DNA of 64,000 nt, taken from Rhodothermales bacterium (GTDB taxonomy: Bacteria; Bacteroidota; Rhodothermia; Rhodothermales; JANQRZ01). Positions within the stretch are counted from its first letter, which is position 1, and every line of letters begins with the position of its first letter. Location: contig JBDUXZ010000005.1 of the NCBI GenBank assembly GCA_039944855.1, positions 500,676-564,675 on the forward strand, in the 5' to 3' direction. Below, piece by piece: positions 1 through 64,000 of the stretch. The notes under the pieces were generated by a model. The model saw nothing but the letters and a program-made list of their open reading frames with translations. It did not search any database and was not told the DNA's origin. The position numbers were made by a program, and so were the translations under genes.

Positions 1-1656
1 GAGCTGCTCGAAGTTGTGCTCGAGGAGGTTGTTCGTGGCGAAGGCGGTGAATGTCGGGGCGAGCTGCTTGCCGTCGCGGCGGACGTAGCCCCGGTTCACG
101 ATCGTGTCGATGATGGACGCATACGTGCTCGGGCGGCCGACGCCCTCGCTCTCCAGCATGCGGACGAGCGTCGCGTCGGTGTAGCGCGCCGGCGGCTTCG
201 TCTCGTGGCCGAGCGCTTCGACGCCGTGGCAATCGGGCGTATCGCCCTCGTTGAGCTCGGGGAGCGGGTTGTCGCGGTCTTCGAGCGCCGCGTTCGGATC
301 GTCGGAGCCCTCGACGTAAGCGCGGAAGAAGCCGGGGAACTCGACGGTCTGCCCGTTCGCGCGGAACGTCGCCTGCTCCGGCCCGGCCTCGCCGGCCGTG
401 ATCTCGGCGCGCGTCTGCCGCAGCTTCGCGTCGGCCATCTGCGTGGCGACGGTCCGCTTCCAGATGAGGTCGTAGAGCTTGCCTTCGACGCCGCTCAGTC
501 CGATCTCGCTCTTCGTCCGCATCTGCGTGCCGGCCGGGCGGATAGCCTCGTGCGCCTCCTGCGCCCCGCTGCTCTTCTTCGCCGAGAACTGCCGTGGCTT
601 CGGCGAGAGGTACTTCGCGCCGTACCGCTCTTCGACGGCGCGGCGGCTCGCGCCGATGGCCTCCGACGAGAGGTTCGGCGAGTCGGTCCGCATATACGTG
701 ATGTGGCCCTGCTCGTAGAGCTTCTGCGCTACGCGCATCGAGTCGCGGGCGGAGAGCCCGAGCTTGCGGTTGGCCTCCTGCTGCATCGTCGACGTGATGA
801 ACGGCGGCGCGGGCCGCCGTGTGATCACCTTCGACTCGACCGACGCGACGCGCCACGGCTCGCTCGGGAGCCGGTCCGCGAGATCCTTCGCCTGCGCCTC
901 TTCGAGCACGAAGGCGTCCGATCCCTCCTTCAGCTTGCCCGTGTTCTCGTCGAAGTCACGGCCCGTCGCAAGCTTCTGCTCGCCGAGCGCCACGAGGGTG
1001 GCTTCGAACTCCTGCTTGGCCTGCTCCAGCGTCGCCTTGAGGTCCCAGTAGCCGGCCGACACGAAGTCGAGCCGCTCGCGCTCGCGCTGGACGAGCACGC
1101 GGACGGCGACGCTCTGCACGCGCCCGGCCGAGAGGCGCGGGGCGATCTTCTTCCACAGGAGGGGGCTGATCGTGTAGCCCACGAGCCGGTCGAGCACGCG
1201 CCGCGTCTCCTGCGCGTCGACGAGCCGCTGGTCGATCTCGCGCGTGTCGGTGAGGGCGTGCTGGATGGCCTCCTTCGTGATCTCGTGGAACACCATCCGA
1301 CGCACCGGCACTTTCGGCTTAAGCACTTCGAGGAGGTGCCAACCGATCGACTCGCCCTCGCGGTCCTCGTCCGTCGCGATATAAAGCTCGTCGGCGTTCT
1401 TGAGCGCGTCCTTCAGTTCCTTCACCACCTTCCGCTTCTCCTTCGGGATGACGTAGACGGGCTGGTAGCCCTCGTCCACGTTCACGCCGAGCGTGCCCCA
1501 CGACTCCTTCTTAATGGCGGCGGGGACTTCGGAGGCGGAGGACGGCAGATCGCGGACGTGGCCCATGCACGCCTCGACCTGGTACTCCCCTTTCGCGAGG
1601 AAATTGCGGATCGTGCGGGCCTTGGTCGGGGACTCTACGACGACGAGTCGTTTCAT
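1..1656 (-). CDS. topA: DNA topoisomerase I, N-terminal 552 codons (3' end cut by window edge)
   Basis: Reverse-strand translation from the ATG at 1656 gives [38 protein letters not shown] (Toprim). It stays open and in frame to base 1, where it reads ...[40 protein letters not shown]... The + strand ORF 16..1803 in the track is its antisense shadow. Confidence 0.93.
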
Positions 1657-1799
1657 ACGGGGGCGATGTGGGTGAGGAGCAGGGGGCAAGAATATACTCG
1701 GCGGGGCTGCCAACATTGCGGCACGCCTCACACGCGGCGCACTCCGCCGCGTTCCGCCCTCACCCCGGCTTCACCGCGTACGGGGCGGTCGATCCACGC

Positions 1800-2183
1800 T
1801 TAGCTCCTGGCATCCTGATGGAGCAGCCGCCCGTTCAGCGGGTCGATCGTGCAGTCCGTCCCAACGAAGTTAGCTACCACCAGGGGGACGCGGCTGACGA
1901 TCTGAGCATAGAAGTCGGCCGACGTGTTCGTCGGGTGCTGCGCCGTCCACATATGCTCGCCCGCGGGGGTGTAGCCCCGGAGGTTCTGGACCTGACCCAA
2001 CCGATTCTCGTGCGCCGCGAGAGCGACCCAATCGAACAGGAGAACGACGCGCTCCTCAATCCGAACCCCATCCAACACACGGACCGGGACCGGCCACCGG
2101 TGCCCGGCGACTTCGACGGTGCGTCCGTCGAACGTGAGACCTGTTGCGCCCATCCGTTCGGGTAACGTCCAGTCCGACTCCAC
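1800..2183 (-). CDS. hypothetical protein (127 aa from GTG 2183; alternative ATG at 2153)
   Basis: Open frame with no motif I recognise. It has visibly more A/T-ending codons (tta, gaa, gca, aca, ggt, gat, gtt, att, aat) than neighbouring genes. It lies between topA and a TIR-flanked repeat. Confidence 0.4.
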   Translation of the reverse strand: MESDWTLPERMGATGLTFDGRTVEVAGHRWPVPVRVLDGVRIEERVVLLFDWVALAAHENRLGQVQNLRGYTPAGEHMWTAQHPTNTSADFYAQIVSRVPLVVANFVGTDCTIDPLNGRLLHQDARS

Positions 2184-2191
2184 CCTGTGCC

Positions 2192-2399
2192 GCTAGAGTG
2201 TGTTATGGACTCGCCCCCTCGGAGGGGGGCAGCAAGCCCCGCTTGCGGGGCGAGCGGGGGGTCCGCAGCGTTCGAGGAGCCCGATGCGGTCGCGTCGAGC
2301 GAGGCGGACCCCCACCTGTCCTCCCCCTCCGAGGGGGAGGGACGCGATCTGAACGCGCTCGCTGGGTTCGACTCACCTGCGTTCATAACACGCTCTAGC
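2192..2399. repeat. 208-bp element with 16-bp terminal inverted repeats and three internal GC-rich hairpins (MITE-like)
   Basis: Left end GCTAGAGTGTGTTATG (2192..2207). The right end (2384..2399) reverse-complements to GCTAGAGCGTGTTATG, giving 15/16 identity. Internal palindromes are GCCCCCTCGGAGGGGGGC, GCCCCGCTTGCGGGGC and CCTCCCCCTCCGAGGGGGAGG. The right TIR contains the TAG stop (2395..2397) of the TreS-maltokinase gene. Confidence 0.6.
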
Positions 2400-5300
2400 T
2401 GTTCTGTTCGAGGAAGGCGACTTCGGCGGGCTCGCGGACGAGGCGGAGGAGGGTGTGGAGCGGGAGCCACGCCCATGTGGGGCGGTGGTTCAGCTCGTAA
2501 CGGACCTCGTAGAGCGCTTTGTCGAGGAGGTAGGCCCAGAGGAAGGGGCGGCGGACGCCACGCGGGAGGAGGAAGTCGGCGTCCTCGGCCGTGCGGAGGT
2601 AGGCGTCGGCGAAGGTGAGGTCGCACCAGTGGACGAGCTGCTCGGCCCACGGGCCGAGGGGGCTGTCGCCGTCGTGGGCTCCGTCGGCACCGCCGTTGGC
2701 GTGGGGCAGGCTGGTGGCGAGGGGGGCATACGTAGCGTAGGCGAGGGAGCGGAGCATGCCGGCCACGTCGCGGAGCGCGTAGTCGTGCCGCCGCCGCTCG
2801 GCGACGGTCCGCGCGGGCTCGCCCTCGAAGTCGAGGATGTAGAACTCGCCGTCGGCGAAGACGGTCTGGCCGAGGTGGTAGTCGCCGTGGATGCGGATCT
2901 TCTGGCGCGTCACCTCGCTCTCGCGGAGGGCGTCGAGGCTGTCGAGGGCGCGGTCCCACTCGGCGTCGGTGGGAAGCTCGCCGAGGTCTTCGCCGTGGGC
3001 GCCGAGCATCTCGCGCGTCCGCTCGGCCTCGCTTCGGATGCGGGCGATGAGCGCGGCGGTGTCGTCGGGGCTGCCCTCGCGCGGGGCGAGCGCGTCGGCC
3101 TCGGCTTCGGCGAGGGCGAGGTGCATCTCGGCGGTGCGGACACCGAGCGTCCGGGCGAGCTCGATCATCTCGGGCGCGGCGTCTTCGAGCCAGCCCGGCA
3201 GCCCGGTCTCGGAGTTGACCGGCGCTTCGAAGCTGGAGAGCGGGAGGTCGGCGACGCGGCTGTAATACTGCCCGACCTTCTCTACGGCGTAGGCCCAGCC
3301 GTCGGCCTCGACGTCGAGCGCCTGCTGCACGACGCCCATCGCGTAGGCCACGTCGCCGCGCCGGAACGTGGCCGTCCCGAGGAGGGGCGGTACGAAGCGG
3401 AAGCCGACGCGCGTGAGGTGGCCGAGGAGTTCGACCTCGGGGTTGACGCCGGCTTCGAGCCGGCGGTAGAGCTTGACGAAGAGGCGGCGGCCGTCGTCGG
3501 TGTCGACGAGGGCGGCGGAGTTCGACTGCTCGCCGGAGAGCGGGCTGGCCTCGACGGCGACCGCGCCGCGGAGCGCGTCGTCCATCTCACCCGCGTAGAC
3601 CCCGCGGAGGGATCGGCCCTTCCCGCCCCGCTGCCACCAGTTGAAGAGGCTCGTCCAGAAGTCCGCGAGGGCCGTCGCGTCGCAGAGGAGGACGCGGCCG
3701 TCGGGGCCGTCCACCCACGCGAGCGCGGCGGCGGGGTGCGAGGCGAGCACGGCCTCGGCGTCGGCGCCGGAGGCCGTGGCGAGGGGGAGGAGGTAGGTGT
3801 CGGTGCGCTCGCCGGTGCCCACGCGCAGGAGCGAGAGGTAGACCGGGCGCGGCCGGGCCTGGATACGGACGGCGTCGGCGACCTCGACGCGGACCTCGCC
3901 CTCGGCCTTCGCCCCGAACCACCGCTGGCTGCCGACGTATGCCGGCAGGAGCGCTTCGAGCCGCTCCATCCCGCCGCCCGACGCGAGGGTGTGGACGAGC
4001 AGGTTCTCCAGCCCCTCCGTGACGCGGAGGACGGGGATTTCGCGTTCGTCTCCCTCGGCCCGCGGCCCGATCGCCTTCCGCGTCTCCCGCTTGACCTCCT
4101 CCTCCGGCACGAGGGCGAACCAGTAGAACCGGTGCGGCCCGATCGGGAGGTGGTAGGGCTCCTCGCCGATCGCGGGGAACGGCGACTGGCTCATGAGCTC
4201 GACCGGCACGAGCCCCTGCAGGTCCGCGTCCGGCGGCAGGAGGGAGGACTGCGTGAAGCGGGAGAGGTTCGCCACGACGAGCACGCGCTGGTGGCCTTCC
4301 GGCCCCTCGTATTCGCGGACGAACGCGAGCACGGCCTCGTTCTCGAGCGGGATCGTCCGCATCGTGCCGCGCCCGAAGGCTTGGGCGTAGTGCTTGCGGA
4401 GGCCGAGCATCCGCCGCGTGAAGTGGAGGAGGCTGTGCGGGTTGGCCTCGGCGTCCTCGGCGTTCACGAACTCGTAGGCGTAGAGCCCCTTCCCGATCGT
4501 CGGCATGAAGAGGCGGTGGTGCGGGGCGCGGCTGAAGCCGCCGTTCTTGTCTGGGCTCCACTGCATCGGCGTGCGGACGCCGTTGCGGTCGCCGAGGAAG
4601 GGGTCGTCGCCCATGCCGATCTCGTCGCCGTAGTATAGTACCGGCGAGCCGGGGAGCGAGAGGAGGAGGGCGTTGAGCAGCTCGATCTGGTTCCGGTCGC
4701 CGCCGAGGAGCGGGGCGAGCCGGCGGCGGATGCCGACGTTGATGCGGAAGCGGGGGTCGGAGGCGTACTCGTTCCACATGTAGTCCCGCTCCTCGTCCGT
4801 CACCATCTCGAGCGTGAGCTCGTCGTGGTTGCGGAGGAAGATGGCCCACTGCGCGTCCTCGGGGATGTCCGCCGTGAGCTCCAGCATCTCGACGAGCGGG
4901 CGGCGGTTCTCGCGGCGGAGCGCCATGTAGAGCCGCGGCATGATGGGGAAGTTAAACGACATCTGCACGCCCTGGCCGTCGGCGAAGTAGGGCAGCGTGT
5001 CCTCGGGCCACTGGTTCGCCTCGGCGAGGAGCACCTTCCCCGGCCCGTACCGCTCCTCGACCGCCTGCCGCAGCTCGACGATGTAGTCGATGGTTTCGGG
5101 GAGGTTCTCGCTCGTCGTCCCCTCGCGCTCGAAGAGGTAGGGCACGGCATCGAGTCGGAGCCCGTCCACGCCCATGTCGAACCAGAAGAACATCACCTCC
5201 CGCATGGTCTCGCGGACCTCGGGGTTGTCGTAGTTGAGGTCGGGCTGATGGGAGAAGAACCGGTGCCAGTAGTACTTCTGCGCCTTCTGGTCCCACGACC

Positions 5301-5763
5301 AGTTCGAGACCTCGGTGTCGGTGAAGATGATGCGGACCTCGGGGTACTTGTCGGCCGTCTCGCTCCAGACGTACCAGTCGTGCTTGTCACTCTCGGGGTC
5401 GCGGGCCTCCTGAAACCACGGGTGCTGGTCCGAGGTGTGGTTGAGCACGAGCTCGGTGATGACGCGCATCCCGCGCTCGTGCGCCTCGTCGAGGAACGCC
5501 TTGAAGTCGTCGAGGTCGCCGTGGACGGGGAGGACCTTGTAGTAGTCGGCGGTGTCGTAGCCGTCGTCGCGGAGGGGCGACTGGAGGAAGGGGAGGAGCC
5601 AGAGGGTGTTGACGCCGAGCCGTTCGAGGTAGGGGAGCTTCGCGCGGAGGCCGGCGAAGTCGCCGTAGCCGTCGTCGTCCGAGTCGAAGAACGAGCGGAC
5701 GTGGAGCTCGTAGATGACGGCGTCTTTGTACCAGAGGGGATCCGTGAGGAAGTCGGTCGGCAT
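2395..5763 (-). CDS. treS: trehalose synthase fused to maltokinase (TreS-Pep2/Mak)
   Basis: N-terminal GH13 motifs DAVIYELHVRSFFDSDDDGYGDF and LNHTSDQHPWF. C-terminal kinase-like IRIHGDYHLGQTVFADGEFYILDFEGEP. I chose the start at ATG 5763 (MPTDFLTDPLWYKD) rather than the track start at 5874, whose extension is a low-complexity read through a palindromic repeat. Confidence 0.92.
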   Translation of the reverse strand: MPTDFLTDPLWYKDAVIYELHVRSFFDSDDDGYGDFAGLRAKLPYLERLGVNTLWLLPFLQSPLRDDGYDTADYYKVLPVHGDLDDFKAFLDEAHERGMRVITELVLNHTSDQHPWFQEARDPESDKHDWYVWSETADKYPEVRIIFTDTEVSNWSWDQKAQKYYWHRFFSHQPDLNYDNPEVRETMREVMFFWFDMGVDGLRLDAVPYLFEREGTTSENLPETIDYIVELRQAVEERYGPGKVLLAEANQWPEDTLPYFADGQGVQMSFNFPIMPRLYMALRRENRRPLVEMLELTADIPEDAQWAIFLRNHDELTLEMVTDEERDYMWNEYASDPRFRINVGIRRRLAPLLGGDRNQIELLNALLLSLPGSPVLYYGDEIGMGDDPFLGDRNGVRTPMQWSPDKNGGFSRAPHHRLFMPTIGKGLYAYEFVNAEDAEANPHSLLHFTRRMLGLRKHYAQAFGRGTMRTIPLENEAVLAFVREYEGPEGHQRVLVVANLSRFTQSSLLPPDADLQGLVPVELMSQSPFPAIGEEPYHLPIGPHRFYWFALVPEEEVKRETRKAIGPRAEGDEREIPVLRVTEGLENLLVHTLASGGGMERLEALLPAYVGSQRWFGAKAEGEVRVEVADAVRIQARPRPVYLSLLRVGTGERTDTYLLPLATASGADAEAVLASHPAAALAWVDGPDGRVLLCDATALADFWTSLFNWWQRGGKGRSLRGVYAGEMDDALRGAVAVEASPLSGEQSNSAALVDTDDGRRLFVKLYRRLEAGVNPEVELLGHLTRVGFRFVPPLLGTATFRRGDVAYAMGVVQQALDVEADGWAYAVEKVGQYYSRVADLPLSSFEAPVNSETGLPGWLEDAAPEMIELARTLGVRTAEMHLALAEAEADALAPREGSPDDTAALIARIRSEAERTREMLGAHGEDLGELPTDAEWDRALDSLDALRESEVTRQKIRIHGDYHLGQTVFADGEFYILDFEGEPARTVAERRRHDYALRDVAGMLRSLAYATYAPLATSLPHANGGADGAHDGDSPLGPWAEQLVHWCDLTFADAYLRTAEDADFLLPRGVRRPFLWAYLLDKALYEVRYELNHRPTWAWLPLHTLLRLVREPAEVAFLEQNS

Positions 5764-5774
5764 AGAGGAGAGTG

Positions 5775-5802
5775 GTAGAGACGCAGCATGCTGCGTCTGT
5801 AC
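5775..5802. repeat. GC-rich palindrome (perfect 20-mer AGACGCAGCATGCTGCGTCT at 5779..5798)
   Basis: Read directly from the sequence. It sits 12 nt upstream of the treS start, between glgE and treS. Confidence 0.8.
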
Positions 5803-5858
5803 GGGGCGGAAGGGGAAACGGGCGGTCAGGCGGAGCGGGTCAGGCGGTAGAGCGGCGG

Positions 5859-5884
5859 TAGGGGCACGATGCATCGTGCCCCTG
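5859..5884. repeat. GC-rich palindrome (perfect 22-mer GGGGCACGATGCATCGTGCCCC at 5861..5882)
   Basis: Read directly from the sequence. It lies in the glgE-treS intergenic spacer and has no adjacent T-run on either strand. Confidence 0.8.
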
Positions 5885-5916
5885 CGTCAGCGGGGCTGGC
5901 ATCGACCGGGGCGGCT

Positions 5917-7989
5917 TCAGGCGCGGACTTCGAAGTCGCGCTCGGTGCGGGCGCGGCGCTCGATCCGGAAGATGTGCGCGGGAAGCGTGTGCGGGTGGAG
6001 CTCGACGTAGTTGCTCGCGCCGTGCCACGTGTAGCGCTCGCCGCCGAGGACATCGTGGACCTCGAAGGGCCGGTGCGCGTCCATGCCCCACACGTGGAGC
6101 GGGAGCGTCAGCCACCCGGCCTGCGTGTTGTACGGGTCGAGGTTGACGACGCAGAGGACGAGGTTCGGCGGGTTCTCGCCGCCGGGCTCGGGCGGGGCCT
6201 CTTTGTAGTAGGCGAGGAGGTGCGGGTTGTCCGTCGGGATGAACCGGAGGTTGCGCATGAACTGGAGCGCGCGGTTCTCGCGGCGGACCCGGTTGACGCG
6301 TTTGAGGAGGGGCTGGAGGCTCGTCGGGTCCTGCCAGTTCCAGTGGCGGACCTCGTACTTCTCGTTGTCGCTGTACTCCTCCCGCTTCGGGTGCTGGTCC
6401 GCCTCGACGTGCTCGAACGGCGGCCCGTAGAGCCCGTACGCCGACGACATCGTGGCGGCGAGGACGAAGCGGACGACGTGGGCCGGGCGCCCGCCGTGGG
6501 CGAGATAGTCGGTGAGGATGTCGGGCGTGTTCGGCCAGAAGTTGGGCCGGTAGTACTCGCCGATCTCGGTCTGGAACAGCTCCTCGCCGTATTCCTGCAG
6601 CTCATCCTTCGTGTTGCGCCACGCGAAGTAGGTGTACGAGTTGTTGAAGCCGAGCTTGGCGAGGGTGTACATCGTCCGCGGCTTGGCGAACGCCTCGGCG
6701 AGGAAGATGAGGTCGGGATGTTCGGCCCGCAGCTCGCCGATGCACCACTCCCAGAACGCGAACGGCTTCGTGTGCGGGTTGTCCACGCGGAAGACGCGGA
6801 CGCCTTTGTCGATCCAGAACTCGAACACGGACTTCAGCTCGTCCCAGAGCGCGCGCCAGTCCTCGGTCTCGAAGTCGAGCGGGTAGACGTCCTGGTATTT
6901 CTTCGGCGGGTTCTCGGCGTAGCGGATCGTGCCGTCGGGCCGGTGGCGGAACCACCCAGCGTGCTCTTTCACGTACGGGTGGTCGGGCGAGGTCTGGAAC
7001 GCGATGTCGAGCGCGACCTTGAGCCCGAGCTCGTCGGCCTTCGCCACGAAGCGCTCGAACGCCGGCATCCCGCCGAGCTCGGGCGCGACGGCTTTGTGTC
7101 CGCCGTCTTTACTCCCGATCGCCCACGGGCTGCCGGGCTCGCCGGGCTTCGCGGTGGGCGCGTTGTCCTTCCCCTTGCGGAACTGCGTGCCGATCGGGTG
7201 GACGGGCGGGAGGTAGACGATGTCGAAGCCGAGGTCGTGGACACGCGGGAGCCGCGCCGCCGCGTCGTCGAGCGTGCCGTGACGGGGCTTCCCGTCTTCG
7301 CCGAGGTCGGCGGCGGAGCGGGGGAAGAACTCGTACCACGCGCCGAAGCGGGCGAGCTCGGGGTCGACGCGGACGCCGAGCCAGCCGCTTTCGACGGCGC
7401 CCTCGGCGGGGTCGTTCGCCCGTACGAGCTCGATCACTTCGGTCTTGAGCGCAGCCTCAGCCTCGCCCTTCTCGAACCGCTTCGCGTAGTGCTCGAGGCG
7501 CTTGCGGTCGTCGGCGTCGGCGTGCGCGGCGGCGCGGCGGAGGAGGGCGGCCCCATCGAGGAGCTCGGTGTCGAGTTCCTTTTTCGGCACGGCGCCCTCG
7601 ACGCGGCGGCGGAACTGGTCCTGCCACGTCCCGAACTGGTCGAGCCACGCGCGCACGTTGTAGCGGTAGCGCCCGAGCCGCTCGACGCGGAAGCTCGCGA
7701 CGTACTCGTCGTTGTAGCGGAGCGGCATCGGCGCCGTGTGCACGGCGTCCTCGCCCTCGCCCTCGTAGTGCCACTGCAGCTCGACAGCCAGCTTCTCGTG
7801 CCCGTCGACGATGGCCCCGGCGACGACTTCGACCTCTTCTCCGACGGAGCGCTGGATCGGCCACCGGCCCCCGTCGATGCGTGGGGTGAGGGTGGCGAGG
7901 ACGACGCGGGACCAGCTTTCGGGGGCGGGCGAGGGTTTGAGGGAGGTCGTCTCGGGGGAAGGCGCAGCCGCAGGGTGAGGAGCGTGCAT
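5917..7989 (-). CDS. glgE: alpha-1,4-glucan:maltose-1-phosphate maltosyltransferase
   Basis: 690 aa with RIDGGRWPIQRSVGEEV, FGAWYEFFPRS, VYLPPVHPIG and FRVDNPHTKPF, and the overall GlgE layout. ATG start at 7989. Confidence 0.92.
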   Translation of the reverse strand: MHAPHPAAAPSPETTSLKPSPAPESWSRVVLATLTPRIDGGRWPIQRSVGEEVEVVAGAIVDGHEKLAVELQWHYEGEGEDAVHTAPMPLRYNDEYVASFRVERLGRYRYNVRAWLDQFGTWQDQFRRRVEGAVPKKELDTELLDGAALLRRAAAHADADDRKRLEHYAKRFEKGEAEAALKTEVIELVRANDPAEGAVESGWLGVRVDPELARFGAWYEFFPRSAADLGEDGKPRHGTLDDAAARLPRVHDLGFDIVYLPPVHPIGTQFRKGKDNAPTAKPGEPGSPWAIGSKDGGHKAVAPELGGMPAFERFVAKADELGLKVALDIAFQTSPDHPYVKEHAGWFRHRPDGTIRYAENPPKKYQDVYPLDFETEDWRALWDELKSVFEFWIDKGVRVFRVDNPHTKPFAFWEWCIGELRAEHPDLIFLAEAFAKPRTMYTLAKLGFNNSYTYFAWRNTKDELQEYGEELFQTEIGEYYRPNFWPNTPDILTDYLAHGGRPAHVVRFVLAATMSSAYGLYGPPFEHVEADQHPKREEYSDNEKYEVRHWNWQDPTSLQPLLKRVNRVRRENRALQFMRNLRFIPTDNPHLLAYYKEAPPEPGGENPPNLVLCVVNLDPYNTQAGWLTLPLHVWGMDAHRPFEVHDVLGGERYTWHGASNYVELHPHTLPAHIFRIERRARTERDFEVRA

Positions 7990-8230
7990 CGGCGAGGGAG
8001 AAGCGGGGGGAGAGGGGTGAGCACCGGGGCGGAGCGGGTACGCCGTCGGCTACTCTGTTCAATCGGGCGGGCGGAGAAAGGATCCGATAGCGGCGACTCG
8101 CCGCCCGTCGTTCGCGATTCAGCGAAGGGGCGACCCTGCCGATACAGAGGGGGAGCGGCCGGGGAACCGTCCGGCGTATTATCCACCGCGCCTCGTCCCC
8201 TCTCCGCGCGAACCGACCGCCCGCTCCGGC

Positions 8231-10471
8231 GTGTCACGGCCCGCACCGCGGGTCCCGCTCCCGCTTTCCCACCGGCTGACCCCCCTTCCCGTGACCCCCA
8301 GCGACACTACGGCGGAGGCCCCGCGCCCCGCCTCCATCGCCCTCGACCGCCGCCCCCGCGTCCTCCCCGGCAAGCCCTACCCGCTCGGCGCGACGTGGGA
8401 CGGCCTCGGCGTCAACTTCACGCTCTACAGCGAGCGCGCCGAGCGCGTCGAGCTCGTCCTCTTCGACAGCCCGCACGACGAGGCGCCGAGCGCCGTCGTC
8501 GACCTCAGCGAGCGGACGGGGCCGGTGTGGCACGGCTACCTCCGCGGCATCCGGCCGGGCCAGCTCTACGGCTACCGCGTCCACGGCCCGTACCGCCCCG
8601 AGGAAGGGCTCCGCTTCAACCCCAACAAGGTCCTCCTCGACCCCTACGCGAAGGGCGTCGGCCGCCCCGTTCAGTGGGACGACAGCCTCTTCGGCTACAA
8701 GATCGGCGACCCGAAAGAGGACCTCAGCTTCGACGAGCGCGACAGCGCGCCGTTCGCCCCGCTCGGCGCCGTCGTCGAGGACCGGTTCGAGTGGGGGGAC
8801 GACCGGCTGCCTCAAGTGCCGTGGGAGAACACGATCATCTACGAGACCCACGTCAAGGGCATCTCGATGCGTCACCCCGACGTCCCCGAGGAGTTCCGCG
8901 GGACGTACCTCGGCATGGCCTCCGACCCCATCCTCGATCACCTCCGCCGCCTCGGCGTGACGACGGTCCAGCTCCTCCCCGTCCACGCCAAGCTCCACGA
9001 CCGTCGCCTCGTGGACATGGACCTTGCCAACTACTGGGGCTACAACACGCTCAACTTCTTCGCGCCCGAGCCGGACTACTGCACCGAGGGCGCTATCACG
9101 GGCGTGCGCGAGTTCAAGATGATGGTCCGCGCCCTCCACGCCGCCGGCCTCGAAGTCATCATCGACGTCGTCTACAACCACACGGCCGAGGGGAGCCGCC
9201 TCGGCCCGACGCTCTCGTGGCGCGGCATCGACAACGTCGGCTACTACAAGGCGAACCCGGCCGAGCCGCGCTATCTGATGGATTACACGGGGACGGGCAA
9301 CACGCTCGACGTCGGCAACCCGTACGTGCTCCAGATGATCACCGACAGCCTCCGCTACTGGGTGACGGAGATGCACGTCGACGGCTTCCGCTTCGACCTC
9401 GCCGCGGCCCTCGCCCGCGAGCTGTTCGACGTGGACATGCTGGCGTCGTTCTTCCAGGTGATCCAGCAGGACCCCGTGCTCAACCGCGTCAAGCTCATCG
9501 CCGAGCCGTGGGACGTCGGGCCCGGCGGCTACCAGGTCGGCAGCTTCCCGTGGCAGTGGGCCGAGTGGAACGGCCGCTTCCGCGACACCGTCCGCCAGTT
9601 CTGGCGCGGCGACTCCGGGCTCAAGGGCGAATTCGCCACGCGGATGGCCGGCTCGTCGGACCTCTACGAGCGCTCCGGCCGCCGCCCCTTCGCCTCGATC
9701 AACTTCATCACGGCCCACGACGGATTCACGATCGAGGACCTCGTCTCGTACGACGAGAAGAACAACTGGGCCAACGGCGAGGAGAACCGCGACGGCCACG
9801 AGCCGAACTACTCCACGAACTGCGGCGTCGACGGGCCGACGGACGACGACGCGGTGCTCGACTGCCGCGAGCGGCTCAAGCGCGCCCTCGTCGGCACGCT
9901 CTTCCTCGCGCAGGGCGTCCCGATGCTCTTGGGCGGCGACGAACTCTCGCGCACGCAGGCGGGCAACAATAACACGTACTGCCAGGACAACGAGCTCAAC
10001 TGGTACGACTGGGACCTCGACGAGCGCGAGCAGGAATTCCTCGACTTCGTCTGCGAGACGATCGCCTTCCGCAAGGCCCACGCCTCGTTCCGCCGCCGCC
10101 ACTTCCTCAACGGACGGCCCGACGAGCACGGCGTCCGCGACGCGCTCTGGTGGCACCCGGACGGCCGCGAGATGTCGCCCGAGGACTGGGACCGCAACGG
10201 GCTCAAGGCCTTCGGGATGCTGCTCCGCGGCGACCGCATTCGCGGCGTCAACGCCCGCGGCGAGCGCCGGAGCGACGACACGTTCCTCCTCCTCTTCAAC
10301 AAGAGCGCCGAGCCCATCACGCTCCACCTCCCCGCCGAAGAGGCCGGCAACCCGGTGCGCTGGGAAACCGTCGAGCCCTTCGACGAGGTTGAGCAGACCT
10401 CGTTCGAGGCCGACGAGCCGGCGGCGCTCGACGCGCATTCCATCCTCGTCCTCCGCGCCGTCCTGACCTGA
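8231..10471 (+). CDS. glgX: glycogen debranching enzyme (isoamylase-type)
   Basis: [50 protein letters not shown] and [11 protein letters not shown]. The start is uncertain: GTG at 8231 or an in-frame GTG at 8291. Confidence 0.9.
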
Positions 10472-10491
10472 GCGCCACGGCCGAACCGACG

Positions 10492-10520
10492 GTAGAGACG
10501 CCTCGGGCGGGGTGTCTCTA
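10492..10520. terminator. hairpin between convergent glgX and treY (possible bidirectional terminator)
   Basis: GTAGAGACGCC-tcgggcg-GGTGTCTCTAC, an 11-bp stem with one G-U pair. There is no clear T-run. It shares the GGTAGAGACGC arm with the 5775..5802 palindrome. Confidence 0.4.
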
Positions 10521-10530
10521 CGGGATGGCG

Positions 10531-13191
10531 CTACGGATCGGAACGCTTCAGCACGGCCCACGGCAGCGGTGTCGCCCCGGCGTCGAGCGTCGCCGCAGGC
10601 CCGACCCTCGCGCCGGTCAGCCATTCCGTCCACGTCCAGCCCGCCCACGCATCTGGCAGGGGAATCGTAGCGGGGCCAGCATCGGCGAAGGTGGCGGGGA
10701 AGCGGGGGACGAGCACGACGAGCGCGTCGTCTTCCGTCTCGCGGGCGTAGGCGATCCAGTGCTCGGCGCCCTCACCCTCGGGTTCGAGCGCGCGGTAGTC
10801 GCCGGCGAACAAATCAGGGTGTGCACGGCGGAGGCGGAGGAGGCGCGCGGTGACGAAGAGCTTGACGCGCTCGTCCTGCCCGTCCACGAGGTCTCGGAGC
10901 GCGTCGGCCCCGACGGATCGGGCCAGGCTGTCGGGCGAGGCGAGCGTGTCGGCGAACGTGTCGAGGAGGGCGGCGCGGTGGTCGTAGTCGACGGGCCGGC
11001 GGTTGTCGGGGTCCACGAGCGAGAGGTCGAGGAGCTCGGTGCCTTGGTAGAAATCGGGGACGCCGGGCGTCGTCAGCTTGAGGACGGTCTGGCTGAGGGT
11101 GTGGAAGAAGCCGAGGCGGGCGAGCTCGGCGGCGAAGGCGTCGAGCGCGTCGGACGTCCGCTCGTCGGTGGTGACGCCGCGCACGAAGGCGTCGAGGTCG
11201 GCCTCGTACGGCTCGTTCGGGTTGATCCAGCTCGTGCGGAGCTTGCTCTCGCGGGCGGCTTTCTGGAGGTAGTCGGCGAGGCGGTCGGCGAGCGTCGCGT
11301 GGTCGGCGCCGTGCCAGAGCGCGGCGAGGGTCTGGAAGAAGAGGTAGGCGTGCGTCGGCAGCGGGCCGTGCTCGCCCCGGTATCGCTGCCCGATGTCGTC
11401 GAGGACGGCGAGCGTCTCGTCCCAACGGTCGGAGACTTCGGCGAGGGCGACGAGCCGCATCCGCGTGTCCTCGCCGCGCTTGTGGTCGTGCGTGGCCGTG
11501 GCGATCAGGCCGTCGGGGTAGCGGAGGGCGCGGAAGCGGGCGTGGGCGTGGAACGCCTCGGGCGCGAGGGCGAACTCGGCGGGCTCGCCGCCGACCTCGT
11601 TGAGCCCCGTCAGCCGGTGGTAGCGGTAGAACGCCGTGTCCTCGACGCCCTTCGCCATGACGGGCGCCGTGTACTGCTGGAACCGGCCGACCCAGCCGCG
11701 CTGCGCAGCCCGCAGGTCGTCCCGGACTTCGCCGAGGGCGACGCGGGCGATGAAGTCGTAGACCGTGGACTCGGAAGCGGGGTTGCGTTGCTTGGCGCGG
11801 TGGATGGCCCGTTCGATAACGGCGCGGGCGTCTTCCTCGTCGTAGTCGGGGAGGTAGGTTCGGTACCGGTCCACGGCGGCGACGGTCTCGGCGAGGGCCT
11901 CGCGGAGTGCTTCGAGCGTGAAGTCCCGCGTGTGGTAGTCGGCCTCGGAGAGCCGGTCGAGCTCATAGGCGAGGCGGAAGAGCTCGCTGGAGAGGCTCGT
12001 CTCCATCACGAGGACTTTGCTTCGGTGCACCTCGCGGTCCCACGGCCGGCGCTCGGGCGCGAACCGTCGCCACGTTCGGTCGAGCGGGCGTTCGGCGTCG
12101 GGGCGGAGGAGGAGGTGCAGCACGTCGTTCATGAACCCGTAGCCCGTCGTCCCGGCGACGGGCCAGTCCTCGGGGAGGGTTTCGCCGTGGGCGAGGATCT
12201 TCTCGACCCAGACCTGCGACGCGCCGAGCTCGCGGAGGTGAGCGAGGTAGCCGTGGGGGTCGAAGAGCCCGTCGATGTGGTCGATCCGTACGCCGGCAAC
12301 GGCCTCGTGCGTGAGCAATTCGCCGAGGAGGCGGTGGGCCTCCCAGAACACGTCGTCGTCCTCCATCCGCAGCCCGACGAGTTCGTTGATGTCGAAGAAG
12401 CGGCGGTAGTTGATCTCGTAGCCGGCCGTCCGCCAGTGCGAGAGCCGCCAGCACTGCCGCTCCAGCAGGTCGTGGAGCTCGCCGGGGGCGAAGGCCTCGT
12501 CCCAGTCGGTGAGGTCGATGCGCTCGGCGAGGGCGGCGAGGCGGAGGCGGAGGGCCTCGGCCTTCTCGCGCTCGGCGGGTTCGAGCCCGTCGTAGGCGTC
12601 GAGGAGGTCTTTGAGGTCCCAGTAGTCCTCGGTCCGCTCGAAGCGGGGGAGCGCGGCGGCGAGGAGCGTGGCGTACGTCGCGGGGCTGAGGGCGAAGCGG
12701 TTGTCGTAGTACGTCGCGTAGAACCGGCCGTCGTCGTAGCCCAGCCCCAGCTCGCCCGCGTCGAGGGCCTCGCCGTACGGTCCCCCGAGGAACGGGAGGT
12801 GGACTTTCCCGCGCAGCTCCGGCTTGAGCGGGCGCCAGTCGACGTCGAAGGTGCGGGCGTGGGGCGAATGGGGGCCGTAGGCGAGGACGTCCTGCCACGC
12901 CGCGTTCCGCGTCCCGACGCCCGCGTGGTTCGGGACCCAGTCGAGGATGACGCCCAGCCCGCGCTCGGCCGCCGCGTCGAGCAGGCGGTCGAGCCCGTCG
13001 CGCCCGCCGTACGCCGCGCGCACCTCGTTGTGGTCGACGACGTCGTAGCCGTGCGTGCTCCCCTCGCGCGCCTCGGTGACGGGGGAGAGGTAGAGGTGGC
13101 TGACGCCGAGGCGTTCGAGGTAGGGCAGGAGCGCCTCGGCCTCGGCGAAGCCGAAGTCGGGCTGAAGCTGGAGTCGGTAACTAGCGGTCAC
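10531..13191 (-). CDS. treY: malto-oligosyltrehalose synthase
   Basis: 886 aa with (V)TASYRLQLQPDFGF, LGVSHLYLSP and GVRIDHIDGL. GTG start at 13191. Confidence 0.92.
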   Translation of the reverse strand: MTASYRLQLQPDFGFAEAEALLPYLERLGVSHLYLSPVTEAREGSTHGYDVVDHNEVRAAYGGRDGLDRLLDAAAERGLGVILDWVPNHAGVGTRNAAWQDVLAYGPHSPHARTFDVDWRPLKPELRGKVHLPFLGGPYGEALDAGELGLGYDDGRFYATYYDNRFALSPATYATLLAAALPRFERTEDYWDLKDLLDAYDGLEPAEREKAEALRLRLAALAERIDLTDWDEAFAPGELHDLLERQCWRLSHWRTAGYEINYRRFFDINELVGLRMEDDDVFWEAHRLLGELLTHEAVAGVRIDHIDGLFDPHGYLAHLRELGASQVWVEKILAHGETLPEDWPVAGTTGYGFMNDVLHLLLRPDAERPLDRTWRRFAPERRPWDREVHRSKVLVMETSLSSELFRLAYELDRLSEADYHTRDFTLEALREALAETVAAVDRYRTYLPDYDEEDARAVIERAIHRAKQRNPASESTVYDFIARVALGEVRDDLRAAQRGWVGRFQQYTAPVMAKGVEDTAFYRYHRLTGLNEVGGEPAEFALAPEAFHAHARFRALRYPDGLIATATHDHKRGEDTRMRLVALAEVSDRWDETLAVLDDIGQRYRGEHGPLPTHAYLFFQTLAALWHGADHATLADRLADYLQKAARESKLRTSWINPNEPYEADLDAFVRGVTTDERTSDALDAFAAELARLGFFHTLSQTVLKLTTPGVPDFYQGTELLDLSLVDPDNRRPVDYDHRAALLDTFADTLASPDSLARSVGADALRDLVDGQDERVKLFVTARLLRLRRAHPDLFAGDYRALEPEGEGAEHWIAYARETEDDALVVLVPRFPATFADAGPATIPLPDAWAGWTWTEWLTGARVGPAATLDAGATPLPWAVLKRSDP

Positions 13192-13261
13192 GGAAGAGAG
13201 GGTGAGAGGAGGGAGCGGACCCCCCGCCGCGCTCGCACCTGCTCCGCAGGAGGCTTCGCGC

Positions 13262-13346
13262 GGCTGTCCCCCTTGAAGGGGGACAGCTTTTCGGTCCTGG
13301 AGCGGAGGGACGTGTCCCGGAGCGATGGATCGGAAAGCAGGGGGTC
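13262..13346. repeat. interspersed intergenic repeat, copy A (GGCTGTCCCCCTTGAAGGGGGACAGCTTTT... family)
   Basis: Near-identical to 32043..32112. It has a 12-bp-stem palindrome at 13263..13287 followed by TTTT on the + strand. Copy A carries an extra ~17-nt segment containing the palindrome GGGACGTGTCCC. It lies between the treZ stop and the treY start and touches the treZ stop codon. Confidence 0.85.
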
Positions 13347-15105
13347 AGGTGCGGACGAGCACCGCGCCGGGGCGGGTGAACCGGAGCGTGCCGTCGGCCA
13401 CCTCCGGCGGGAGCGGGTCGGCAGCGAACTCGTGCTGCTCGGTGTGGAGGACGACGGCGCCGTCCGGCAGCGGGAGCGCGACGTCGTCGGCGAAGGAGAG
13501 CAGAAGGTGGTACGCGCCACGGCGGACGTGGAGCCCGCGCTCGCCGTGGGCTTCGGCTTCGACGCCGTCGGGGAGGTCGCGGCGGAGGGCGAGGAGGGCG
13601 TGGTAGAGCGCGAGGGTGTGGGCGTGGCCCGGCGCCTCGCGCTCATCCCAATCGAGCCGGCTCCGCTCGAACGTCGATGCGTCCTGCGGGTCGGGCACGG
13701 CGCCGCCGAAGCCGGGGAAGTCCTCGAACTCCGACCTCCTCCCCGCGCTCACGAGCGGGCCGAGCTCGGCGTTGTGATCGGTGAAGAACTGGAACGGCGC
13801 GGTGGCGGCCCACTCCTGTCCCATGAAGAGGAGCGGCAGCTCGGGCGCGAAGAGGAGGAGCGCGCTCGCCGCCCGGTACGCCGCCGGCTCGACGGAGTCC
13901 GGGAGCCGGTCGCCCGCCGGGCGGTTGCCGATCTGGTCGTGGTTCTGGATGCAGACGACGCACTGCGCGGGGCGGATCGGGTCGGCGCTCGTGCCGCGCG
14001 GCTTCGCGGTGGTTTTGCTCGGGCGGCCGTCGTAGAACCACCCGCGCTCGACGGTCTCGGCGATGTCGGCCGTCGTCGCGTCGGCGAAGTCGGCGTAATA
14101 GCCCTCGGTGTCCCCGGCGACGATGTTACGGACGAGGTGGTGGAGGTCGTCGGCCCAGACGGCGTCGAGCCCGAAGCCGTCTGGGCGCGGGAGGAGGAGC
14201 GTGTTCAGGTTCCGGTGGTCCTCGGCGACGAGCACGCGGCGCGGGCCGGGGAGCGCGGCGACGGCTTCGCTCAGCTCGGCGAGGAGGTGCGGCTCGCTGT
14301 CGTCGACGAGTGCGTGCGTGGCGTCGAGGCGGAGGCCGTCGAGGTGGTACTCGCGGAGCCAGTAGAGCGCGTTGTCGAGGATGAGGTCGCGGACGCCGCG
14401 GCTGCCGTCGTCGTCGAGGTTGATGGCGTCGCCCCACGGCGTGCGGTGCTTGTCGGTGAAGACGGGGCCGAAGGCGGCGAGATACGCGCCGTCGGGGCCG
14501 AGGTGGTTGTAGACGGCATCGAGGAAGACGGCGAGGCCGAGGCCGTGGGCGCGGTCGACGAGCGCGCGGAGGTCGTCGGGCGTGCCGTAGGCTCGGCTCG
14601 GGGCGTAGAGCGCGGCGCCGTCGTAGCCCCAGTTCCACCGGCCGGGGAAGTCGGCGACGGGCATCAACTCGACGGCCGTCACGCCGAGGTCGCGGAGATA
14701 CTCCAGCCGCTCGGTCGCGGCGCAGAACGTCCCCTCCGGCGTGAAGGTGCCGACGTGCAGCTCGTAAAAGACGAGGTCGCGCTGCGCCACGCCGCCCCAG
14801 GCCGCATCGCCCCACGAGAACGCCTCGGGGTTTACGACTTCGGACGGCCCGTGCACGCCCTCGGGCTGGAACCGCGAGGCCGGGTCGGGGAGCGGGTCGC
14901 CGTCGTCGAGCCGAACGCGATAGCGCTGGCCGGCGCTGACGCTGTCGACGACGTGCTCGAAGTAGCCGCCGCTCACGGGGTCGAGCGGGACCGCACGGTT
15001 TTCGGGTTCGAGGACGAGCGTGACGTGTTCGGCGGCGGGGGCCCACACGCGGAAGCGGGTGCCGTCGCCTTCGGGCAGCGCGCCGAGGCGGAGGGGGGCG
15101 TTCAT
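13345..15105 (-). CDS. treZ: malto-oligosyltrehalose trehalohydrolase
   Basis: 587 codons from ATG 15105 ([23 protein letters not shown]), with AVELMPVADFPGRWNWGYDG, FLDAVYNHLGPDG and GLRLDATHAL. The track's longer ORF to 15720 is an Arg/Pro-rich read-through into malQ. Confidence 0.92.
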   Translation of the reverse strand: MNAPLRLGALPEGDGTRFRVWAPAAEHVTLVLEPENRAVPLDPVSGGYFEHVVDSVSAGQRYRVRLDDGDPLPDPASRFQPEGVHGPSEVVNPEAFSWGDAAWGGVAQRDLVFYELHVGTFTPEGTFCAATERLEYLRDLGVTAVELMPVADFPGRWNWGYDGAALYAPSRAYGTPDDLRALVDRAHGLGLAVFLDAVYNHLGPDGAYLAAFGPVFTDKHRTPWGDAINLDDDGSRGVRDLILDNALYWLREYHLDGLRLDATHALVDDSEPHLLAELSEAVAALPGPRRVLVAEDHRNLNTLLLPRPDGFGLDAVWADDLHHLVRNIVAGDTEGYYADFADATTADIAETVERGWFYDGRPSKTTAKPRGTSADPIRPAQCVVCIQNHDQIGNRPAGDRLPDSVEPAAYRAASALLLFAPELPLLFMGQEWAATAPFQFFTDHNAELGPLVSAGRRSEFEDFPGFGGAVPDPQDASTFERSRLDWDEREAPGHAHTLALYHALLALRRDLPDGVEAEAHGERGLHVRRGAYHLLLSFADDVALPLPDGAVVLHTEQHEFAADPLPPEVADGTLRFTRPGAVLVRT

Positions 15106-16664
15106 GACGGAGAGGTGGCGGAGAGAGAGGTCGGCGCGGCGTCCGCTTTCGCGTCGTCGCCGGGCAGAGGAGAGGAGGCAGATGCACGCCCGTAGGTCTC
15201 GGTGAGGTCCCGGAGGCGCGTGATCGTCTCGTCGTCCACGGCGTCCCACGCGAAGCGCCACGCCCAGTTGCCGTCCTCGCGGCCGGGCACGTTCATCCGG
15301 GCCTCGCCGCCCAGCCCGAGCACGTCCTGCACCGGGAAGACGGCGCGCTCCACGACCGACGCCATCACGGCGCGGACGGCGGCCCAGTGGATCGGCTCGC
15401 TGGACCAGTCGAGCCCGAGGTAGCGGCGGGCGAAGGCACGGTCCGCGTCCGCCAGCCCGTCCCACCAGCCGACGACGGTGTCGTTGTCGTGCGTGCCTGT
15501 GTACCCGGCGAGCGCGCGCTGGTAGTGGTGGGGGAGGTACTCGCTCTCCGGGTCGCCGAACGCGAACTGGAGCACGACCATCCCCGGCAGGTCGAACTCC
15601 GCCATGAGCGCGCGGACGGAGGGCGTGATGAGGCCGAGGTCCTCGGCGACGAGGGGGAGCGGCGTTCCGATCTCGCGCTCGAACGCGCGGAAGAGGTCGG
15701 CGCCGGGGCCGTCGACCCACTGCCCGTTAACGGCGGTCTTCTCGTCGGCGGGGATGGCCCAGAAGGCTTCGAAGCCGCGGAAGTGGTCGAGGCGGACGAG
15801 GTCCACGAGGGCGAGGGCGCGGGCGAGCCGGGCGGTCCACCACGCGTAGCCGTGCGCCCGCATCCGGTCCCAGCGGTAGAGCGGGTTGCCCCAGCGCTGG
15901 CCCGTCGCGCTGAAGTAATCGGGCGGGACGCCGGCGACGGCCGTCGGCAGCCCGTCGGGGTCGAGGTGGAAGAGGTGCGGCGAGGCCCACACGTCGGCGC
16001 TGTCGTGAGCGACGTAGATCGGGAGGTCGCCGAAGACCTGCACGCCGCGCTCGCGTGCGTGAGCGCGGAGGGCCTCCCACTGCTCGGCAAAGACGAACTG
16101 CGCGAAGCGGTGCTGCTCGATGGCGTCGGCGTGTTCGGCGCGGGCGGCGTCGAGCGCGTCGGCGTTGCGTCGGGCGAGCGGGGCCGGCCAGTCGGTCCAC
16201 GCTACGTCGTCGTGATGAGCCTTGAGCGCCGTGAAGAGGGCGTAGTCGTCGAGCCAGTGGGCCTCGCGGGCGCAGAACGCGCGGTAGTCGGCGGAGAATC
16301 CCACCTGCCGGGCGCGCTCGAACGCTCGTCTGAGTAGGGCCGCCTTGAACGGGATCACCCGGTCGAAGTCGACGTGGTCCGTGGGGAAGTCCGGCGCGTC
16401 TTCGAGCTCGTCCGGCTCCAGCCAGCCCGCGTCGGCCAGGCGTTCGGGGCTGATGAGGAGCGGGTTGCCCGCGAACGTCGAGGGGCTGGCGTAGGGCGAG
16501 TGCCCGTGGCCGACGGGCGTCAGCGGGAGCACTTGCCAAACGGTCTGCCCGGCCTCGGCGAGCGTGTCGATGAAGCGGACGGCGCCGGGTCCGAAATCGC
16601 CGATCCCGAAGGGGCTGGGTAGCGAGGTGACGTGGAGCAGGAGGCCGCTGGAACGGGAGGCCAT
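15102..16664 (-). CDS. malQ: 4-alpha-glucanotransferase (amylomaltase)
   Basis: From ATG 16664: [42 protein letters not shown]. Its stop overlaps the treZ start (ATGA at 15102..15105). Confidence 0.92.
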
Positions 16665-16835
16665 GCGCGAAGGAGGAGAGGGGAGGGAGGAGAGCCGGGA
16701 CCGTCGGCGGGAGGGGTCCGAGGATACGGACGATCCACTCTGTCTCAGGGATCCGTCCGGCGTTCTCACGCAGCATTCGCGCAGACCGACCGCCGTATTC
16801 TACGCCGCAACTCTTCCTCATCGACCGCGCCTCTC

Positions 16836-17780
16836 ATGGACCTGACCGGCATCCACCATCTCACCGCCGTCTCCGCCGACATCCGGGCGAACTACCGCTT
16901 CTACACCGACGTGATGGGGATGCGTCTCGTGAAGCGCAGCGTCAACCAGGACGACGTCAGCGCCTATCACCTGTTCTATTCCGACGCCGTCGGCAGCCCC
17001 GGCAACGATCTCACGTTCTTCGACTGGGACGTGCCCCGCGAGCGACGCGGCACCCGGAGCATCACGCGCACCCACCTCCGCGTGCACGGTCGCGAAGCGC
17101 TCGATTGGTGGCGCGACCGATTAGTCGAGCACGGCGTCGTCGCTGGCGAGATCGCCGAGCGGGACGGTCGCTGCGTGGTCGACTTCGAGGACCCCGAGGG
17201 CCAGCGCCTCGCCCTCGTCGACGACGGGGGGCAGGGCGACGCGACTCACCCGTGGGAGCGGAGCCCCGTCCCGGCCGATTACCAGATCCGCGGCCTCGGT
17301 CCTATCGTGATGAGCGTGCCGGCACTCCCGCCCACGGAGCGCGTGCTGACGCATGTGATGAACATGCGCGCGGCCCGGACCTTCGAGCACGACGGCCGCA
17401 CCGTCCACGTCTTCGAGATGGGCGCGGGCGGCCCCCACGCCGAGCTACACGTGGTCGTCGAGCCGGACGCGCCCGCCGCGCGGCCGGGCGCTGGCGGCGT
17501 CCACCACGTCGCGTTCCGCACGCCGAACGAGGCCGAGTACCACGCGTGGGCCGAGCGGCTGCGCACCCTCGGCGTCCCCAACAGCGGCGAGGTGGACCGG
17601 TACTACTTCCGAAGTCTCTACTTCCGCGAGCCCGGCGGCGTCCTCTTCGAGATCGCCACGGACGGCCCCGGCTTCGCCGTGGACGAGGACCCGGCCACGC
17701 TGGGAGAGCAGGTCGTGCTGCCGCCGTTTTTGGAGCCGCGTCGCGCAGAGATTGTCGCCAACCTCAAGCCGATTGACTGA
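16836..17780 (+). CDS. VOC/glyoxalase-family ring-cleaving dioxygenase
   Basis: From ATG 16836: [40 protein letters not shown]... and a second module with HHVAFRTP. The two-domain VOC layout is present. Confidence 0.8.
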
Positions 17781-17808
17781 ACGAAAAAGGTTGACTGAAC
17801 GAAAAAGG
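17773..17808. repeat. perfect 18-bp tandem duplication (TTGACTGAACGAAAAAGG x2)
   Basis: Read directly from the sequence. The first unit contains the dioxygenase TGA stop (17778..17780). On the minus strand, both units supply T-runs after the ssrA terminator hairpin. Confidence 0.9.
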
Positions 17809-17838
17809 GCGCCCCGCCAGCGAATGACAGGGCGCCCT
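17803..17838 (-). terminator. intrinsic terminator of ssrA
   Basis: The minus strand reads GGGCGCC-(17 nt)-GGCGCCC followed by TTTTTCG, starting 7 nt after the tmRNA 3' end. Confidence 0.6.
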
Positions 17839-17844
17839 CAGGTG

Positions 17845-18215
17845 TGGAGATGCCGGGAGTCGAACCCGGGTCCGAAGCGAGCTACAGTCCAAGCGTCTAC
17901 ATGTGTAGTCCGCGTATTCGAGGTCTTTGCTCGTGCGGCGATGCCCACGAACAGGGCTTCCGCGCGAGCGCAGGCTGATTGAGTTTCGCTGCTACGGCTC
18001 AGCCGGAGCCTTGGCAGCTAGCTTATCTAAGTCGATGCCTGCAAGAAGGTCCAATAAGCGAGCCCTTCAGGAGACAGCTGGGGGCTTTACGCCGCCAGCG
18101 CGTACGAGTAATCGTTCGCAGTTGTTGGTTTTCTCAGCGAAGGTTACGGGCGTGCTGAGAACCACCCGACACGCAGCCTGCCGCACGATCGCTCCGTCGA
18201 ATCCAAAACATCCCC
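17845..18215 (-). ncRNA. ssrA: tmRNA
   Basis: The minus strand begins GGGGATGTTTTGGATTCGACGG and ends ...CCGGGTTCGACTCCCGGCATCTCCA (tRNA-like T-arm and acceptor). The internal tag frame GCG AAC GAT TAC TCG TAC GCG CTG GCG GCG TAA encodes ANDYSYALAA*. Length is about 371 nt. CCA is not encoded. Confidence 0.92.
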
Positions 18216-18300
18216 AATTGTAAAAGAACGTCCGCTCAGAGAAGTCGCGCACCGTGGTGAGCCCTTTCCGAACGACGCACACTAAACCCGTGGCCTCTCG

Positions 18301-18825
18301 TCAGGTTCCGTCCAGATCCTCTTCGTCGCGCTCACGAGGCGTCCCGATGGGGTAGAGCCCCTGCGCTTCGAACGCCTCGTTTAATTCTGGCAGGAGCGCC
18401 TGGCGCAGCCCGCTGCTGAGGTAGGGAATCTTCGAGCGGCCTCCCGTGAAATACCGGCGGACCGGATGGAAGAGCACGCGGACGTGGTGATCTCCGATGG
18501 GAACGACGTCGAGTGAAACGAGCACGCGGTACAAACCCCAGTCACTGAGTTGGCGGCCCTCGGTGGAGACAGCGTTGGGGGAGGCGGGAGGCGCTTCGTC
18601 CCAGCCCGCCTCGGCGAGGGCCATCCGGATCCGCTCGTAGACGTCGTCCTGCTCCGTCGTCGTTTCCGCTTCGAGGCTCGCGCGCTCCGCGAGGGACAGG
18701 TCGGTCAATGGCTCGACGTCGAAGTCGCGGTAGAGCGGGGAGAACGAAGGGGCGCAACCGGCACTTACGAAAAGCCCGAAGAGGCACCCGCAGAGACAGA
18801 AGAAGAGGCGAAACCGATGGAGCAT
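18301..18825 (-). CDS. hypothetical lipoprotein
   Basis: N-terminus MLHRFRLFFCLCGCLFGLFVSAGC has a signal peptide plus a lipobox-like SAGC. There is no other recognisable motif. It lies in a lower-GC patch. Confidence 0.65.
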   Translation of the reverse strand: MLHRFRLFFCLCGCLFGLFVSAGCAPSFSPLYRDFDVEPLTDLSLAERASLEAETTTEQDDVYERIRMALAEAGWDEAPPASPNAVSTEGRQLSDWGLYRVLVSLDVVPIGDHHVRVLFHPVRRYFTGGRSKIPYLSSGLRQALLPELNEAFEAQGLYPIGTPRERDEEDLDGT

Positions 18826-18893
18826 GGCTCAGAGGAAAGCGCGACGGACTCTGAGTATACACAGCCTGCGGAGGCGCGACGGGGCAAAAAAGC

Positions 18894-18943
18894 GCCACAA
18901 AAAAAGCCGGACGAACGCGCTCACCCAAACGCGTTCGCCCGGC
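18894..18943 (-). terminator. intrinsic terminator on the minus strand, about 70 nt upstream of the lipoprotein start
   Basis: The minus strand reads GCCGGGCGAACGCGT-ttgggtgag-CGCGTTCGTCCGGC followed by TTTTTTTG. A second T-run (GCGCTTTTTTGCCCC) follows. Confidence 0.6.
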
Positions 18944-19396
18944 GCGGAGGCTAGCATCCGTGATGCGCAGTGCGTCGTGCACTGGATGCACCTTCGCTCG
19001 AGCAAGCTTCGGCAAAGGAGGCATTATCCGAAGCCTTCTCTGTTTCTCTATCAATGGGTATGCCAAACCGCTAGCGGCGCCGTCTGCCGGGCAGGCGGGG
19101 GGAGAGAAAGAGAGGAGTGTGCGGTATTCTGCACATGGCTGTACACAGGGGGGACGGGCATCGGCGCATGCCCTGATTAATCGAACTCCATCTGCGTGAC
19201 TGAACTCCGTCCGTGGGACCGGCCGTGCTGCCTCTGAGAGAGGGCTCTCAGAGAGGTGAAGAGCGAGTTAATCGGATCGCGTAGGCCGAACCTCTTGGGG
19301 CGAGCCCCGTGTCAGCGTCCGCGTTGGCATTTGGAAGACCCTCCGCCGATGCGTACCTTTACCGGCTCCCGTTCCACCATCCTGACCCCCGACTCT

Positions 19397-19492
19397 ATGC
19401 CGTGCGGCCGTAAGCGCAAGCGCCACAAGATCGCCACCCACAAGCGGAAGAAGCGGCTTCGTAAGAACCGCCACAAGAAGAAGAGCCGGTAG
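19397..19492 (+). CDS. 31-aa Lys/Arg-rich micro-protein, bS22-like (AURKAIP1/COX24-type small ribosome-associated peptide)
   Basis: MPCGRKRKRHKIATHKRKKRLRKNRHKKKSR*. It matches, from memory, the conserved MPSGKKRKRHKMATHKRKKRLRKNRHK peptides of Bacteroidota. A terminator follows. It is hidden inside the longer track ORF 19256..19492. Confidence 0.65.
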   Translation: MPCGRKRKRHKIATHKRKKRLRKNRHKKKSR

Positions 19493-19563
19493 ATCCGACC
19501 GGCGCCCGCCGCGCCGTGCGTCCTTTGCTGGGCGCATCTTCTAGGGTGTACCCTCGCAAAGAA

Positions 19564-19596
19564 GCTGCGTCCGGCTGGCCGGAAGCGGCTTTTTTG
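19564..19596 (+). terminator. intrinsic terminator after the micro-ORF
   Basis: GCTGCGTCCGGC-tg-GCCGGAAGCGGC (imperfect 12-bp stem) followed by TTTTTTG. Confidence 0.55.
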
Positions 19597-19676
19597 TTGG
19601 TGCCCACGCCGAACGGGGGACGCCGTATCTTCTCGAGTCGCTCCCCTCTCCGATTCAATTCAGCCTCTCTAGCTCC

Positions 19677-19994
19677 ATGAGCACCCGTAACAAAAGCCTC
19701 GTTCATGCTTCCATCGCGGGAGCGCTCGCTGGCGTCGTTACCGGCTTCGGCCTCGGCCTGCTGGTCGCTCCCGACGAGGGGCGGAAGGTCCGGCGACGGC
19801 TCGCCTACCTGCTCGACCGGTGGTCGCACCAAGTGGCTACGCTCGTGGAGCAACTCGGCTCGGACGAGGTGCAGAGCGCGGCGCGCGAGAGCGGCGCCGC
19901 CCTCATCGCCGACGCCCGTGAGCAGGCCGAGCGCATCCTCGAAGACGCCAACTCGTTGATGAGCGAAGTGCGGCAGCGGCCATCGGACCGCTGA
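19677..19994 (+). CDS. YtxH domain-containing protein
   Basis: 105 aa with an N-terminal glycine-zipper helix AGALAGVVTGFGLGLLVAPDEGRKVRRRL followed by a long helical region. This is the typical YtxH layout. Confidence 0.75.
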   Translation: MSTRNKSLVHASIAGALAGVVTGFGLGLLVAPDEGRKVRRRLAYLLDRWSHQVATLVEQLGSDEVQSAARESGAALIADAREQAERILEDANSLMSEVRQRPSDR

Positions 19995-20107
19995 TTCCAC
20001 GGAGCGCCGACCCGTCGGTGACCCGCATCCCTCGGTAGTGTCCTCGTCCCTCGTCAGTGCACGTCCTGGTCCGGCTCGTCGCCGGCCGGTTCATCCCATC
20101 GCCCTAT

Positions 20108-21025
20108 ATGGCTAACTTCGCGATTCTGCTGCCCAGTGCCGAGGGGAAGGCCCCCGGCGGGAATCCCCTCGCCCCGGACATGTTCGACTACCGCACGTCG
20201 AACACCTTTAACTACTTCTCCGAGCTGAACCCCGAGCGGCGCGCCGTCATCAAAGAGCTGCAGCGGGTCGTGCAAGAAAGCGATGAGGCGGCGCTGGAGA
20301 AGCTCTTCGGCGTCAAGAGCGATACGCTCGAAGAGGCCGTCCAAGTCAACATGGAGATCCACGGGAGCCCGCTCCTCGCCGCCGTGGACCGCTACGGCCC
20401 TGGCGTGATGTACGAGGCGATGGAGTTCGCCGAACTGCCGACCGGCGCGCAGCGCCGCCTCCTCGAGAACGGCGTCATCTTCTCCGGCCTCTTCGGCCTG
20501 CTTCGCCCCGACGACCTCATCCCGAACTACCGTCTCAAGATGGACGCGCGGCTGCCCGAGATCGGGAAGCTCTCGAAGTTCTGGCGGCCCATCCTCAGCC
20601 CGGCGCTCAACAGCGCGCTCGCGGGCAAGTTCGTCTGGAACCTCCTGCCGCAGGCGCACCTCGACGCGTGGGAGGACGACGGGTCGTACCGGGCCATGGT
20701 GCAGGTGAAGTTCTTCGACGAGAAGGACGGCGAGCGCAAGCCGGTCACGCACAACGTGAAGCAACTCCGCGGCGCCCTCGTCAACTTCGTCGTCCGCGAC
20801 CCGGCCGAGAGTGTCGACGAATTGCTGGAGTGGGAGGCGCCGGGCGGGTACGAGCTCGACGAGGAAGCGACGACGTTCGACGAGGCGACGAAGACGGGCA
20901 CCGTCGTGATGGTGTCGAGCCCCGGCTGGGAAAAGCGGCGGGCCGAGCGCAACGCCGCCCGCGCAGAGATCGCTCGCGAAAAGGCCGCTGCGAAAGCGGC
21001 TCGCGAGGCCGACGACGACGAGTAA
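20108..21025 (+). CDS. yaaA: YaaA/DUF328-family peroxide-stress protein with a Lys/Ala-rich C-terminal tail
   Basis: From ATG 20108: MANFAILLPSAEGKAPGG..., PNYRLKMDARLPEIGKLSKFWRP. The C-terminus is EKRRAERNAARAEIAREKAAAKAAREADDDE. Confidence 0.78.
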   Translation: MANFAILLPSAEGKAPGGNPLAPDMFDYRTSNTFNYFSELNPERRAVIKELQRVVQESDEAALEKLFGVKSDTLEEAVQVNMEIHGSPLLAAVDRYGPGVMYEAMEFAELPTGAQRRLLENGVIFSGLFGLLRPDDLIPNYRLKMDARLPEIGKLSKFWRPILSPALNSALAGKFVWNLLPQAHLDAWEDDGSYRAMVQVKFFDEKDGERKPVTHNVKQLRGALVNFVVRDPAESVDELLEWEAPGGYELDEEATTFDEATKTGTVVMVSSPGWEKRRAERNAARAEIAREKAAAKAAREADDDE

Positions 21026-21028
21026 GCC

Positions 21029-21655
21029 ATGTCCGTCGTGATCGGGATTGCGGGCGGGTCGGGCTCCGGCAAGACGACCGTGCAGCGGAAGATCATCGAG
21101 GCCTTCGGCCGCGATCAGATCGCCCTCCTCGATCACGACTCGTACTACGTCGATCTCTCGCACCTCCCGGCCGATGAGCGCGCTCGGTTCAACTTCGACC
21201 ACCCGGACGCGCTCGAAACCGACCTCATGGTGGCCCACCTAGACCGCCTCCTCGGCGGCGAGCCGGTGGAGAAGCCGACGTACGACTTCACCTCGCACAG
21301 CCGCCGCGTCGAGACGGAGACGGTCTACCCGCACCCGGTCGTGATCGTCGAGGGCATCCTCGTGCTCGGCGAGCCGGCGCTGCGCGAGCGGATGGACATC
21401 AAAATCTTCGTCGACGCGCCCGATGACGTCCGCCTCATCCGCCGCATCCAGCGTGACCTCCACGAGCGTGGGCGCGACATCGAGAGCGTGATCCAGCAGT
21501 ACAAGCGGACCGTCCGCCCGATGCACCTCGAGTTCGTCGAGCCGTCGAAGCGGAAAGCGGATGTGATCATCCCGCACGGCGGCCACAACCGCGTCGCGCT
21601 CGACATGGTGCTGGCCCACGTACAGACCCTCCTTCACCAGCCCAACGGGGCGTGA
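21029..21655 (+). CDS. udk: uridine kinase
   Basis: VIGIAGGSGSGKTTV P-loop, LLDHDSYY, FDHPDALE and VIVEGIL. Confidence 0.92.
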   Translation: MSVVIGIAGGSGSGKTTVQRKIIEAFGRDQIALLDHDSYYVDLSHLPADERARFNFDHPDALETDLMVAHLDRLLGGEPVEKPTYDFTSHSRRVETETVYPHPVVIVEGILVLGEPALRERMDIKIFVDAPDDVRLIRRIQRDLHERGRDIESVIQQYKRTVRPMHLEFVEPSKRKADVIIPHGGHNRVALDMVLAHVQTLLHQPNGA

Positions 21656-22992
21656 CCCGCTCCCCACACCCGATGTCTGCGATGCGCACGCTCCTCCTCT
21701 CCGTATCGGCTGCCTTCCTGCTCGCGCTCGCCGGCTGCGCTCGCCCCGCCGAGCCCGTTCCTGTTGCCGTCTCTGGGGTCGATGCCGCCGCCGAGCATCC
21801 GGCGTGGATGGACGACCCGGTGATCTACGAACTCTACGTTCGCAGCTTCACGCCAGAGGGTACGTTCCGCGCCATCATCCCGCGCCTCGACGAGCTGAAA
21901 GAGCTCGGCGCGTCGGTGCTCTGGCTCATGCCGATCCACCCCGTCGGCGAGGCGCGGCGGAAGGGGACGCTGGGCTCGCCCTACGCCATCCGGGACTATA
22001 AAGACGTCAACCCCCGCTTCGGCACACTCGAGGATTTTCAGGCCCTCGTCGACGCCGTGCACGCGCGCGACATGCGGATCGTGATCGACCTCGTCGCCAA
22101 CCACACGGCGTGGGACAACGCGTGGGTCGAGGCCCACCCGGAGTGGTACACGACCGACTCGACCGGTGCCCTCACGCACCCGCCCGGCACCGATTGGACG
22201 GATGTCGCTGACCTCAACTACGACGACCCCGACCTCCGCGCGGCGATGCGCGATGCGATGCGGTTCTGGGTCGAAGAAGTCGGCATCGACGGGTACCGGT
22301 GCGACGTGGCCGAGCTCGTCCCGACCGACTTCTGGGGTGACGCGATTGCCGAGCTGCGCGCGATCAAGCCTGTGCTGATGCTCGCCGAGGGCGCCGACCC
22401 CGAGCTCTACGACGCCGGCTTCGACCTGACGTACGCGTGGGACACCTACGGCGCGCTGAAGTCGATCTGGAACGGCGCGCCCGCCGACACGCTCTTCGCC
22501 GTGCTCGAGGCGGAGCGCGCCCGCTACGGCGACGCCGAGCGGATGCGCTTCACGACGAACCACGACGAGACTGCGTGGGACGCCACGCCGCTCGACCTCT
22601 TCGGCGGGACCGAAGGCGCGCAGGCCGCCGCCGTGATTGCGGCGACGCTGCCGGGCGCGCTCCTCGTCTACAACGGGCAGGAGGTCGGCGACACGCAGCA
22701 GCTCCCGCTCTTCGAAAAGGTGGCGATCCGATGGGATACCGACCCGGCGATGCGTGCCTTTTACGACGACCTCCTCGCCCGCCGCGCCGCCTCCGCTGCG
22801 ATGCGGAGCGACACGGTCGAGCCGATCCCGCACGAGGCGGAGGCTGACGTCGTCGCCTATTACCGCATCGCGGCCGGCGACACGGCGCTCGTCGCCGTCA
22901 ACGTCCGCGACCGGGCCGTGACGACGACGCTGCCCCGCGCCGGCTCGGTGACGCTGCCGCCGTTCGGGTGGCGCATCGACACGTCGAACTGA
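21652..22992 (+). CDS. GH13 alpha-amylase-family lipoprotein
   Basis: Signal/lipobox MRTLLLSVSAAFLLALAGC, then DPVIYELYVRSFTPEG, GASVLWLMPIHPVG and VIDLVANHTAWD. The GTG at 21652 overlaps the udk stop (GTGA). ATGs at 21673 and 21682 are alternative starts. Confidence 0.85.
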   Translation: MTRSPHPMSAMRTLLLSVSAAFLLALAGCARPAEPVPVAVSGVDAAAEHPAWMDDPVIYELYVRSFTPEGTFRAIIPRLDELKELGASVLWLMPIHPVGEARRKGTLGSPYAIRDYKDVNPRFGTLEDFQALVDAVHARDMRIVIDLVANHTAWDNAWVEAHPEWYTTDSTGALTHPPGTDWTDVADLNYDDPDLRAAMRDAMRFWVEEVGIDGYRCDVAELVPTDFWGDAIAELRAIKPVLMLAEGADPELYDAGFDLTYAWDTYGALKSIWNGAPADTLFAVLEAERARYGDAERMRFTTNHDETAWDATPLDLFGGTEGAQAAAVIAATLPGALLVYNGQEVGDTQQLPLFEKVAIRWDTDPAMRAFYDDLLARRAASAAMRSDTVEPIPHEAEADVVAYYRIAAGDTALVAVNVRDRAVTTTLPRAGSVTLPPFGWRIDTSN

Positions 22993-23014
22993 AGCGGGAT
23001 GCCGGGCTGATCCG

Positions 23015-23779
23015 CTACGGATTGAGCTCCAGCACGTCGCGGACGCCGTAGAGCACGAGGTGCGGCTCGACGTGATCGATAGCCGCGATGTGCTCGGCGA
23101 GCAACTCGCTCCACCCGCCGGTGGCGACGACGAGCGGTGCGGCGCCGAGTTCGGCCGTGACGCGGGCGAGCAGGCCGCGTACGCCGTCGAGGAAGGGGAG
23201 CATCACGCCCGCCTGCAACGCCTCGGCCGTCGAGCGACCGACGGCGCGGCGCGGGACGACGGCGTCGATCTCGGGGAGCTGTGCGGTGCCGCGGGCGAGG
23301 GCGCGGCGCACGAGGTCCGGCCCGGCCCCGATCGATCCGCCGAGAAAGACGCCCTCCGCGCTGACGACCTCGAGCGTCACCGCCGTCCCCGCGTCCACGA
23401 CGACGAGCGGCCGGTCCGGCGCGTCGCCGTGATACCGCGTCCACGCGCCCGCCGCCGCCGCGATGCGGTCGGTGCCGAGCGTGGCCGGCGTCTCGTACCC
23501 CATCTCGAACGGGAGCGCGAGCCCCGGCGCGACGGCGAGCGGGAGGTGCAGCGTCTCGGCCCTCGCCGCCTCGGTGATCAGCGCCGCGACGGCGGGGACG
23601 ACCGAGGCGAGGCCGACGCGCTCCACGTCCGCTCCGTCGAGGTGGTGGCGGAGCGCATGGCGGTAGGCCGGGACCGACGCCGAGGCGTCGGAGGCGAGGC
23701 GGAACGTGCGGACGAGCGCGGGCCCATCGAAGAGTCCGCCTTTCACCGCTGTGTTGCCGATGTCGAGGGTGAGGATCAT
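23015..23779 (-). CDS. coaX: type III pantothenate kinase
   Basis: From ATG 23779: MILTLDIGNTAVKGGLF..., VVVDAGTAVT, ATGGW. Confidence 0.9.
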   Translation of the reverse strand: MILTLDIGNTAVKGGLFDGPALVRTFRLASDASASVPAYRHALRHHLDGADVERVGLASVVPAVAALITEAARAETLHLPLAVAPGLALPFEMGYETPATLGTDRIAAAAGAWTRYHGDAPDRPLVVVDAGTAVTLEVVSAEGVFLGGSIGAGPDLVRRALARGTAQLPEIDAVVPRRAVGRSTAEALQAGVMLPFLDGVRGLLARVTAELGAAPLVVATGGWSELLAEHIAAIDHVEPHLVLYGVRDVLELNP

Positions 23780-23809
23780 GGGAGCGAATCTACCGCGCCC
23801 GATCCATCC

Positions 23810-23883
23810 GTAGGGGCGGACCCACGTGTCCGTCCTGGTCGGGATTCCGCCCTGCATCGGGCCGGCACAAGGCCCGCCCCTAC
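23810..23883. repeat. 74-bp hairpin element with GTAGGGGCGG / CCGCCCCTAC arms
   Basis: Perfect 10-bp terminal arms at 23810..23819 and 23874..23883. An inner GGACCCACGTGTCC hairpin is present. The element lies between birA and coaX, and its right arm contains the birA TAG stop (23880..23882). Confidence 0.8.
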
Positions 23884-24662
23884 TTCGTGCGGAACGTCAC
23901 GTCGCCCGCGTGCACGACGCGGAGGCCGTCGGCGGTGCGGAGTCGGAGCGCGCCCGTCGGGTCGATGCCGTCGACGATGCCCTCCAGCGGCTCCCCGTCG
24001 ACGGCGACGTGGAGGCGGGCCGGTTCGCCGCGCCCGATCATCCGCTCGACGAACGCCTGCCGGACGGCGGGCGCGTCGCCCCGAGCGAGGCGGTCAGTCC
24101 AGTATTCCAGCCGCGCCAGCAACCGCGCTAGCACGGCCTCGCGCGGGACGAGCCGCCCCGCCTCCAGCCGCAGCGACGTGGCGCGGTCGGCGATGGAGTC
24201 GGGGAACGCATCTTGGTTCACGTTCAGCCCGATCCCGAGGACGACGAACGGTGCCGGGCCGAGGCTTGATTCGAGCAGCATCCCGCAGCACTTCCGCCCG
24301 CTGAGGAGCACGTCGTTCGGCCACTTGATGCGCGGCTCGACGGGAGCTGTCCACGGCGCCACGGCGTCGGCGACGGCGAGCCCGCCCGCGAGCGTGACGA
24401 GCCCGAGTTGGGTCGGCGGAAGCGCGGGGCGGAGGACGACGGAGAGGAGGAGGTTCTGGCCCGGCGCGTCGTCCCACGTCCGGCCGAGGCGGCCTCGGCC
24501 CGCCGTCTGGTGGTCGGTGAGGACGAGCGCGCCCTCGGGTGCGCCGGCCCGCGCCCACGCGGCGGCCTCGGCGTTCGTCGACGGGCACGCGGCGGAACTG
24601 CGCACCGAGCGCCCGAAGCGCTCGGTTTCGAGGATGTCGGCGAGGTCGTCGGCGAGGCGCAT
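23880..24662 (-). CDS. birA: biotin-[acetyl-CoA-carboxylase] ligase
   Basis: HQTAGRGRLGRTWDDAPGQNLLLSVVLRP and KWPNDVLL. No N-terminal HTH is evident, so this is a group I type. Confidence 0.88.
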   Translation of the reverse strand: MRLADDLADILETERFGRSVRSSAACPSTNAEAAAWARAGAPEGALVLTDHQTAGRGRLGRTWDDAPGQNLLLSVVLRPALPPTQLGLVTLAGGLAVADAVAPWTAPVEPRIKWPNDVLLSGRKCCGMLLESSLGPAPFVVLGIGLNVNQDAFPDSIADRATSLRLEAGRLVPREAVLARLLARLEYWTDRLARGDAPAVRQAFVERMIGRGEPARLHVAVDGEPLEGIVDGIDPTGALRLRTADGLRVVHAGDVTFRTK

Positions 24663-24665
24663 CGC

Positions 24666-25451
24666 TCAGCGTGCAGCCGCCGCCGCTGGCGCGAACTCGC
24701 TGTAGCGGCGGCTGAGGCGGAAGTGGCGCTTCGCCGTGAAGAGGGCGTCGAGCGTCGTCTCGAACCGCGTACTCTGCGGGAGCCAGCCGCCGGCTGGGCC
24801 GGGCTGGAGCAGGATCGTCGCGTCGCTCCGCTCGCTGAACAGCAGCGATGTCATCCGCTGCTGGAGCCGGATGCCGACGAGGTCGCCCGTGGCCGGATCG
24901 AGATAGAGCTGGGCGTGGCGGAGCGTTTTGTCGTCGCCCTCGCCGGGTCGCGCGTCGATGCTGAGGACACGGACGCGCCGGTCGCCGAGGCGGGTGTCCG
25001 ACGCGAAGCGGAACTGATAGGCCTCGATCCCGCGCGGGTCGAGGTACGCCGGGTCCTCGGGGACGACGAGTGTCGCTGGGTTCTCCGCGGGGAGCGGGTC
25101 GATGTCGGGCTCGGACGCGAACAGGGCGAAGCCGCCGTAGTCGAACGCCCCTGTCGAATCGGCCTGCACGACGTCCGCCAGCGGTACGCCCCCATTCGGC
25201 GTCACCTCCGCCGCGACCGTCCGCGTGGCCTCGGTCCGGCCGTCTGTGCCGAGCTGCTCCGTGCGGGTCTCGACGCGGTAGCGGAACGCGTCGAGCCGGT
25301 CGAACGCGGCGGCGAGCGCGGCGGTGTCGGCCGCGCGGAGGAGGGCGAGGACGGAGTCGCGCTCGGCGGCGTCCTCGGGCGAGAGGGGGACCGACGGGGC
25401 CTCCGTGCAGGCGGCGAGGGGGAGGAGCAGGAGGAGGGCGAAGAGGCGCAC
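24666..25451 (-). CDS. hypothetical lipoprotein
   Basis: From GTG 25451: VRLFALLLLLPLAAC (lipobox). Its stop is 3 nt from the birA start. There are no catalytic motifs. The start choice is inferred. Confidence 0.6.
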   Translation of the reverse strand: MRLFALLLLLPLAACTEAPSVPLSPEDAAERDSVLALLRAADTAALAAAFDRLDAFRYRVETRTEQLGTDGRTEATRTVAAEVTPNGGVPLADVVQADSTGAFDYGGFALFASEPDIDPLPAENPATLVVPEDPAYLDPRGIEAYQFRFASDTRLGDRRVRVLSIDARPGEGDDKTLRHAQLYLDPATGDLVGIRLQQRMTSLLFSERSDATILLQPGPAGGWLPQSTRFETTLDALFTAKRHFRLSRRYSEFAPAAAAAR

Positions 25452-25622
25452 GGGCTCGGGGTGTGAGAGGGCGCGGGGAGAACCGCCGACGCGCGGGATT
25501 GTTGCCACGGTCGGACGCGCCGCTGCGCAGGCGGGGGCCAACGAATTACAACGGAACCGAACAGAGGCGACCTTCCTCCGTTCCTTCTCCCGATCCTACA
25601 CGCTCCCCCCACTCCCCGCCCG

Positions 25623-26504
25623 ATGCCCGCTCCCGACTACCGGCGCGAACTCGTTGCCGCCGAGGCTGCCGCGCGCCGCGCCGGTGCCCACATCCGTCGC
25701 CACGCCGGCAACGCCGCCGGCGTCCGGCAGAAAGGCGTCCACGACCTCGTCACGGACGTCGACGAAGCGGCGCAGCGCCTGATCGTCGGCGACCTCGGCG
25801 CGGCGTGCCCGGACATCGCCGTGCTCGCCGAGGAGGGCACGTCCGACGCCGACCTCCGCGCCCGGCGCGGCGACACCGACGGCGCCCGCTGGATCATCGA
25901 CCCCATCGACGGAACGACGAACTTCACGCGCGGCCTCGCGCCGTACTGCGTCTCGATCGCGCTCGAAGACCGGGGCGAGCTCGTGCTCGGCGTCGTCTAC
26001 GAGATCACCGCCGACGAGATGTTCGCGGCCGTCCGCGGGCAGGGCCTCACGCTCGACGGCGCGCCTGCCGGAGTCAGCGCCACCGACACGCTCGCGCGCA
26101 GCCTCATCACGACGGGCTTCCCGTTCCGCCACTTCTGGTACGAGGACGAATACCTCGACGTGCTCCGTCAGTTTATGCGGACGACGCTCGGCGTGCGCCG
26201 CCCCGGCTCCGCCGCCGCCGACCTCGCCTACGTCGCCTGCGGCCGGTGCGACGCGTTCTTCGAAGCCGGGCTCGCGCCGTGGGACCTCGCCGCCGGCGTC
26301 GTGCTCGTCCGCGAGGGCGGGGGCCGCGTGACGGACCTCGAAGGGCACGACACGCTCCCGTTTAGCGGGCAGATCCTCGCCGCGAACGAGACGGTCCACG
26401 CCCTCATGCTGGCGCAGACGGGGCCGCTCGGGGCGGCGTATGCAGCGGGCCTCCAGGCACACGCCGACGACGAAGACGAACGGCCAATCGAGCGGACTAC
26501 TTAA
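25623..26504 (+). CDS. inositol monophosphatase family protein (SuhB-like)
   Basis: LAEEG, WIIDPIDGTTNF and WDLAAG motifs. Confidence 0.88.
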   Translation: MPAPDYRRELVAAEAAARRAGAHIRRHAGNAAGVRQKGVHDLVTDVDEAAQRLIVGDLGAACPDIAVLAEEGTSDADLRARRGDTDGARWIIDPIDGTTNFTRGLAPYCVSIALEDRGELVLGVVYEITADEMFAAVRGQGLTLDGAPAGVSATDTLARSLITTGFPFRHFWYEDEYLDVLRQFMRTTLGVRRPGSAAADLAYVACGRCDAFFEAGLAPWDLAAGVVLVREGGGRVTDLEGHDTLPFSGQILAANETVHALMLAQTGPLGAAYAAGLQAHADDEDERPIERTT

Positions 26505-26717
26505 ATTCCACCGTCCGGCCCTATCATGCGGGAAGCGTTCCATTATGCAGGCGATGCGTCTTAACATCGGCGCGGCACGGGCGATACCCTTTACAATGTC
26601 CTCGGCCAAACCGCCGTCGCGTCACGGGAGCCCACATGATCGGGCGGTTCTTTCGTACGCTGCTGTATTCCCGCGCCGCCCTGCCTCGCTGGCCCCCGAA
26701 CTCCGCCAGGCCCTGCC

Positions 26718-27221
26718 ATGAGCCCTCCGCCCTCCGCCGACCCCGCACCCGGCGCTTCCCACGCCGCCGATCGCCCCGTCATCCTCGTCGTGGACGACTA
26801 CGCCGAGACCCGACGGCTGCTCTATTTCTACCTCCGCGCCACCTACGAGGTCGTCATGGTCGAGTCGGCCGAGGAGGCGCTCGCGTACCTCGGCGGCAAC
26901 CGCGTCGACCTCGTGGTGATGGACATCAACTTCCAGGACGGGATGAACGGGATGGCGGCCACCGAGCGGATCCGCGCCGACCCCGCGCTCCAGCACCTCC
27001 CCGTCCTCGCCACCTCGGCCTACGCCTACCCCGACGACCGCGCCCGCTTCCTCAAAGCGGGCTTCAACGACTACATCGCCAAGCCGATCTTCAAGGAGCG
27101 CATGCTGAAGAAGGTGCGCGAGCTGCTCTCCGGCGGCGAGCGCGGCGTGTGGGTGACGAAGAAGGACACGGCGAACGACGACAAAGCCTCCCCCGGCGCG
27201 AGCGCCGCGCAGGAAGGCTGA
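26718..27221 (+). CDS. stand-alone response regulator (receiver domain only)
   Basis: ILVVDDYAETRRLL, DLVVMDINFQDGMNG and DYIAKP. There is no output domain. Confidence 0.85.
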   Translation: MSPPPSADPAPGASHAADRPVILVVDDYAETRRLLYFYLRATYEVVMVESAEEALAYLGGNRVDLVVMDINFQDGMNGMAATERIRADPALQHLPVLATSAYAYPDDRARFLKAGFNDYIAKPIFKERMLKKVRELLSGGERGVWVTKKDTANDDKASPGASAAQEG

Positions 27222-27313
27222 ACGACGCGCGAGCCGTACCGACAGCTTGCCACGGAACGGGCGGGCCGCTAGCTTTGGCGGTCCGCCCTTCTCTTATTCA
27301 ACCGCCTCCACCC

Positions 27314-28156
27314 ATGCCCACCTCCGCTGCCGGCCACGGCCTCCTCCACGGCAAACACGGCGTCATCTTCGGCGCGCTCGACGAGCGCAGCCTCGCGTGG
27401 CAGATCGCCACGGCGTGCCACCGCGAGGGCGCCACGTTCGCCCTCTCGAACGCGCCCGTCACGAAACGTTTCGGCAACATCGACGCCCTCGCCGAGCAAA
27501 CCGGCAGCCCCGTCATCTACGCCGACGCGCAGAAAGACGACGAGCTCGACGCCCTCTTCGACCAGGTCAAATCCGATCACGGCCCCGTCGACTTCGTCGT
27601 CCACTCGATCGGGATGGGCGTGAACGTGCGGAAGGACCGGCCCTACGAGGATCTCAACCACGATTGGTACCTCAAGACGCTCGACATCTCGGCCGTCTCG
27701 CTCCACCGGATCGTGCAGGCCGGGCTGGCGAAGGACGCCCTCGCCGACGGTGGCTCGATCGTCACGCTCTCGTACATCGGCGCGCAGCGGGTCTTCTCGA
27801 AGTACTCCGAGATGGGCGATGCGAAGGCCCTCTTGGAAAGCATCGTCCGCGCCTTCGGCTACCGGCTCGGCAAGCGCGGCATCCGCATCAACTCCGTCAG
27901 CCAGAGCCCGACGCGGACGAGCGCCGGCGGTGGCATCGCCGGCTTCGACGCGATGTTCGACTTCGCCGACCTCATGGCCCCGCTCGGGAACGCCGACGCC
28001 GAGAGCTGCGCCGACTACGTGATCACGCTCCTCAGCGACCTCACGCGGATGGTGACGATGCAGAACCTCTTCCACGACGGCGGCTTCTCCGCGATGGGCA
28101 TCTCCGACCGCACCGTCGAAATCCTCGCCGAAGCGATGGGAGGGGGCAACTCGTAA
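27314..28156 (+). CDS. fabI: enoyl-[acyl-carrier-protein] reductase (FabI-type SDR)
   Basis: From ATG 27314: GKHGVIFGALDERSLAWQIA, HSIGMG, SYIGAQRVFSKYSEMGDAKALLES and INSVSQSPTRT. Confidence 0.8.
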   Translation: MPTSAAGHGLLHGKHGVIFGALDERSLAWQIATACHREGATFALSNAPVTKRFGNIDALAEQTGSPVIYADAQKDDELDALFDQVKSDHGPVDFVVHSIGMGVNVRKDRPYEDLNHDWYLKTLDISAVSLHRIVQAGLAKDALADGGSIVTLSYIGAQRVFSKYSEMGDAKALLESIVRAFGYRLGKRGIRINSVSQSPTRTSAGGGIAGFDAMFDFADLMAPLGNADAESCADYVITLLSDLTRMVTMQNLFHDGGFSAMGISDRTVEILAEAMGGGNS

Positions 28157-28229
28157 ACTCTTGGCTGTTGGCTATTCGTTCGCTCCACAGAACCTATAAC
28201 CAAAAGCCAAGAGCCGACAGCCACGCATC

Positions 28230-28988
28230 ATGGTCAAGCTCTTCCTCGCCGATATCGACGGGTGCCTCGCTGCGCCGTACGAGCCGTACGATCTCGACGG
28301 CTTCCGCACGCTCGCCGACTTCGCCCGCCGTGCCGAGACCGACCCGACGCTGCCGCGCCTCGGGATCTGCTCGGGGCGGTCGTACGCCTACGTCGAAGCC
28401 GTGGCGCAGGCGCTCGGCCTCCGCGGGCCGGCCCTTTTCGAGAGCGGCGGCGGCCGGTTCGACCTCGCCACCGCGACGATCCGCTGGAGCCCCCTCCTGA
28501 CGGACGACGTCGAGCGGGCGCTGAACGAGGTGCGCAGCTATTTCCATCGCGACGTGCTGCCCGGCTCGGGCTTCTCGTTCGACTACGGCAAGCGCGCCCA
28601 AGTCGGGCTCGTCGGGACGGATCAGGACGAGGTCGCGCGGATGGCGCCGCTCGTGGACCGCTTCGTCTCAGACGCGTTCCCCGACCTCATCGTCCATCCG
28701 ACGCCCGTCTCGATCGACGTGCTGCCGCGCGCGCTGACGAAGCGGGTGGCGGTGGAGACCGTTGCGGAAGAGGAGGGGTTGACGGTCGGCGACCTCGCGT
28801 TCATCGGGGACACGCAGGGGGACATTGAAGCGCTGGAGGTGGTCGGCTATTCGTTCGCGCCGCAGAACGCCGCCGACGCGGTGAAGGCGGCCGTGCAGAT
28901 GGTGACGGAGGGGGCGGTGTTGGACGGGATGCTGGAGGCCTACCACTGGTGCGTACGCCACAACGAAGCGGCCCTCATGGAGGCTTAA
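28230..28988 (+). CDS. HAD-superfamily hydrolase (IIB/Cof-like)
   Basis: Motif I FLADIDGCL and late motif FIGDTQGDIE. The substrate is unknown. Confidence 0.75.
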   Translation: MVKLFLADIDGCLAAPYEPYDLDGFRTLADFARRAETDPTLPRLGICSGRSYAYVEAVAQALGLRGPALFESGGGRFDLATATIRWSPLLTDDVERALNEVRSYFHRDVLPGSGFSFDYGKRAQVGLVGTDQDEVARMAPLVDRFVSDAFPDLIVHPTPVSIDVLPRALTKRVAVETVAEEEGLTVGDLAFIGDTQGDIEALEVVGYSFAPQNAADAVKAAVQMVTEGAVLDGMLEAYHWCVRHNEAALMEA

Positions 28989-29087
28989 CCGAGCCTCGTG
29001 CGCGGCCGATGCTTGAGCGGAGGGCCTGTCCGCCGCCCGCCCCACGCGCTTATATTCCGGCCCGTTTCCACCACGCCCGCCCGTCCG

Positions 29088-29921
29088 ATGCTGCGCCCGC
29101 TCCTCCTCGTTCTTGCCTGTCTCGCCGGAGCCACGATCGGTGTGGCGCAACCGGCCTCGCCCGGCGCTCCGCCCGAGCGCAGCAGCGGAACCGCCTCGCC
29201 GACGCCGATCAATGACGCAGCCCCGACCGCGAACCGGGCCGCGCCGGCGTCGATGGAGGACGCACCGATCTACTACGTCGTCCGCGAGCGTCCGCAGGTC
29301 TTCGCCAAGCCCGACTCCGCCGTCACGCTCGCCCGGCTCGACTTTCGGCAGGATGTCCGCGTGATCGAGCAGCGCCCGGACGGGTGGAGCCGCGTGCTCG
29401 GCGACGACACGATCGGGTGGGTCGCCACATCCGCGCTCTCGAACGTGTGGCTGCTCGTCGAGAAAGAGACTCGGAATCTCTACGTCTACCGTGGGTCCGA
29501 ACTCGTCCGCCGCCTCCCGGCCGACGTGTCGCAGAACCCGACGGGCGACAAGGTCCGCCGCGCCTCGCTCGGCGAGCGCGACCACTACCGGATTCCCGAA
29601 GGCGAGTTCTTCGTCTGTCAGAAGAACCTCAACAGCCAGTACTACCGATCGTTCATGCTGAGCTACCCGAACGCCGAGGACGCCGAGCGTGGGCTCGAAG
29701 CCGGCATCATCTCGCGGGCGGAGTATGCCGAGATCGTCAAGGCCTCGCTCGGCTTCCGCTCGCCGCCGATGGGCACGGCGCTCGGCGGGGCGATCGCGAT
29801 CCACGGGCAGGGCTCGGGGCGGCAGCGGGCGTGGACGCGCGGCTGCGTCGCCCTCCGCGACGTGCACCTCGACGCGATCTGGGACCTCGTCGACGTCGGC
29901 ACGCCGGTGCTGATCCGGTAG
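29088..29921 (+). CDS. L,D-transpeptidase (YkuD) with N-terminal SH3b-like domain
   Basis: From ATG 29088: signal MLRPLLLVLACLAGATIGVAQ, an SH3-like VRVIEQRPDGWSRVLGDDTIGWV, and the catalytic IAIHGQGSGRQRAWTRGCVAL. Confidence 0.8.
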   Translation: MLRPLLLVLACLAGATIGVAQPASPGAPPERSSGTASPTPINDAAPTANRAAPASMEDAPIYYVVRERPQVFAKPDSAVTLARLDFRQDVRVIEQRPDGWSRVLGDDTIGWVATSALSNVWLLVEKETRNLYVYRGSELVRRLPADVSQNPTGDKVRRASLGERDHYRIPEGEFFVCQKNLNSQYYRSFMLSYPNAEDAERGLEAGIISRAEYAEIVKASLGFRSPPMGTALGGAIAIHGQGSGRQRAWTRGCVALRDVHLDAIWDLVDVGTPVLIR

Positions 29922-30018
29922 CTGCGTCGCGGCGGTGGAGGTACGGCGAAGCGCGGGGCGTGGCTGAATCTTCCCTCCGTGCGTCGCGTACAGGTCCGAC
30001 ACGCCTGCTCGACACGCC

Positions 30019-31410
30019 ATGCCTGCTTCGTTCCGTGCGCTCTGCGCCTTCTTTCTGCTGCTCGGCCTCGCCGCCCCCCTCGCCGCGCAGGCGACGCGGA
30101 CGCCCGCCGAGCGCCTCGCTGCCGTCGAGGACTTCCTCGGGGCCGGCCCCGTCTTCGTCGTCCCTATCGAGGGGATGATCGACGCCGCGCTCGCCAACTA
30201 CGTCGAGCGCGCCCTCGCCGATGCCGCCGAGGCCGAGGCGTCGCTCGTGCTCTTCGACATCGACACCTTCGGCGGGCTCGTCGACGCCGCCGATCAGATT
30301 CGCTCGGCGATCCTCCACGCCGAGATCCCGACCGTCGCCTTCATCGACCCCAACGCGGCGAGCGCGGGCGCGCTGATCTCGTACGCCAACGACCTCATCG
30401 TGATGACGCCCGGCGCGTCGATCGGCGCGGCGACGGTCGTGGACGGGGCGGGGACGAAGGCGTCGGAGAAGATGCAGAGCTACATGCGCGGGCTGATGCG
30501 CGCGACGGCCGAGGCGAACGGCCGCGACCCCCGCCTCGCTGAAGCGATGGTAGACGAGAACCTCGCCGTCGACGGCGTTGTGGAGGCCGGGACGTTGCTC
30601 ACGCTCTCGGCGAGCGAAGCCGAGCGGCTCGGCGTCGCCGACGCCGTGTACGAGACGAAAGACGAGACGCTCGCCGCCCTCGGCGCCGCCGACCGCGAGC
30701 GCGTCGAGCACCGGGCCACGCGCGCCGAGCAGGTCCTCCGTTTCCTCGGCTCGCCCGTCGTCGCGTCGATCCTGATGATGATGATGCTCGGCGGGCTCTA
30801 CTTCGAGCTGCAGACGCCGGGCATCGGGTTCGCCGGGATGGCGTCGGTCCTCGGCGCGGCCCTCTTCTTCGCGCCGCACTACATGCTCGGGCTCGTGGCG
30901 AGCTGGGAGATCGTGCTCTTCGTGCTCGGCGTGCTGCTGCTGCTGGCCGAGGTCTTCGTCATCCCCGGGTTCGGCGTGGCGGGCATCACGGGCCTCGTGC
31001 TCACCTTCTTCTCGCTCGGCGCGGCGCTCATCGGGAACGTCGGGCTGAGCTTCCCGACGGACGGGGCGATCACGCAGGCGATCCTCACGCTCGCGGGCAC
31101 GCTCGTCCTCCTCGTCGTGCTGAGCTATTCGCTGGCGCGGTACATGCCCCGCTCGGAGCGGTTCAACCACCTCATCCTCGCCCCCGAACTCGGGAGCGCG
31201 TCGGGTTACACCTCGTCCGACACCGACGAAACCCTCCTCGGCCTCGTCGGCGTGGCGCTGACGACGCTGCGGCCGGCGGGGACGGCGGAGATCGACGGGC
31301 GCCGCGTGGACGTGGTTTCGCAGAGCACGTTCGTGTCGCAGGGCGAGGCGGTCGAGGTCGTCAGCGTGCGCGGGAGCCGGGTGGAGGTGCGTCCGGTACC
31401 GGCGTCGTAG
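30019..31410 (+). CDS. NfeD-family membrane-bound ClpP-class serine protease
   Basis: Signal peptide, then FVVPIEGMIDAALANYVERAL, IDTFGGLVDAA and NAASAGALISYA, then several TM helices and a C-terminal OB-like GEAVEVVSVRGSRVEV. Confidence 0.85.
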   Translation: MPASFRALCAFFLLLGLAAPLAAQATRTPAERLAAVEDFLGAGPVFVVPIEGMIDAALANYVERALADAAEAEASLVLFDIDTFGGLVDAADQIRSAILHAEIPTVAFIDPNAASAGALISYANDLIVMTPGASIGAATVVDGAGTKASEKMQSYMRGLMRATAEANGRDPRLAEAMVDENLAVDGVVEAGTLLTLSASEAERLGVADAVYETKDETLAALGAADRERVEHRATRAEQVLRFLGSPVVASILMMMMLGGLYFELQTPGIGFAGMASVLGAALFFAPHYMLGLVASWEIVLFVLGVLLLLAEVFVIPGFGVAGITGLVLTFFSLGAALIGNVGLSFPTDGAITQAILTLAGTLVLLVVLSYSLARYMPRSERFNHLILAPELGSASGYTSSDTDETLLGLVGVALTTLRPAGTAEIDGRRVDVVSQSTFVSQGEAVEVVSVRGSRVEVRPVPAS

Positions 31411-31449
31411 CTTACCCGTTCTAACGAGCGATCAACCGGCACGGCTCCT

Positions 31450-31977
31450 TTGGAACTCTTCATCCCCATCCTCCTCATCCTTTTCGGGCTCGGCTTGATC
31501 GCGCTCGAGGTCTACGTCGTGCCGGGAATCGGCGTCGTGGGGTTCGTCGGGGGCGCGGTGATCATCGCGGGCGTGATTTACGCCTTCGTGACGCACGGGG
31601 CGGCGGGCGGTGCGCTCGCCGCGCTCGGATCGCTCGGCGTCGGCGGTGGGATGTTCTACCTCATGTGGGAATCCGGCGCCTGGGACCGCTTCGTTCTCGC
31701 GACGAGCCTTAGCCGTGACACCGACGCCGACGCCCGCGACGCCGACGCTCGCTCGCGCTACCTCGGCCGCGACGCCGTCGCGATCACGCCGCTGCGTCCG
31801 GGCGGAATCGTCGAGGTTGGCGGGGAGCGCGTCGAGGTGCAGACGGAGGGCGAGTTCATCGCCTCGGGCAGCGCCGTCCGCATCGTGGCGATGGACCGCC
31901 GCCGCTTCTTCGTCCGCCTCGCCGACGCACCCGACCCGGAGCCCGCTACTGTCCCGGACCGCGGCCCACAGCGCTGA
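31450..31977 (+). CDS. short NfeD-family protein (TM helices plus OB-fold)
   Basis: ELFIPILLILFGLGLIALEVYVVPGIGVVGFVGG... and GGIVEVGGERVEVQTEGEFIASGSAVRIVAMD. The only in-frame start after the upstream stop is TTG at 31450. Confidence 0.7.
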   Translation: MELFIPILLILFGLGLIALEVYVVPGIGVVGFVGGAVIIAGVIYAFVTHGAAGGALAALGSLGVGGGMFYLMWESGAWDRFVLATSLSRDTDADARDADARSRYLGRDAVAITPLRPGGIVEVGGERVEVQTEGEFIASGSAVRIVAMDRRRFFVRLADAPDPEPATVPDRGPQR

Positions 31978-32042
31978 GCTTCGACCCCCTGCCACGCTCG
32001 CGGTCGCTCCGACTCTGCGAGTCTCTGCTCCCGGCTACACGT

Positions 32043-32112
32043 GGCTGTCCCCCTTGAAGGGGGACAGCTTTTTGGTTCCTGAGCGTAGCGATGGACCGAA
32101 AAGCGGGGGGTC
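32043..32112 (+). repeat. interspersed intergenic repeat, copy B; its 5' hairpin plus T-run is a plausible terminator of the nfeD pair
   Basis: GGCTGTCCCCCTTGAAGGGGGACAGCTTTTTGGTTCCTGAGCG..GCGATGGACCGAAAAGCGGGGGGTC. The hairpin is at 32044..32068 and the T-run at 32069..32073, 66 nt after the stop at 31977. Confidence 0.8.
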
Positions 32113-32173
32113 TGCCGGACCGGGCGCTCCTGCGGTATTTTGGCGGATCTCCATTCTATTGTCGCCGCTGCCC

Positions 32174-32824
32174 ATGTTCCGTTTCTGCTACTGCCTGCTC
32201 GCCCTCGCCGTCCTCGCCGGTTGTGAGACCGCGCCCGACCTCGGCCCGCCGCCAGGCTGGAACGCCGACGGGCTGGAGCGGTGGTGGCAGGAGGGCGTCG
32301 ACACGAGCACGGCGTTCCGCGACCTCGAAACGTTCGAGGCGATGAGCCTCAGCGAGCGGCCCGACGGGAAGCGGACCGAGGGGCCGGCCCACCGCAACAT
32401 CCAGCAGAACCTCATCGCGCTCTACCGCAACCAGCCCGAAGTCGTCGACTCGCTCTTCGGCGTGATCGCCGTCCCGCTCATCGACGAGCAGGCTGCCGAA
32501 GCGGACCGCGAGGACCTCGTGCAGGAGATCAATCGCGAGCTCAATCGGGTCTTTTTCTACCCTCGCCCCTCGCCTGAATCGGAGGTCACGATCGTCTATC
32601 CCGACAGCCTCCGGCAGGCCGGCATCGGCGGGAGCGTGAAGATGCAGGTCTACCTCAGCGAGGCCGGCGAGCCCCTCGCCATCAAGCGCATCGACTCGGT
32701 GCACCCGACGATCGACGCGATCGCGATGCGGGCGACGACGCAGAAGCGGTGGTCGCCCGCGCGGATGCGGAGCGGCCCGATGCGCTCGTGGGTGCGGAGC
32801 GTGCTACCCTTCACCGCACCCTGA
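32174..32824 (+). CDS. lipoprotein with TonB C-terminal-like domain
   Basis: From ATG 32174: MFRFCYCLLALAVLAGC (lipobox). The C-terminus VYPDSLRQAGIGGSVKMQVYLSEAGEPLAIKRIDSVHPTIDAIAMRATTQKRWSPA fits the TonB-C pattern. Confidence 0.68.
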   Translation: MFRFCYCLLALAVLAGCETAPDLGPPPGWNADGLERWWQEGVDTSTAFRDLETFEAMSLSERPDGKRTEGPAHRNIQQNLIALYRNQPEVVDSLFGVIAVPLIDEQAAEADREDLVQEINRELNRVFFYPRPSPESEVTIVYPDSLRQAGIGGSVKMQVYLSEAGEPLAIKRIDSVHPTIDAIAMRATTQKRWSPARMRSGPMRSWVRSVLPFTAP

Positions 32825-32847
32825 GCGGCGGCCGGGAAGGAGGGAAT

Positions 32848-34077
32848 ATGGAGCGTGTCGATGTAGCCGTGGTCGGCGCCGGCGCGGCCGGGCTGATGAC
32901 GGGAATCTGGGCCGGACGCACGGCCCCGAACCGCCGCGTCGTCCTCCTCGACGGGGCGCGGAAGCTGGGCGCGAAGATCCTCGTGGCCGGCGGCGGGCGC
33001 TGCAACGTAACCCACCACGCCGTCGACGCCCGCGCTTACGCCGGCTCGTCCCGGAACGCGATCAAAAAAGTGCTCCGCCGCTTCGACGTGCCCGCCACCG
33101 TCGACTTCTTCCGCGACCTCGGCGTCGAGCTGAAGCGCGAGGAGACGGGCAAGCTCTTCCCGACGACGGACAGCGCGCGGACCGTGCTCGACGCGCTCCT
33201 CCGCGCGAACCGCGAGGCCGGCGTCGAGATCCGCCACCCGCAGCGCGTCGAGTCGGTCGAGCGGACGGGCGACGGGTTCCGCGTCGTGGGCGAAGGGTTC
33301 ACGCTGGAGGCCGGGCGGCTCGTGCTCGCGACGGGCGGCCGGAGCCTGCCGAAGAGCGGGTCCGACGGGCACGGATATGCAATCGCGCGGTCGCTCGGCC
33401 ACACCGTCACGCGGCGCGTCTTCCCCGCCCTCGTCCCGCTCACGCTCCCGTCCGACCACTGGATCTGCGGGCTCAGCGGCGTCACGCTCCCGGCGACGGT
33501 CCAGCTCCGCAGCGCGACGGGGAAGAAGCTGACCGACTTCACCGACTCCACGCTCTGCACGCATTTCGGCCTCTCCGGCCCGTCCGTGCTCGACCTCAGC
33601 CGCTACTGGCTCGACGCCCGCTTCGACGACCCCGGCGCGCACGTCACCCTCAACTGGCTCCCCGGCGTGACGGCCGAAACGCTCGGCTGCGAGCTGCAAG
33701 CGCTCGGCGGGCAGACCGTGCTCCGCTTCCTCCGCGAGCGCCTGCCCGAGCGCGTCGCCCGCGCCCTGCTCGACGCGGCCGACGTGGACCCGGCGACGAC
33801 CGGCGACACGCTCACGCGCGACGCCCGCCGCGCCCTCGCCGGGGCCGTGACCGCCACGCCGCTCCCCCTCACCGGCGACCGGGGCTACCGCTACGCCGAG
33901 GTCACCGGCGGCGGCGTCCCGCTCACCGAATTGGACCTCGGCACGATGGAATCGCGCCTCACGCCGGGCCTGCACCTCTGCGGCGAGATCTGCGACGTCG
34001 ACGGCCGCATCGGCGGGTTCAACTTCCAGTGGGCGTGGGCGAGCGGCTACACCGCCGGCATCTCCATCGGGGCGTAG
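32848..34077 (+). CDS. HI0933/YhiN-family NAD(P)/FAD-dependent flavoprotein
   Basis: From ATG 32848, preceded by GGAAGGAGGG: VDVAVVGAGAAGLM, KILVAGGGRCNVTH and GEICDVDGRIGGFNFQWAWASG. Confidence 0.85.
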   Translation: MERVDVAVVGAGAAGLMTGIWAGRTAPNRRVVLLDGARKLGAKILVAGGGRCNVTHHAVDARAYAGSSRNAIKKVLRRFDVPATVDFFRDLGVELKREETGKLFPTTDSARTVLDALLRANREAGVEIRHPQRVESVERTGDGFRVVGEGFTLEAGRLVLATGGRSLPKSGSDGHGYAIARSLGHTVTRRVFPALVPLTLPSDHWICGLSGVTLPATVQLRSATGKKLTDFTDSTLCTHFGLSGPSVLDLSRYWLDARFDDPGAHVTLNWLPGVTAETLGCELQALGGQTVLRFLRERLPERVARALLDAADVDPATTGDTLTRDARRALAGAVTATPLPLTGDRGYRYAEVTGGGVPLTELDLGTMESRLTPGLHLCGEICDVDGRIGGFNFQWAWASGYTAGISIGA

Positions 34078-35285
34078 CCCTCAGCGAGCCGGGTTTCGGC
34101 GCGAAGGTCCTCGGCGAGGCGATCCCGCGCAATCTGCCGTTTGAGCTGGCGCGCGGCCGTCGTGTAGCCGCCGTCGGCGCCGTCGACGAAGTGGACTTGG
34201 CGGCCCATCCGGTTGAAGACGAGGCACGTCAGCGTGGCGCGGTCGGAGACGTGGAGGCCGTACGCGAGGCGGCCTCGTTTGCGCTGGCCGTCGAGCCACG
34301 CCGCGAGCGCTTCGCGTTGCTCGGGCGAGCCGCTGAGGACCATGCGGAGCGTGTCGTCGAACTTGCGGAAGTCGGTCGAGGCGCGCAGCAGCTTGGGGTA
34401 CTGCTCCCAATCCGTCTCCTGCGTCTTGAGGCGGAGGCCGACGAGGGCGATCCCGAGCAGGTTGAGGAGCCAGTGCTTGCGGCGGTACGCGACACGCGCG
34501 GACGGTGCGGCGCGGACGGACGCTTCGAGGTCGAGGTGGGCGGGGCGGCGGGCGAGGCGGAGCGCATCGAGCGAGACGGGGTGGGCGGCGTCGCCGTACG
34601 TCGCGTCGAGGACGCGGAGCGCGTCGCGGTACACCCCGAGCCGCTCGGCTTCGGTCTCTCCGGTTGCGAGCACGAGGAGGGTGACGACCTCGCCGCGTCG
34701 GCTGGAGATCTCCTCCCACCGGCATTCCAGTCCTTCGTAGAGCTTCCGCTCCGGGTCGTCCCACACCGGCCCGTCGCCGACGTCGTAGTGCTCGGCCGTC
34801 ACGAGGTCTTTGACGAGGTGCTCGGCCACGAGGAGGCCGCCGCCGGAGAACATCGCCTGGTCGTAGTTCGGCGAGACGGCGTGCTTGAGGACCGTGAGCC
34901 GCGCACCGCGTCGGTAGAGATCGGCGACGGGGACGATCCCGGCGCGGAGGTCGAGGCCGAGGTCGGCGGCGACGACGCGCTGGACGGCGCGGAGGATGGG
35001 CGGGACGGTCGCGGCGAGGCGCGGCGGGAGGAGGAGCGTCGCCCCGTCGCCGCCGAAGACGAACGGGAGGGCGAGGTCGCCGGCCACGTTGAGGAGGGCC
35101 GTGATCGACGCGGCGCCGGCGTAGTTCACGGCGCGGTAGCGCCCGGCGGCGACGGCGGCCGTCGAGCCGCGCACGTCCGTGATGACGACGCTCCAGTCCG
35201 CCGGGACCGGCGCGTAGGCGTCGGGGTCGGAGATGCGCGCGAAGTCGCGGTGGGCCGGGAGGTCGGCGTAGAACGAATCGCTCAC
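34047..35285 (-). CDS. DUF3095-like protein (possible divergent nucleotidyl-cyclase fold)
   Basis: From GTG 35285: VSDSFYADLPAHRDFARISDPDAYAPVPADWSVVITDVRGSTAAVAAGRYRAVNYAGAASITALLN...FVFGGDGATLLLP. The family assignment is from memory. The start overlaps the kinase stop (GTGA at 35282..35285). Its 3' end overlaps the convergent flavoprotein gene by 31 nt. Confidence 0.68.
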   Translation of the reverse strand: MSDSFYADLPAHRDFARISDPDAYAPVPADWSVVITDVRGSTAAVAAGRYRAVNYAGAASITALLNVAGDLALPFVFGGDGATLLLPPRLAATVPPILRAVQRVVAADLGLDLRAGIVPVADLYRRGARLTVLKHAVSPNYDQAMFSGGGLLVAEHLVKDLVTAEHYDVGDGPVWDDPERKLYEGLECRWEEISSRRGEVVTLLVLATGETEAERLGVYRDALRVLDATYGDAAHPVSLDALRLARRPAHLDLEASVRAAPSARVAYRRKHWLLNLLGIALVGLRLKTQETDWEQYPKLLRASTDFRKFDDTLRMVLSGSPEQREALAAWLDGQRKRGRLAYGLHVSDRATLTCLVFNRMGRQVHFVDGADGGYTTAARQLKRQIARDRLAEDLRAETRLAEGYAPMEMPAV

Positions 35286-36559
35286 GAGGCGGGCGGGGCT
35301 ACGGGCAGGCGGAGCCGGAAGGTGCTGCCGCCGCGGTCCGTACCGGCGCTGTGGGCCGTGATCTCGCCGCCGTGGAGCGCGAGATAGCGCCGCGCGAGCG
35401 TCAGCCCGAGCCCGATCCCCTCGTGCGTCCGGGTGAGGGAGTCCTGCACCTGATAGAACGGCTGGAAGACGCGGTCGAGATCGCCGGGGCCGAGGCCGGG
35501 GCCGTCGTCCTCCACGGTGATCTCGACGGACCGCCCGACGGTGCAGAGGCGGACGCGGACGGTGGCACCCTCGGAGGAGAAGGCGATGGCGTTGTCGAGG
35601 ACGGCGGAGAACGCGCGGTGGAGGTGGTCCATGTCGGCGTAGACCCATGCCGGCTCGTCGGCAAAGTCGAGGCCGAGGCGGACGCCCCGCTCCGCGAGGA
35701 GGGGGCTCATCGTGTCCACGGCGCGGTGGAGGAGGTACTGGACGAGGAGGCGTTGGGAGCCCGACGAGGGCGTGCTCCCGTGGCTGAGGTGCTCCATCGC
35801 GTCCACGACCCGGCCTGCCTTCTCCGCTGCCTGCCGCGTGATCGCGGCGAAGTCCGCGAGGTCGGGCGGGGCCTCTTCGGCGAGGACGGTGGCGTAGCCG
35901 AGGACGGTGGCGAGCGGGGTCCGCAGTTCGTGCGAGGCGATCGCCATGAAGTCGCTCTTCATCCGGTCGAGCTGGCTGAGGTCGTCATAAGCCTGGCGGA
36001 GGGCGCGCTGCTGCTGGGCGTTCCGCACGGCCACGGCCGCCTGCGCCGCGATGACGGTGAGCACGTCGATCGCGTCCGACGCGAAGTGCCCGGCGCGCGG
36101 GTTGAGCGCTTCGAGCACGCCGGTGGGCTGCCCGTGAACCTGAAGCGGCACGCCGATGAGCGCCTCCGTCTGCAGGGCGACGGCCTTCCCCACCTCGCCG
36201 AAGTGGCGGGCGTCGCGAGTGGGGTCGTCGACGCGGAGCGGGCGGTTCTCCCGGAAGATCACCCCGGCGAGGCTGCCTTCGAGCGGGACGGCAATCGCGG
36301 CGAGCGCCACGGGGTCCGAGCCCGTCGCCGCGGCAAAGCGGAGGCAGCCGGCGGCCTCGTCGAAGAGGAGGATCGACGCGGCGGTGCAATCGAGGACTTC
36401 CGTGGCCGTGTCGAGAATCGTCGTGAGGAGGCGGTCGAAGTCGGTCTCCGCGCTCAACGCGAGGCAGACGTCGAGGAGCCGGCTGAGGCGGGGCGGGGCG
36501 GAAGGGTAAAGCGGAGAGGGGGCGGGAATCATAAGGGAGTAGATCGAGGCATAGCGCAA
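35282..36559 (-). CDS. GAF-domain sensor histidine kinase
   Basis: GAF region LLTTILDTATEVLDCTAASILLFDEAAGCLRF, HisKA FMAIASHELRTPLATVLGY, and HATPase VEDDGPGLGPGDLDRVFQPFYQ...GIGLGLTLARR. An alternative start at Met10 is possible. Confidence 0.88.
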   Translation of the reverse strand: MRYASIYSLMIPAPSPLYPSAPPRLSRLLDVCLALSAETDFDRLLTTILDTATEVLDCTAASILLFDEAAGCLRFAAATGSDPVALAAIAVPLEGSLAGVIFRENRPLRVDDPTRDARHFGEVGKAVALQTEALIGVPLQVHGQPTGVLEALNPRAGHFASDAIDVLTVIAAQAAVAVRNAQQQRALRQAYDDLSQLDRMKSDFMAIASHELRTPLATVLGYATVLAEEAPPDLADFAAITRQAAEKAGRVVDAMEHLSHGSTPSSGSQRLLVQYLLHRAVDTMSPLLAERGVRLGLDFADEPAWVYADMDHLHRAFSAVLDNAIAFSSEGATVRVRLCTVGRSVEITVEDDGPGLGPGDLDRVFQPFYQVQDSLTRTHEGIGLGLTLARRYLALHGGEITAHSAGTDRGGSTFRLRLPVAPPAS

Positions 36560-36996
36560 GGCGCGGCGTTCGGCATTCGTCGTTCTGCATTCAGTATCGT
36601 AGACACCGCGTGGTGCAGGTATCGGCTTCCGCCCCGGAGGTGTTTAGCGGGGCGGTACGGCGTGTCCATCACCGGAGGGCAGGCGAGCAGGCGTGGACGG
36701 GGACGGGGCGGCCTCGCTCATAGGGCGACGAGCAGACGGCGCGGCCGGTGCGGACGTTTCCGCAGGTTGTGCATCTCCTTTGCAAAGCAAGACGTTGGCT
36801 CTAACCCGTGGAGCAGCGCGCAGTACAGAAGGCGTCGATGAAGGAACTGTTGACCCCGCGTTCCGTGTATCGTATCATTGACTCCGCATTCAGTAATGCA
36901 TCCCGCCCTCCCCATCGCACCCATTCAGGATTGCGAGACGGCGTGTTGGGTGTAGCTGGTACAGAGCACCTCTCCTACTAACCCCTACCCCCCGCT

Positions 36997-38616
36997 ATGA
37001 AGAACATTCGCTACGTATTCCTCATGCTGTTCGTCCTCGCGCCGACGCTCGCCGTCGGGCAGGCCGAACCCGACAGCGTCGTTGTCGAGATCGCCGGGAC
37101 CCAGTACCCGTCCCTGGCTGCTAGCTTCGGCCCGCAGTTCGTCCTCGGCGAGAACATCGGCCCGCTCCCGCTCGTCCCCGTCGTGTCTCAGGCGACGGGC
37201 GAGTTCCCCGACGCGCCCCCGGCCGAGGGTTGCAACCCCCTCACCGCCGAGAGCGCGGCTGAAGTCGCTGGCAACATCGCGTTCGTCGAGCGCGGCGTGT
37301 GCCCCTTCGTCGCGAAGGTGCAGAACGCCGCCGCCGCCGGCGCCGTCGCCGTCGTCGTCTTCAACGACGAGCGCGAAGGGCCCGACAGCGAGACCATCAC
37401 CATCATGGGTGGTGACTGCACGGCGGAGCAGGGCTGCGACATCCCCGCTACCTTCGTCTCCCGCGCGAGCGGGCTGGCCATCGGCACCGAGATCAAGTTC
37501 GGCGAGGAGGCCACGATCATCCCGATCCGCATCACGGCTCCCCCGCCGCCCGCCTCCGTTGGCACGCACAACACGGGCGTGGTCACGTTTGACGTGTTCG
37601 ACTACGGCTTCCTCGGTGGCGACGTCTCGTTCGCTGGCAACGGCTTCCAGTTCAACGGCGTCAACGGCCTCTTCGTGAGCTCCGTGCTCGTCGGCATCGA
37701 CGGCAACGTCGTGTCGAACCCGTACGACGGTGCCTCCGAGTGGACGGACGTCCAGGACGTCGAGACCCTCGCGGCTCCGTTCCCGGCTCCGTTCGATGAC
37801 TTCGACGCCGGCTTCATCGCCGTCTTCGAGAACACGGACATCGGCATCCGCGTGACCGAGCGCTCGTACTCCCGCGCCGACGACCCGTTCGTGTTCGTCG
37901 ATCTCGAGGTGCAGAACATCTCCGGCAGCGACATCGCGGAAGCCTTCATCGGCCTCTTCGCTGACTGGGATGCGGGCACGACGTCGACCGACGATGCTGG
38001 GGTGGTTGACCTGGACCTCAACTTCGTCGGCGTCTTCGACCCGGTCGAGGCGAACCCGTGGTTCGGCGTCGCTGCGATCGGTGACCCGGGCTCCCTCTCC
38101 GGCTTCAGCGTGGACGCCACGACGGCCGACGACGCGCAGCTCTTCGAGGCGCTTACGACGCAGATCGACGGTGGTGGAGATCCCGCCGAGCGGGCTGCGG
38201 TCGCTGGTGTCGGTCCGTTCGCGATTGCGGCCGGCACGGCCGTCGTCGTCCGGTTTGCCTACGTCGGCGGTGCCGACCAGGCTGACCTCGCGGCGAACGT
38301 AGCCGCAGCGCAGGAGCTTGGCGCCGTCGCGGTCGAGGAGACCACGCCGGAAGGCACGTTCGTCCTTGAGTCGGCGTACCCGAACCCCGTCGCGTCCCGC
38401 GCGACGATCGGGTTCGAGCTGCCCACGGCGCAGGACGTCCGCCTCACCGTCTACGACGTGCTCGGCCGTGAGGTCGCGACCCTCGTCGACGGCGTCCGCC
38501 AGGCCGGCGCGCAGTCGGTCGAGCTCGACGTTGCTAGCCTCCCGAGCGGTGTGTACGTCTACCGCCTCAGCGCGGGGGCCACGCAGCTCACGCAGACGCT
38601 CACCGTCGTTCGGTAG
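36997..38616 (+). CDS. secreted PA-domain protein with T9SS C-terminal sorting domain
   Basis: Signal MKNIRYVFLMLFVLAPTLAVGQA. PA-like VAGNIAFVERGVCPFVAKVQNAAAAGAVAVVVFN. C-terminal AYPNPVASRATIGFELPTAQDVRLTVYDVLGREVATLV...GVYVYRL (Por/T9SS CTD). Confidence 0.85.
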   Translation: MKNIRYVFLMLFVLAPTLAVGQAEPDSVVVEIAGTQYPSLAASFGPQFVLGENIGPLPLVPVVSQATGEFPDAPPAEGCNPLTAESAAEVAGNIAFVERGVCPFVAKVQNAAAAGAVAVVVFNDEREGPDSETITIMGGDCTAEQGCDIPATFVSRASGLAIGTEIKFGEEATIIPIRITAPPPPASVGTHNTGVVTFDVFDYGFLGGDVSFAGNGFQFNGVNGLFVSSVLVGIDGNVVSNPYDGASEWTDVQDVETLAAPFPAPFDDFDAGFIAVFENTDIGIRVTERSYSRADDPFVFVDLEVQNISGSDIAEAFIGLFADWDAGTTSTDDAGVVDLDLNFVGVFDPVEANPWFGVAAIGDPGSLSGFSVDATTADDAQLFEALTTQIDGGGDPAERAAVAGVGPFAIAAGTAVVVRFAYVGGADQADLAANVAAAQELGAVAVEETTPEGTFVLESAYPNPVASRATIGFELPTAQDVRLTVYDVLGREVATLVDGVRQAGAQSVELDVASLPSGVYVYRLSAGATQLTQTLTVVR

Positions 38617-38671
38617 CGCCTGCTAGGCGAGCCGCCGGCACCGACGGTGCCAGGCCCGCCACCGCATGGAT

Positions 38672-38716
38672 CGAGGGGCCCCGCCGGTTTACTCCGGCGG
38701 GGCCTCTCGCTTTTTA
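38672..38716 (+). terminator. intrinsic terminator
   Basis: CGAGGGGCCCCGCCGG-tttact-CCGGCGGGGCCTCTCG followed by CTTTTTA. Confidence 0.75.
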
Positions 38717-38872
38717 CCGAGCGCCGCGCCGTCCGAGCCTGAGCGCCCTCGGAAACGGAAGCCGGCGCAGGTTCGGGCATCGGGCGATTGACAGGGGAGC
38801 GACGGGCAGGGTATATTTGCCGTCTGCGCGCGCGCCGCGCGCGCTTCCCATTCAGCCGCTCTATCCACGTTT

Positions 38873-39442
38873 ATGGCATCCACGCAGGACTTCCGCAACG
38901 GCTTCACCTTCATCTGGAACGACGCCGTCTGGCAGATCGTCGAGTTCATGCACGTCAAGCCCGGCAAGGGCGGAGCCTTCGTCCGCACGAAGCTCCGCAA
39001 CCTCCGCAACGGCAAGGTCGTCGACAACACGTTCCGCGCCGGCGAGCGCGTCGAGGACGCCCGCGTCGAGCGGCACTCGTATCAGTTCCTCTACGAGGAC
39101 GAGCTCGGCATGCACCTGATGAACACGGACACCTACGAGCAGACGACGCTGCCGGCCAATCGCGTCGAGGGCCGCGGGTTCATCAAAGAAGGCGGGAGCG
39201 TAGACCTCATCGTACACGCGGAAACCGGCGAGGCCCTCTCCGTCGAGATCCCGCGCCAGGTCGAGCTCGTCGTCGCGCAGACCGAGCCGGGGATGAAGGG
39301 CGACACGGCGACCGGCGCCACGAAGCCAGCCACACTCGAAAGTGGGGCGACGATCAACGTCCCCCTCTTCATCAACGAGGGGGACATGGTCCGGGTCGAT
39401 ACCGAGTCCGGCGCCTACCTCACCCGCGTCAGCACGAACTAA
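38873..39442 (+). CDS. efp: elongation factor P
   Basis: [38 protein letters not shown]. 189 aa. Confidence 0.95.
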
Positions 39443-39510
39443 GCCCCTCGCGCGCGGCTCGCCGCGCCTTCGGCTCCACCCACCGTTCTCCCGTCCCAAC
39501 CGCCCCCATC

Positions 39511-40071
<561 letters not shown>

Positions 40072-40189
40072 TGCGTGGAGCGTGATGTGTGAGGCTGGGC
40101 GCGTTCGTGCTCCCTGAGCCCACGCAGCACGCCGCGTTCCTCCGGCTACGCCCCTCTCGTCTCTCTCTCATTTTCACCCCCGCCGCCGC

Positions 40190-41539
40190 GTGATAAAGAA
40201 AGTCCTCATCGCCAACCGGGGCGAGATCGCGCTCCGCATCATCCGCACCTGCCGCGAGCTCGGGGTCCAGACCGTCGCCGTCTACTCCACGGCCGACCGC
40301 GAGTCGCTCCCGGTCCGCTTCGCCGACGAGGCCGTGTGCATCGGGCCGCCGCCGTCGTCGGAGAGCTACCTCCGCACCGACCGGATCATCGCCGCCGCCG
40401 AAGTCACTGGCGCCGACGCCGTCCACCCCGGCTACGGCTTCCTCGCCGAGAACGCCGAGTTCGCGGCGATCTGCGCCGACCACGACCTCACGTTCATCGG
40501 CCCGACGCCGGACACGATCCGCCGGATGGGCGACAAGAGCGTGGCGAAGGACACGATGCGCGCCGCCGGCGTCCCCGTCGTGCCCGGCTCCGACGGCGAG
40601 ATCGAGAACGCCCACGAGGCGAAGCGCGTCGCCGCGGAGATCGGCTACCCCGTGATGATCAAGGCGTCGGCCGGCGGCGGCGGCCGGGGCATGCGGATGG
40701 CGACGAGCGAAGGCGAACTCGAGAAGATGTTCGACACGGCCAGTAACGAGGCGAAGGCGGCGTTCGGCAACGGGGCCGTCTACCTCGAGAAGTTCGTCGA
40801 GGAGCCGCGCCACATCGAGATCCAGCTCGTCGGCGACGGGCAGGGCACGGCCATCCACTTCGGCGAGCGCGAGTGCTCGATCCAGCGCCGCCACCAGAAG
40901 CTGCTCGAAGAGGCGCCGTCGCCCGTCGTGGACCCCGACCTCCGCGCGCGGATGGGCGAGGCCGCGATCGCCGGCGCCCTCGCCGTGGACTACCGCGGAG
41001 CCGGGACGGTCGAGTTTCTGCTCGACAAGCACGGCAACTTCTACTTCATGGAGATGAACACGCGGATCCAGGTCGAGCACCCCGTCACGGAGGAGGTGAC
41101 CGACACCGACCTGATCGAACTCCAGCTCGATGTGGCGAATGGGGCGAAGCTCGCCGCGCGCGACGTGATCATCGACGGCCACGCCATTGAGTGCCGGATC
41201 AACGCCGAGGACCCGTACCGCAACTTCAGCCCGTCGCCCGGCACCATCACCGGCCTCCACACGCCGAAGGGCCACGGCGTCCGCGTGGACACCCACGTCT
41301 ACGCCGGCTACCGCGTCCCGCCCTACTACGACTCGATGGTCGCCAAGCTGATCGTGCGCGCCAAGACGCGCGAGCACACGATCCGTAAGATGCGCCGCGC
41401 CCTCGACGAGTTCATCATCGAAGGCATCAAGACGACGATCCCGTTCCACCGCCAGCTCATGGACGACCCGCGCTTCCAGGCCGGCGACTTCGATACGGGC
41501 TTCCTGAACAGCTTCACCCTGAAGCCGCAGACCGACTAA
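40190..41539 (+). CDS. accC: acetyl-CoA carboxylase biotin carboxylase
   Basis: (GTG)[32 protein letters not shown] and [15 protein letters not shown]. Confidence 0.95.
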
Positions 41540-41540
41540 G

Positions 41541-41897
41541 ATGAGCGTCGCTGCCACTATCCTGATCGGCGTCGTGGCGGCCCTGCACGTCTACTTCCTC
41601 GTGCTCGAAATGGTGTTCTGGGACAAGCCGCTCGGGCGCCGCACGTTCGGGCTGACGCGGGAGTTCGCGGCAGAATCGAAGGCGCTCGCGGCGAACCAGG
41701 GGCTCTACAACGGCTTCCTCGCTGCCGGGCTCGTGTGGAGCCTGCTGCTCGGTGACGCCGGGACGGCCGTCGCCATTTTCTTCCTCGGCTGCGTCATCGT
41801 TGCTGGCGTGTTCGGCGCGGCGACGGTGAGCCGCAAGATCCTCTGGGTCCAGGCCCTACCCGCCGCCGTTGCCCTCGCGTTCGTGCTGCTGTCCTGA
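41541..41897 (+). CDS. DUF1304-family membrane protein
   Basis: 118 aa with 4 TM helices. HVYFLVLEMVFWDKPLGRRTFGL and NQGLYNGFLAAGL. Confidence 0.75.
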   Translation: MSVAATILIGVVAALHVYFLVLEMVFWDKPLGRRTFGLTREFAAESKALAANQGLYNGFLAAGLVWSLLLGDAGTAVAIFFLGCVIVAGVFGAATVSRKILWVQALPAAVALAFVLLS

Positions 41898-41961
41898 CCG
41901 AGATTCCGGTGGCTGAAGTACCTTTCCCTTCCCTTTCCGCAGAGACCAAGCTCCTCCGCCC

Positions 41962-42348
41962 ATGACCTTCCCCGACGACTGCCGCTACACGAAAGAACAC
42001 GAGTGGGTCCGCCTCGAAGACGACGGCACCGCCACGATCGGCATCACCGACTACGCGCAGCAGGAGCTCGGCGACATCGTCTTCGTCGAACTCGAAGAGG
42101 GGATGGAGGGCGACGCCGATGCCGTCTTCGGCACCGTCGAGGCGGTGAAGACGGTCTCTGACCTGTTCCTCCCCGTGGCCGGCACCGTCGTCGCCATCAA
42201 CGACGCGCTCGACGCCGCGCCGGAAACAGTCAACGCTGACCCCTACGGCGACGGCTGGCTCGTGAAGATCGAGCCGCGCGACGCCGCCGACCTCGACGCG
42301 CTGATGGACGCCGCCGCCTACAAGCACATGATCGGCGCCGACGCCTGA
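41962..42348 (+). CDS. gcvH: glycine cleavage system protein H
   Basis: [25 protein letters not shown], the lipoyl site [10 protein letters not shown], and DPYGDGWL. Confidence 0.93.
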
Positions 42349-42392
42349 GCCGGACGTATCTTTCCGCATCGGTCCCGTCGGGGCGCACGGCC

Positions 42393-44006
42393 GTGCGCCC
42401 CGACGCCGTTTACCCCCCGCCGCCAACGCTCGCCGCCGTGCACGAAACGATCGTCATCCTCGACTTCGGCTCGCAGACCACCCAACTCATCGCCCGCCGC
42501 GTGCGCGAGGCCGGGGTCTACTGCGAGATCCACCCCTGCACCGCTCCGCTCGACGAGATCACGGCGCTGAAACCTATGGGCGTCATCCTCTCCGGCGGCC
42601 CGAACTCCGTCTACGACGAGGGCGCGCCCGACCTCGACCCTGAACTCCTCGCGCTCACGACGGGCGACGGCGGCTTCGTCCCCGTCCTCGGGATCTGCTA
42701 TGGCCTGCAGGCGATTGCCCACGAGCTCGGCGGAAGTGTGGAGCGGGCGAACCGGCGCGAGTTCGGCCGCGCCCACCTCATCGTCGACGAAGAGGCCGAG
42801 TTGTTCACGGACATTCCCGACGGCGCGACGGTGTGGATGAGCCACGGCGACCACCTCACGCGGCTGCCCGACGGCTTCCGCACGATCGCCCACACCGAGA
42901 ACGCCCCCATCGCTGCCGTCGCCGCTGCCGATCAGCCGATCTACGGCGTGCAGTTCCACCCCGAAGTCGTCCACACCGAGCCGGGGCGGAAGCTGATCGA
43001 GAACTTCGTCTACCGGGTGTGCGGGTGCAAAGGCGACTGGTCGGCGGCCTCGTTCATCGAAGACAAAAAGCGCGAAATCCAGAACGAAGTCGGCGAGGAC
43101 CACGTGATCCTCGGGCTCAGCGGCGGCGTCGATTCGTCCGTCGCGGCCGTGCTCCTGCACGAGGCCATCGGCGACGGGCTGACGTGCGTGTTCGTCGACA
43201 CCGGCCTGCTGCGGAAAGACGAGCGGGCCGAGGTCGAGCAGACCTTCCGCGAGCACTTCCACATCGACCTCATCGTCGTCGACGCGCGCGACGAGTTCAT
43301 GGACGCGCTTGCCGGCGTCGAGGACCCGGAGCAGAAGCGGAAGATCATCGGGCGGACGTTCATCGAGGTCTTCGAGGACGCGACCGAGGCCGTGACCGAG
43401 CGGCTCGGGACGAAGCCGAAGTTCCTCGCGCAGGGCACGCTCTACCCCGACGTAATCGAGAGCGTGTCGTTCAAAGGCCCGTCCGCGACGATCAAGAGCC
43501 ACCACAACGTCGGCGGCCTCCCCGAAGAGCTCGGGTTCGACTTGCTGGAGCCGTTCCGCGAACTGTTCAAAGACGAAGTCCGCGAGGTCGGCCGCCTCCT
43601 CGGCGTGCCGAAGAAAATCATCGGGCGGCACCCGTTCCCCGGCCCCGGCCTCGCCGTCCGCATCCTCGGCGCCGTCACCGCCGAGCACGCCGCGCTCTTG
43701 CAGGAGGCCGACGCCATCTTCATCGACGAGCTCAAAGCGCACGGGCTCTACGACGAGGTCTGGCAGGCGTTCGTCGTCCTGCTCCCGGTGCAGTCGGTCG
43801 GGGTGATGGGCGATGCGCGGACGTACGAGAACGCCGCCGTCCTCCGTGCCGTGACGTCCGTCGACGGCATGACGGCCGACTGGGCGCACCTCCCGTACGA
43901 CTTCCTCGGGGCCGTCTCGAACCGGATCATCAACGAGGTGCGCGGGATCAACCGCGTCGCCTACGACATCTCCTCCAAGCCGCCCGCCACGATCGAGTGG
44001 GAGTAG
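42393..44006 (+). CDS. guaA: glutamine-hydrolysing GMP synthase
   Basis: [36 protein letters not shown] and a C-terminal ATIEWE. The true start may be the in-frame GTG at 42438. Confidence 0.93.
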
Positions 44007-44049
44007 CTTACGTCCTTTCTGCCGCCCCCGGACCCCTTCTCCCGTCGCC

Positions 44050-45477
44050 ATGCTGATGCACCGTCTCGCCCTGCTCGCTCTGCTGCTGCTGATCGCCGTG
44101 CCCGCCGTGGCACAGCCGATGGAGGCGCCCGCGATCCCGGCGGCGCAGACGGTATTCGACAGCGGGCTCCGCTCGTATCAGGTCGGGCAGTACGGGGCCG
44201 CCGCGCAGAGCTTCGGCCGGGCCGCCAATGACTTCGAATACCACCAGCAGACGACGGCCGCGCGGCTGATGCTGGGGAAGGCGCTCTACGCGGCGGGTAA
44301 TCTCGAAGGGGCGGCCTCGGAGATGACGGCGTTCCTCCGGGCGTACCCGAAGAGCCGCTACGTGGACGATGCCCGTGCCATCCGCCGCGCTGCGGAGAGC
44401 CGGCTCGAAGCTCTCGCGGCCGTGCCTGACCCGACTGATGTTGGCATCGCGCTGCCGATGAGCGATACGGACGTGGTGTTCACGCAAGCCCTCTTCAACG
44501 GTGTCCGCCTCGCCGTCGACGAGCACAACGCGGCCGGGCCGGCGCAGCCCATTCGGATGGTCTTCCGTGACACGCAAGGGACGGAGCGCGGGGCGACGGC
44601 GGCGGTGGAGAGCCTCGCGGGATCGGGCGTCGAACTCGTCATCGGGCCGCTCTACAGTGAGGAGGCTGTGGCAGCGGGCGCGGCAGCCGAGCGCGAGCGC
44701 GTCGTCCTCATCGCGCCGCTCGCGACGGAGGAGCGCGTGTCCGAGGGCCGGCGCTACGTCTTCCAGGCGAACCCGACGTTTGACCAGCGCGGGCGGGCGA
44801 TGGCGCGCTTCGTCGCCTCCGCAGATCCCAGCCGCCGCGTTGGCGTGATCGCTCGCGTGGGCACGTTCGGGACCACGATGGCGGCGTCGTTCCAGGACGA
44901 GTTCGAGCGGCTCGGCGGGACGGTGCCGTTCGTCGAGCTACTGCCCAACGAGGGGGCGTGGTTCCGCCTCCCCGAGATCCTCGGCGACAGCCTGGAGATG
45001 GTCGACGCGCTCTACCTCCCGGTCTCCGGAGCCAAGGCGCCGGACGCGGCGGCGGGCGCGCTCCGCGGCCTCGACCAGATGCTGCCCGAGGGCGAGCGCG
45101 GCCGGATCCGCGTGTTCGGCAACACGGAGTGGGGCCAGCTCGACGCCTCGCGCCAGCGGGCCAGCCAGTACGGGACGGCGTTCACATCGGACTTCCACGT
45201 AGACGAGCGCGGCGCGGCGGCCTCGGCCTTCGTCGAGCGGTACCGCACGTTGGCCGGCGTCGCGCCGGACCGGCTCGCTTACGCCGGGTACGACATCACG
45301 AAGATGGCGCTGGCGCAGCTCGGCGAGCGGCGTTCCGAGGAATCGCTCGCGGAGACGATGCGTGGTGCTCGGCCGTACGAAGGGCTCGGCCATAGGATCT
45401 ACTTCGGCGGCGGCTCGGTGAACGAGGCCATGTTCATCCTCGGCTTCCGAGACGGCCGCCTCGTGGTGATCGAGTAG
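44050..45477 (+). CDS. secreted protein with an N-terminal TPR-like region and a type-I periplasmic-binding (Leu/Ile/Val-binding-like) domain
   Basis: Signal MLMHRLALLALLLLIAVPAVAQ. Helical repeats GQYGAAAQSF...LGKALYAAGNLEGA, then VGIALPMS...VELVIGPLYSEEA...VGVIAR. The function is not assignable. Confidence 0.68.
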   Translation: MLMHRLALLALLLLIAVPAVAQPMEAPAIPAAQTVFDSGLRSYQVGQYGAAAQSFGRAANDFEYHQQTTAARLMLGKALYAAGNLEGAASEMTAFLRAYPKSRYVDDARAIRRAAESRLEALAAVPDPTDVGIALPMSDTDVVFTQALFNGVRLAVDEHNAAGPAQPIRMVFRDTQGTERGATAAVESLAGSGVELVIGPLYSEEAVAAGAAAERERVVLIAPLATEERVSEGRRYVFQANPTFDQRGRAMARFVASADPSRRVGVIARVGTFGTTMAASFQDEFERLGGTVPFVELLPNEGAWFRLPEILGDSLEMVDALYLPVSGAKAPDAAAGALRGLDQMLPEGERGRIRVFGNTEWGQLDASRQRASQYGTAFTSDFHVDERGAAASAFVERYRTLAGVAPDRLAYAGYDITKMALAQLGERRSEESLAETMRGARPYEGLGHRIYFGGGSVNEAMFILGFRDGRLVVIE

Positions 45478-45676
45478 TGGGGGTATGGGTGTGTGGGAGT
45501 GAGATCACGTCCACGCCTCCACACGTCGCGCCCCAGCGGCAATAATCCCGTTCGCGGTGGCGTTCTGAAGCGACGAGTTCCCGCGCTTTTCAACCCGTGA
45601 GCGCGGGCTCTTCGTCCCGCCGGTGGTTTCTTACGTCCCTTCTGCCGGTCTCTCCCGTTCTGCTACCGCCGCCCTC

Positions 45677-46483
45677 ATGACGCTCCGATCCACGCTGCTC
45701 CTCCTGTTCATCGCGCTCGCCGCCGGCTGCTCCAGCGGCGGCCGGATCGACGCCGAGACGCCGGAGGCCTCCTTCGAGAAGGGGCTCGCGCTGTACGAGC
45801 GCGGCAAGTACGTGCGCGCCGTGGAGTACTTCCAGCACGTCTTCGACTTCGGCCGCACGAACCCGCACGCCGCCGACGCGCAGTACTACCTCGCGAAGGC
45901 GTACTTCGAGGACGAGCAGTTCCTCCTCGCCGCGAACGAGTTCACGCGCTTCGTCGAACTCTACCGGGGCGACGAGCGGGTGGAGGAGGGGGCGTATCTC
46001 CGGGCGATGAGCTACTACGAGCTGTCGCCGCCGTACCAACTCGACCAGACCGACACGGAGACGGCGCTGACGTACATCCGCCTCTACCTCAGCACCTATC
46101 CAAACGGCGAGCACGCGGCCGAACTGGGAACGATCACGGAGGAGCTCCGCGCGAAGCTGGCGAAGAAGCAGTTCGAGATCGCCGAGCTGTACGAGCGGCG
46201 CGAGCTGTTCGAGGCCGCCGCGATCTCGTTTGAGCAGGTGCTGGAGAAGTATCCCGACTCCAGTTACGCCGACGACGCCCTCCTCGGCGCGATTCGCAAC
46301 TACGCCGCCTTCGCCGAAGCCAGCATCCCCCAGCGGCAGCAGGAGCGCTACCAGCTTGCTGCGACGGCGTACGAACGGCTCGTCCAACTCTTCCCCCAGA
46401 GCCCGCTGCTCGGCGAGGCCGAGGTCGCTTACGCGGAAGTGGACCGCGCGCTCGAACGCTTCCGGGACCAGGCCAGCCGGTAA
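45677..46483 (+). CDS. bamD: outer membrane protein assembly factor BamD
   Basis: From ATG 45677: MTLRSTLLLLFIALAAGCSS (lipobox). FEKGLALYERGKYVRAVEYFQ and AQYYLAKAYFEDEQFLLAANEF. Confidence 0.85.
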   Translation: MTLRSTLLLLFIALAAGCSSGGRIDAETPEASFEKGLALYERGKYVRAVEYFQHVFDFGRTNPHAADAQYYLAKAYFEDEQFLLAANEFTRFVELYRGDERVEEGAYLRAMSYYELSPPYQLDQTDTETALTYIRLYLSTYPNGEHAAELGTITEELRAKLAKKQFEIAELYERRELFEAAAISFEQVLEKYPDSSYADDALLGAIRNYAAFAEASIPQRQQERYQLAATAYERLVQLFPQSPLLGEAEVAYAEVDRALERFRDQASR

Positions 46484-46495
46484 ACACGAGAGGTC

Positions 46496-47134
46496 ATGGC
46501 GAAGGACGAGGCCCATCCCGATCGCCCGCCGCTCCAGCTCCGCACGGGAGACCGCGTGGGGATCTTCGGCGGGAGCTTCAACCCGCCGCACGTCGCGCAC
46601 CTCGCCGTCGCCGAGGCCGCGCGGGACCAGGTCGGATTGGACCGCGTCGTGTGGATTCCGGCCGCGACGCCGCCGCACAAACAGCGGCAGGACCTACCCG
46701 CCGCCGAGCACCGTCTCGCGATGACGCGTCGCGCCGTCTCGGACAATGGCGCCTTCGTGGTGTCCGATTTGGAGATCGAGCGGGCGGGCGTGTCGTACAC
46801 CGTAGAGACGGTTCGGGCGTTGCAGGCGACGTATCCCGAGGTCGCGTTCCACCTCCTCGTCGGCGGCGATAGCTTCGCGCAGTTCAGCACGTGGGTGGAG
46901 CCCGGAGAGATCGCCCGCCGCGTCCCGCTCATCGTGTACCCCCGGCCCGGTGCCGACCTGTCGACGGTGTCGCCGTCGCTGATGGCGCGGGCGACGATGC
47001 TCGATCGTCCTTTGCTGGATCCCTCTAGCACGGCGCTGCGCCGCTTGCTGCGCGCGGGTCGATCGGTCCGCTATCTCGTGCCCGATGCCGTGCTGGCGTA
47101 CATCGCCGAGCACGAGTTGTACGCCGGCGCCTAG
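46496..47134 (+). CDS. nadD: nicotinate-nucleotide adenylyltransferase
   Basis: VGIFGGSFNPPHVAHL, ISSTALR-like DPSSTALRRLLRAG and YIAEHELY. Confidence 0.9.
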   Translation: MAKDEAHPDRPPLQLRTGDRVGIFGGSFNPPHVAHLAVAEAARDQVGLDRVVWIPAATPPHKQRQDLPAAEHRLAMTRRAVSDNGAFVVSDLEIERAGVSYTVETVRALQATYPEVAFHLLVGGDSFAQFSTWVEPGEIARRVPLIVYPRPGADLSTVSPSLMARATMLDRPLLDPSSTALRRLLRAGRSVRYLVPDAVLAYIAEHELYAGA

Positions 47135-47298
47135 CTCCCGAGCGCGGCGGCGACTTGCGCACCGGCGGCGAACAGCCCGACGGCGAGGGCCCAGATCAGA
47201 GCGAACAAAGCCCACGGCAGGAAGCGGCTGCGACGGGGCGGAGCGGGGAGCGGACGAGAGGTGCGCCGGAGGAGGTCGGCGGGGGCGGCGGCGGTCAT
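47131..47298 (-). CDS. possible 55-aa protein with a C-terminal TM helix
   Basis: From ATG 47298: MTAAAPADLLRRTSRPLPAPPRRSRFLPWALFALIWALAVGLFAAGAQVAAALGS. Codons have high GC3. Its stop shares a CTAG with the nadD stop. No homology was recognised. Confidence 0.3.
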   Translation of the reverse strand: MTAAAPADLLRRTSRPLPAPPRRSRFLPWALFALIWALAVGLFAAGAQVAAALGS

Positions 47299-47456
47299 GG
47301 CGGAGACGGGGAGAGTCACTACGGAGGGGTTGTAAGCAAGACGTAAAAAGAGCTTGGAAAGTCACGCCGGGCCGCAAAAAAACTTCGCCGCTCTCGCCCG
47401 TTCCGTCGTCCGTTACCTTTCCCGACCCCTCCACTTCAGCCCATCCCCTCGCTCCC

Positions 47457-49007
47457 GTGACCGATCTCGACCGCCTCCGTTCCAAAGCCGCGGGCCTCCT
47501 CGTCGTCCGCCTCGGCTCCAACATGAAACCGCCGCGCCGCGCCGAGGAAGACGCCGTTGGCGTGGCCGGTCTCCTCGACCGCTACCCCATCGGCGGCGTC
47601 ATCCTCTTCAACGGGACGTGGCCCGAGACGCGCGCCACCCTCATCGGCCTGCAGCGGCGCGCGGCGCGCCCGCTCCTCGTAATGACCGACATGGAGCGCG
47701 GGCTCGGGCAGCAGGTGGCCGGAGCAACGATGTTCCCACACGCCGCCGCCTTCGGCGCGCTCGACGATGCGGAGGAAGCGGTCGAGCGCTTCGCGCGGGC
47801 GGGGGCGCGGGAGGCCCTCGCGTGCGGCGTCCACGTCACGTTCTCACCCGTCGCCGACGTCAACCGCAACCCCGACAACCCGATCATCTCGACGCGAGCG
47901 TTCGGTGACGAGCCCGAGCCCGTGGCGGCGCTCGTGGCGGCCTACGTCCGCGGCTGTCGCGCCGAGGGCCTGCTCTCGACGGCGAAGCACTTCCCCGGCC
48001 ACGGCAACACGACGGAGGACTCGCACGCTGTCCTTCCCACGGTCAGCGATTCCCGCGACGTGCTCGAACGGACGGACTTCGTCCCCTTCCGCGCCGCCAT
48101 CGAGGCGGGCTGTGAGCTCGTGATGACAGCGCACGTCGCCTATCCCGCACTCGACCCGAGCGGGCGGCCGGCGACACTCTCGGCGCCGATCCTGCAGGGC
48201 CTGTTGCGCGACGAGCTCGGTTTCGAGGGCGTCGTGATCTCGGACAGCCTGCACATGGGCGGCATCCAGTCGGAGGGGCAGAGCGAGGTGGACCTCGCGA
48301 TCGAGCAGGTCCGCGCGGGCGTCGACCTGCTGCTCGATGCGCAGGATCCGGCGGCGATCATCGAAGGGCTCGCGGCGGCCGTCGAACGAGGCGACTTGGA
48401 CGAGGCCGTGCTGGACCGCGCGCTCGCCCGCGCCGACCGGCTCCGCGACCGGCTGACGGATCGGTTCGGCGCCGACGTGTTCACCGAGCCCGGCGAGGCC
48501 GTGGCGGCCAGCGAGGTCGGGGCCGAGGAGCACGCATGGCTGGCGACGCGGACGGCCCGCCACGCCGTCACGGGCGATGCCGTCCGGTTCGAGACGGGGG
48601 AGGGGCTGCTCGCCGTGCTCGTCAAGCCCCACGCTTCCCACCTCGACCCGCCGGAGCAGCCGCTCGGCGCGGCGCTGCGGGCGGCGCTGCCCGGCGTGAC
48701 GTACCGCGAGGTCGGGCCGGGGACGGACGCCGACGCGCGAGCAGCGATCGTCGAGGAGGCACGGGCGGCGCAGCGTGTGCTCGTCGCCCTCGTCGTCAAG
48801 CCGGCGGCGTGGCACGCGTTCGGGCTGCCGCCCGAGCAGCAGGCGTTCGTCGAAGCGCTCGTCGGGGCGCAGCCGGCCGTCGTCGCATCGCTGGGGAGCC
48901 CGCGCGTGCTGGAAGACTTCGTCGGAGCTGCCGGTCGGCTCTGCACGTTCAGCGACGCCCCCGTCGCGCAGCGCGCCCTCGCCGACGTGCTCGCGGGCGA
49001 CGCGTGA
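47457..49007 (+). CDS. glycoside hydrolase family 3 (beta-N-acetylhexosaminidase-like)
   Basis: From GTG 47457: GGVILF, SPVADVNRNPDNPIISTRAFG, KHFPGHGNTTEDSH and ISDSLHMGG. The start choice is inferred. Confidence 0.83.
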   Translation: MTDLDRLRSKAAGLLVVRLGSNMKPPRRAEEDAVGVAGLLDRYPIGGVILFNGTWPETRATLIGLQRRAARPLLVMTDMERGLGQQVAGATMFPHAAAFGALDDAEEAVERFARAGAREALACGVHVTFSPVADVNRNPDNPIISTRAFGDEPEPVAALVAAYVRGCRAEGLLSTAKHFPGHGNTTEDSHAVLPTVSDSRDVLERTDFVPFRAAIEAGCELVMTAHVAYPALDPSGRPATLSAPILQGLLRDELGFEGVVISDSLHMGGIQSEGQSEVDLAIEQVRAGVDLLLDAQDPAAIIEGLAAAVERGDLDEAVLDRALARADRLRDRLTDRFGADVFTEPGEAVAASEVGAEEHAWLATRTARHAVTGDAVRFETGEGLLAVLVKPHASHLDPPEQPLGAALRAALPGVTYREVGPGTDADARAAIVEEARAAQRVLVALVVKPAAWHAFGLPPEQQAFVEALVGAQPAVVASLGSPRVLEDFVGAAGRLCTFSDAPVAQRALADVLAGDA

Positions 49008-49150
49008 GCGCGTCGGCGAGCTAACCAAAAATTGCAGGGAAGGAGCAAGCCCGTCTCGTGCGTCGTACCATCCGATACGAGGGCCGGGCCGAACCGCGAG
49101 CCCAGCAGGAGCCCGCCCTTCCGCCCCAATCCGATCAGAACCAGCCCCCG

Positions 49151-49801
49151 ATGAGCCTATTCTCCTTTTTTACCGGCAAGCAACCTCCGCTCATCGACGA
49201 CGCCCTGCGCGCCATCGACGTGATGCTGGAGGTGTCCGGCGAGATGTTGGAAGCCTCGCTCGCGTGCCTGCTCGACAACGAAGCGCTCGAGATGGACCTC
49301 TCGGCGCGGGACGCCGAAGTGAACCAGAGTGAGCAGGAGGTCCGTCGCCTCGTGCTCGAACACCTCGCCATCGACCCGGAGCGCGAGCGGATCCAATCGC
49401 TCATCCTCGTCTCCGCCGTGCAGGAAGCGGAGCGGATCGGCGACCTCGCCAAGTCGCTCTCCGCGGCGTCCACGCTCGCCGACGCGCCCCGGCTGAGCCC
49501 GCACGCCGAGCCGTTGCGCCAGCTTCGTGACCGGCTCTTTCACATGCTCGAAGACACGCGGAAAGGCTTCGTCCAGGCGGATGCGCGCGCCGCGCGCCGC
49601 GTCATGGACGAGCACACCGAGATCAAAGGGGTCGTCGCCGACTACCTCCAACGGCTCGCGCACGCCGACGACGTGACGCCGAACGAGGCCGTCGTCTACG
49701 CCATCTCGGTTCGGATGATGAGCCGCATCTCGTCGCACCTCTCGAACATCGTCTCGTCCACCCTCGTCCCCTTCGACCAGATCCGCCGCCCCGCCTCGTA
49801 A
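49151..49801 (+). CDS. PhoU-domain protein
   Basis: From ATG 49151: two helical repeats with AVQEAERIGDLAKSL and VRMMSRISSHLSNI (PhoU-like E/D-x-x-x-D and helix pattern). Confidence 0.68.
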   Translation: MSLFSFFTGKQPPLIDDALRAIDVMLEVSGEMLEASLACLLDNEALEMDLSARDAEVNQSEQEVRRLVLEHLAIDPERERIQSLILVSAVQEAERIGDLAKSLSAASTLADAPRLSPHAEPLRQLRDRLFHMLEDTRKGFVQADARAARRVMDEHTEIKGVVADYLQRLAHADDVTPNEAVVYAISVRMMSRISSHLSNIVSSTLVPFDQIRRPAS

Positions 49802-50373
49802 TGGCCCGCACGCTCTCCGAAACCGCCGCCCCCGGCACTGCCGCCCCCGACTTCGCCCTCCCGATCGCGAACCCGGAGGTGGACGACCGCGGTGGCCCGA
49901 CCCGTCAACTGGGCGATTACGCGGAGGCCGAAGCGCTCGTCGTCGTATTCATGTGCAACCATTGCCCGTACGTCCACGCCGTCGAGGACCGGTTGACCGC
50001 GCTCGCGCGGGAGGTCGCGCCCCGCGTGCAGGTCGTCGGCATCTGCTCCAACGACGCCGAGCGCTACCCCGCCGACTCGTTCGAGGCGATGGCGGAGCGG
50101 GCGCGGGCGAAGGCGTATCCGTTCCCGTATCTCCACGACGAAAGCCAGACGGCCGCCCGCGCCTACGGAGCCGTCTGCACGCCCGACTTCTTCGTCTACG
50201 ACGCCGACCGCCGCCTCGCCTACCGAGGCCGCCTCGATGACGGTCGCCCCGGCCAGCCCGCGACGCGCCCCGACCTCCGCCGCGCGCTCGACGAACTGTT
50301 GGAGACAGGCGCGGTCACGGCCGAGCAAGTCCCGTCGATGGGGTGCAGCATCAAGTGGAAGGACCCTGCGTAG
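49801..50373 (+). CDS. thioredoxin-fold thiol-disulfide oxidoreductase family protein
   Basis: ALVVVFMCNHCPYVHAVEDRL (CxxC) and YPFPYLHDESQTAARAYGAVCTPDFFVYD. The ATG overlaps the PhoU-like TAA (TAATG). Confidence 0.8.
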   Translation: MARTLSETAAPGTAAPDFALPIANPEVDDRGGPTRQLGDYAEAEALVVVFMCNHCPYVHAVEDRLTALAREVAPRVQVVGICSNDAERYPADSFEAMAERARAKAYPFPYLHDESQTAARAYGAVCTPDFFVYDADRRLAYRGRLDDGRPGQPATRPDLRRALDELLETGAVTAEQVPSMGCSIKWKDPA

Positions 50374-50460
50374 CCCCGCCGCAAGGTGGGATTCGAAACA
50401 GCGGCGTCCGAAACATCGCAGCGGGCGTGTCCGTTTTCCCAGCGTCGCTACCGCATCTCC

Positions 50461-50676
50461 ATGACTGACCTCCCGGCCCCGCGCAGGCTGCTGCTCCTCT
50501 TCGGCTCCGTGATCGCGGCGGCCAACCTCGTCGGGTGGACCGTGGTAGATTACCTCCGTTATGGCGAGTTCACGTTCCACGGCGTTCGGATGGCCGTGTT
50601 CGTGATCTGCGCCGTCCTCGCCCTCTACATCGTGCTGCGCTTCGCCCTCCTCGCCACCCGGCAAGACGCGGCGTAG
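50461..50676 (+). CDS. small hypothetical membrane protein (71 aa, 2 TM)
   Basis: MTDLPAPRRLLLLFGSVIAAANLVGW...MAVFVICAVLALYIVLRFALL. Confidence 0.5.
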   Translation: MTDLPAPRRLLLLFGSVIAAANLVGWTVVDYLRYGEFTFHGVRMAVFVICAVLALYIVLRFALLATRQDAA

Positions 50677-50691
50677 ACCTCTCCCGCTCTC

Positions 50692-50925
50692 ATGGCAAGC
50701 AAACCTTGGTTCGCCTCCACCGGCCCGCTCTGGCTAGTCGCCGTCGGCCTCGCCCTCATCGGCGTGATGCTCCTCGCGTTCCTCGCGCCGCGGATCTTCG
50801 GGCTCGAAGAGACGAGTTGGTGGGTGACCGTCGCCGTCGGCGTCGTGATCGGGGCGGCCGTCGTGATCTTCGGCTACGCCAAGCGCGACTCCGGCGACGC
50901 GGATGTGACGACGCCCGAGCACTGA
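50692..50925 (+). CDS. small hypothetical membrane protein (77 aa, 2 TM)
   Basis: GPLWLVAVGLALIGVMLLAFL and WWVTVAVGVVIGAAVVIFGY. Confidence 0.55.
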   Translation: MASKPWFASTGPLWLVAVGLALIGVMLLAFLAPRIFGLEETSWWVTVAVGVVIGAAVVIFGYAKRDSGDADVTTPEH

Positions 50926-51001
50926 ATCCTCCTACGCGGACCGAGCGGCGCGACCGGACCGGAAGCGCTTCCCGACGCCGCCCCTGTGACTGCCCCGACC
51001 T

Positions 51002-51844
51002 ATGCTAGACGATAAGATCGCCGCCCCCGCCGTAGCTCCCGAAAAAGAGAACTACGTGTCCGCGTATGAAAAAGAGGGCGTTGGGGATGTGGACCCGCGC
51101 TGCATCCCGCACGACCTCCAGGGCACGCCGCCGATCGGTGACGAGATCGCCCCGCCGACGTATCCGCAGGGCGACCACGACACGTGGAATTTCCTCTTCG
51201 ACCGGCAGATGGAACTGCTGCCCGGCCGCGCCAGCGAGACGTACCTCGAAGGCGTCCACAAGCTCGGCCTCTCGAACGACGGCATCCCCGCGCTCCGCGA
51301 CCTCAGCCGCGTCCTCGACCGGACGACGGGGTGGAAGGTGGCCCGCATCCCCGGCCTCCTCCACGAGCGCGACTTCTTCCGCCTCCTCTCTGACCGGCTG
51401 TTCCCCTCCACCGACTACATCCGCGGGCCTGAAGAGCTCGACTATACGCCCGCGCCCGACATGTTTCACGACATCTTCGGGCACATGCCGACGCTCACGC
51501 AGCCGGCCTTCGCCGACTTCTACCAGCTCTTTGGCCGCGCCGCGCTCGGTGCGAAAGGCGTGGACCGCCAGAGCCTCGAACGCTTCCACTGGTTCACCGT
51601 CGAGTTCGGCCTCGTCGCGGACCCCGCCGGGTACCGCATCTTCGGCGCGGGCGTCATGTCGTCGAAGGGGGAGGTCCTGCACGCGCTCTCGGACAACGTA
51701 GAGCACCGACCGTTCTCGCCCGAAGCCGTCATCAGTCAGGACTACGACGTGTGGCACCTCCAGCCGATCCTCTTCGTGCTCGAATCGTTCGAGCAGCTCG
51801 TCGAGGAGTTCGAGGGGTGGGCGAAGAGCCGGGGCCTGCTCTGA
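51002..51844 (+). CDS. phhA: phenylalanine 4-monooxygenase
   Basis: PDMFHDIFGHMPTL (iron-binding His pair), FHWFTVEFGLV and GAGVMSSKGE. Confidence 0.9.
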   Translation: MLDDKIAAPAVAPEKENYVSAYEKEGVGDVDPRCIPHDLQGTPPIGDEIAPPTYPQGDHDTWNFLFDRQMELLPGRASETYLEGVHKLGLSNDGIPALRDLSRVLDRTTGWKVARIPGLLHERDFFRLLSDRLFPSTDYIRGPEELDYTPAPDMFHDIFGHMPTLTQPAFADFYQLFGRAALGAKGVDRQSLERFHWFTVEFGLVADPAGYRIFGAGVMSSKGEVLHALSDNVEHRPFSPEAVISQDYDVWHLQPILFVLESFEQLVEEFEGWAKSRGLL

Positions 51845-51977
51845 AGCGGAACTTGGTGGGAGTGCGCGGATACTTCGCGGGAGCCGCTCGGGTCGTTTCT
51901 CGGGCGGCTTCTCTATTTTCTCCGCCCGATATCTCCCCTTGGGGTATCCTCCCCCCACCAGCCGTCCCCCTCTGTTG

Positions 51978-52319
51978 ATGACCGCGCCTGCCGCCGTGAT
52001 GACCGACCCTGCCCCCAGCCCCTCCTCCGATCTAACCGGTGGGGAGGAACGTCTCGTCGCCGAAGTGCACGGGCTCGTGCAGGGCGTGGGGTTCCGCTAC
52101 TTCACGCGCGGCGTCGCGCGCAAGCTGAACCTCAAGGGCTTCGTCCGCAACGACCCCGACGGCGTCGTCACTGTCGTCGCCGAGGGCCGCCGGGCCGACC
52201 TCGACGCCCTCCTCGACGCGCTCCACGACGGGCCCGACCTCGCCGAAGTCGACACGGTGGACGAGGTCTGGGAGGCCCCGCGCGGCCGCTTCGACGCCTT
52301 CTCCATCGCGTACTACTAG
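51978..52319 (+). CDS. acyP: acylphosphatase
   Basis: VHGLVQGVGFRYFTRGVARKLNLKGFVRNDPDGVV. The start at ATG 51978 is inferred, and the N-terminal extension is unusual for this family. Confidence 0.83.
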   Translation: MTAPAAVMTDPAPSPSSDLTGGEERLVAEVHGLVQGVGFRYFTRGVARKLNLKGFVRNDPDGVVTVVAEGRRADLDALLDALHDGPDLAEVDTVDEVWEAPRGRFDAFSIAYY

Positions 52320-52358
52320 CCTCGGCCCGGCTTCCGCCGACCCCTCGCCCCGCCCCGC

Positions 52359-52994
52359 ATGGACTACCGCCGCGCCCTCGTGCTCGCCCCCCACACCGAC
52401 GACGCGGAGCTAGGCTGCGGCGGCACGATGGCCCGCCTGCTCGAAGGTGGCACCGAGGTCCACGTGATGGTCTTCTCGACGGCCAGCGACTCGCTCCCCG
52501 ACGACAAGCCGCCGGACACGCTGAAGCAGGAGTTCTACGCCGCCGCCGAGACGCTCGGCATCCCCGAGGAGCGGTGCTACGTGTACGACTACCGCGTCCG
52601 CCGCCTCTCGTACTCGCGGCAGGAGGTGCTCGAAGAGATGGTCCGCATCCGCCGCCAGGTCGACCCCGACCTCGTGCTTCTGCCGTCGGGGAACGACCTC
52701 CATCAGGATCACCAAGTCGTCCACGCCGAAGGGCTGCGGGCATTCAAAGACGTGACCGTCCTCGGCTACGAGCTGCCGTGGAACCACATCACGTTCGACG
52801 CTACGGCGTTCGTCACGCTCGAACCGCGCCACCTCGACGCGAAGTGGGCGGCGATGCAGGCGTACCGCTCGCAGTTCGATCTCGGCCGGCCGTACTTCAA
52901 GCGCGACTTCATGGACGGGCTCGCTCGCGTGCGCGGGACGCAGGTGAAGGTCGAGATCGCCGAGGCGTTCGAAGTCTTGCGGATCAAGCTGTGA
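52359..52994 (+). CDS. PIG-L/LmbE-family N-acetylglucosaminyl deacetylase
   Basis: ALVLAPHTDDAELGCGGTMARL, and HQDHQVVHAEG, a probable zinc-ligand region. Confidence 0.85.
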   Translation: MDYRRALVLAPHTDDAELGCGGTMARLLEGGTEVHVMVFSTASDSLPDDKPPDTLKQEFYAAAETLGIPEERCYVYDYRVRRLSYSRQEVLEEMVRIRRQVDPDLVLLPSGNDLHQDHQVVHAEGLRAFKDVTVLGYELPWNHITFDATAFVTLEPRHLDAKWAAMQAYRSQFDLGRPYFKRDFMDGLARVRGTQVKVEIAEAFEVLRIKL

Positions 52995-54058
52995 GCGCGC
53001 TCCGCATCCTCGTCACGGGCGTGGGCGCACCCGGCATCCGTGGCACGCTCTACGCGCTGCGGCAGGGCGACCGGCCGATCTACACCGTCGGGACGGACCT
53101 CAGCGAGCGCGCCGTGGGCCGCCTGCTCACCGACGCGTTTTACACCGTTCCGCCGCCGGAGGCACCGCACTACCTCGACGCGCTCCGGCTCATCTGCCGC
53201 GCCGAACGCATCGACGTGCTGATCCCGCAGACGACGCGCGAGATCGCCGTGCTCTCGCGCTTCCGCGACGACTTCGGCGACACCCGCGTCCTCGTGAGCG
53301 GGGCGGACGCCGTCGCGGCGGCGAACGATAAAGGCGCGGTGCTGCAGGCGTTCGAATCGCTCGGCCTGCCGGTCCCGGCGTATCGCACGACGCAGAGTGA
53401 GAGCGAGTTGATCGAAGCTGCCGAAGCGCTCGGCTATCCCGGGCGCGCGGTGGTCGTGAAGCCGCCCGTGTCGAACGGGATGCGCGGGCTCCGCGTGCTG
53501 CGCGAGGGGGCGTGGGACACCCGCCGCTTCCTCGCCGAGAAACCGAGCGGGATTGACCTCGCGCTCGACGACCTACTCGCCATCTTCCGGCGAGGGCAGG
53601 AGCGCGGCGACGACTGGCAGGCGCTGCTCGTGACCGAATACCTGCCCGGCCCCGAATATTCCGTCGATGCCTTCCGTGGGAGCCGGTTCGCCGTCGCCCT
53701 CCCGCGCCGTCGCGACGCGGTCCGCAGCGGGATCTCGTTCGAGACGACGGGGCTGCCCGAGCGCGCCGACCTCATCGAACCGACGCTGCGGGCGGCCGAG
53801 CACCTCGGGCTGGAATACGCCTTCGGCTTCCAGTTCAAAGACGACGCCGACGGCGCGCCGAAGGTGCTGGAGTGCAACCCGCGCGTGCAGGGGACGATGG
53901 TGGCGAGCGTCTTCGGCGGCGTCAACCCGATCTGGCTCGGCGTGCAGGAAGTGCTCGGCGAGCCGCCCGACGCCCTCCCCGCACCGCCGGAAGCCACGTT
54001 CTTTCAGCGATACTGGGGCGGGATCGGCATGCGCGGCGACAGCGCCTTCGAGATATGA
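52991..54058 (+). CDS. ATP-grasp ligase (pre-ATP-grasp Rossmann plus ATP-grasp fold)
   Basis: From GTG 52991, overlapping the upstream TGA (GTGA): RILVTGVGAPGIRGTLYAL, AVVVKPPVSNGMRGLRVL, LVTEYLPGPEYSVD and VLECNPRVQGT. Confidence 0.8.
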   Translation: MSALRILVTGVGAPGIRGTLYALRQGDRPIYTVGTDLSERAVGRLLTDAFYTVPPPEAPHYLDALRLICRAERIDVLIPQTTREIAVLSRFRDDFGDTRVLVSGADAVAAANDKGAVLQAFESLGLPVPAYRTTQSESELIEAAEALGYPGRAVVVKPPVSNGMRGLRVLREGAWDTRRFLAEKPSGIDLALDDLLAIFRRGQERGDDWQALLVTEYLPGPEYSVDAFRGSRFAVALPRRRDAVRSGISFETTGLPERADLIEPTLRAAEHLGLEYAFGFQFKDDADGAPKVLECNPRVQGTMVASVFGGVNPIWLGVQEVLGEPPDALPAPPEATFFQRYWGGIGMRGDSAFEI

Positions 54059-54684
54059 CCGACCTCTTCGCCGGCCGCGTCCTCTTCCACTGCCACACGA
54101 GTCACACCGATGGGCGGCCGACGGTGGACGACTACGTCTGCTACGCCGCCGAGCACGGGATCGAGCGCGTCGTCTTCCTCGAACACATCCGCCGCGTGCC
54201 GAGCTACGACGTGCCCGCGTTCGCCGACGAGGTGCGCGCGAGCGGCGAGCGCCACGGCGTTCCGACGAACGTCGGGTTCGAAGCTAAAGTGCTGCCGGGC
54301 GGCGAACTCGACATCGCGGACGAGCACCTCGCCCTCGCGGATGTGACCGGGATCGCCGAGCACGGATTCCCGGACGACGCGGCGTTGTGGGAGGCGTCGC
54401 TCCGGCAGGCGTTCGAGACGTACGGTGGCGATGCCGCGCGCCCGGCGGTGTGGGTCCACCCCGGCCTGTGGCTCCGAAAGACGCGGCGGCTTGACGCGCT
54501 TCGCGGCACGTACGAAGCCCTGCTCGGCGCGGCGCAAGACGCGGGCGTGTTCGTCGAGCAGAACGCGCGCTACGGCCTGCTCACCGACGACGACCGCGCG
54601 CTCGTTCGCCCCGCATCGCTCGTGCGCGGTGCCGACGCCCACCGCCTCGCCGACGTCGCCGCGTTTTTCGACGCGACGGGCTGA
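54055..54684 (+). CDS. PHP-family metal-dependent phosphoesterase (HisJ-like)
   Basis: From ATG 54055, overlapping the upstream TGA (ATGA): VLFHCHTSHTDG, RVVFLEHI, GFEAKV and GADAHRL. Confidence 0.65.
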   Translation: MTDLFAGRVLFHCHTSHTDGRPTVDDYVCYAAEHGIERVVFLEHIRRVPSYDVPAFADEVRASGERHGVPTNVGFEAKVLPGGELDIADEHLALADVTGIAEHGFPDDAALWEASLRQAFETYGGDAARPAVWVHPGLWLRKTRRLDALRGTYEALLGAAQDAGVFVEQNARYGLLTDDDRALVRPASLVRGADAHRLADVAAFFDATG

Positions 54685-54685
54685 G

Positions 54686-55462
54686 CTACTGCATCATCCG
54701 CTTCCCGACTTCGAGGATCACCTTCTTCGGCACGAAGCGGGTGGCGAAGGCCATGACGCTGTTGAGCGCGCCGCTGACCGTCGATCGCTCGTTCTTCAGG
54801 AGCGCTTCGAGGCCGACGCGGGCGACCTTCTCCGGCGTCTCGGCGGGGCGACCGCCCGGGGCTCCGTCCATGTCGGCTGCATCGAAGAAGCCCGTGGACG
54901 TCGGGCCGGGGCAGAGGGCGGTGACGGCGACGCCTGTGCCAGCGACCTCGGCGTGGAGGGCCTCAGTGAACGAGAGGACGAACGCCTTCGACGCGGCGTA
55001 GACGGCGAAGTGGGGGACGGGCTGGAAGGCGGCCGTCGAGGCCACGTTGAGCACGCCGCCCGTGCCGCGCTCGATCATCGCCGGGAGGAACAGCCGCGTG
55101 AGCGCGACGAGGTTCGTCACGTTCAGCGTCACCATCGACTCGTACACCCCGGCCTCGTAGTCGAGGAACGCGCCGAGCTTCCCGAAGCCGGCGTTGTTGA
55201 CGAGCACGTCGACCTCGTGGCCGGCGGCGGTGACTTTGTCGAAGAGCGCCTGCGCCGCGCCCGGCGTGCCGAGGTCGTGGGCGATGACGGTCGCTTCGCC
55301 GCCGCGGCTGCGGAACTCGTCGGCGAGCGCGTTCAGGCGACCTTCGGAACGGGCGGAGAGGAGGACGTGGGCGCCGTCGCGAGCGAGCTGCCGGGCGATG
55401 GCTTCGCCGATGCCGAGCGAGGCGCCGGTGACGAGGACGGTGCGGCCGTGGTACGAAGTCAT
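54686..55462 (-). CDS. SDR-family oxidoreductase
   Basis: From ATG 55462: MTSYHGRTVLVTGASLGIGEAIA, NNAG and YAASKAF. It is convergent with the PHP gene, with 1 nt between stops. Confidence 0.88.
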   Translation of the reverse strand: MTSYHGRTVLVTGASLGIGEAIARQLARDGAHVLLSARSEGRLNALADEFRSRGGEATVIAHDLGTPGAAQALFDKVTAAGHEVDVLVNNAGFGKLGAFLDYEAGVYESMVTLNVTNLVALTRLFLPAMIERGTGGVLNVASTAAFQPVPHFAVYAASKAFVLSFTEALHAEVAGTGVAVTALCPGPTSTGFFDAADMDGAPGGRPAETPEKVARVGLEALLKNERSTVSGALNSVMAFATRFVPKKVILEVGKRMMQ

Positions 55463-55575
55463 TACCAAAAGGGGGAGAGGAGGGGAGCCCGCGATTGGGC
55501 AGAGGAGACGTATGTTATCTGGCGTGGTCTTCTATTCCCCGAACCGGCCCGTTTGATCCCATCTCGTTTGATCCC

Positions 55576-56457
55576 ATGACGACCCGGCGAGCCCTCTTGG
55601 ACGAAGCGGCGGTGCGGCTTTCCGACGCCGGCATCGAAAACGCCCGGCGCAACGCCGAGTGGATGCTCGAAGGTGCGCTCGGCCTCGACCGCACGACGCT
55701 CCTCGCGAACCTCGGCGAGCCGGTGACGGCCGAGGAGCGCGCGGCGTTCGACGCCCTTGTCGCGCGCCGCCTCGGCCGCGAGCCATTGCAATACGTCGTC
55801 GGCCACGCCGATTTCTACGGGCTCCGGCTCCGCGTGACGCCCGCCGTGCTCATCCCACGCCCCGAGACCGAGGAGGTCGTCGAAGCCGCACTCGGGCACC
55901 TCCGGGCCGTGAAAACGCCCTGGGTCCTCGATATGGGGACGGGCAGCGGCGCGATCGCGCTCGCTCTCAAGCACGAGCGGCCCGACGCCGAGGTCTTCGC
56001 CTGCGACATCTCCGAGGACGCCCTCGCGATTGCCGCCCACAACGCCGAGCGGCTCGCCCTCGACGTGTCGTTCGTCCACGCCGATGCCCTCGCGCCAGCC
56101 TTCGTCGAGGGTGTCCCCGCGTGCTTCGACGCGCTCGTCTCGAACCCGCCCTACGTCCCCGACGGCGAGGCCGCGACGCTCGAACCGGAGGTCCGCGACT
56201 TCGAGCCGTCGGCGGCCCTCTTCGCGGGCGACGACCCGCTCCTGCACTACCGCGCCATCACCGGCCACGCCGCGCGCGTGCTCAAGCCCGGCGGCCTCCT
56301 CCTCTTCGAGACCCACACCGACTACGCCGACGCCGTCTGCGCGCTCCTCGCCGAGAGCGGCTACACCGACACCGCCGTGAAATCCGACCTCTCCGGCCGC
56401 CCCCGCATCGTGTGGGGCTGGAAGGGCGACGAGGTTCGAGCGACGAACGGCGAGTGA
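55576..56457 (+). CDS. prmC: peptide chain release factor N5-glutamine methyltransferase
   Basis: From ATG 55576: EPLQYVVGHADFYGL, LIPRPETE, LDMGTGSGAIA and VSNPPYV. Confidence 0.9.
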   Translation: MTTRRALLDEAAVRLSDAGIENARRNAEWMLEGALGLDRTTLLANLGEPVTAEERAAFDALVARRLGREPLQYVVGHADFYGLRLRVTPAVLIPRPETEEVVEAALGHLRAVKTPWVLDMGTGSGAIALALKHERPDAEVFACDISEDALAIAAHNAERLALDVSFVHADALAPAFVEGVPACFDALVSNPPYVPDGEAATLEPEVRDFEPSAALFAGDDPLLHYRAITGHAARVLKPGGLLLFETHTDYADAVCALLAESGYTDTAVKSDLSGRPRIVWGWKGDEVRATNGE

Positions 56458-56482
56458 TAAACGACGGTTATGCCACCTGCCG

Positions 56483-56896
56483 ATGATTCTCGCGCCACAC
56501 CAGCTTCCTTTCGCCTCCGCCGCGATCTTCGGCGTGGCCGCTCTCGCGTTCTCGTTTGCCCCTCTGCTCTTCGACGAGTTTGCTCTTCCCGTTGACTCAG
56601 CGCTGATCGCGCTTTTCGCCGTTCCGCCAGCCCTCCTCGGGGGCTACTTCGCGGGGCGCCATCTCAGCGCGGAAGCGCACGTCGCAGGCCGAGTCTACTT
56701 CGCGCTCACTGGCGCGCTCGTCGCTGTACTGTCGGCGCTCACCGCTGCGGTTTTCCTGTTGGCCTTGCTCTTCGCTTCGGAGGGGTTTGAATCTGTCCTT
56801 CCTGCGCTCGGCTACGGTATGGCATTCGGGCTTCTCGCTTCGCCGTTCGGTACCGTTGCCGGTCTGCTCCTTCGCCCACTCGCGCCAGAGTGCTAG
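56483..56896 (+). CDS. hypothetical membrane protein (137 aa, about 4 TM)
   Basis: Hydrophobic segments are present throughout. It has more T-ending codons than its neighbours. No family was recognised. Confidence 0.55.
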   Translation: MILAPHQLPFASAAIFGVAALAFSFAPLLFDEFALPVDSALIALFAVPPALLGGYFAGRHLSAEAHVAGRVYFALTGALVAVLSALTAAVFLLALLFASEGFESVLPALGYGMAFGLLASPFGTVAGLLLRPLAPEC

Positions 56897-56951
56897 TTCC
56901 CAGCCGCAGAACCCGCTCTCTGTCGCAGGCCGGCCGCACGCGTGCTCCCCG

Positions 56952-57863
56952 CTATCCCATCGCGCCCTGCGCCATGGCGGCAGCTTCGCGGAATAGGATC
57001 GCGTGGAGGTCGGCGGTCTCCTCGGGCGTCGCCGCGTAGCCGCCGGAGAGGAGGAGGCAGAGCGGCAGTCCCCGCTCCAGCACGGACTCGATGACGAAGC
57101 GGTCGCGCGCCGCGATCCCTTCGCGCGAGAGGGCGAGCCGGCCGAAGCGGTCGTCGCGCCGCACGTCGATGCCGCCGAGGTAGAACACGAGGTCGGGCGC
57201 GGTAGCGTCGAGCACGCCGGGCAGGTGGCGGGCGAGCGTGGCGAGGTAGTCGGCGTCGCCGGTGCCGTCGGGGAGGGGCACGTCGAGCGAGGAGGGCGGC
57301 TTGCGGAAGGGGTAGTTCTTCGCGCCGTGCATCGAGAACGTGAACACGGCCGGGTCGTCGGCGAAGAACGCGGCGTTGCCGTTGCCCTGATGCACGTCGA
57401 GGTCGACGATGAGCGCGCGGCGGAGCCAGCGCGAGCGTTCGAGCACGCGGATGGCGACGGCCACGTCGTTGAGCACGCAGAAGCCCTCGGCGTGGCCGGG
57501 CATGGCGTGGTGCGTCCCACCGGCGAGATTCCCCGCGAGCCCGTCGTGGAGCGCCATGAAGGCGGCGTTGATCGTCCCCTGCACGGCGAGGCGGGAGCGG
57601 CGCACGAGCGCCGGGCTCCACGGCAGCCCCATCCGCCGCTCCTCGTGGCGGCTCTGCGTCCCCGTCGCCAGCTTGTCGAGGTAGCTGCGGGTGTGGACGA
57701 GCAGCAGGTCTGACCAGTCGGCCTCGCGCGGCGCGATCACCTCGTCGGGCCGGATGAGGCCTTCGGCGAGCAGGAGCCGGTGCAGCGCCGGGAATTTCCC
57801 CATCGGGAACGGGTGGCGCGGCGGGAGCGGGACGAAATAGTCGGGGCCGTACGAGACGCGCAT
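56952..57863 (-). CDS. histone deacetylase-family (class II-like / AcuC-type) deacetylase
   Basis: From ATG 57863: MRVSYGPDYF..., AGGTHHAMPGHAEGFCVLNDVAVA, IVDLDVHQGNG and GGID. The track start at 57905 reads through a repeat arm. Confidence 0.85.
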   Translation of the reverse strand: MRVSYGPDYFVPLPPRHPFPMGKFPALHRLLLAEGLIRPDEVIAPREADWSDLLLVHTRSYLDKLATGTQSRHEERRMGLPWSPALVRRSRLAVQGTINAAFMALHDGLAGNLAGGTHHAMPGHAEGFCVLNDVAVAIRVLERSRWLRRALIVDLDVHQGNGNAAFFADDPAVFTFSMHGAKNYPFRKPPSSLDVPLPDGTGDADYLATLARHLPGVLDATAPDLVFYLGGIDVRRDDRFGRLALSREGIAARDRFVIESVLERGLPLCLLLSGGYAATPEETADLHAILFREAAAMAQGAMG

Positions 57864-57872
57864 GGGGCAGAG

Positions 57873-58123
57873 GTCGTGGGTTAGAGGTTCTGGGTCCGGG
57901 GTCACAACTCACAACCTCCTGCTCTATTGAGAAGCTCGAAGGGATGTCATCCTGAGCGGAGGCCGCAGGCCGGAGTCGAAGGATCTTTCCGGGGAAGACC
58001 GCAGCAGGCTGTCGAAACTGTGCCCGCAGAGATCCCTCGGCTCCACTCCGTTCCGCTCGGGATGACAACGTGGAGAGTTTCTCAACAGAGCAACGACCTC
58101 TAACTCACGACCCCGAACCTCCC
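57873..58123. repeat. ~250-bp nested inverted-repeat (long imperfect hairpin) element
   Basis: Four arm pairs were found. 57873..57889 pairs with 58095..58111 (GTCGTGGGTTAGAGGTT vs rc GTCGTGAGTTAGAGGTC). 57920..57933 pairs with 58079..58092 (TGCTCTATTGAGAA vs rc TGCTCTGTTGAGAA). 57946..57959 pairs with 58053..58066 (GTCATCCTGAGCGG vs rc GTCATCCCGAGCGG). 57972..57985 pairs with 58031..58044. The right arm includes the last codons and stop of the glycosyltransferase gene. Confidence 0.8.
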
Positions 58124-59367
58124 AGCAGGCGGCGGTAGACCGCGTGGAAGCGCTCCGTATCGCGCTCGGGCCGGAAGGTTTCGAACACGGCCGGCGCGTT
58201 CGCCGCCCACCGTGCCCGCGCCGCCTCGTCGCTCAGCGCTCGCCGGATCGCCGCCGCGAGGCCGTCGCGGTCGTACGGGTCCACGACGAGACCCACGTCG
58301 AAGCCGTCCACGACGCGCCGCATCTCGGGGATGTCCGCGACGACGACGGGGAGCCCGGCCGTGAGGTACTCGAACAGCTTGTTCGGGAGCGCGAGCCGGA
58401 TACTCTCCGTGATCGGCTCCGGCACGTGCACGCCGAGGTCGGCCGATGCCGTGAGGCGGAGGAGGTCGTCGGGCGGCGTGTGGGGGAGGAAGTGGGCGCG
58501 GCCGGGGAGTGCGTCGACGGCGAACCGTTGCAGGTCGGCCTTCGTCGGCCCGTCGCCGATGACGACGAGTGCGGCGTCCGGCACGTCGCGCATCCCATCG
58601 ACGAGACGTTCGAGCCCGCGCCCGGCGCGGACGAGGCCCTGATAGAGCACGATCCGCTGCGACGCGGGAATGCCGAGCCGCTCGCGCAGGGCATCGCTCC
58701 GCTCGACGGTCTGCCGCGCGGGCACGTTGTGCGTCACGATCGGCCGCGCGATGCCGTACGTCGCCGCCATCCGGTCGGCGATGCTGTCGTTGACCGTGAG
58801 CACGGCGTCGGTGCGGGGCAGGAAGCGGTGCTCGACGGCCGTCCACGCCCACCGCGCCCACGGCTTCCCGGCCGTCGCGTCGACGTGCGGATACAGCTCG
58901 CGCGCGTCGAGCAGAAGCTTCGCATCGTGGCGACGGGCGGCGGCGGCGAGGGCGGGGAGGACATAGAGGTCGCTCGCGTGATACACCGAGGCCGGGCGGG
59001 CGAGCACCGCGCGCAGAAACAGCCGGTGCGCCTGCCAGAAGAAAAGTGGCCCGCGCCCGCTCGGCCGGGGCAGCACGTGCAGCCGCACGCCGTCGGCGAT
59101 CTCGCCGGGCACCGGCTCCGGCCCGAACGTCAGCGCGTCGACGCGGAGGCCGAGGTCGTCGAGCGCCCGCAGTTGCCGCAGCGCTCGCGACGACGCCCGC
59201 ACGTCGCCGACGAGCGCGAACACGATGTCGGGCGGCGAGGGGACAAGGGGGGGAGAAGCCACGGGGACGGGGCAGCGGGCGGCGACGTAGCCGCGAGACA
59301 AGGGGTAGCGCAGCGGGCGGCGAATATACGTTGTTGAAACAATTGGCGGGATACGGGGTGCTTGCAT
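58105..59367 (-). CDS. GT4-type (GT-B) glycosyltransferase
   Basis: LLLDARELYP, IVLYQGLVRAGRGLERLV, and PNKLFEYLTAGLPVVVADIPEMRRVV, an E-x7-E-like region. The N-terminus is uncertain; the in-frame GTG at 59262 is a more compact start. Confidence 0.8.
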   Translation of the reverse strand: MQAPRIPPIVSTTYIRRPLRYPLSRGYVAARCPVPVASPPLVPSPPDIVFALVGDVRASSRALRQLRALDDLGLRVDALTFGPEPVPGEIADGVRLHVLPRPSGRGPLFFWQAHRLFLRAVLARPASVYHASDLYVLPALAAAARRHDAKLLLDARELYPHVDATAGKPWARWAWTAVEHRFLPRTDAVLTVNDSIADRMAATYGIARPIVTHNVPARQTVERSDALRERLGIPASQRIVLYQGLVRAGRGLERLVDGMRDVPDAALVVIGDGPTKADLQRFAVDALPGRAHFLPHTPPDDLLRLTASADLGVHVPEPITESIRLALPNKLFEYLTAGLPVVVADIPEMRRVVDGFDVGLVVDPYDRDGLAAAIRRALSDEAARARWAANAPAVFETFRPERDTERFHAVYRRLLGGSGS

Positions 59368-59449
59368 GACGTTCCAAATGGGGCCGGACGAACAGGTGGA
59401 CGCATCGCCGTCCCCGTAGCCGCCTTCGACTTTTTACGTTCAGCGTTGC

Positions 59450-61039
59450 ATGGATAAGCGTAGCATCTTCATCGGGATCGGCGTGCTCATCGCGGGCATC
59501 GTGCTCGGGGTTCTCATCGTGACGGTCGTGCGCCCGGACGCGCAGGACGTCAGCCTTTCCGACGCGACCCCGCCGCTGGAACGGCCGCCCGTCGCCGAGC
59601 CCGTCCGCATCGGCGACCCCGATCCGCCGCCGCCCCTGGCCGTGCCCGAGCTGATGTCGCTGAACAGCCTCTTCAAAGGCGTATCGAGCCGCGTCACGCC
59701 GACCGTCGTGTTCATCGAGGTCGAGATGCCGGCCGACGGGCGGATGGGGCCGGCCCTCGACGACTGGCACCCGCGCGTCCAGCCCCGCCGGTTCCGCCGG
59801 AGCGCGGGCAGCGGCGTCATCATCTCGCCGCTCGGCTACGTCGTTACCAATTCCCACGTCGTCGCCGGGGCCTCCAGCATCCGCGTCCTCCTCAACGACA
59901 AGCGCGAGTTCGACGCCGAGGTCATCGGCGAGGACCCGACGACGGACCTCGCCGTGATCCAACTCCTCGACGCCGACGACCTCCCCGTCGCCGCGCTCGG
60001 CGACTCCGACGAGATCGAGGTAGGCGAATGGGTCCTCGCCGTCGGCAACCCGTTCCGGCTGACCTCGACGGTGACGGCCGGGATCGTGAGCGCGCTCGGG
60101 CGGCAGGTCGATATCATCGAAGACGACTTCCGCATCGAAGACTTCATCCAGACTGACGCCGCCATCAATCCCGGCAACTCCGGCGGCGCGCTCGTCAACC
60201 TCCGCGGCGAAGTCGTCGGCGTCGCCACGGCGATCGCGACGGAGAGCGGGTCGTACGAGGGCTACGGGTTCGCCGTCCCGGTTAACCTCGTCACGCGCGT
60301 CGTCACCGACCTCATCGCCTACGGCGAGGTGCAGCGCGGCTACCTCGGCGTCGAGATCCGCGCCGTCACCGCCGCCGACGCCGACCGGATGGGGCTCGAC
60401 CGGATCGCCGGCGTCTACGTCTCGAAAGTCGCCGACGACGGCGCGGCGCAGCGCGCCGGCCTCCGCACGGGCGACGTCCTCCTCGCCATCAACGGGCAGG
60501 AGATCGACGCGCCGAACCAGTTCCAGAGCGCGATCGCCCTCCGCCGCCCCGACGAAGACATCCGCCTCGGTGTGTGGCGGCGCGGCGAGCGGCGCGACTT
60601 CGAGGCGCGCCTCATCGGGCGCGACAACGTGGCGCTCCAGAGCTGGGTCGCCGAGATCAACGGCCGGAACCCGGACTTCCCCGCCGCGCCCGAAACCCGC
60701 CCGCCCAACCCGTTTCACGACGACCTCGACCTCTACGAACTCGAAGCGTGGGGCGTCGGGCTCCGCGATCTCACGGAGGAGGAGCGTGAAACCTTCGGGG
60801 TCGAGGGTGGCGCGTACGTCGCGTTCGTGCGGCAGGGCGGCGCGGCCTCGGCCGACGGTCTGCCCGCCGGTACTGCCCTGACCGAGATTGAAGGGGAAGC
60901 CATCGGCTCGGCCGAAGACGCGACGGCTGTCCTCGACCAAGTCGCCGAAGCGGGGGAGACCGCGCTCGTCCGCGTCCTCCGCAGCGACGGCGTGACGGCG
61001 TACTACGACCTCGAGTCTCCGGCGTACGCCGAGCAGTAA
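59450..61039 (+). CDS. htrA: Do/HtrA-family periplasmic serine endoprotease with two PDZ domains
   Basis: N-terminal TM, GSGVIISPLGYVVTNSHVV, TDLAVIQL, TDAAINPGNSGGALVN, and two PDZ-like segments GVYVSKVADDGAAQRAGLRTGDVLLAINGQ and GAYVAFVRQGGAASADGLPAG. Confidence 0.9.
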   Translation: MDKRSIFIGIGVLIAGIVLGVLIVTVVRPDAQDVSLSDATPPLERPPVAEPVRIGDPDPPPPLAVPELMSLNSLFKGVSSRVTPTVVFIEVEMPADGRMGPALDDWHPRVQPRRFRRSAGSGVIISPLGYVVTNSHVVAGASSIRVLLNDKREFDAEVIGEDPTTDLAVIQLLDADDLPVAALGDSDEIEVGEWVLAVGNPFRLTSTVTAGIVSALGRQVDIIEDDFRIEDFIQTDAAINPGNSGGALVNLRGEVVGVATAIATESGSYEGYGFAVPVNLVTRVVTDLIAYGEVQRGYLGVEIRAVTAADADRMGLDRIAGVYVSKVADDGAAQRAGLRTGDVLLAINGQEIDAPNQFQSAIALRRPDEDIRLGVWRRGERRDFEARLIGRDNVALQSWVAEINGRNPDFPAAPETRPPNPFHDDLDLYELEAWGVGLRDLTEEERETFGVEGGAYVAFVRQGGAASADGLPAGTALTEIEGEAIGSAEDATAVLDQVAEAGETALVRVLRSDGVTAYYDLESPAYAEQ

Positions 61040-61088
61040 GCCCGCGCCGTCTCGTTCGTCTCATCTCTCGCTCTGCTCCCTTCCCCCG

Positions 61089-62291
61089 ATGATCCGTTAT
61101 CTCACCGCCGGCGAGTCGCACGGCGAGGCGCTCATCGGGATCGTCGAAGGGATGCCGGCCGGCGTCCCCGTCACGGCCGCCGACCTCGATGAACACCTCG
61201 CGCGCCGTTGGCTCGGATACGGGCGCGGCGGTCGGGCGAAGATCGAGCGGGACCGCGTGCACATCTATTCCGGCGTCCGCTTCTCGCACACGCTCGGCAG
61301 TCCGATCGCGCTCCGGCTCGACAACGCGGCGTACCAGAAAGACCGCGCGGGCTGGCCCGAGGCGATGGCCGTCGAAGGCTCGGGCGTAGGCGTCGAAAAG
61401 GTCACGCTTCCCCGGCCCGGCCACGCCGACCTCGTCGGCGTGCAGAAGTACGGGTTCGACGACATCCGCCCCGTCATCGACCGGTCGAGCGCGCGGGAGA
61501 CGGCGATGCGCGTCGCGTGCTGCTCGCTCGCTCGCGTCCTCCTCCGCCACCTCGGCATCGAAGTCGGCAGCCACGTCGTCCGCATCGGCGAGGTCGGGTA
61601 CGACGGGCCGGAGGACTGGCAGGACCGCGTCGCCGCGCTCGTCGAAAAAGGCGGCGCACGCGCGCTCTACGAAGCCGCCGACGCCGACGAGGTCCGCATG
61701 CTCGACGCCGACCTCTCGGCCGCATGCATCGACCACATCAAGGCCACGAAGAAGGCGGGCGACTCGCTCGGCGGCGTCTACGAAGTCGTCGTGACGGGCG
61801 TGCCGCCCGGCCTCGGGTCGTACGTCCACTGGGACCGACGGCTCGACGGCCAGCTCGCGCAGGCGATCCTCTCGATCCAGGCACAGAAAGCCGTCGAGAT
61901 CGGCGACGGGTTCGCGGGCGGCTCCCGCCCCGGCTCGCAGTTCCACGACCCGATCACGAAAGAGAACGGGCAGTTCCGCCGGACGAGCAACCACGCCGGC
62001 GGGATCGAAGGCGGCGTCTCGAACGGGATGCCGATCGTCGTGCGCGGCACGATGAAGCCGATCCCGACGCTCATCCGGCCGCTCGGCTCCGTCGACCTCG
62101 CCACCGGCGAGCCGCAGCCGACGCGCTACGAGCGGAGCGACGTCACGAGCGTCCCCGCCGCGAGCACCGTCGCCGAGGCCACCGTTGCCCTCGTGATCGC
62201 GAATGCCGTGCTCGAAAAGTTCGGCGGCGATTCGCTCGACGAACTCCGTGCCCGGTTCGAGGCACTCGACGAAGGTGGGTTTGGGCCCTGA
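61089..62291 (+). CDS. aroC: chorismate synthase
   Basis: MIRYLTAGESHGEALIGIVEGMPAG, RPGHADL, SARETA and GGIEGGVSNG. Confidence 0.95.
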   Translation: MIRYLTAGESHGEALIGIVEGMPAGVPVTAADLDEHLARRWLGYGRGGRAKIERDRVHIYSGVRFSHTLGSPIALRLDNAAYQKDRAGWPEAMAVEGSGVGVEKVTLPRPGHADLVGVQKYGFDDIRPVIDRSSARETAMRVACCSLARVLLRHLGIEVGSHVVRIGEVGYDGPEDWQDRVAALVEKGGARALYEAADADEVRMLDADLSAACIDHIKATKKAGDSLGGVYEVVVTGVPPGLGSYVHWDRRLDGQLAQAILSIQAQKAVEIGDGFAGGSRPGSQFHDPITKENGQFRRTSNHAGGIEGGVSNGMPIVVRGTMKPIPTLIRPLGSVDLATGEPQPTRYERSDVTSVPAASTVAEATVALVIANAVLEKFGGDSLDELRARFEALDEGGFGP

Positions 62292-62379
62292 GCCTTTGCC
62301 TCGCCCGATGCACCGAGCGGTTGCGGCCCCACCCGATTGCTCAGGCAGGGCCGCGACGATAGCTCGACTACGTCGCTGC

Positions 62380-62571
62380 TCAGGAGGGATCGTCGGTCGG
62401 ATCGCCGCCGGGGGCGAAGATCACAGCATCCTCCGTCCCCAATCCTGGCCCCCCGGTTACCTCGTGCAAGACGCCGAGTTGCTCTAGTGTGGGAGGCTCG
62501 AAGGACTTTCGCAGCGGAGGTCGAGATGTCGTGGATTGTGCAAGGGTCGTCGGAGCGTTCGAGGTGGACAT
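62380..62571 (-). CDS. candidate lasso-peptide-type RiPP precursor (63 aa), orphan
   Basis: MSTSNAPTTLAQSTTSRPPLRKSFEPPTLEQLGVLHEVTG|GPGLGTEDAVIFAPGGDPTDDPS. Residues F24-x-x-P27-x-L29-x3-G33-x5-T39-x fit the lasso leader motif Y-x-x-P-x-L-x3-G-x5-T-x. The putative core starts with Gly and has Glu7/Asp8 available for ring closure. Codon usage is atypical (many A/T-ending codons) and there is no SD. Coding status is unproven. Confidence 0.4.
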   Translation of the reverse strand: MSTSNAPTTLAQSTTSRPPLRKSFEPPTLEQLGVLHEVTGGPGLGTEDAVIFAPGGDPTDDPS

Positions 62572-62616
62572 GACGTAAAGGGGGTTGTCGGAGAGGCGTG
62601 GGGGGCGGAAGAGGAT

Positions 62617-62659
62617 GGCGGCCCCGCTTCGCCTCGTGGGGAGACGACGCGGGGCCGCC
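62617..62659 (-). terminator. strong hairpin after the T9SS-cargo gene (terminator-like, weak T-run)
   Basis: Perfect 11-bp arms GGCGGCCCCGC / GCGGGGCCGCC with a 21-nt loop. On the minus strand it is followed by ATCCTCTTCC. It lies 45 nt upstream of the candidate peptide ATG. Confidence 0.45.
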
Positions 62660-62666
62660 CGTCTGG

Positions 62667-64000
62667 CTATCGGATGATGGTGAGGAGCTGCGTGGCGGCG
62701 AACGCGGACCCGGCGGGGCCCGCCGTCATCCTGACGAGATACGTCCCTGCCGCCAACGTCGACGCTTCGAGCACGGCCTCGTGGCGTCCCGCCTCCACGG
62801 CTTCGTCGAGGAGCACGGCGACGGTGCGCCCGAGCACGTCGTAGACCACGACGCGGACCTTCGCCGCCTCGGGCACCTCGACGCCGAGCGTGGTGTGCGC
62901 GGAAAGCGGGTTTGGGTAGGCCGCTCCGAACGCGTACGTCGTCGGGAGCGCGCCGGCCGTCCGCGCCGCCACCTCCTCCTCAGCCGCCGCGATCATCGCC
63001 GCGTGGTCGAGCGTCGCCGGGCTCTCGACGACTCCGCCGTTCCGCGCCGACGCGCACTGGCTCTGCGCAAAGGGGTGGAGCCGCGCCGTCTCGTACTCCG
63101 TGCAGTAGCGCTGCTGCGTCGCCGCATCGACGTGGAAGAACCCGTAGACCGTCCCGCCCGAGAGGTAGACGAGCGACGTTACGATGTCGGGCTGGACCGC
63201 CGGGATCGACGTGCCCACCGCCAGCGGCTCGCGGTTGACCACGGCGAGGCCGGAGAACGTGTCACGGAGCACGACGCCGGTGGGGACCGACACCGTCGCG
63301 CCCGGAGCGAGCACACCCGAGGGCGGTGCAGCGAAGTACACGTTCTGGTAGGTGGCGGCGACGGAGCACGAAACCTCGGCGAAGTCGATGGGGGCGGAGC
63401 CGACGTTCTTCAGTTCGATGAACTCCGAGCCGGTCGAGGCGAAGTCCGAGACGATGAGGGCCTCGGGGCAGGGGCCGGGCTCGGCCGTGTCGCAGGCGTC
63501 GCCGATGCCGTCCTCGTCGCTGTCCGCCTGGTCCGGGTTTGGCGTAGCGGGGCAGTTGTCGTCGGCGTCGGGCACGCCGTCGCCGTCGTCGTCGGGCGCG
63601 CTGGTGATTTCGACGTTTACTTCGTAGGTGGCCGCTGCCTGCGCGACCGTTCCCTCATCGTTCTGGGCCGTCCACGTGGCCTCGCGGACGTAGACGTTCG
63701 GAATCGTGGGCGCGGTCACGAAAATGCCGACGGAGACGCTCTGCCCCGGTTCTAGTGTAAACCCCAAGTTGCTCAGCACCGTCCCCGCTGCCGAGTCCGT
63801 GAGGTCGTGGATCGTCAGCGGCACGTCGCCGGTGTTCTCGACGGCGTACCGCACCACCAACTCCTCTCCCGGGGCCGCCGTCACGCTGGCCTCCGACACG
63901 GTGCAGGTGCCCGGGTCCGCGGGGTCCGAGCAGTTCGCGGTCGCTACACGGCCGACCCTGACATCGAGGGCGATGGCCGCACTGGAGAGGTCGAACACGT
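62667..64000 (-). CDS. secreted protein with thrombospondin type-3-like Asp repeats, a lamin-tail-like domain and a T9SS C-terminal sorting domain (5' end outside window)
   Basis: DDDGDGVPDADDNCPATPNPDQADSDEDGIGDACD, LIVSDFASTGSEFIELKNVGSAPIDF, and the C-terminal AYPNPLSAHTTLGVEVPEAAKVRVVVYDVLGRTVAVLL...GTYLVRM. The frame is open to the window edge. Confidence 0.8.
   Translation of the reverse strand, partial: VFDLSSAAIALDVRVGRVATANCSDPADPGTCTVSEASVTAAPGEELVVRYAVENTGDVPLTIHDLTDSAAGTVLSNLGFTLEPGQSVSVGIFVTAPTIPNVYVREATWTAQNDEGTVAQAAATYEVNVEITSAPDDDGDGVPDADDNCPATPNPDQADSDEDGIGDACDTAEPGPCPEALIVSDFASTGSEFIELKNVGSAPIDFAEVSCSVAATYQNVYFAAPPSGVLAPGATVSVPTGVVLRDTFSGLAVVNREPLAVGTSIPAVQPDIVTSLVYLSGGTVYGFFHVDAATQQRYCTEYETARLHPFAQSQCASARNGGVVESPATLDHAAMIAAAEEEVAARTAGALPTTYAFGAAYPNPLSAHTTLGVEVPEAAKVRVVVYDVLGRTVAVLLDEAVEAGRHEAVLEASTLAAGTYLVRMTAGPAGSAFAATQLLTIIR

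Follow-up and report, generated by a model that had tools for sequence, protein, structure and literature searches.

A probable paeninodin-like lasso peptide precursor, conserved yet unclustered, in a Rhodothermales bacterium

Lasso peptide clusters of the paeninodin/pseudomycoidin group are recognised by the gene order C-A-K (cyclase, precursor, kinase), an HPr-type kinase, a PF14907 nucleotidyltransferase and a strictly C-terminal Ser, which the kinase phosphorylates on the precursor (PMC9266682, PMC6993621). For comparison with this group, we used the clusters padeCAKB1B2D and psmCAKB1B2ND and the kinases PadeK, ThcoK, SyanK and PsmK. In heterologous hosts, the pseudomycoidin cyclase was able to work without B1/B2 (PMC6993621). 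Phosphorylated lasso precursors with YxxPxL at positions -17 to -12 and Gly1 joined to Asp8 have also been described, and phosphorylation in the bsf system occurs on Ser3, not on a C-terminal Ser (PMC10368454). In the citrulassin pathway, the tailoring enzyme PAD is encoded outside the cluster (PMC9266682). A remote lasso precursor was not reported in the literature searched. That literature also held no paper substantively linking lasso peptides with Rhodothermales, in agreement with a preliminary description of the present locus, which had called these peptides poorly documented in the lineage.

Here, a 64,000-nt stretch of DNA from a Rhodothermales bacterium, hereafter the window, was analyzed for a small gene near its end. 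The candidate precursor gene (A), delimited from the ORF list, its homologues and a profile HMM, lies on the minus strand at 62380..62571 (stop codon included), starts with ATG and has 63 codons, with the 63-aa product MSTSNAPTTLAQSTTSRPPLRKSFEPPTLEQLGVLHEVTGGPGLGTEDAVIFAPGGDPTDDPS. It occupies a 375-bp spacer (62292-62666) bounded by the aroC stop at 62291 and by that of a Por_Secre_tail gene at 62667, as first described. The aroC gene (61089..62291, plus strand) is the convergent neighbour of the peptide gene, and on the other side a T9SS cargo gene with LTD, TSP_3 and Por_Secre_tail matches in Pfam (62667..63998, minus strand) is cut by the window end. The lower GC of the spacer (0.61-0.69 vs about 0.72 in the surrounding DNA) and the bias of the ORF towards A/T-ending codons (GC3 0.67 vs about 0.90 in neighbouring genes) were both noticed correctly at the outset, and a codon-usage model trained on the window scored the ORF as non-coding (log-odds of -0.30 per codon vs +0.33).

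Scanning of 61900-63000 against Rfam gave no RNA family, searching of 62200-62800 gave no sigma-70-like promoter or canonical terminator, and the ORF had no match in Pfam. Two hairpins, neither assigned to a strand, were detected next to the gene. The GC-rich hairpin at 62617..62659, past the stop of the T9SS gene and ahead of the start of the peptide gene, has 19-nt arms that are 89% complementary and folds at -42 kcal/mol (z = -4.2), a value equalled by 0 of 200 shuffles; as no U-tract follows, it is at most a putative terminator. The hairpin at 62320..62357 (17-nt arms) is situated in the 88 bp that separate the peptide gene's stop from the convergent aroC stop; for the 94-nt segment folded, the value is -50 kcal/mol (z = -3.3). 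GC-rich hairpins on either side suggest that the ORF has its own transcription unit.

The leader peptide comprises residues 1-40 (62452..62571, minus strand), and its N-terminal 22 residues are variable in the family alignments. The recognition motif covers residues 24-40 (62452-62502, minus strand; FEPPTLEQLGVLHEVTG), with F24, P27, L29 and T39 at -17, -14, -12 and -2 relative to G41, which is the leader pattern of lasso precursors, Y/F(-17)-x-x-P(-14)-x-L(-12) with Thr at -2. The leader motif and its Thr at -2 had been proposed in the preliminary description, and both hold, P27 and T39 being invariant in the family. The predicted core (62383..62451, minus strand) consists of the 23 residues GPGLGTEDAVIFAPGGDPTDDPS and carries G1, E7, D8 and F12, the last a possible steric plug, with the ORF ending in DDPS; the core agrees with the lasso pattern of a Gly, Ala, Ser or Cys start and Asp or Glu at 7-9. 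The F/P/L spacing together with G1 and D8 are the positions published for phosphorylated lasso precursors (PMC10368454). Gly1 and Asp8 are the predicted isopeptide partners, and phosphorylation is predicted on the C-terminal Ser23. For the 23-mer, monoisotopic masses of 2165.975 Da (dehydrated, lasso) and 2245.942 Da (monophosphorylated) were calculated, and since these masses are defined, the predicted peptide with its G1-D8 ring, acidic tail and phosphorylatable Ser is directly testable. The leader pattern alone gave about 0.9 matches per mononucleotide-shuffled window, while the full grammar (leader, G1, D/E at 7-9 and a short tail) gave 0.02 matches per shuffled window. The decisive evidence for the ORF is its homology and not its grammar.

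Two metagenomic homologues, P0001 and P0002 (61 and 58 aa), were found when 5.8 billion proteins were searched by a word-based method. In both, the last 23 residues almost match the window core and the motif F-x-P-P-x-L-E-x-L-G-x-L-x-x-V-T-x-G is retained, and their N-termini and flanks diverge. Similarity among the homologues at the DNA level begins at the ORF and ends shortly past the stop codon, and the three unclustered copies (window, L001 and L002) stand in three unrelated contexts with an almost identical core. Over the 23 core codons, pairs among the three copies differ by 7-9 synonymous vs 1-3 non-synonymous codons; in summary, the core figure is 9 synonymous vs 1-2 non-synonymous. 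Substitutions found only in the window, polarised with three relatives, are 4 synonymous vs 1 non-synonymous, where random mutation would be synonymous in 26% of cases; the sole non-synonymous one sits at the variable -1 position. Conservation of the frame in relatives, which had been set as a test, was seen, as P0001 and P0002 keep the frame with mostly synonymous differences. This pattern shows purifying selection on the ORF, strong among the three unclustered copies, a signal that comes from few substitutions and is undatable relative to the loss of C. The unique polarisable substitutions of the window are all GC to AT, and these changes and the low GC3 of the ORF would fit relaxed constraint or a recent arrival.

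Scans of genome and metagenome contigs with patterns from the family alignment yielded no confirmed homologue, and the pattern GT[EF]DA[VI]IFA found no member in 185,579 species-representative genomes. The family is rare, and its members were seen in metagenomic contigs only. The evidence for function comprises the intact ORF with all its invariant positions and its terminal Ser, purifying selection among the unclustered copies, the synonymous bias of the window-specific substitutions and the flanking hairpins.

An exhaustive search of 1.84 billion representative proteins with a three-sequence profile returned nine matches only, of which eight are peptides of 43-66 aa that share this grammar; the ninth is a 199-aa repeat protein. 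The wider family is P0003-P0011, and the alignment took in 11 sequences. Invariant in this alignment are P(-14), T(-2), G1, G5 and D8 (P27, T39, G41, G45 and D48), and L29 and G33 are nearly invariant in the family alignments. Glu7 and Asp8 had both been offered as ring acceptors at first; E7 (E47) varies among the 11 members and drops out, so that D8, not E7, is the invariant predicted acceptor. Ser is the last residue in 10 of the 11 aligned members and in both the L009 and L010 peptides. In the window ORF no family-invariant position has been lost, and the start codon and terminal Ser are intact as well. Among NCBIfam models, its only match was NF033521 (lasso_leader_L3) over residues 25-41 (E = 0.029, 14.4 bits vs the cut-off of 19); the same model matched 8 of the 11 family members, the best of them at E = 2e-6, and no non-lasso family was matched.

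In five independent loci (L003, L004/L005, L006, L007/L008 and L010) a family member is located directly downstream of an Asn-synthetase-like gene. P0003 follows an Asn_synthase-type gene in L003 and runs into the beginning of an HPr-kinase-like gene, P0004 is flanked in L006 by an Asn_synthase gene on one side and an HPr-kinase-like gene on the other, and a 56-aa peptide in L010 has the order C-A-K. P0006 comes after a 655-aa GATase and Asn_synthase gene in L004/L005, and P0007 after an Asn_synthase gene in L007/L008. An HPr-kinase-like gene stands right after A in L003, L006, L009 and L010, which in L003, L006 and L010 gives the paeninodin order C-A-K; K is missing in L004 and L007, and B1/B2 are missing beside C in L003, L004 and L010. 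The full-length L004 enzyme scored 570.8 bits on NF033535 (lasso peptide isopeptide bond-forming cyclase) vs a cut-off of 525. Its closest named relative, P0014, belongs to a Rhodothermales MAG and is 60% identical to the L004 cyclase, and scanning the species-representative genomes with P0014 gave only distant relatives of at most 39% identity. Distant cyclase relatives in named genomes were from Runella, Pyrinomonadaceae and other Acidobacteria. Around related cyclases in 80 metagenome loci the order is mostly B1-B2-C-A-K-(D)-N, with PqqD and Transglut_core3 confirmed by Pfam, and the cyclase loci of Acidobacteria MAGs (L011-L013) have B1-B2-C-A-K-N. Iterative HMMs for B1/B2 with seeds from L012 and L014 found both in L009 and L011-L016. 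The more distant loci also contain the PF14907 nucleotidyltransferase (N) and an ABC exporter (D).

A precursor HMM was built from the five cyclase-adjacent peptides only and searched against 935 six-frame ORFs of the window. It recovered the window ORF with E = 1.8e-16, and the runner-up ORF had E = 1.9. Since the ORF is homologous to peptides adjoining bona fide lasso cyclases, it is very probably a lasso-precursor homologue, and the initial lasso-precursor reading is borne out. The C-terminal Ser and the HPr-kinase neighbours of its relatives place it in the paeninodin-like phosphorylated group, a placement that the preliminary description had not made.

Genes for maturation were searched for throughout the window. 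With cyclases and the kinase as queries (tblastn, E up to 10), positions 1-64000 returned noise only; iterative HMMs for B1, B2, K and N detected none in the window, L001 or L002; a cyclase HMM likewise had no match in the window; and Pfam found no cyclase domain and neither PF05402 nor PF13471 among the window ORFs. The window (1-64000), in which only 1.4 kb is visible upstream of the ORF, holds no cyclase, B1, B2, kinase, nucleotidyltransferase or exporter, so that the earlier statement on the missing cyclase, B1/B2 and exporter was verified by three methods. Since the ORF is located 1.4 kb from the window end, the scope of this result is one side of the gene (62 kb). Essentially all plausible genes of the window were housekeeping genes by Pfam, including topoisomerase, an alpha-glucan cluster, EF-P, BirA, CoaX, BamD, GuaA, AccC, HtrA and aroC.

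The history of the locus was examined through its neighbours. The T9SS gene is homologous over 62670-63485 to the T9SS gene that precedes the L003 cyclase, the homology taking in its 3' 810 nt, with 62% identity over the last 272 aa (E = 9e-86, tblastn) and 70% over 813 nt (blastn); other T9SS tails match the window gene at 36-48% over about 90-117 aa only. The A core of the window and that of L003 share 74% nucleotide identity. Gene order is T9SS gene - C - A - K in L003 and T9SS gene - A - aroC in the window. Given the homology of both the T9SS gene and A, the window locus corresponds to T9SS-[C lost]-A-[K lost], with a C of 1.9 kb, and the precursor stands alone because the C and K that flank its L003 homologue are absent here. 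The L003 cyclase itself runs through frames 1, 2, 3 and 1 (at least three frameshifts), with 8 kb of neighbouring genes intact, and is probably a pseudogene, which suggests that the cluster is decaying in this lineage. GC3 of the L003 lasso genes is 0.63-0.75, next to a native-looking gene at 0.91, and beyond the T9SS gene L003 continues with a sigma-54 activator and then a gene cut by the locus end. The upstream T9SS genes of the window and L002 were considered as orthologues and rejected, since the sorting tail alone matches (36%).

The best named relatives of aroC are from Rhodocaloribacter, Rhodothermus and Rhodothermales MAGs (78-82%), and unnamed matches reach 90-94%, which places the host in Rhodothermales. 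The nearest relative, the 637-kb contig L022, is 88-94% identical to window positions 54000-62263 (blastn), and collinearity ends at about 62263, the 3' end of aroC. A peptide at the syntenic position in L022 was rejected, as no copy occurs in 18 kb around the corresponding aroC region. L003 and L022 come from one sample (ERZ25039483). The C-A pair of L004/L007 is inserted between a Peripla_BP_6/TPR gene and bamD, which are direct neighbours in the window (43873-45474 and 45569-46480). The picture that these loci give together is one of a small cassette of foreign composition that enters Rhodothermales genomes at various sites and erodes afterwards.

We judge the chances about even that the precursor is still matured in this organism, in trans. 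In this case, the RRE/B1 protein would bind the 40-aa leader via F(-17)-x-x-P(-14)-x-L(-12) (F or Y in the family), and B2 would cut after T(-2)-G(-1), of which -1 is variable in the family. The cyclase would then adenylate Asp8 and join it to the Gly1 amine, giving an 8-membered ring around the tail AVIFAPGGDPTDDPS and presumably a lasso fold, and an HPr-kinase-like enzyme would phosphorylate the C-terminal Ser23 on the precursor. The pseudomycoidin precedent (PMC6993621) is relevant to the B-less C-A loci of the relatives. Extended to the lineage, a dispersed Rhodothermales lasso pathway may be imagined, with selected precursors away from the cyclase, cyclase loci devoid of B1/B2 and maturation across loci; we propose it tentatively and consider it on the whole unlikely. 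A more radical variant would be a conserved unclustered peptide with a new role that needs no cyclase.

Instead of being matured in trans, the gene may be a young relic, that is, a true lasso-precursor homologue whose C and K were deleted and whose peptide nothing in the genome matures, its intactness being owed to short length and recent loss. The T9SS-A arrangement of the window where L003 has T9SS-C-A-K, the frameshifted L003 cyclase among intact neighbours and the absence of lasso machinery from the window argue for this, together with the lack of a copy in 18 kb of L022, the closest relative, the GC3 of 0.67 vs 0.90, the unique polarisable changes from GC to AT and the B1/B2 genes already gone beside C in L003, L004 and L010. 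However, the core is nearly the same in the three unclustered copies and most of its differences are synonymous, the changes specific to the window number 4 synonymous vs 1 non-synonymous, and the invariant positions, the start codon and the C-terminal Ser are all kept; on this balance, a relic is a substantial possibility but rather doubtful. It is improbable that the cluster simply continues beyond position 64000, past the T9SS gene, with the precursor not truly orphan: the ORF is indeed 1.4 kb from the window end, where the T9SS gene is cut, but C lies immediately upstream of A on the same strand in all related loci, and what L003 has past its T9SS gene is the sigma-54 activator and the cut gene, not lasso genes.

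The purifying selection without an adjacent cyclase would also agree with a peptide taken over for a function that needs no lasso, such as that of a small peptide, secreted or regulatory, connected with the T9SS cargo gene, which is directly upstream in the window, L002 and L003; a leader-like motif occurs in the non-lasso-looking repeat protein P0005 as well. Yet conservation falls precisely on the positions that leader recognition, cleavage and ring closure require, a signal peptide-like segment is absent, and the T9SS genes of the window and L002 are alike in the sorting tail only, so this explanation appears very improbable. The preliminary description had left three origins for the ORF: a precursor encoded remotely, a remnant or chance. 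That a non-coding spacer should contain such an ORF by chance, motif included, could be argued from the frequency of the leader pattern in shuffled windows, the non-coding score of the codon usage and a product without any gene on record. This origin is excluded, with a negligible residual probability, because purifying selection has conserved the ORF in other contigs as well: the sites of its homologues are unrelated, what is conserved there is the ORF and nothing around it, synonymous changes predominate, and both the HMM match (E = 1.8e-16) and the rarity of the full grammar (0.02 per shuffled window) speak against it. A remnant or separated precursor is supported by the cut-down T9SS-C-A-K locus. 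Maturation in trans, if it takes place across loci, would be an arrangement invisible to the cluster-based miners RODEO and antiSMASH. More generally, a locus that has lost its cyclase can still hold an intact RiPP precursor on which selection acts, which bears on co-localisation-based mining pipelines and on the erosion and dispersal of RiPP clusters.

Compared with the paeninodin type, the window precursor is similar in its length of about 60 aa and its strictly C-terminal Ser, and its relatives have C-A-K with an HPr-kinase-like K, with N and D in distant loci. Its core, too, is probably close to that of paeninodin, with a similar length and an acidic tail rich in Pro and Gly. Different from this type, the window copy has no adjoining C, K, B1, B2, N or D, the host belongs to Rhodothermales and not to Firmicutes or Proteobacteria, and no NCBIfam lasso-peptide model except the generic leader model NF033521 matched the ORF, this at 14.4 bits, under the curated 19. 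A further difference is the predicted ring between G1 and D8, in a peptide known from its gene.

The bsf cluster of Bradymonas sediminis and the phosphorylated clusters of Acidobacteria and Sphingomonadales (PMC10368454) share with the window peptide the YxxPxL positions -17 to -12 and the predicted Gly1-Asp8 ring; bsf-type clusters also contain a kinase, and cyclases related to those of the family occur in the Acidobacteria MAG loci L011-L013 with B1-B2-C-A-K-N. Unlike bsf, the window peptide has the canonical Thr(-2) in place of Ile and its gene is unclustered. The citrulassin PAD offers a precedent for a distant gene, but it is a tailoring enzyme, whereas the window case concerns the precursor. 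The novelty is a paeninodin-like lasso precursor family from Rhodothermales, a group for which the literature searched describes no lasso peptide, and its only unusual aspects in comparison with the known systems are an unclustered yet conserved precursor and cyclase loci that lack the B genes.

The window and L022, the contig of its nearest relative, were collinear at 88-94% nucleotide identity until about 28 nt short of the aroC stop, and the breakpoint (window 62263-62291; L022:8274-8304) falls at the locus of the lasso-precursor peptide. The final residues of aroC and all of the downstream sequence are unlike between the two genomes. In L004/L005 and L007/L008, a cyclase-precursor pair sits between a Peripla_BP_6/TPR gene and bamD (L004:697-3298). 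The same two genes (window 43873-45474 and 45569-46480) lie side by side in the window with 44% and 52% identity, so that window 45475-45568 represents the empty site of the cyclase-precursor insertion. The window also carries a large alpha-glucan metabolism cluster at 2398-16799 and 21457-22989, which contains a TreS-maltokinase fusion, GlgE, a GlgB-like CBM48 enzyme, further GH13 amylases and the 4-alpha-glucanotransferase MalQ.

Of the four closest loci, three have a T9SS cargo gene with a Por_Secre_tail immediately upstream of the peptide or its cyclase, at 62667-63998 in the window, at L002:585-2102 in the unclustered homologue locus and at L003:3286-7800. The window T9SS protein shows homology to its L003 counterpart across 272 aa. 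The L002 protein has the sorting tail alone in common. A second T9SS cargo gene of the window (36982-38613) encodes a PA domain and a Por_Secre_tail, and the tail of its product showed a 44% match to the L003 T9SS protein.

The lasso cyclase gene at L003:7972-9909 lies beside the precursor P0003, the closest clustered homologue of the window peptide. Its reading is spread across frames 1, 2, 3 and 1, with at least three frameshifts within 1.9 kb, whereas the surrounding genes, over about 8 kb, are intact, and the gene is probably a pseudogene. Alternatively, the frameshifts may be an error of long-read assembly. Among the representative proteins, P0005 (199 aa) consists of four tandem units, each with the lasso-leader-like motif YEPPxLxxLGxxxxLT followed by SDxRLKxDIxPL, and looks like an odd multi-core precursor. 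The SDxRLKxDIxPL segment matches the start of Pfam Peptidase_S74 (E = 4.7e-8), the intramolecular chaperone of endosialidase.

Runella salmonicolor (L016) carries a second pair of PqqD-like B1 and HPr-kinase-like genes at L016:19531-20755, about 5 kb downstream of its main lasso cluster, which is ordered cyclase, precursor, B1, B2 and kinase. B1 and the transglutaminase-like B2 were not found beside the cyclase-precursor(-kinase) genes of L003 and L004, which are high-GC, Rhodothermales-like loci, or of L010, with a GC content of 55%. Elsewhere, the related cyclases (loci compared: L009, L011-L016 and L023-L102) almost always have B1-B2 before them or, as in Runella, after them.
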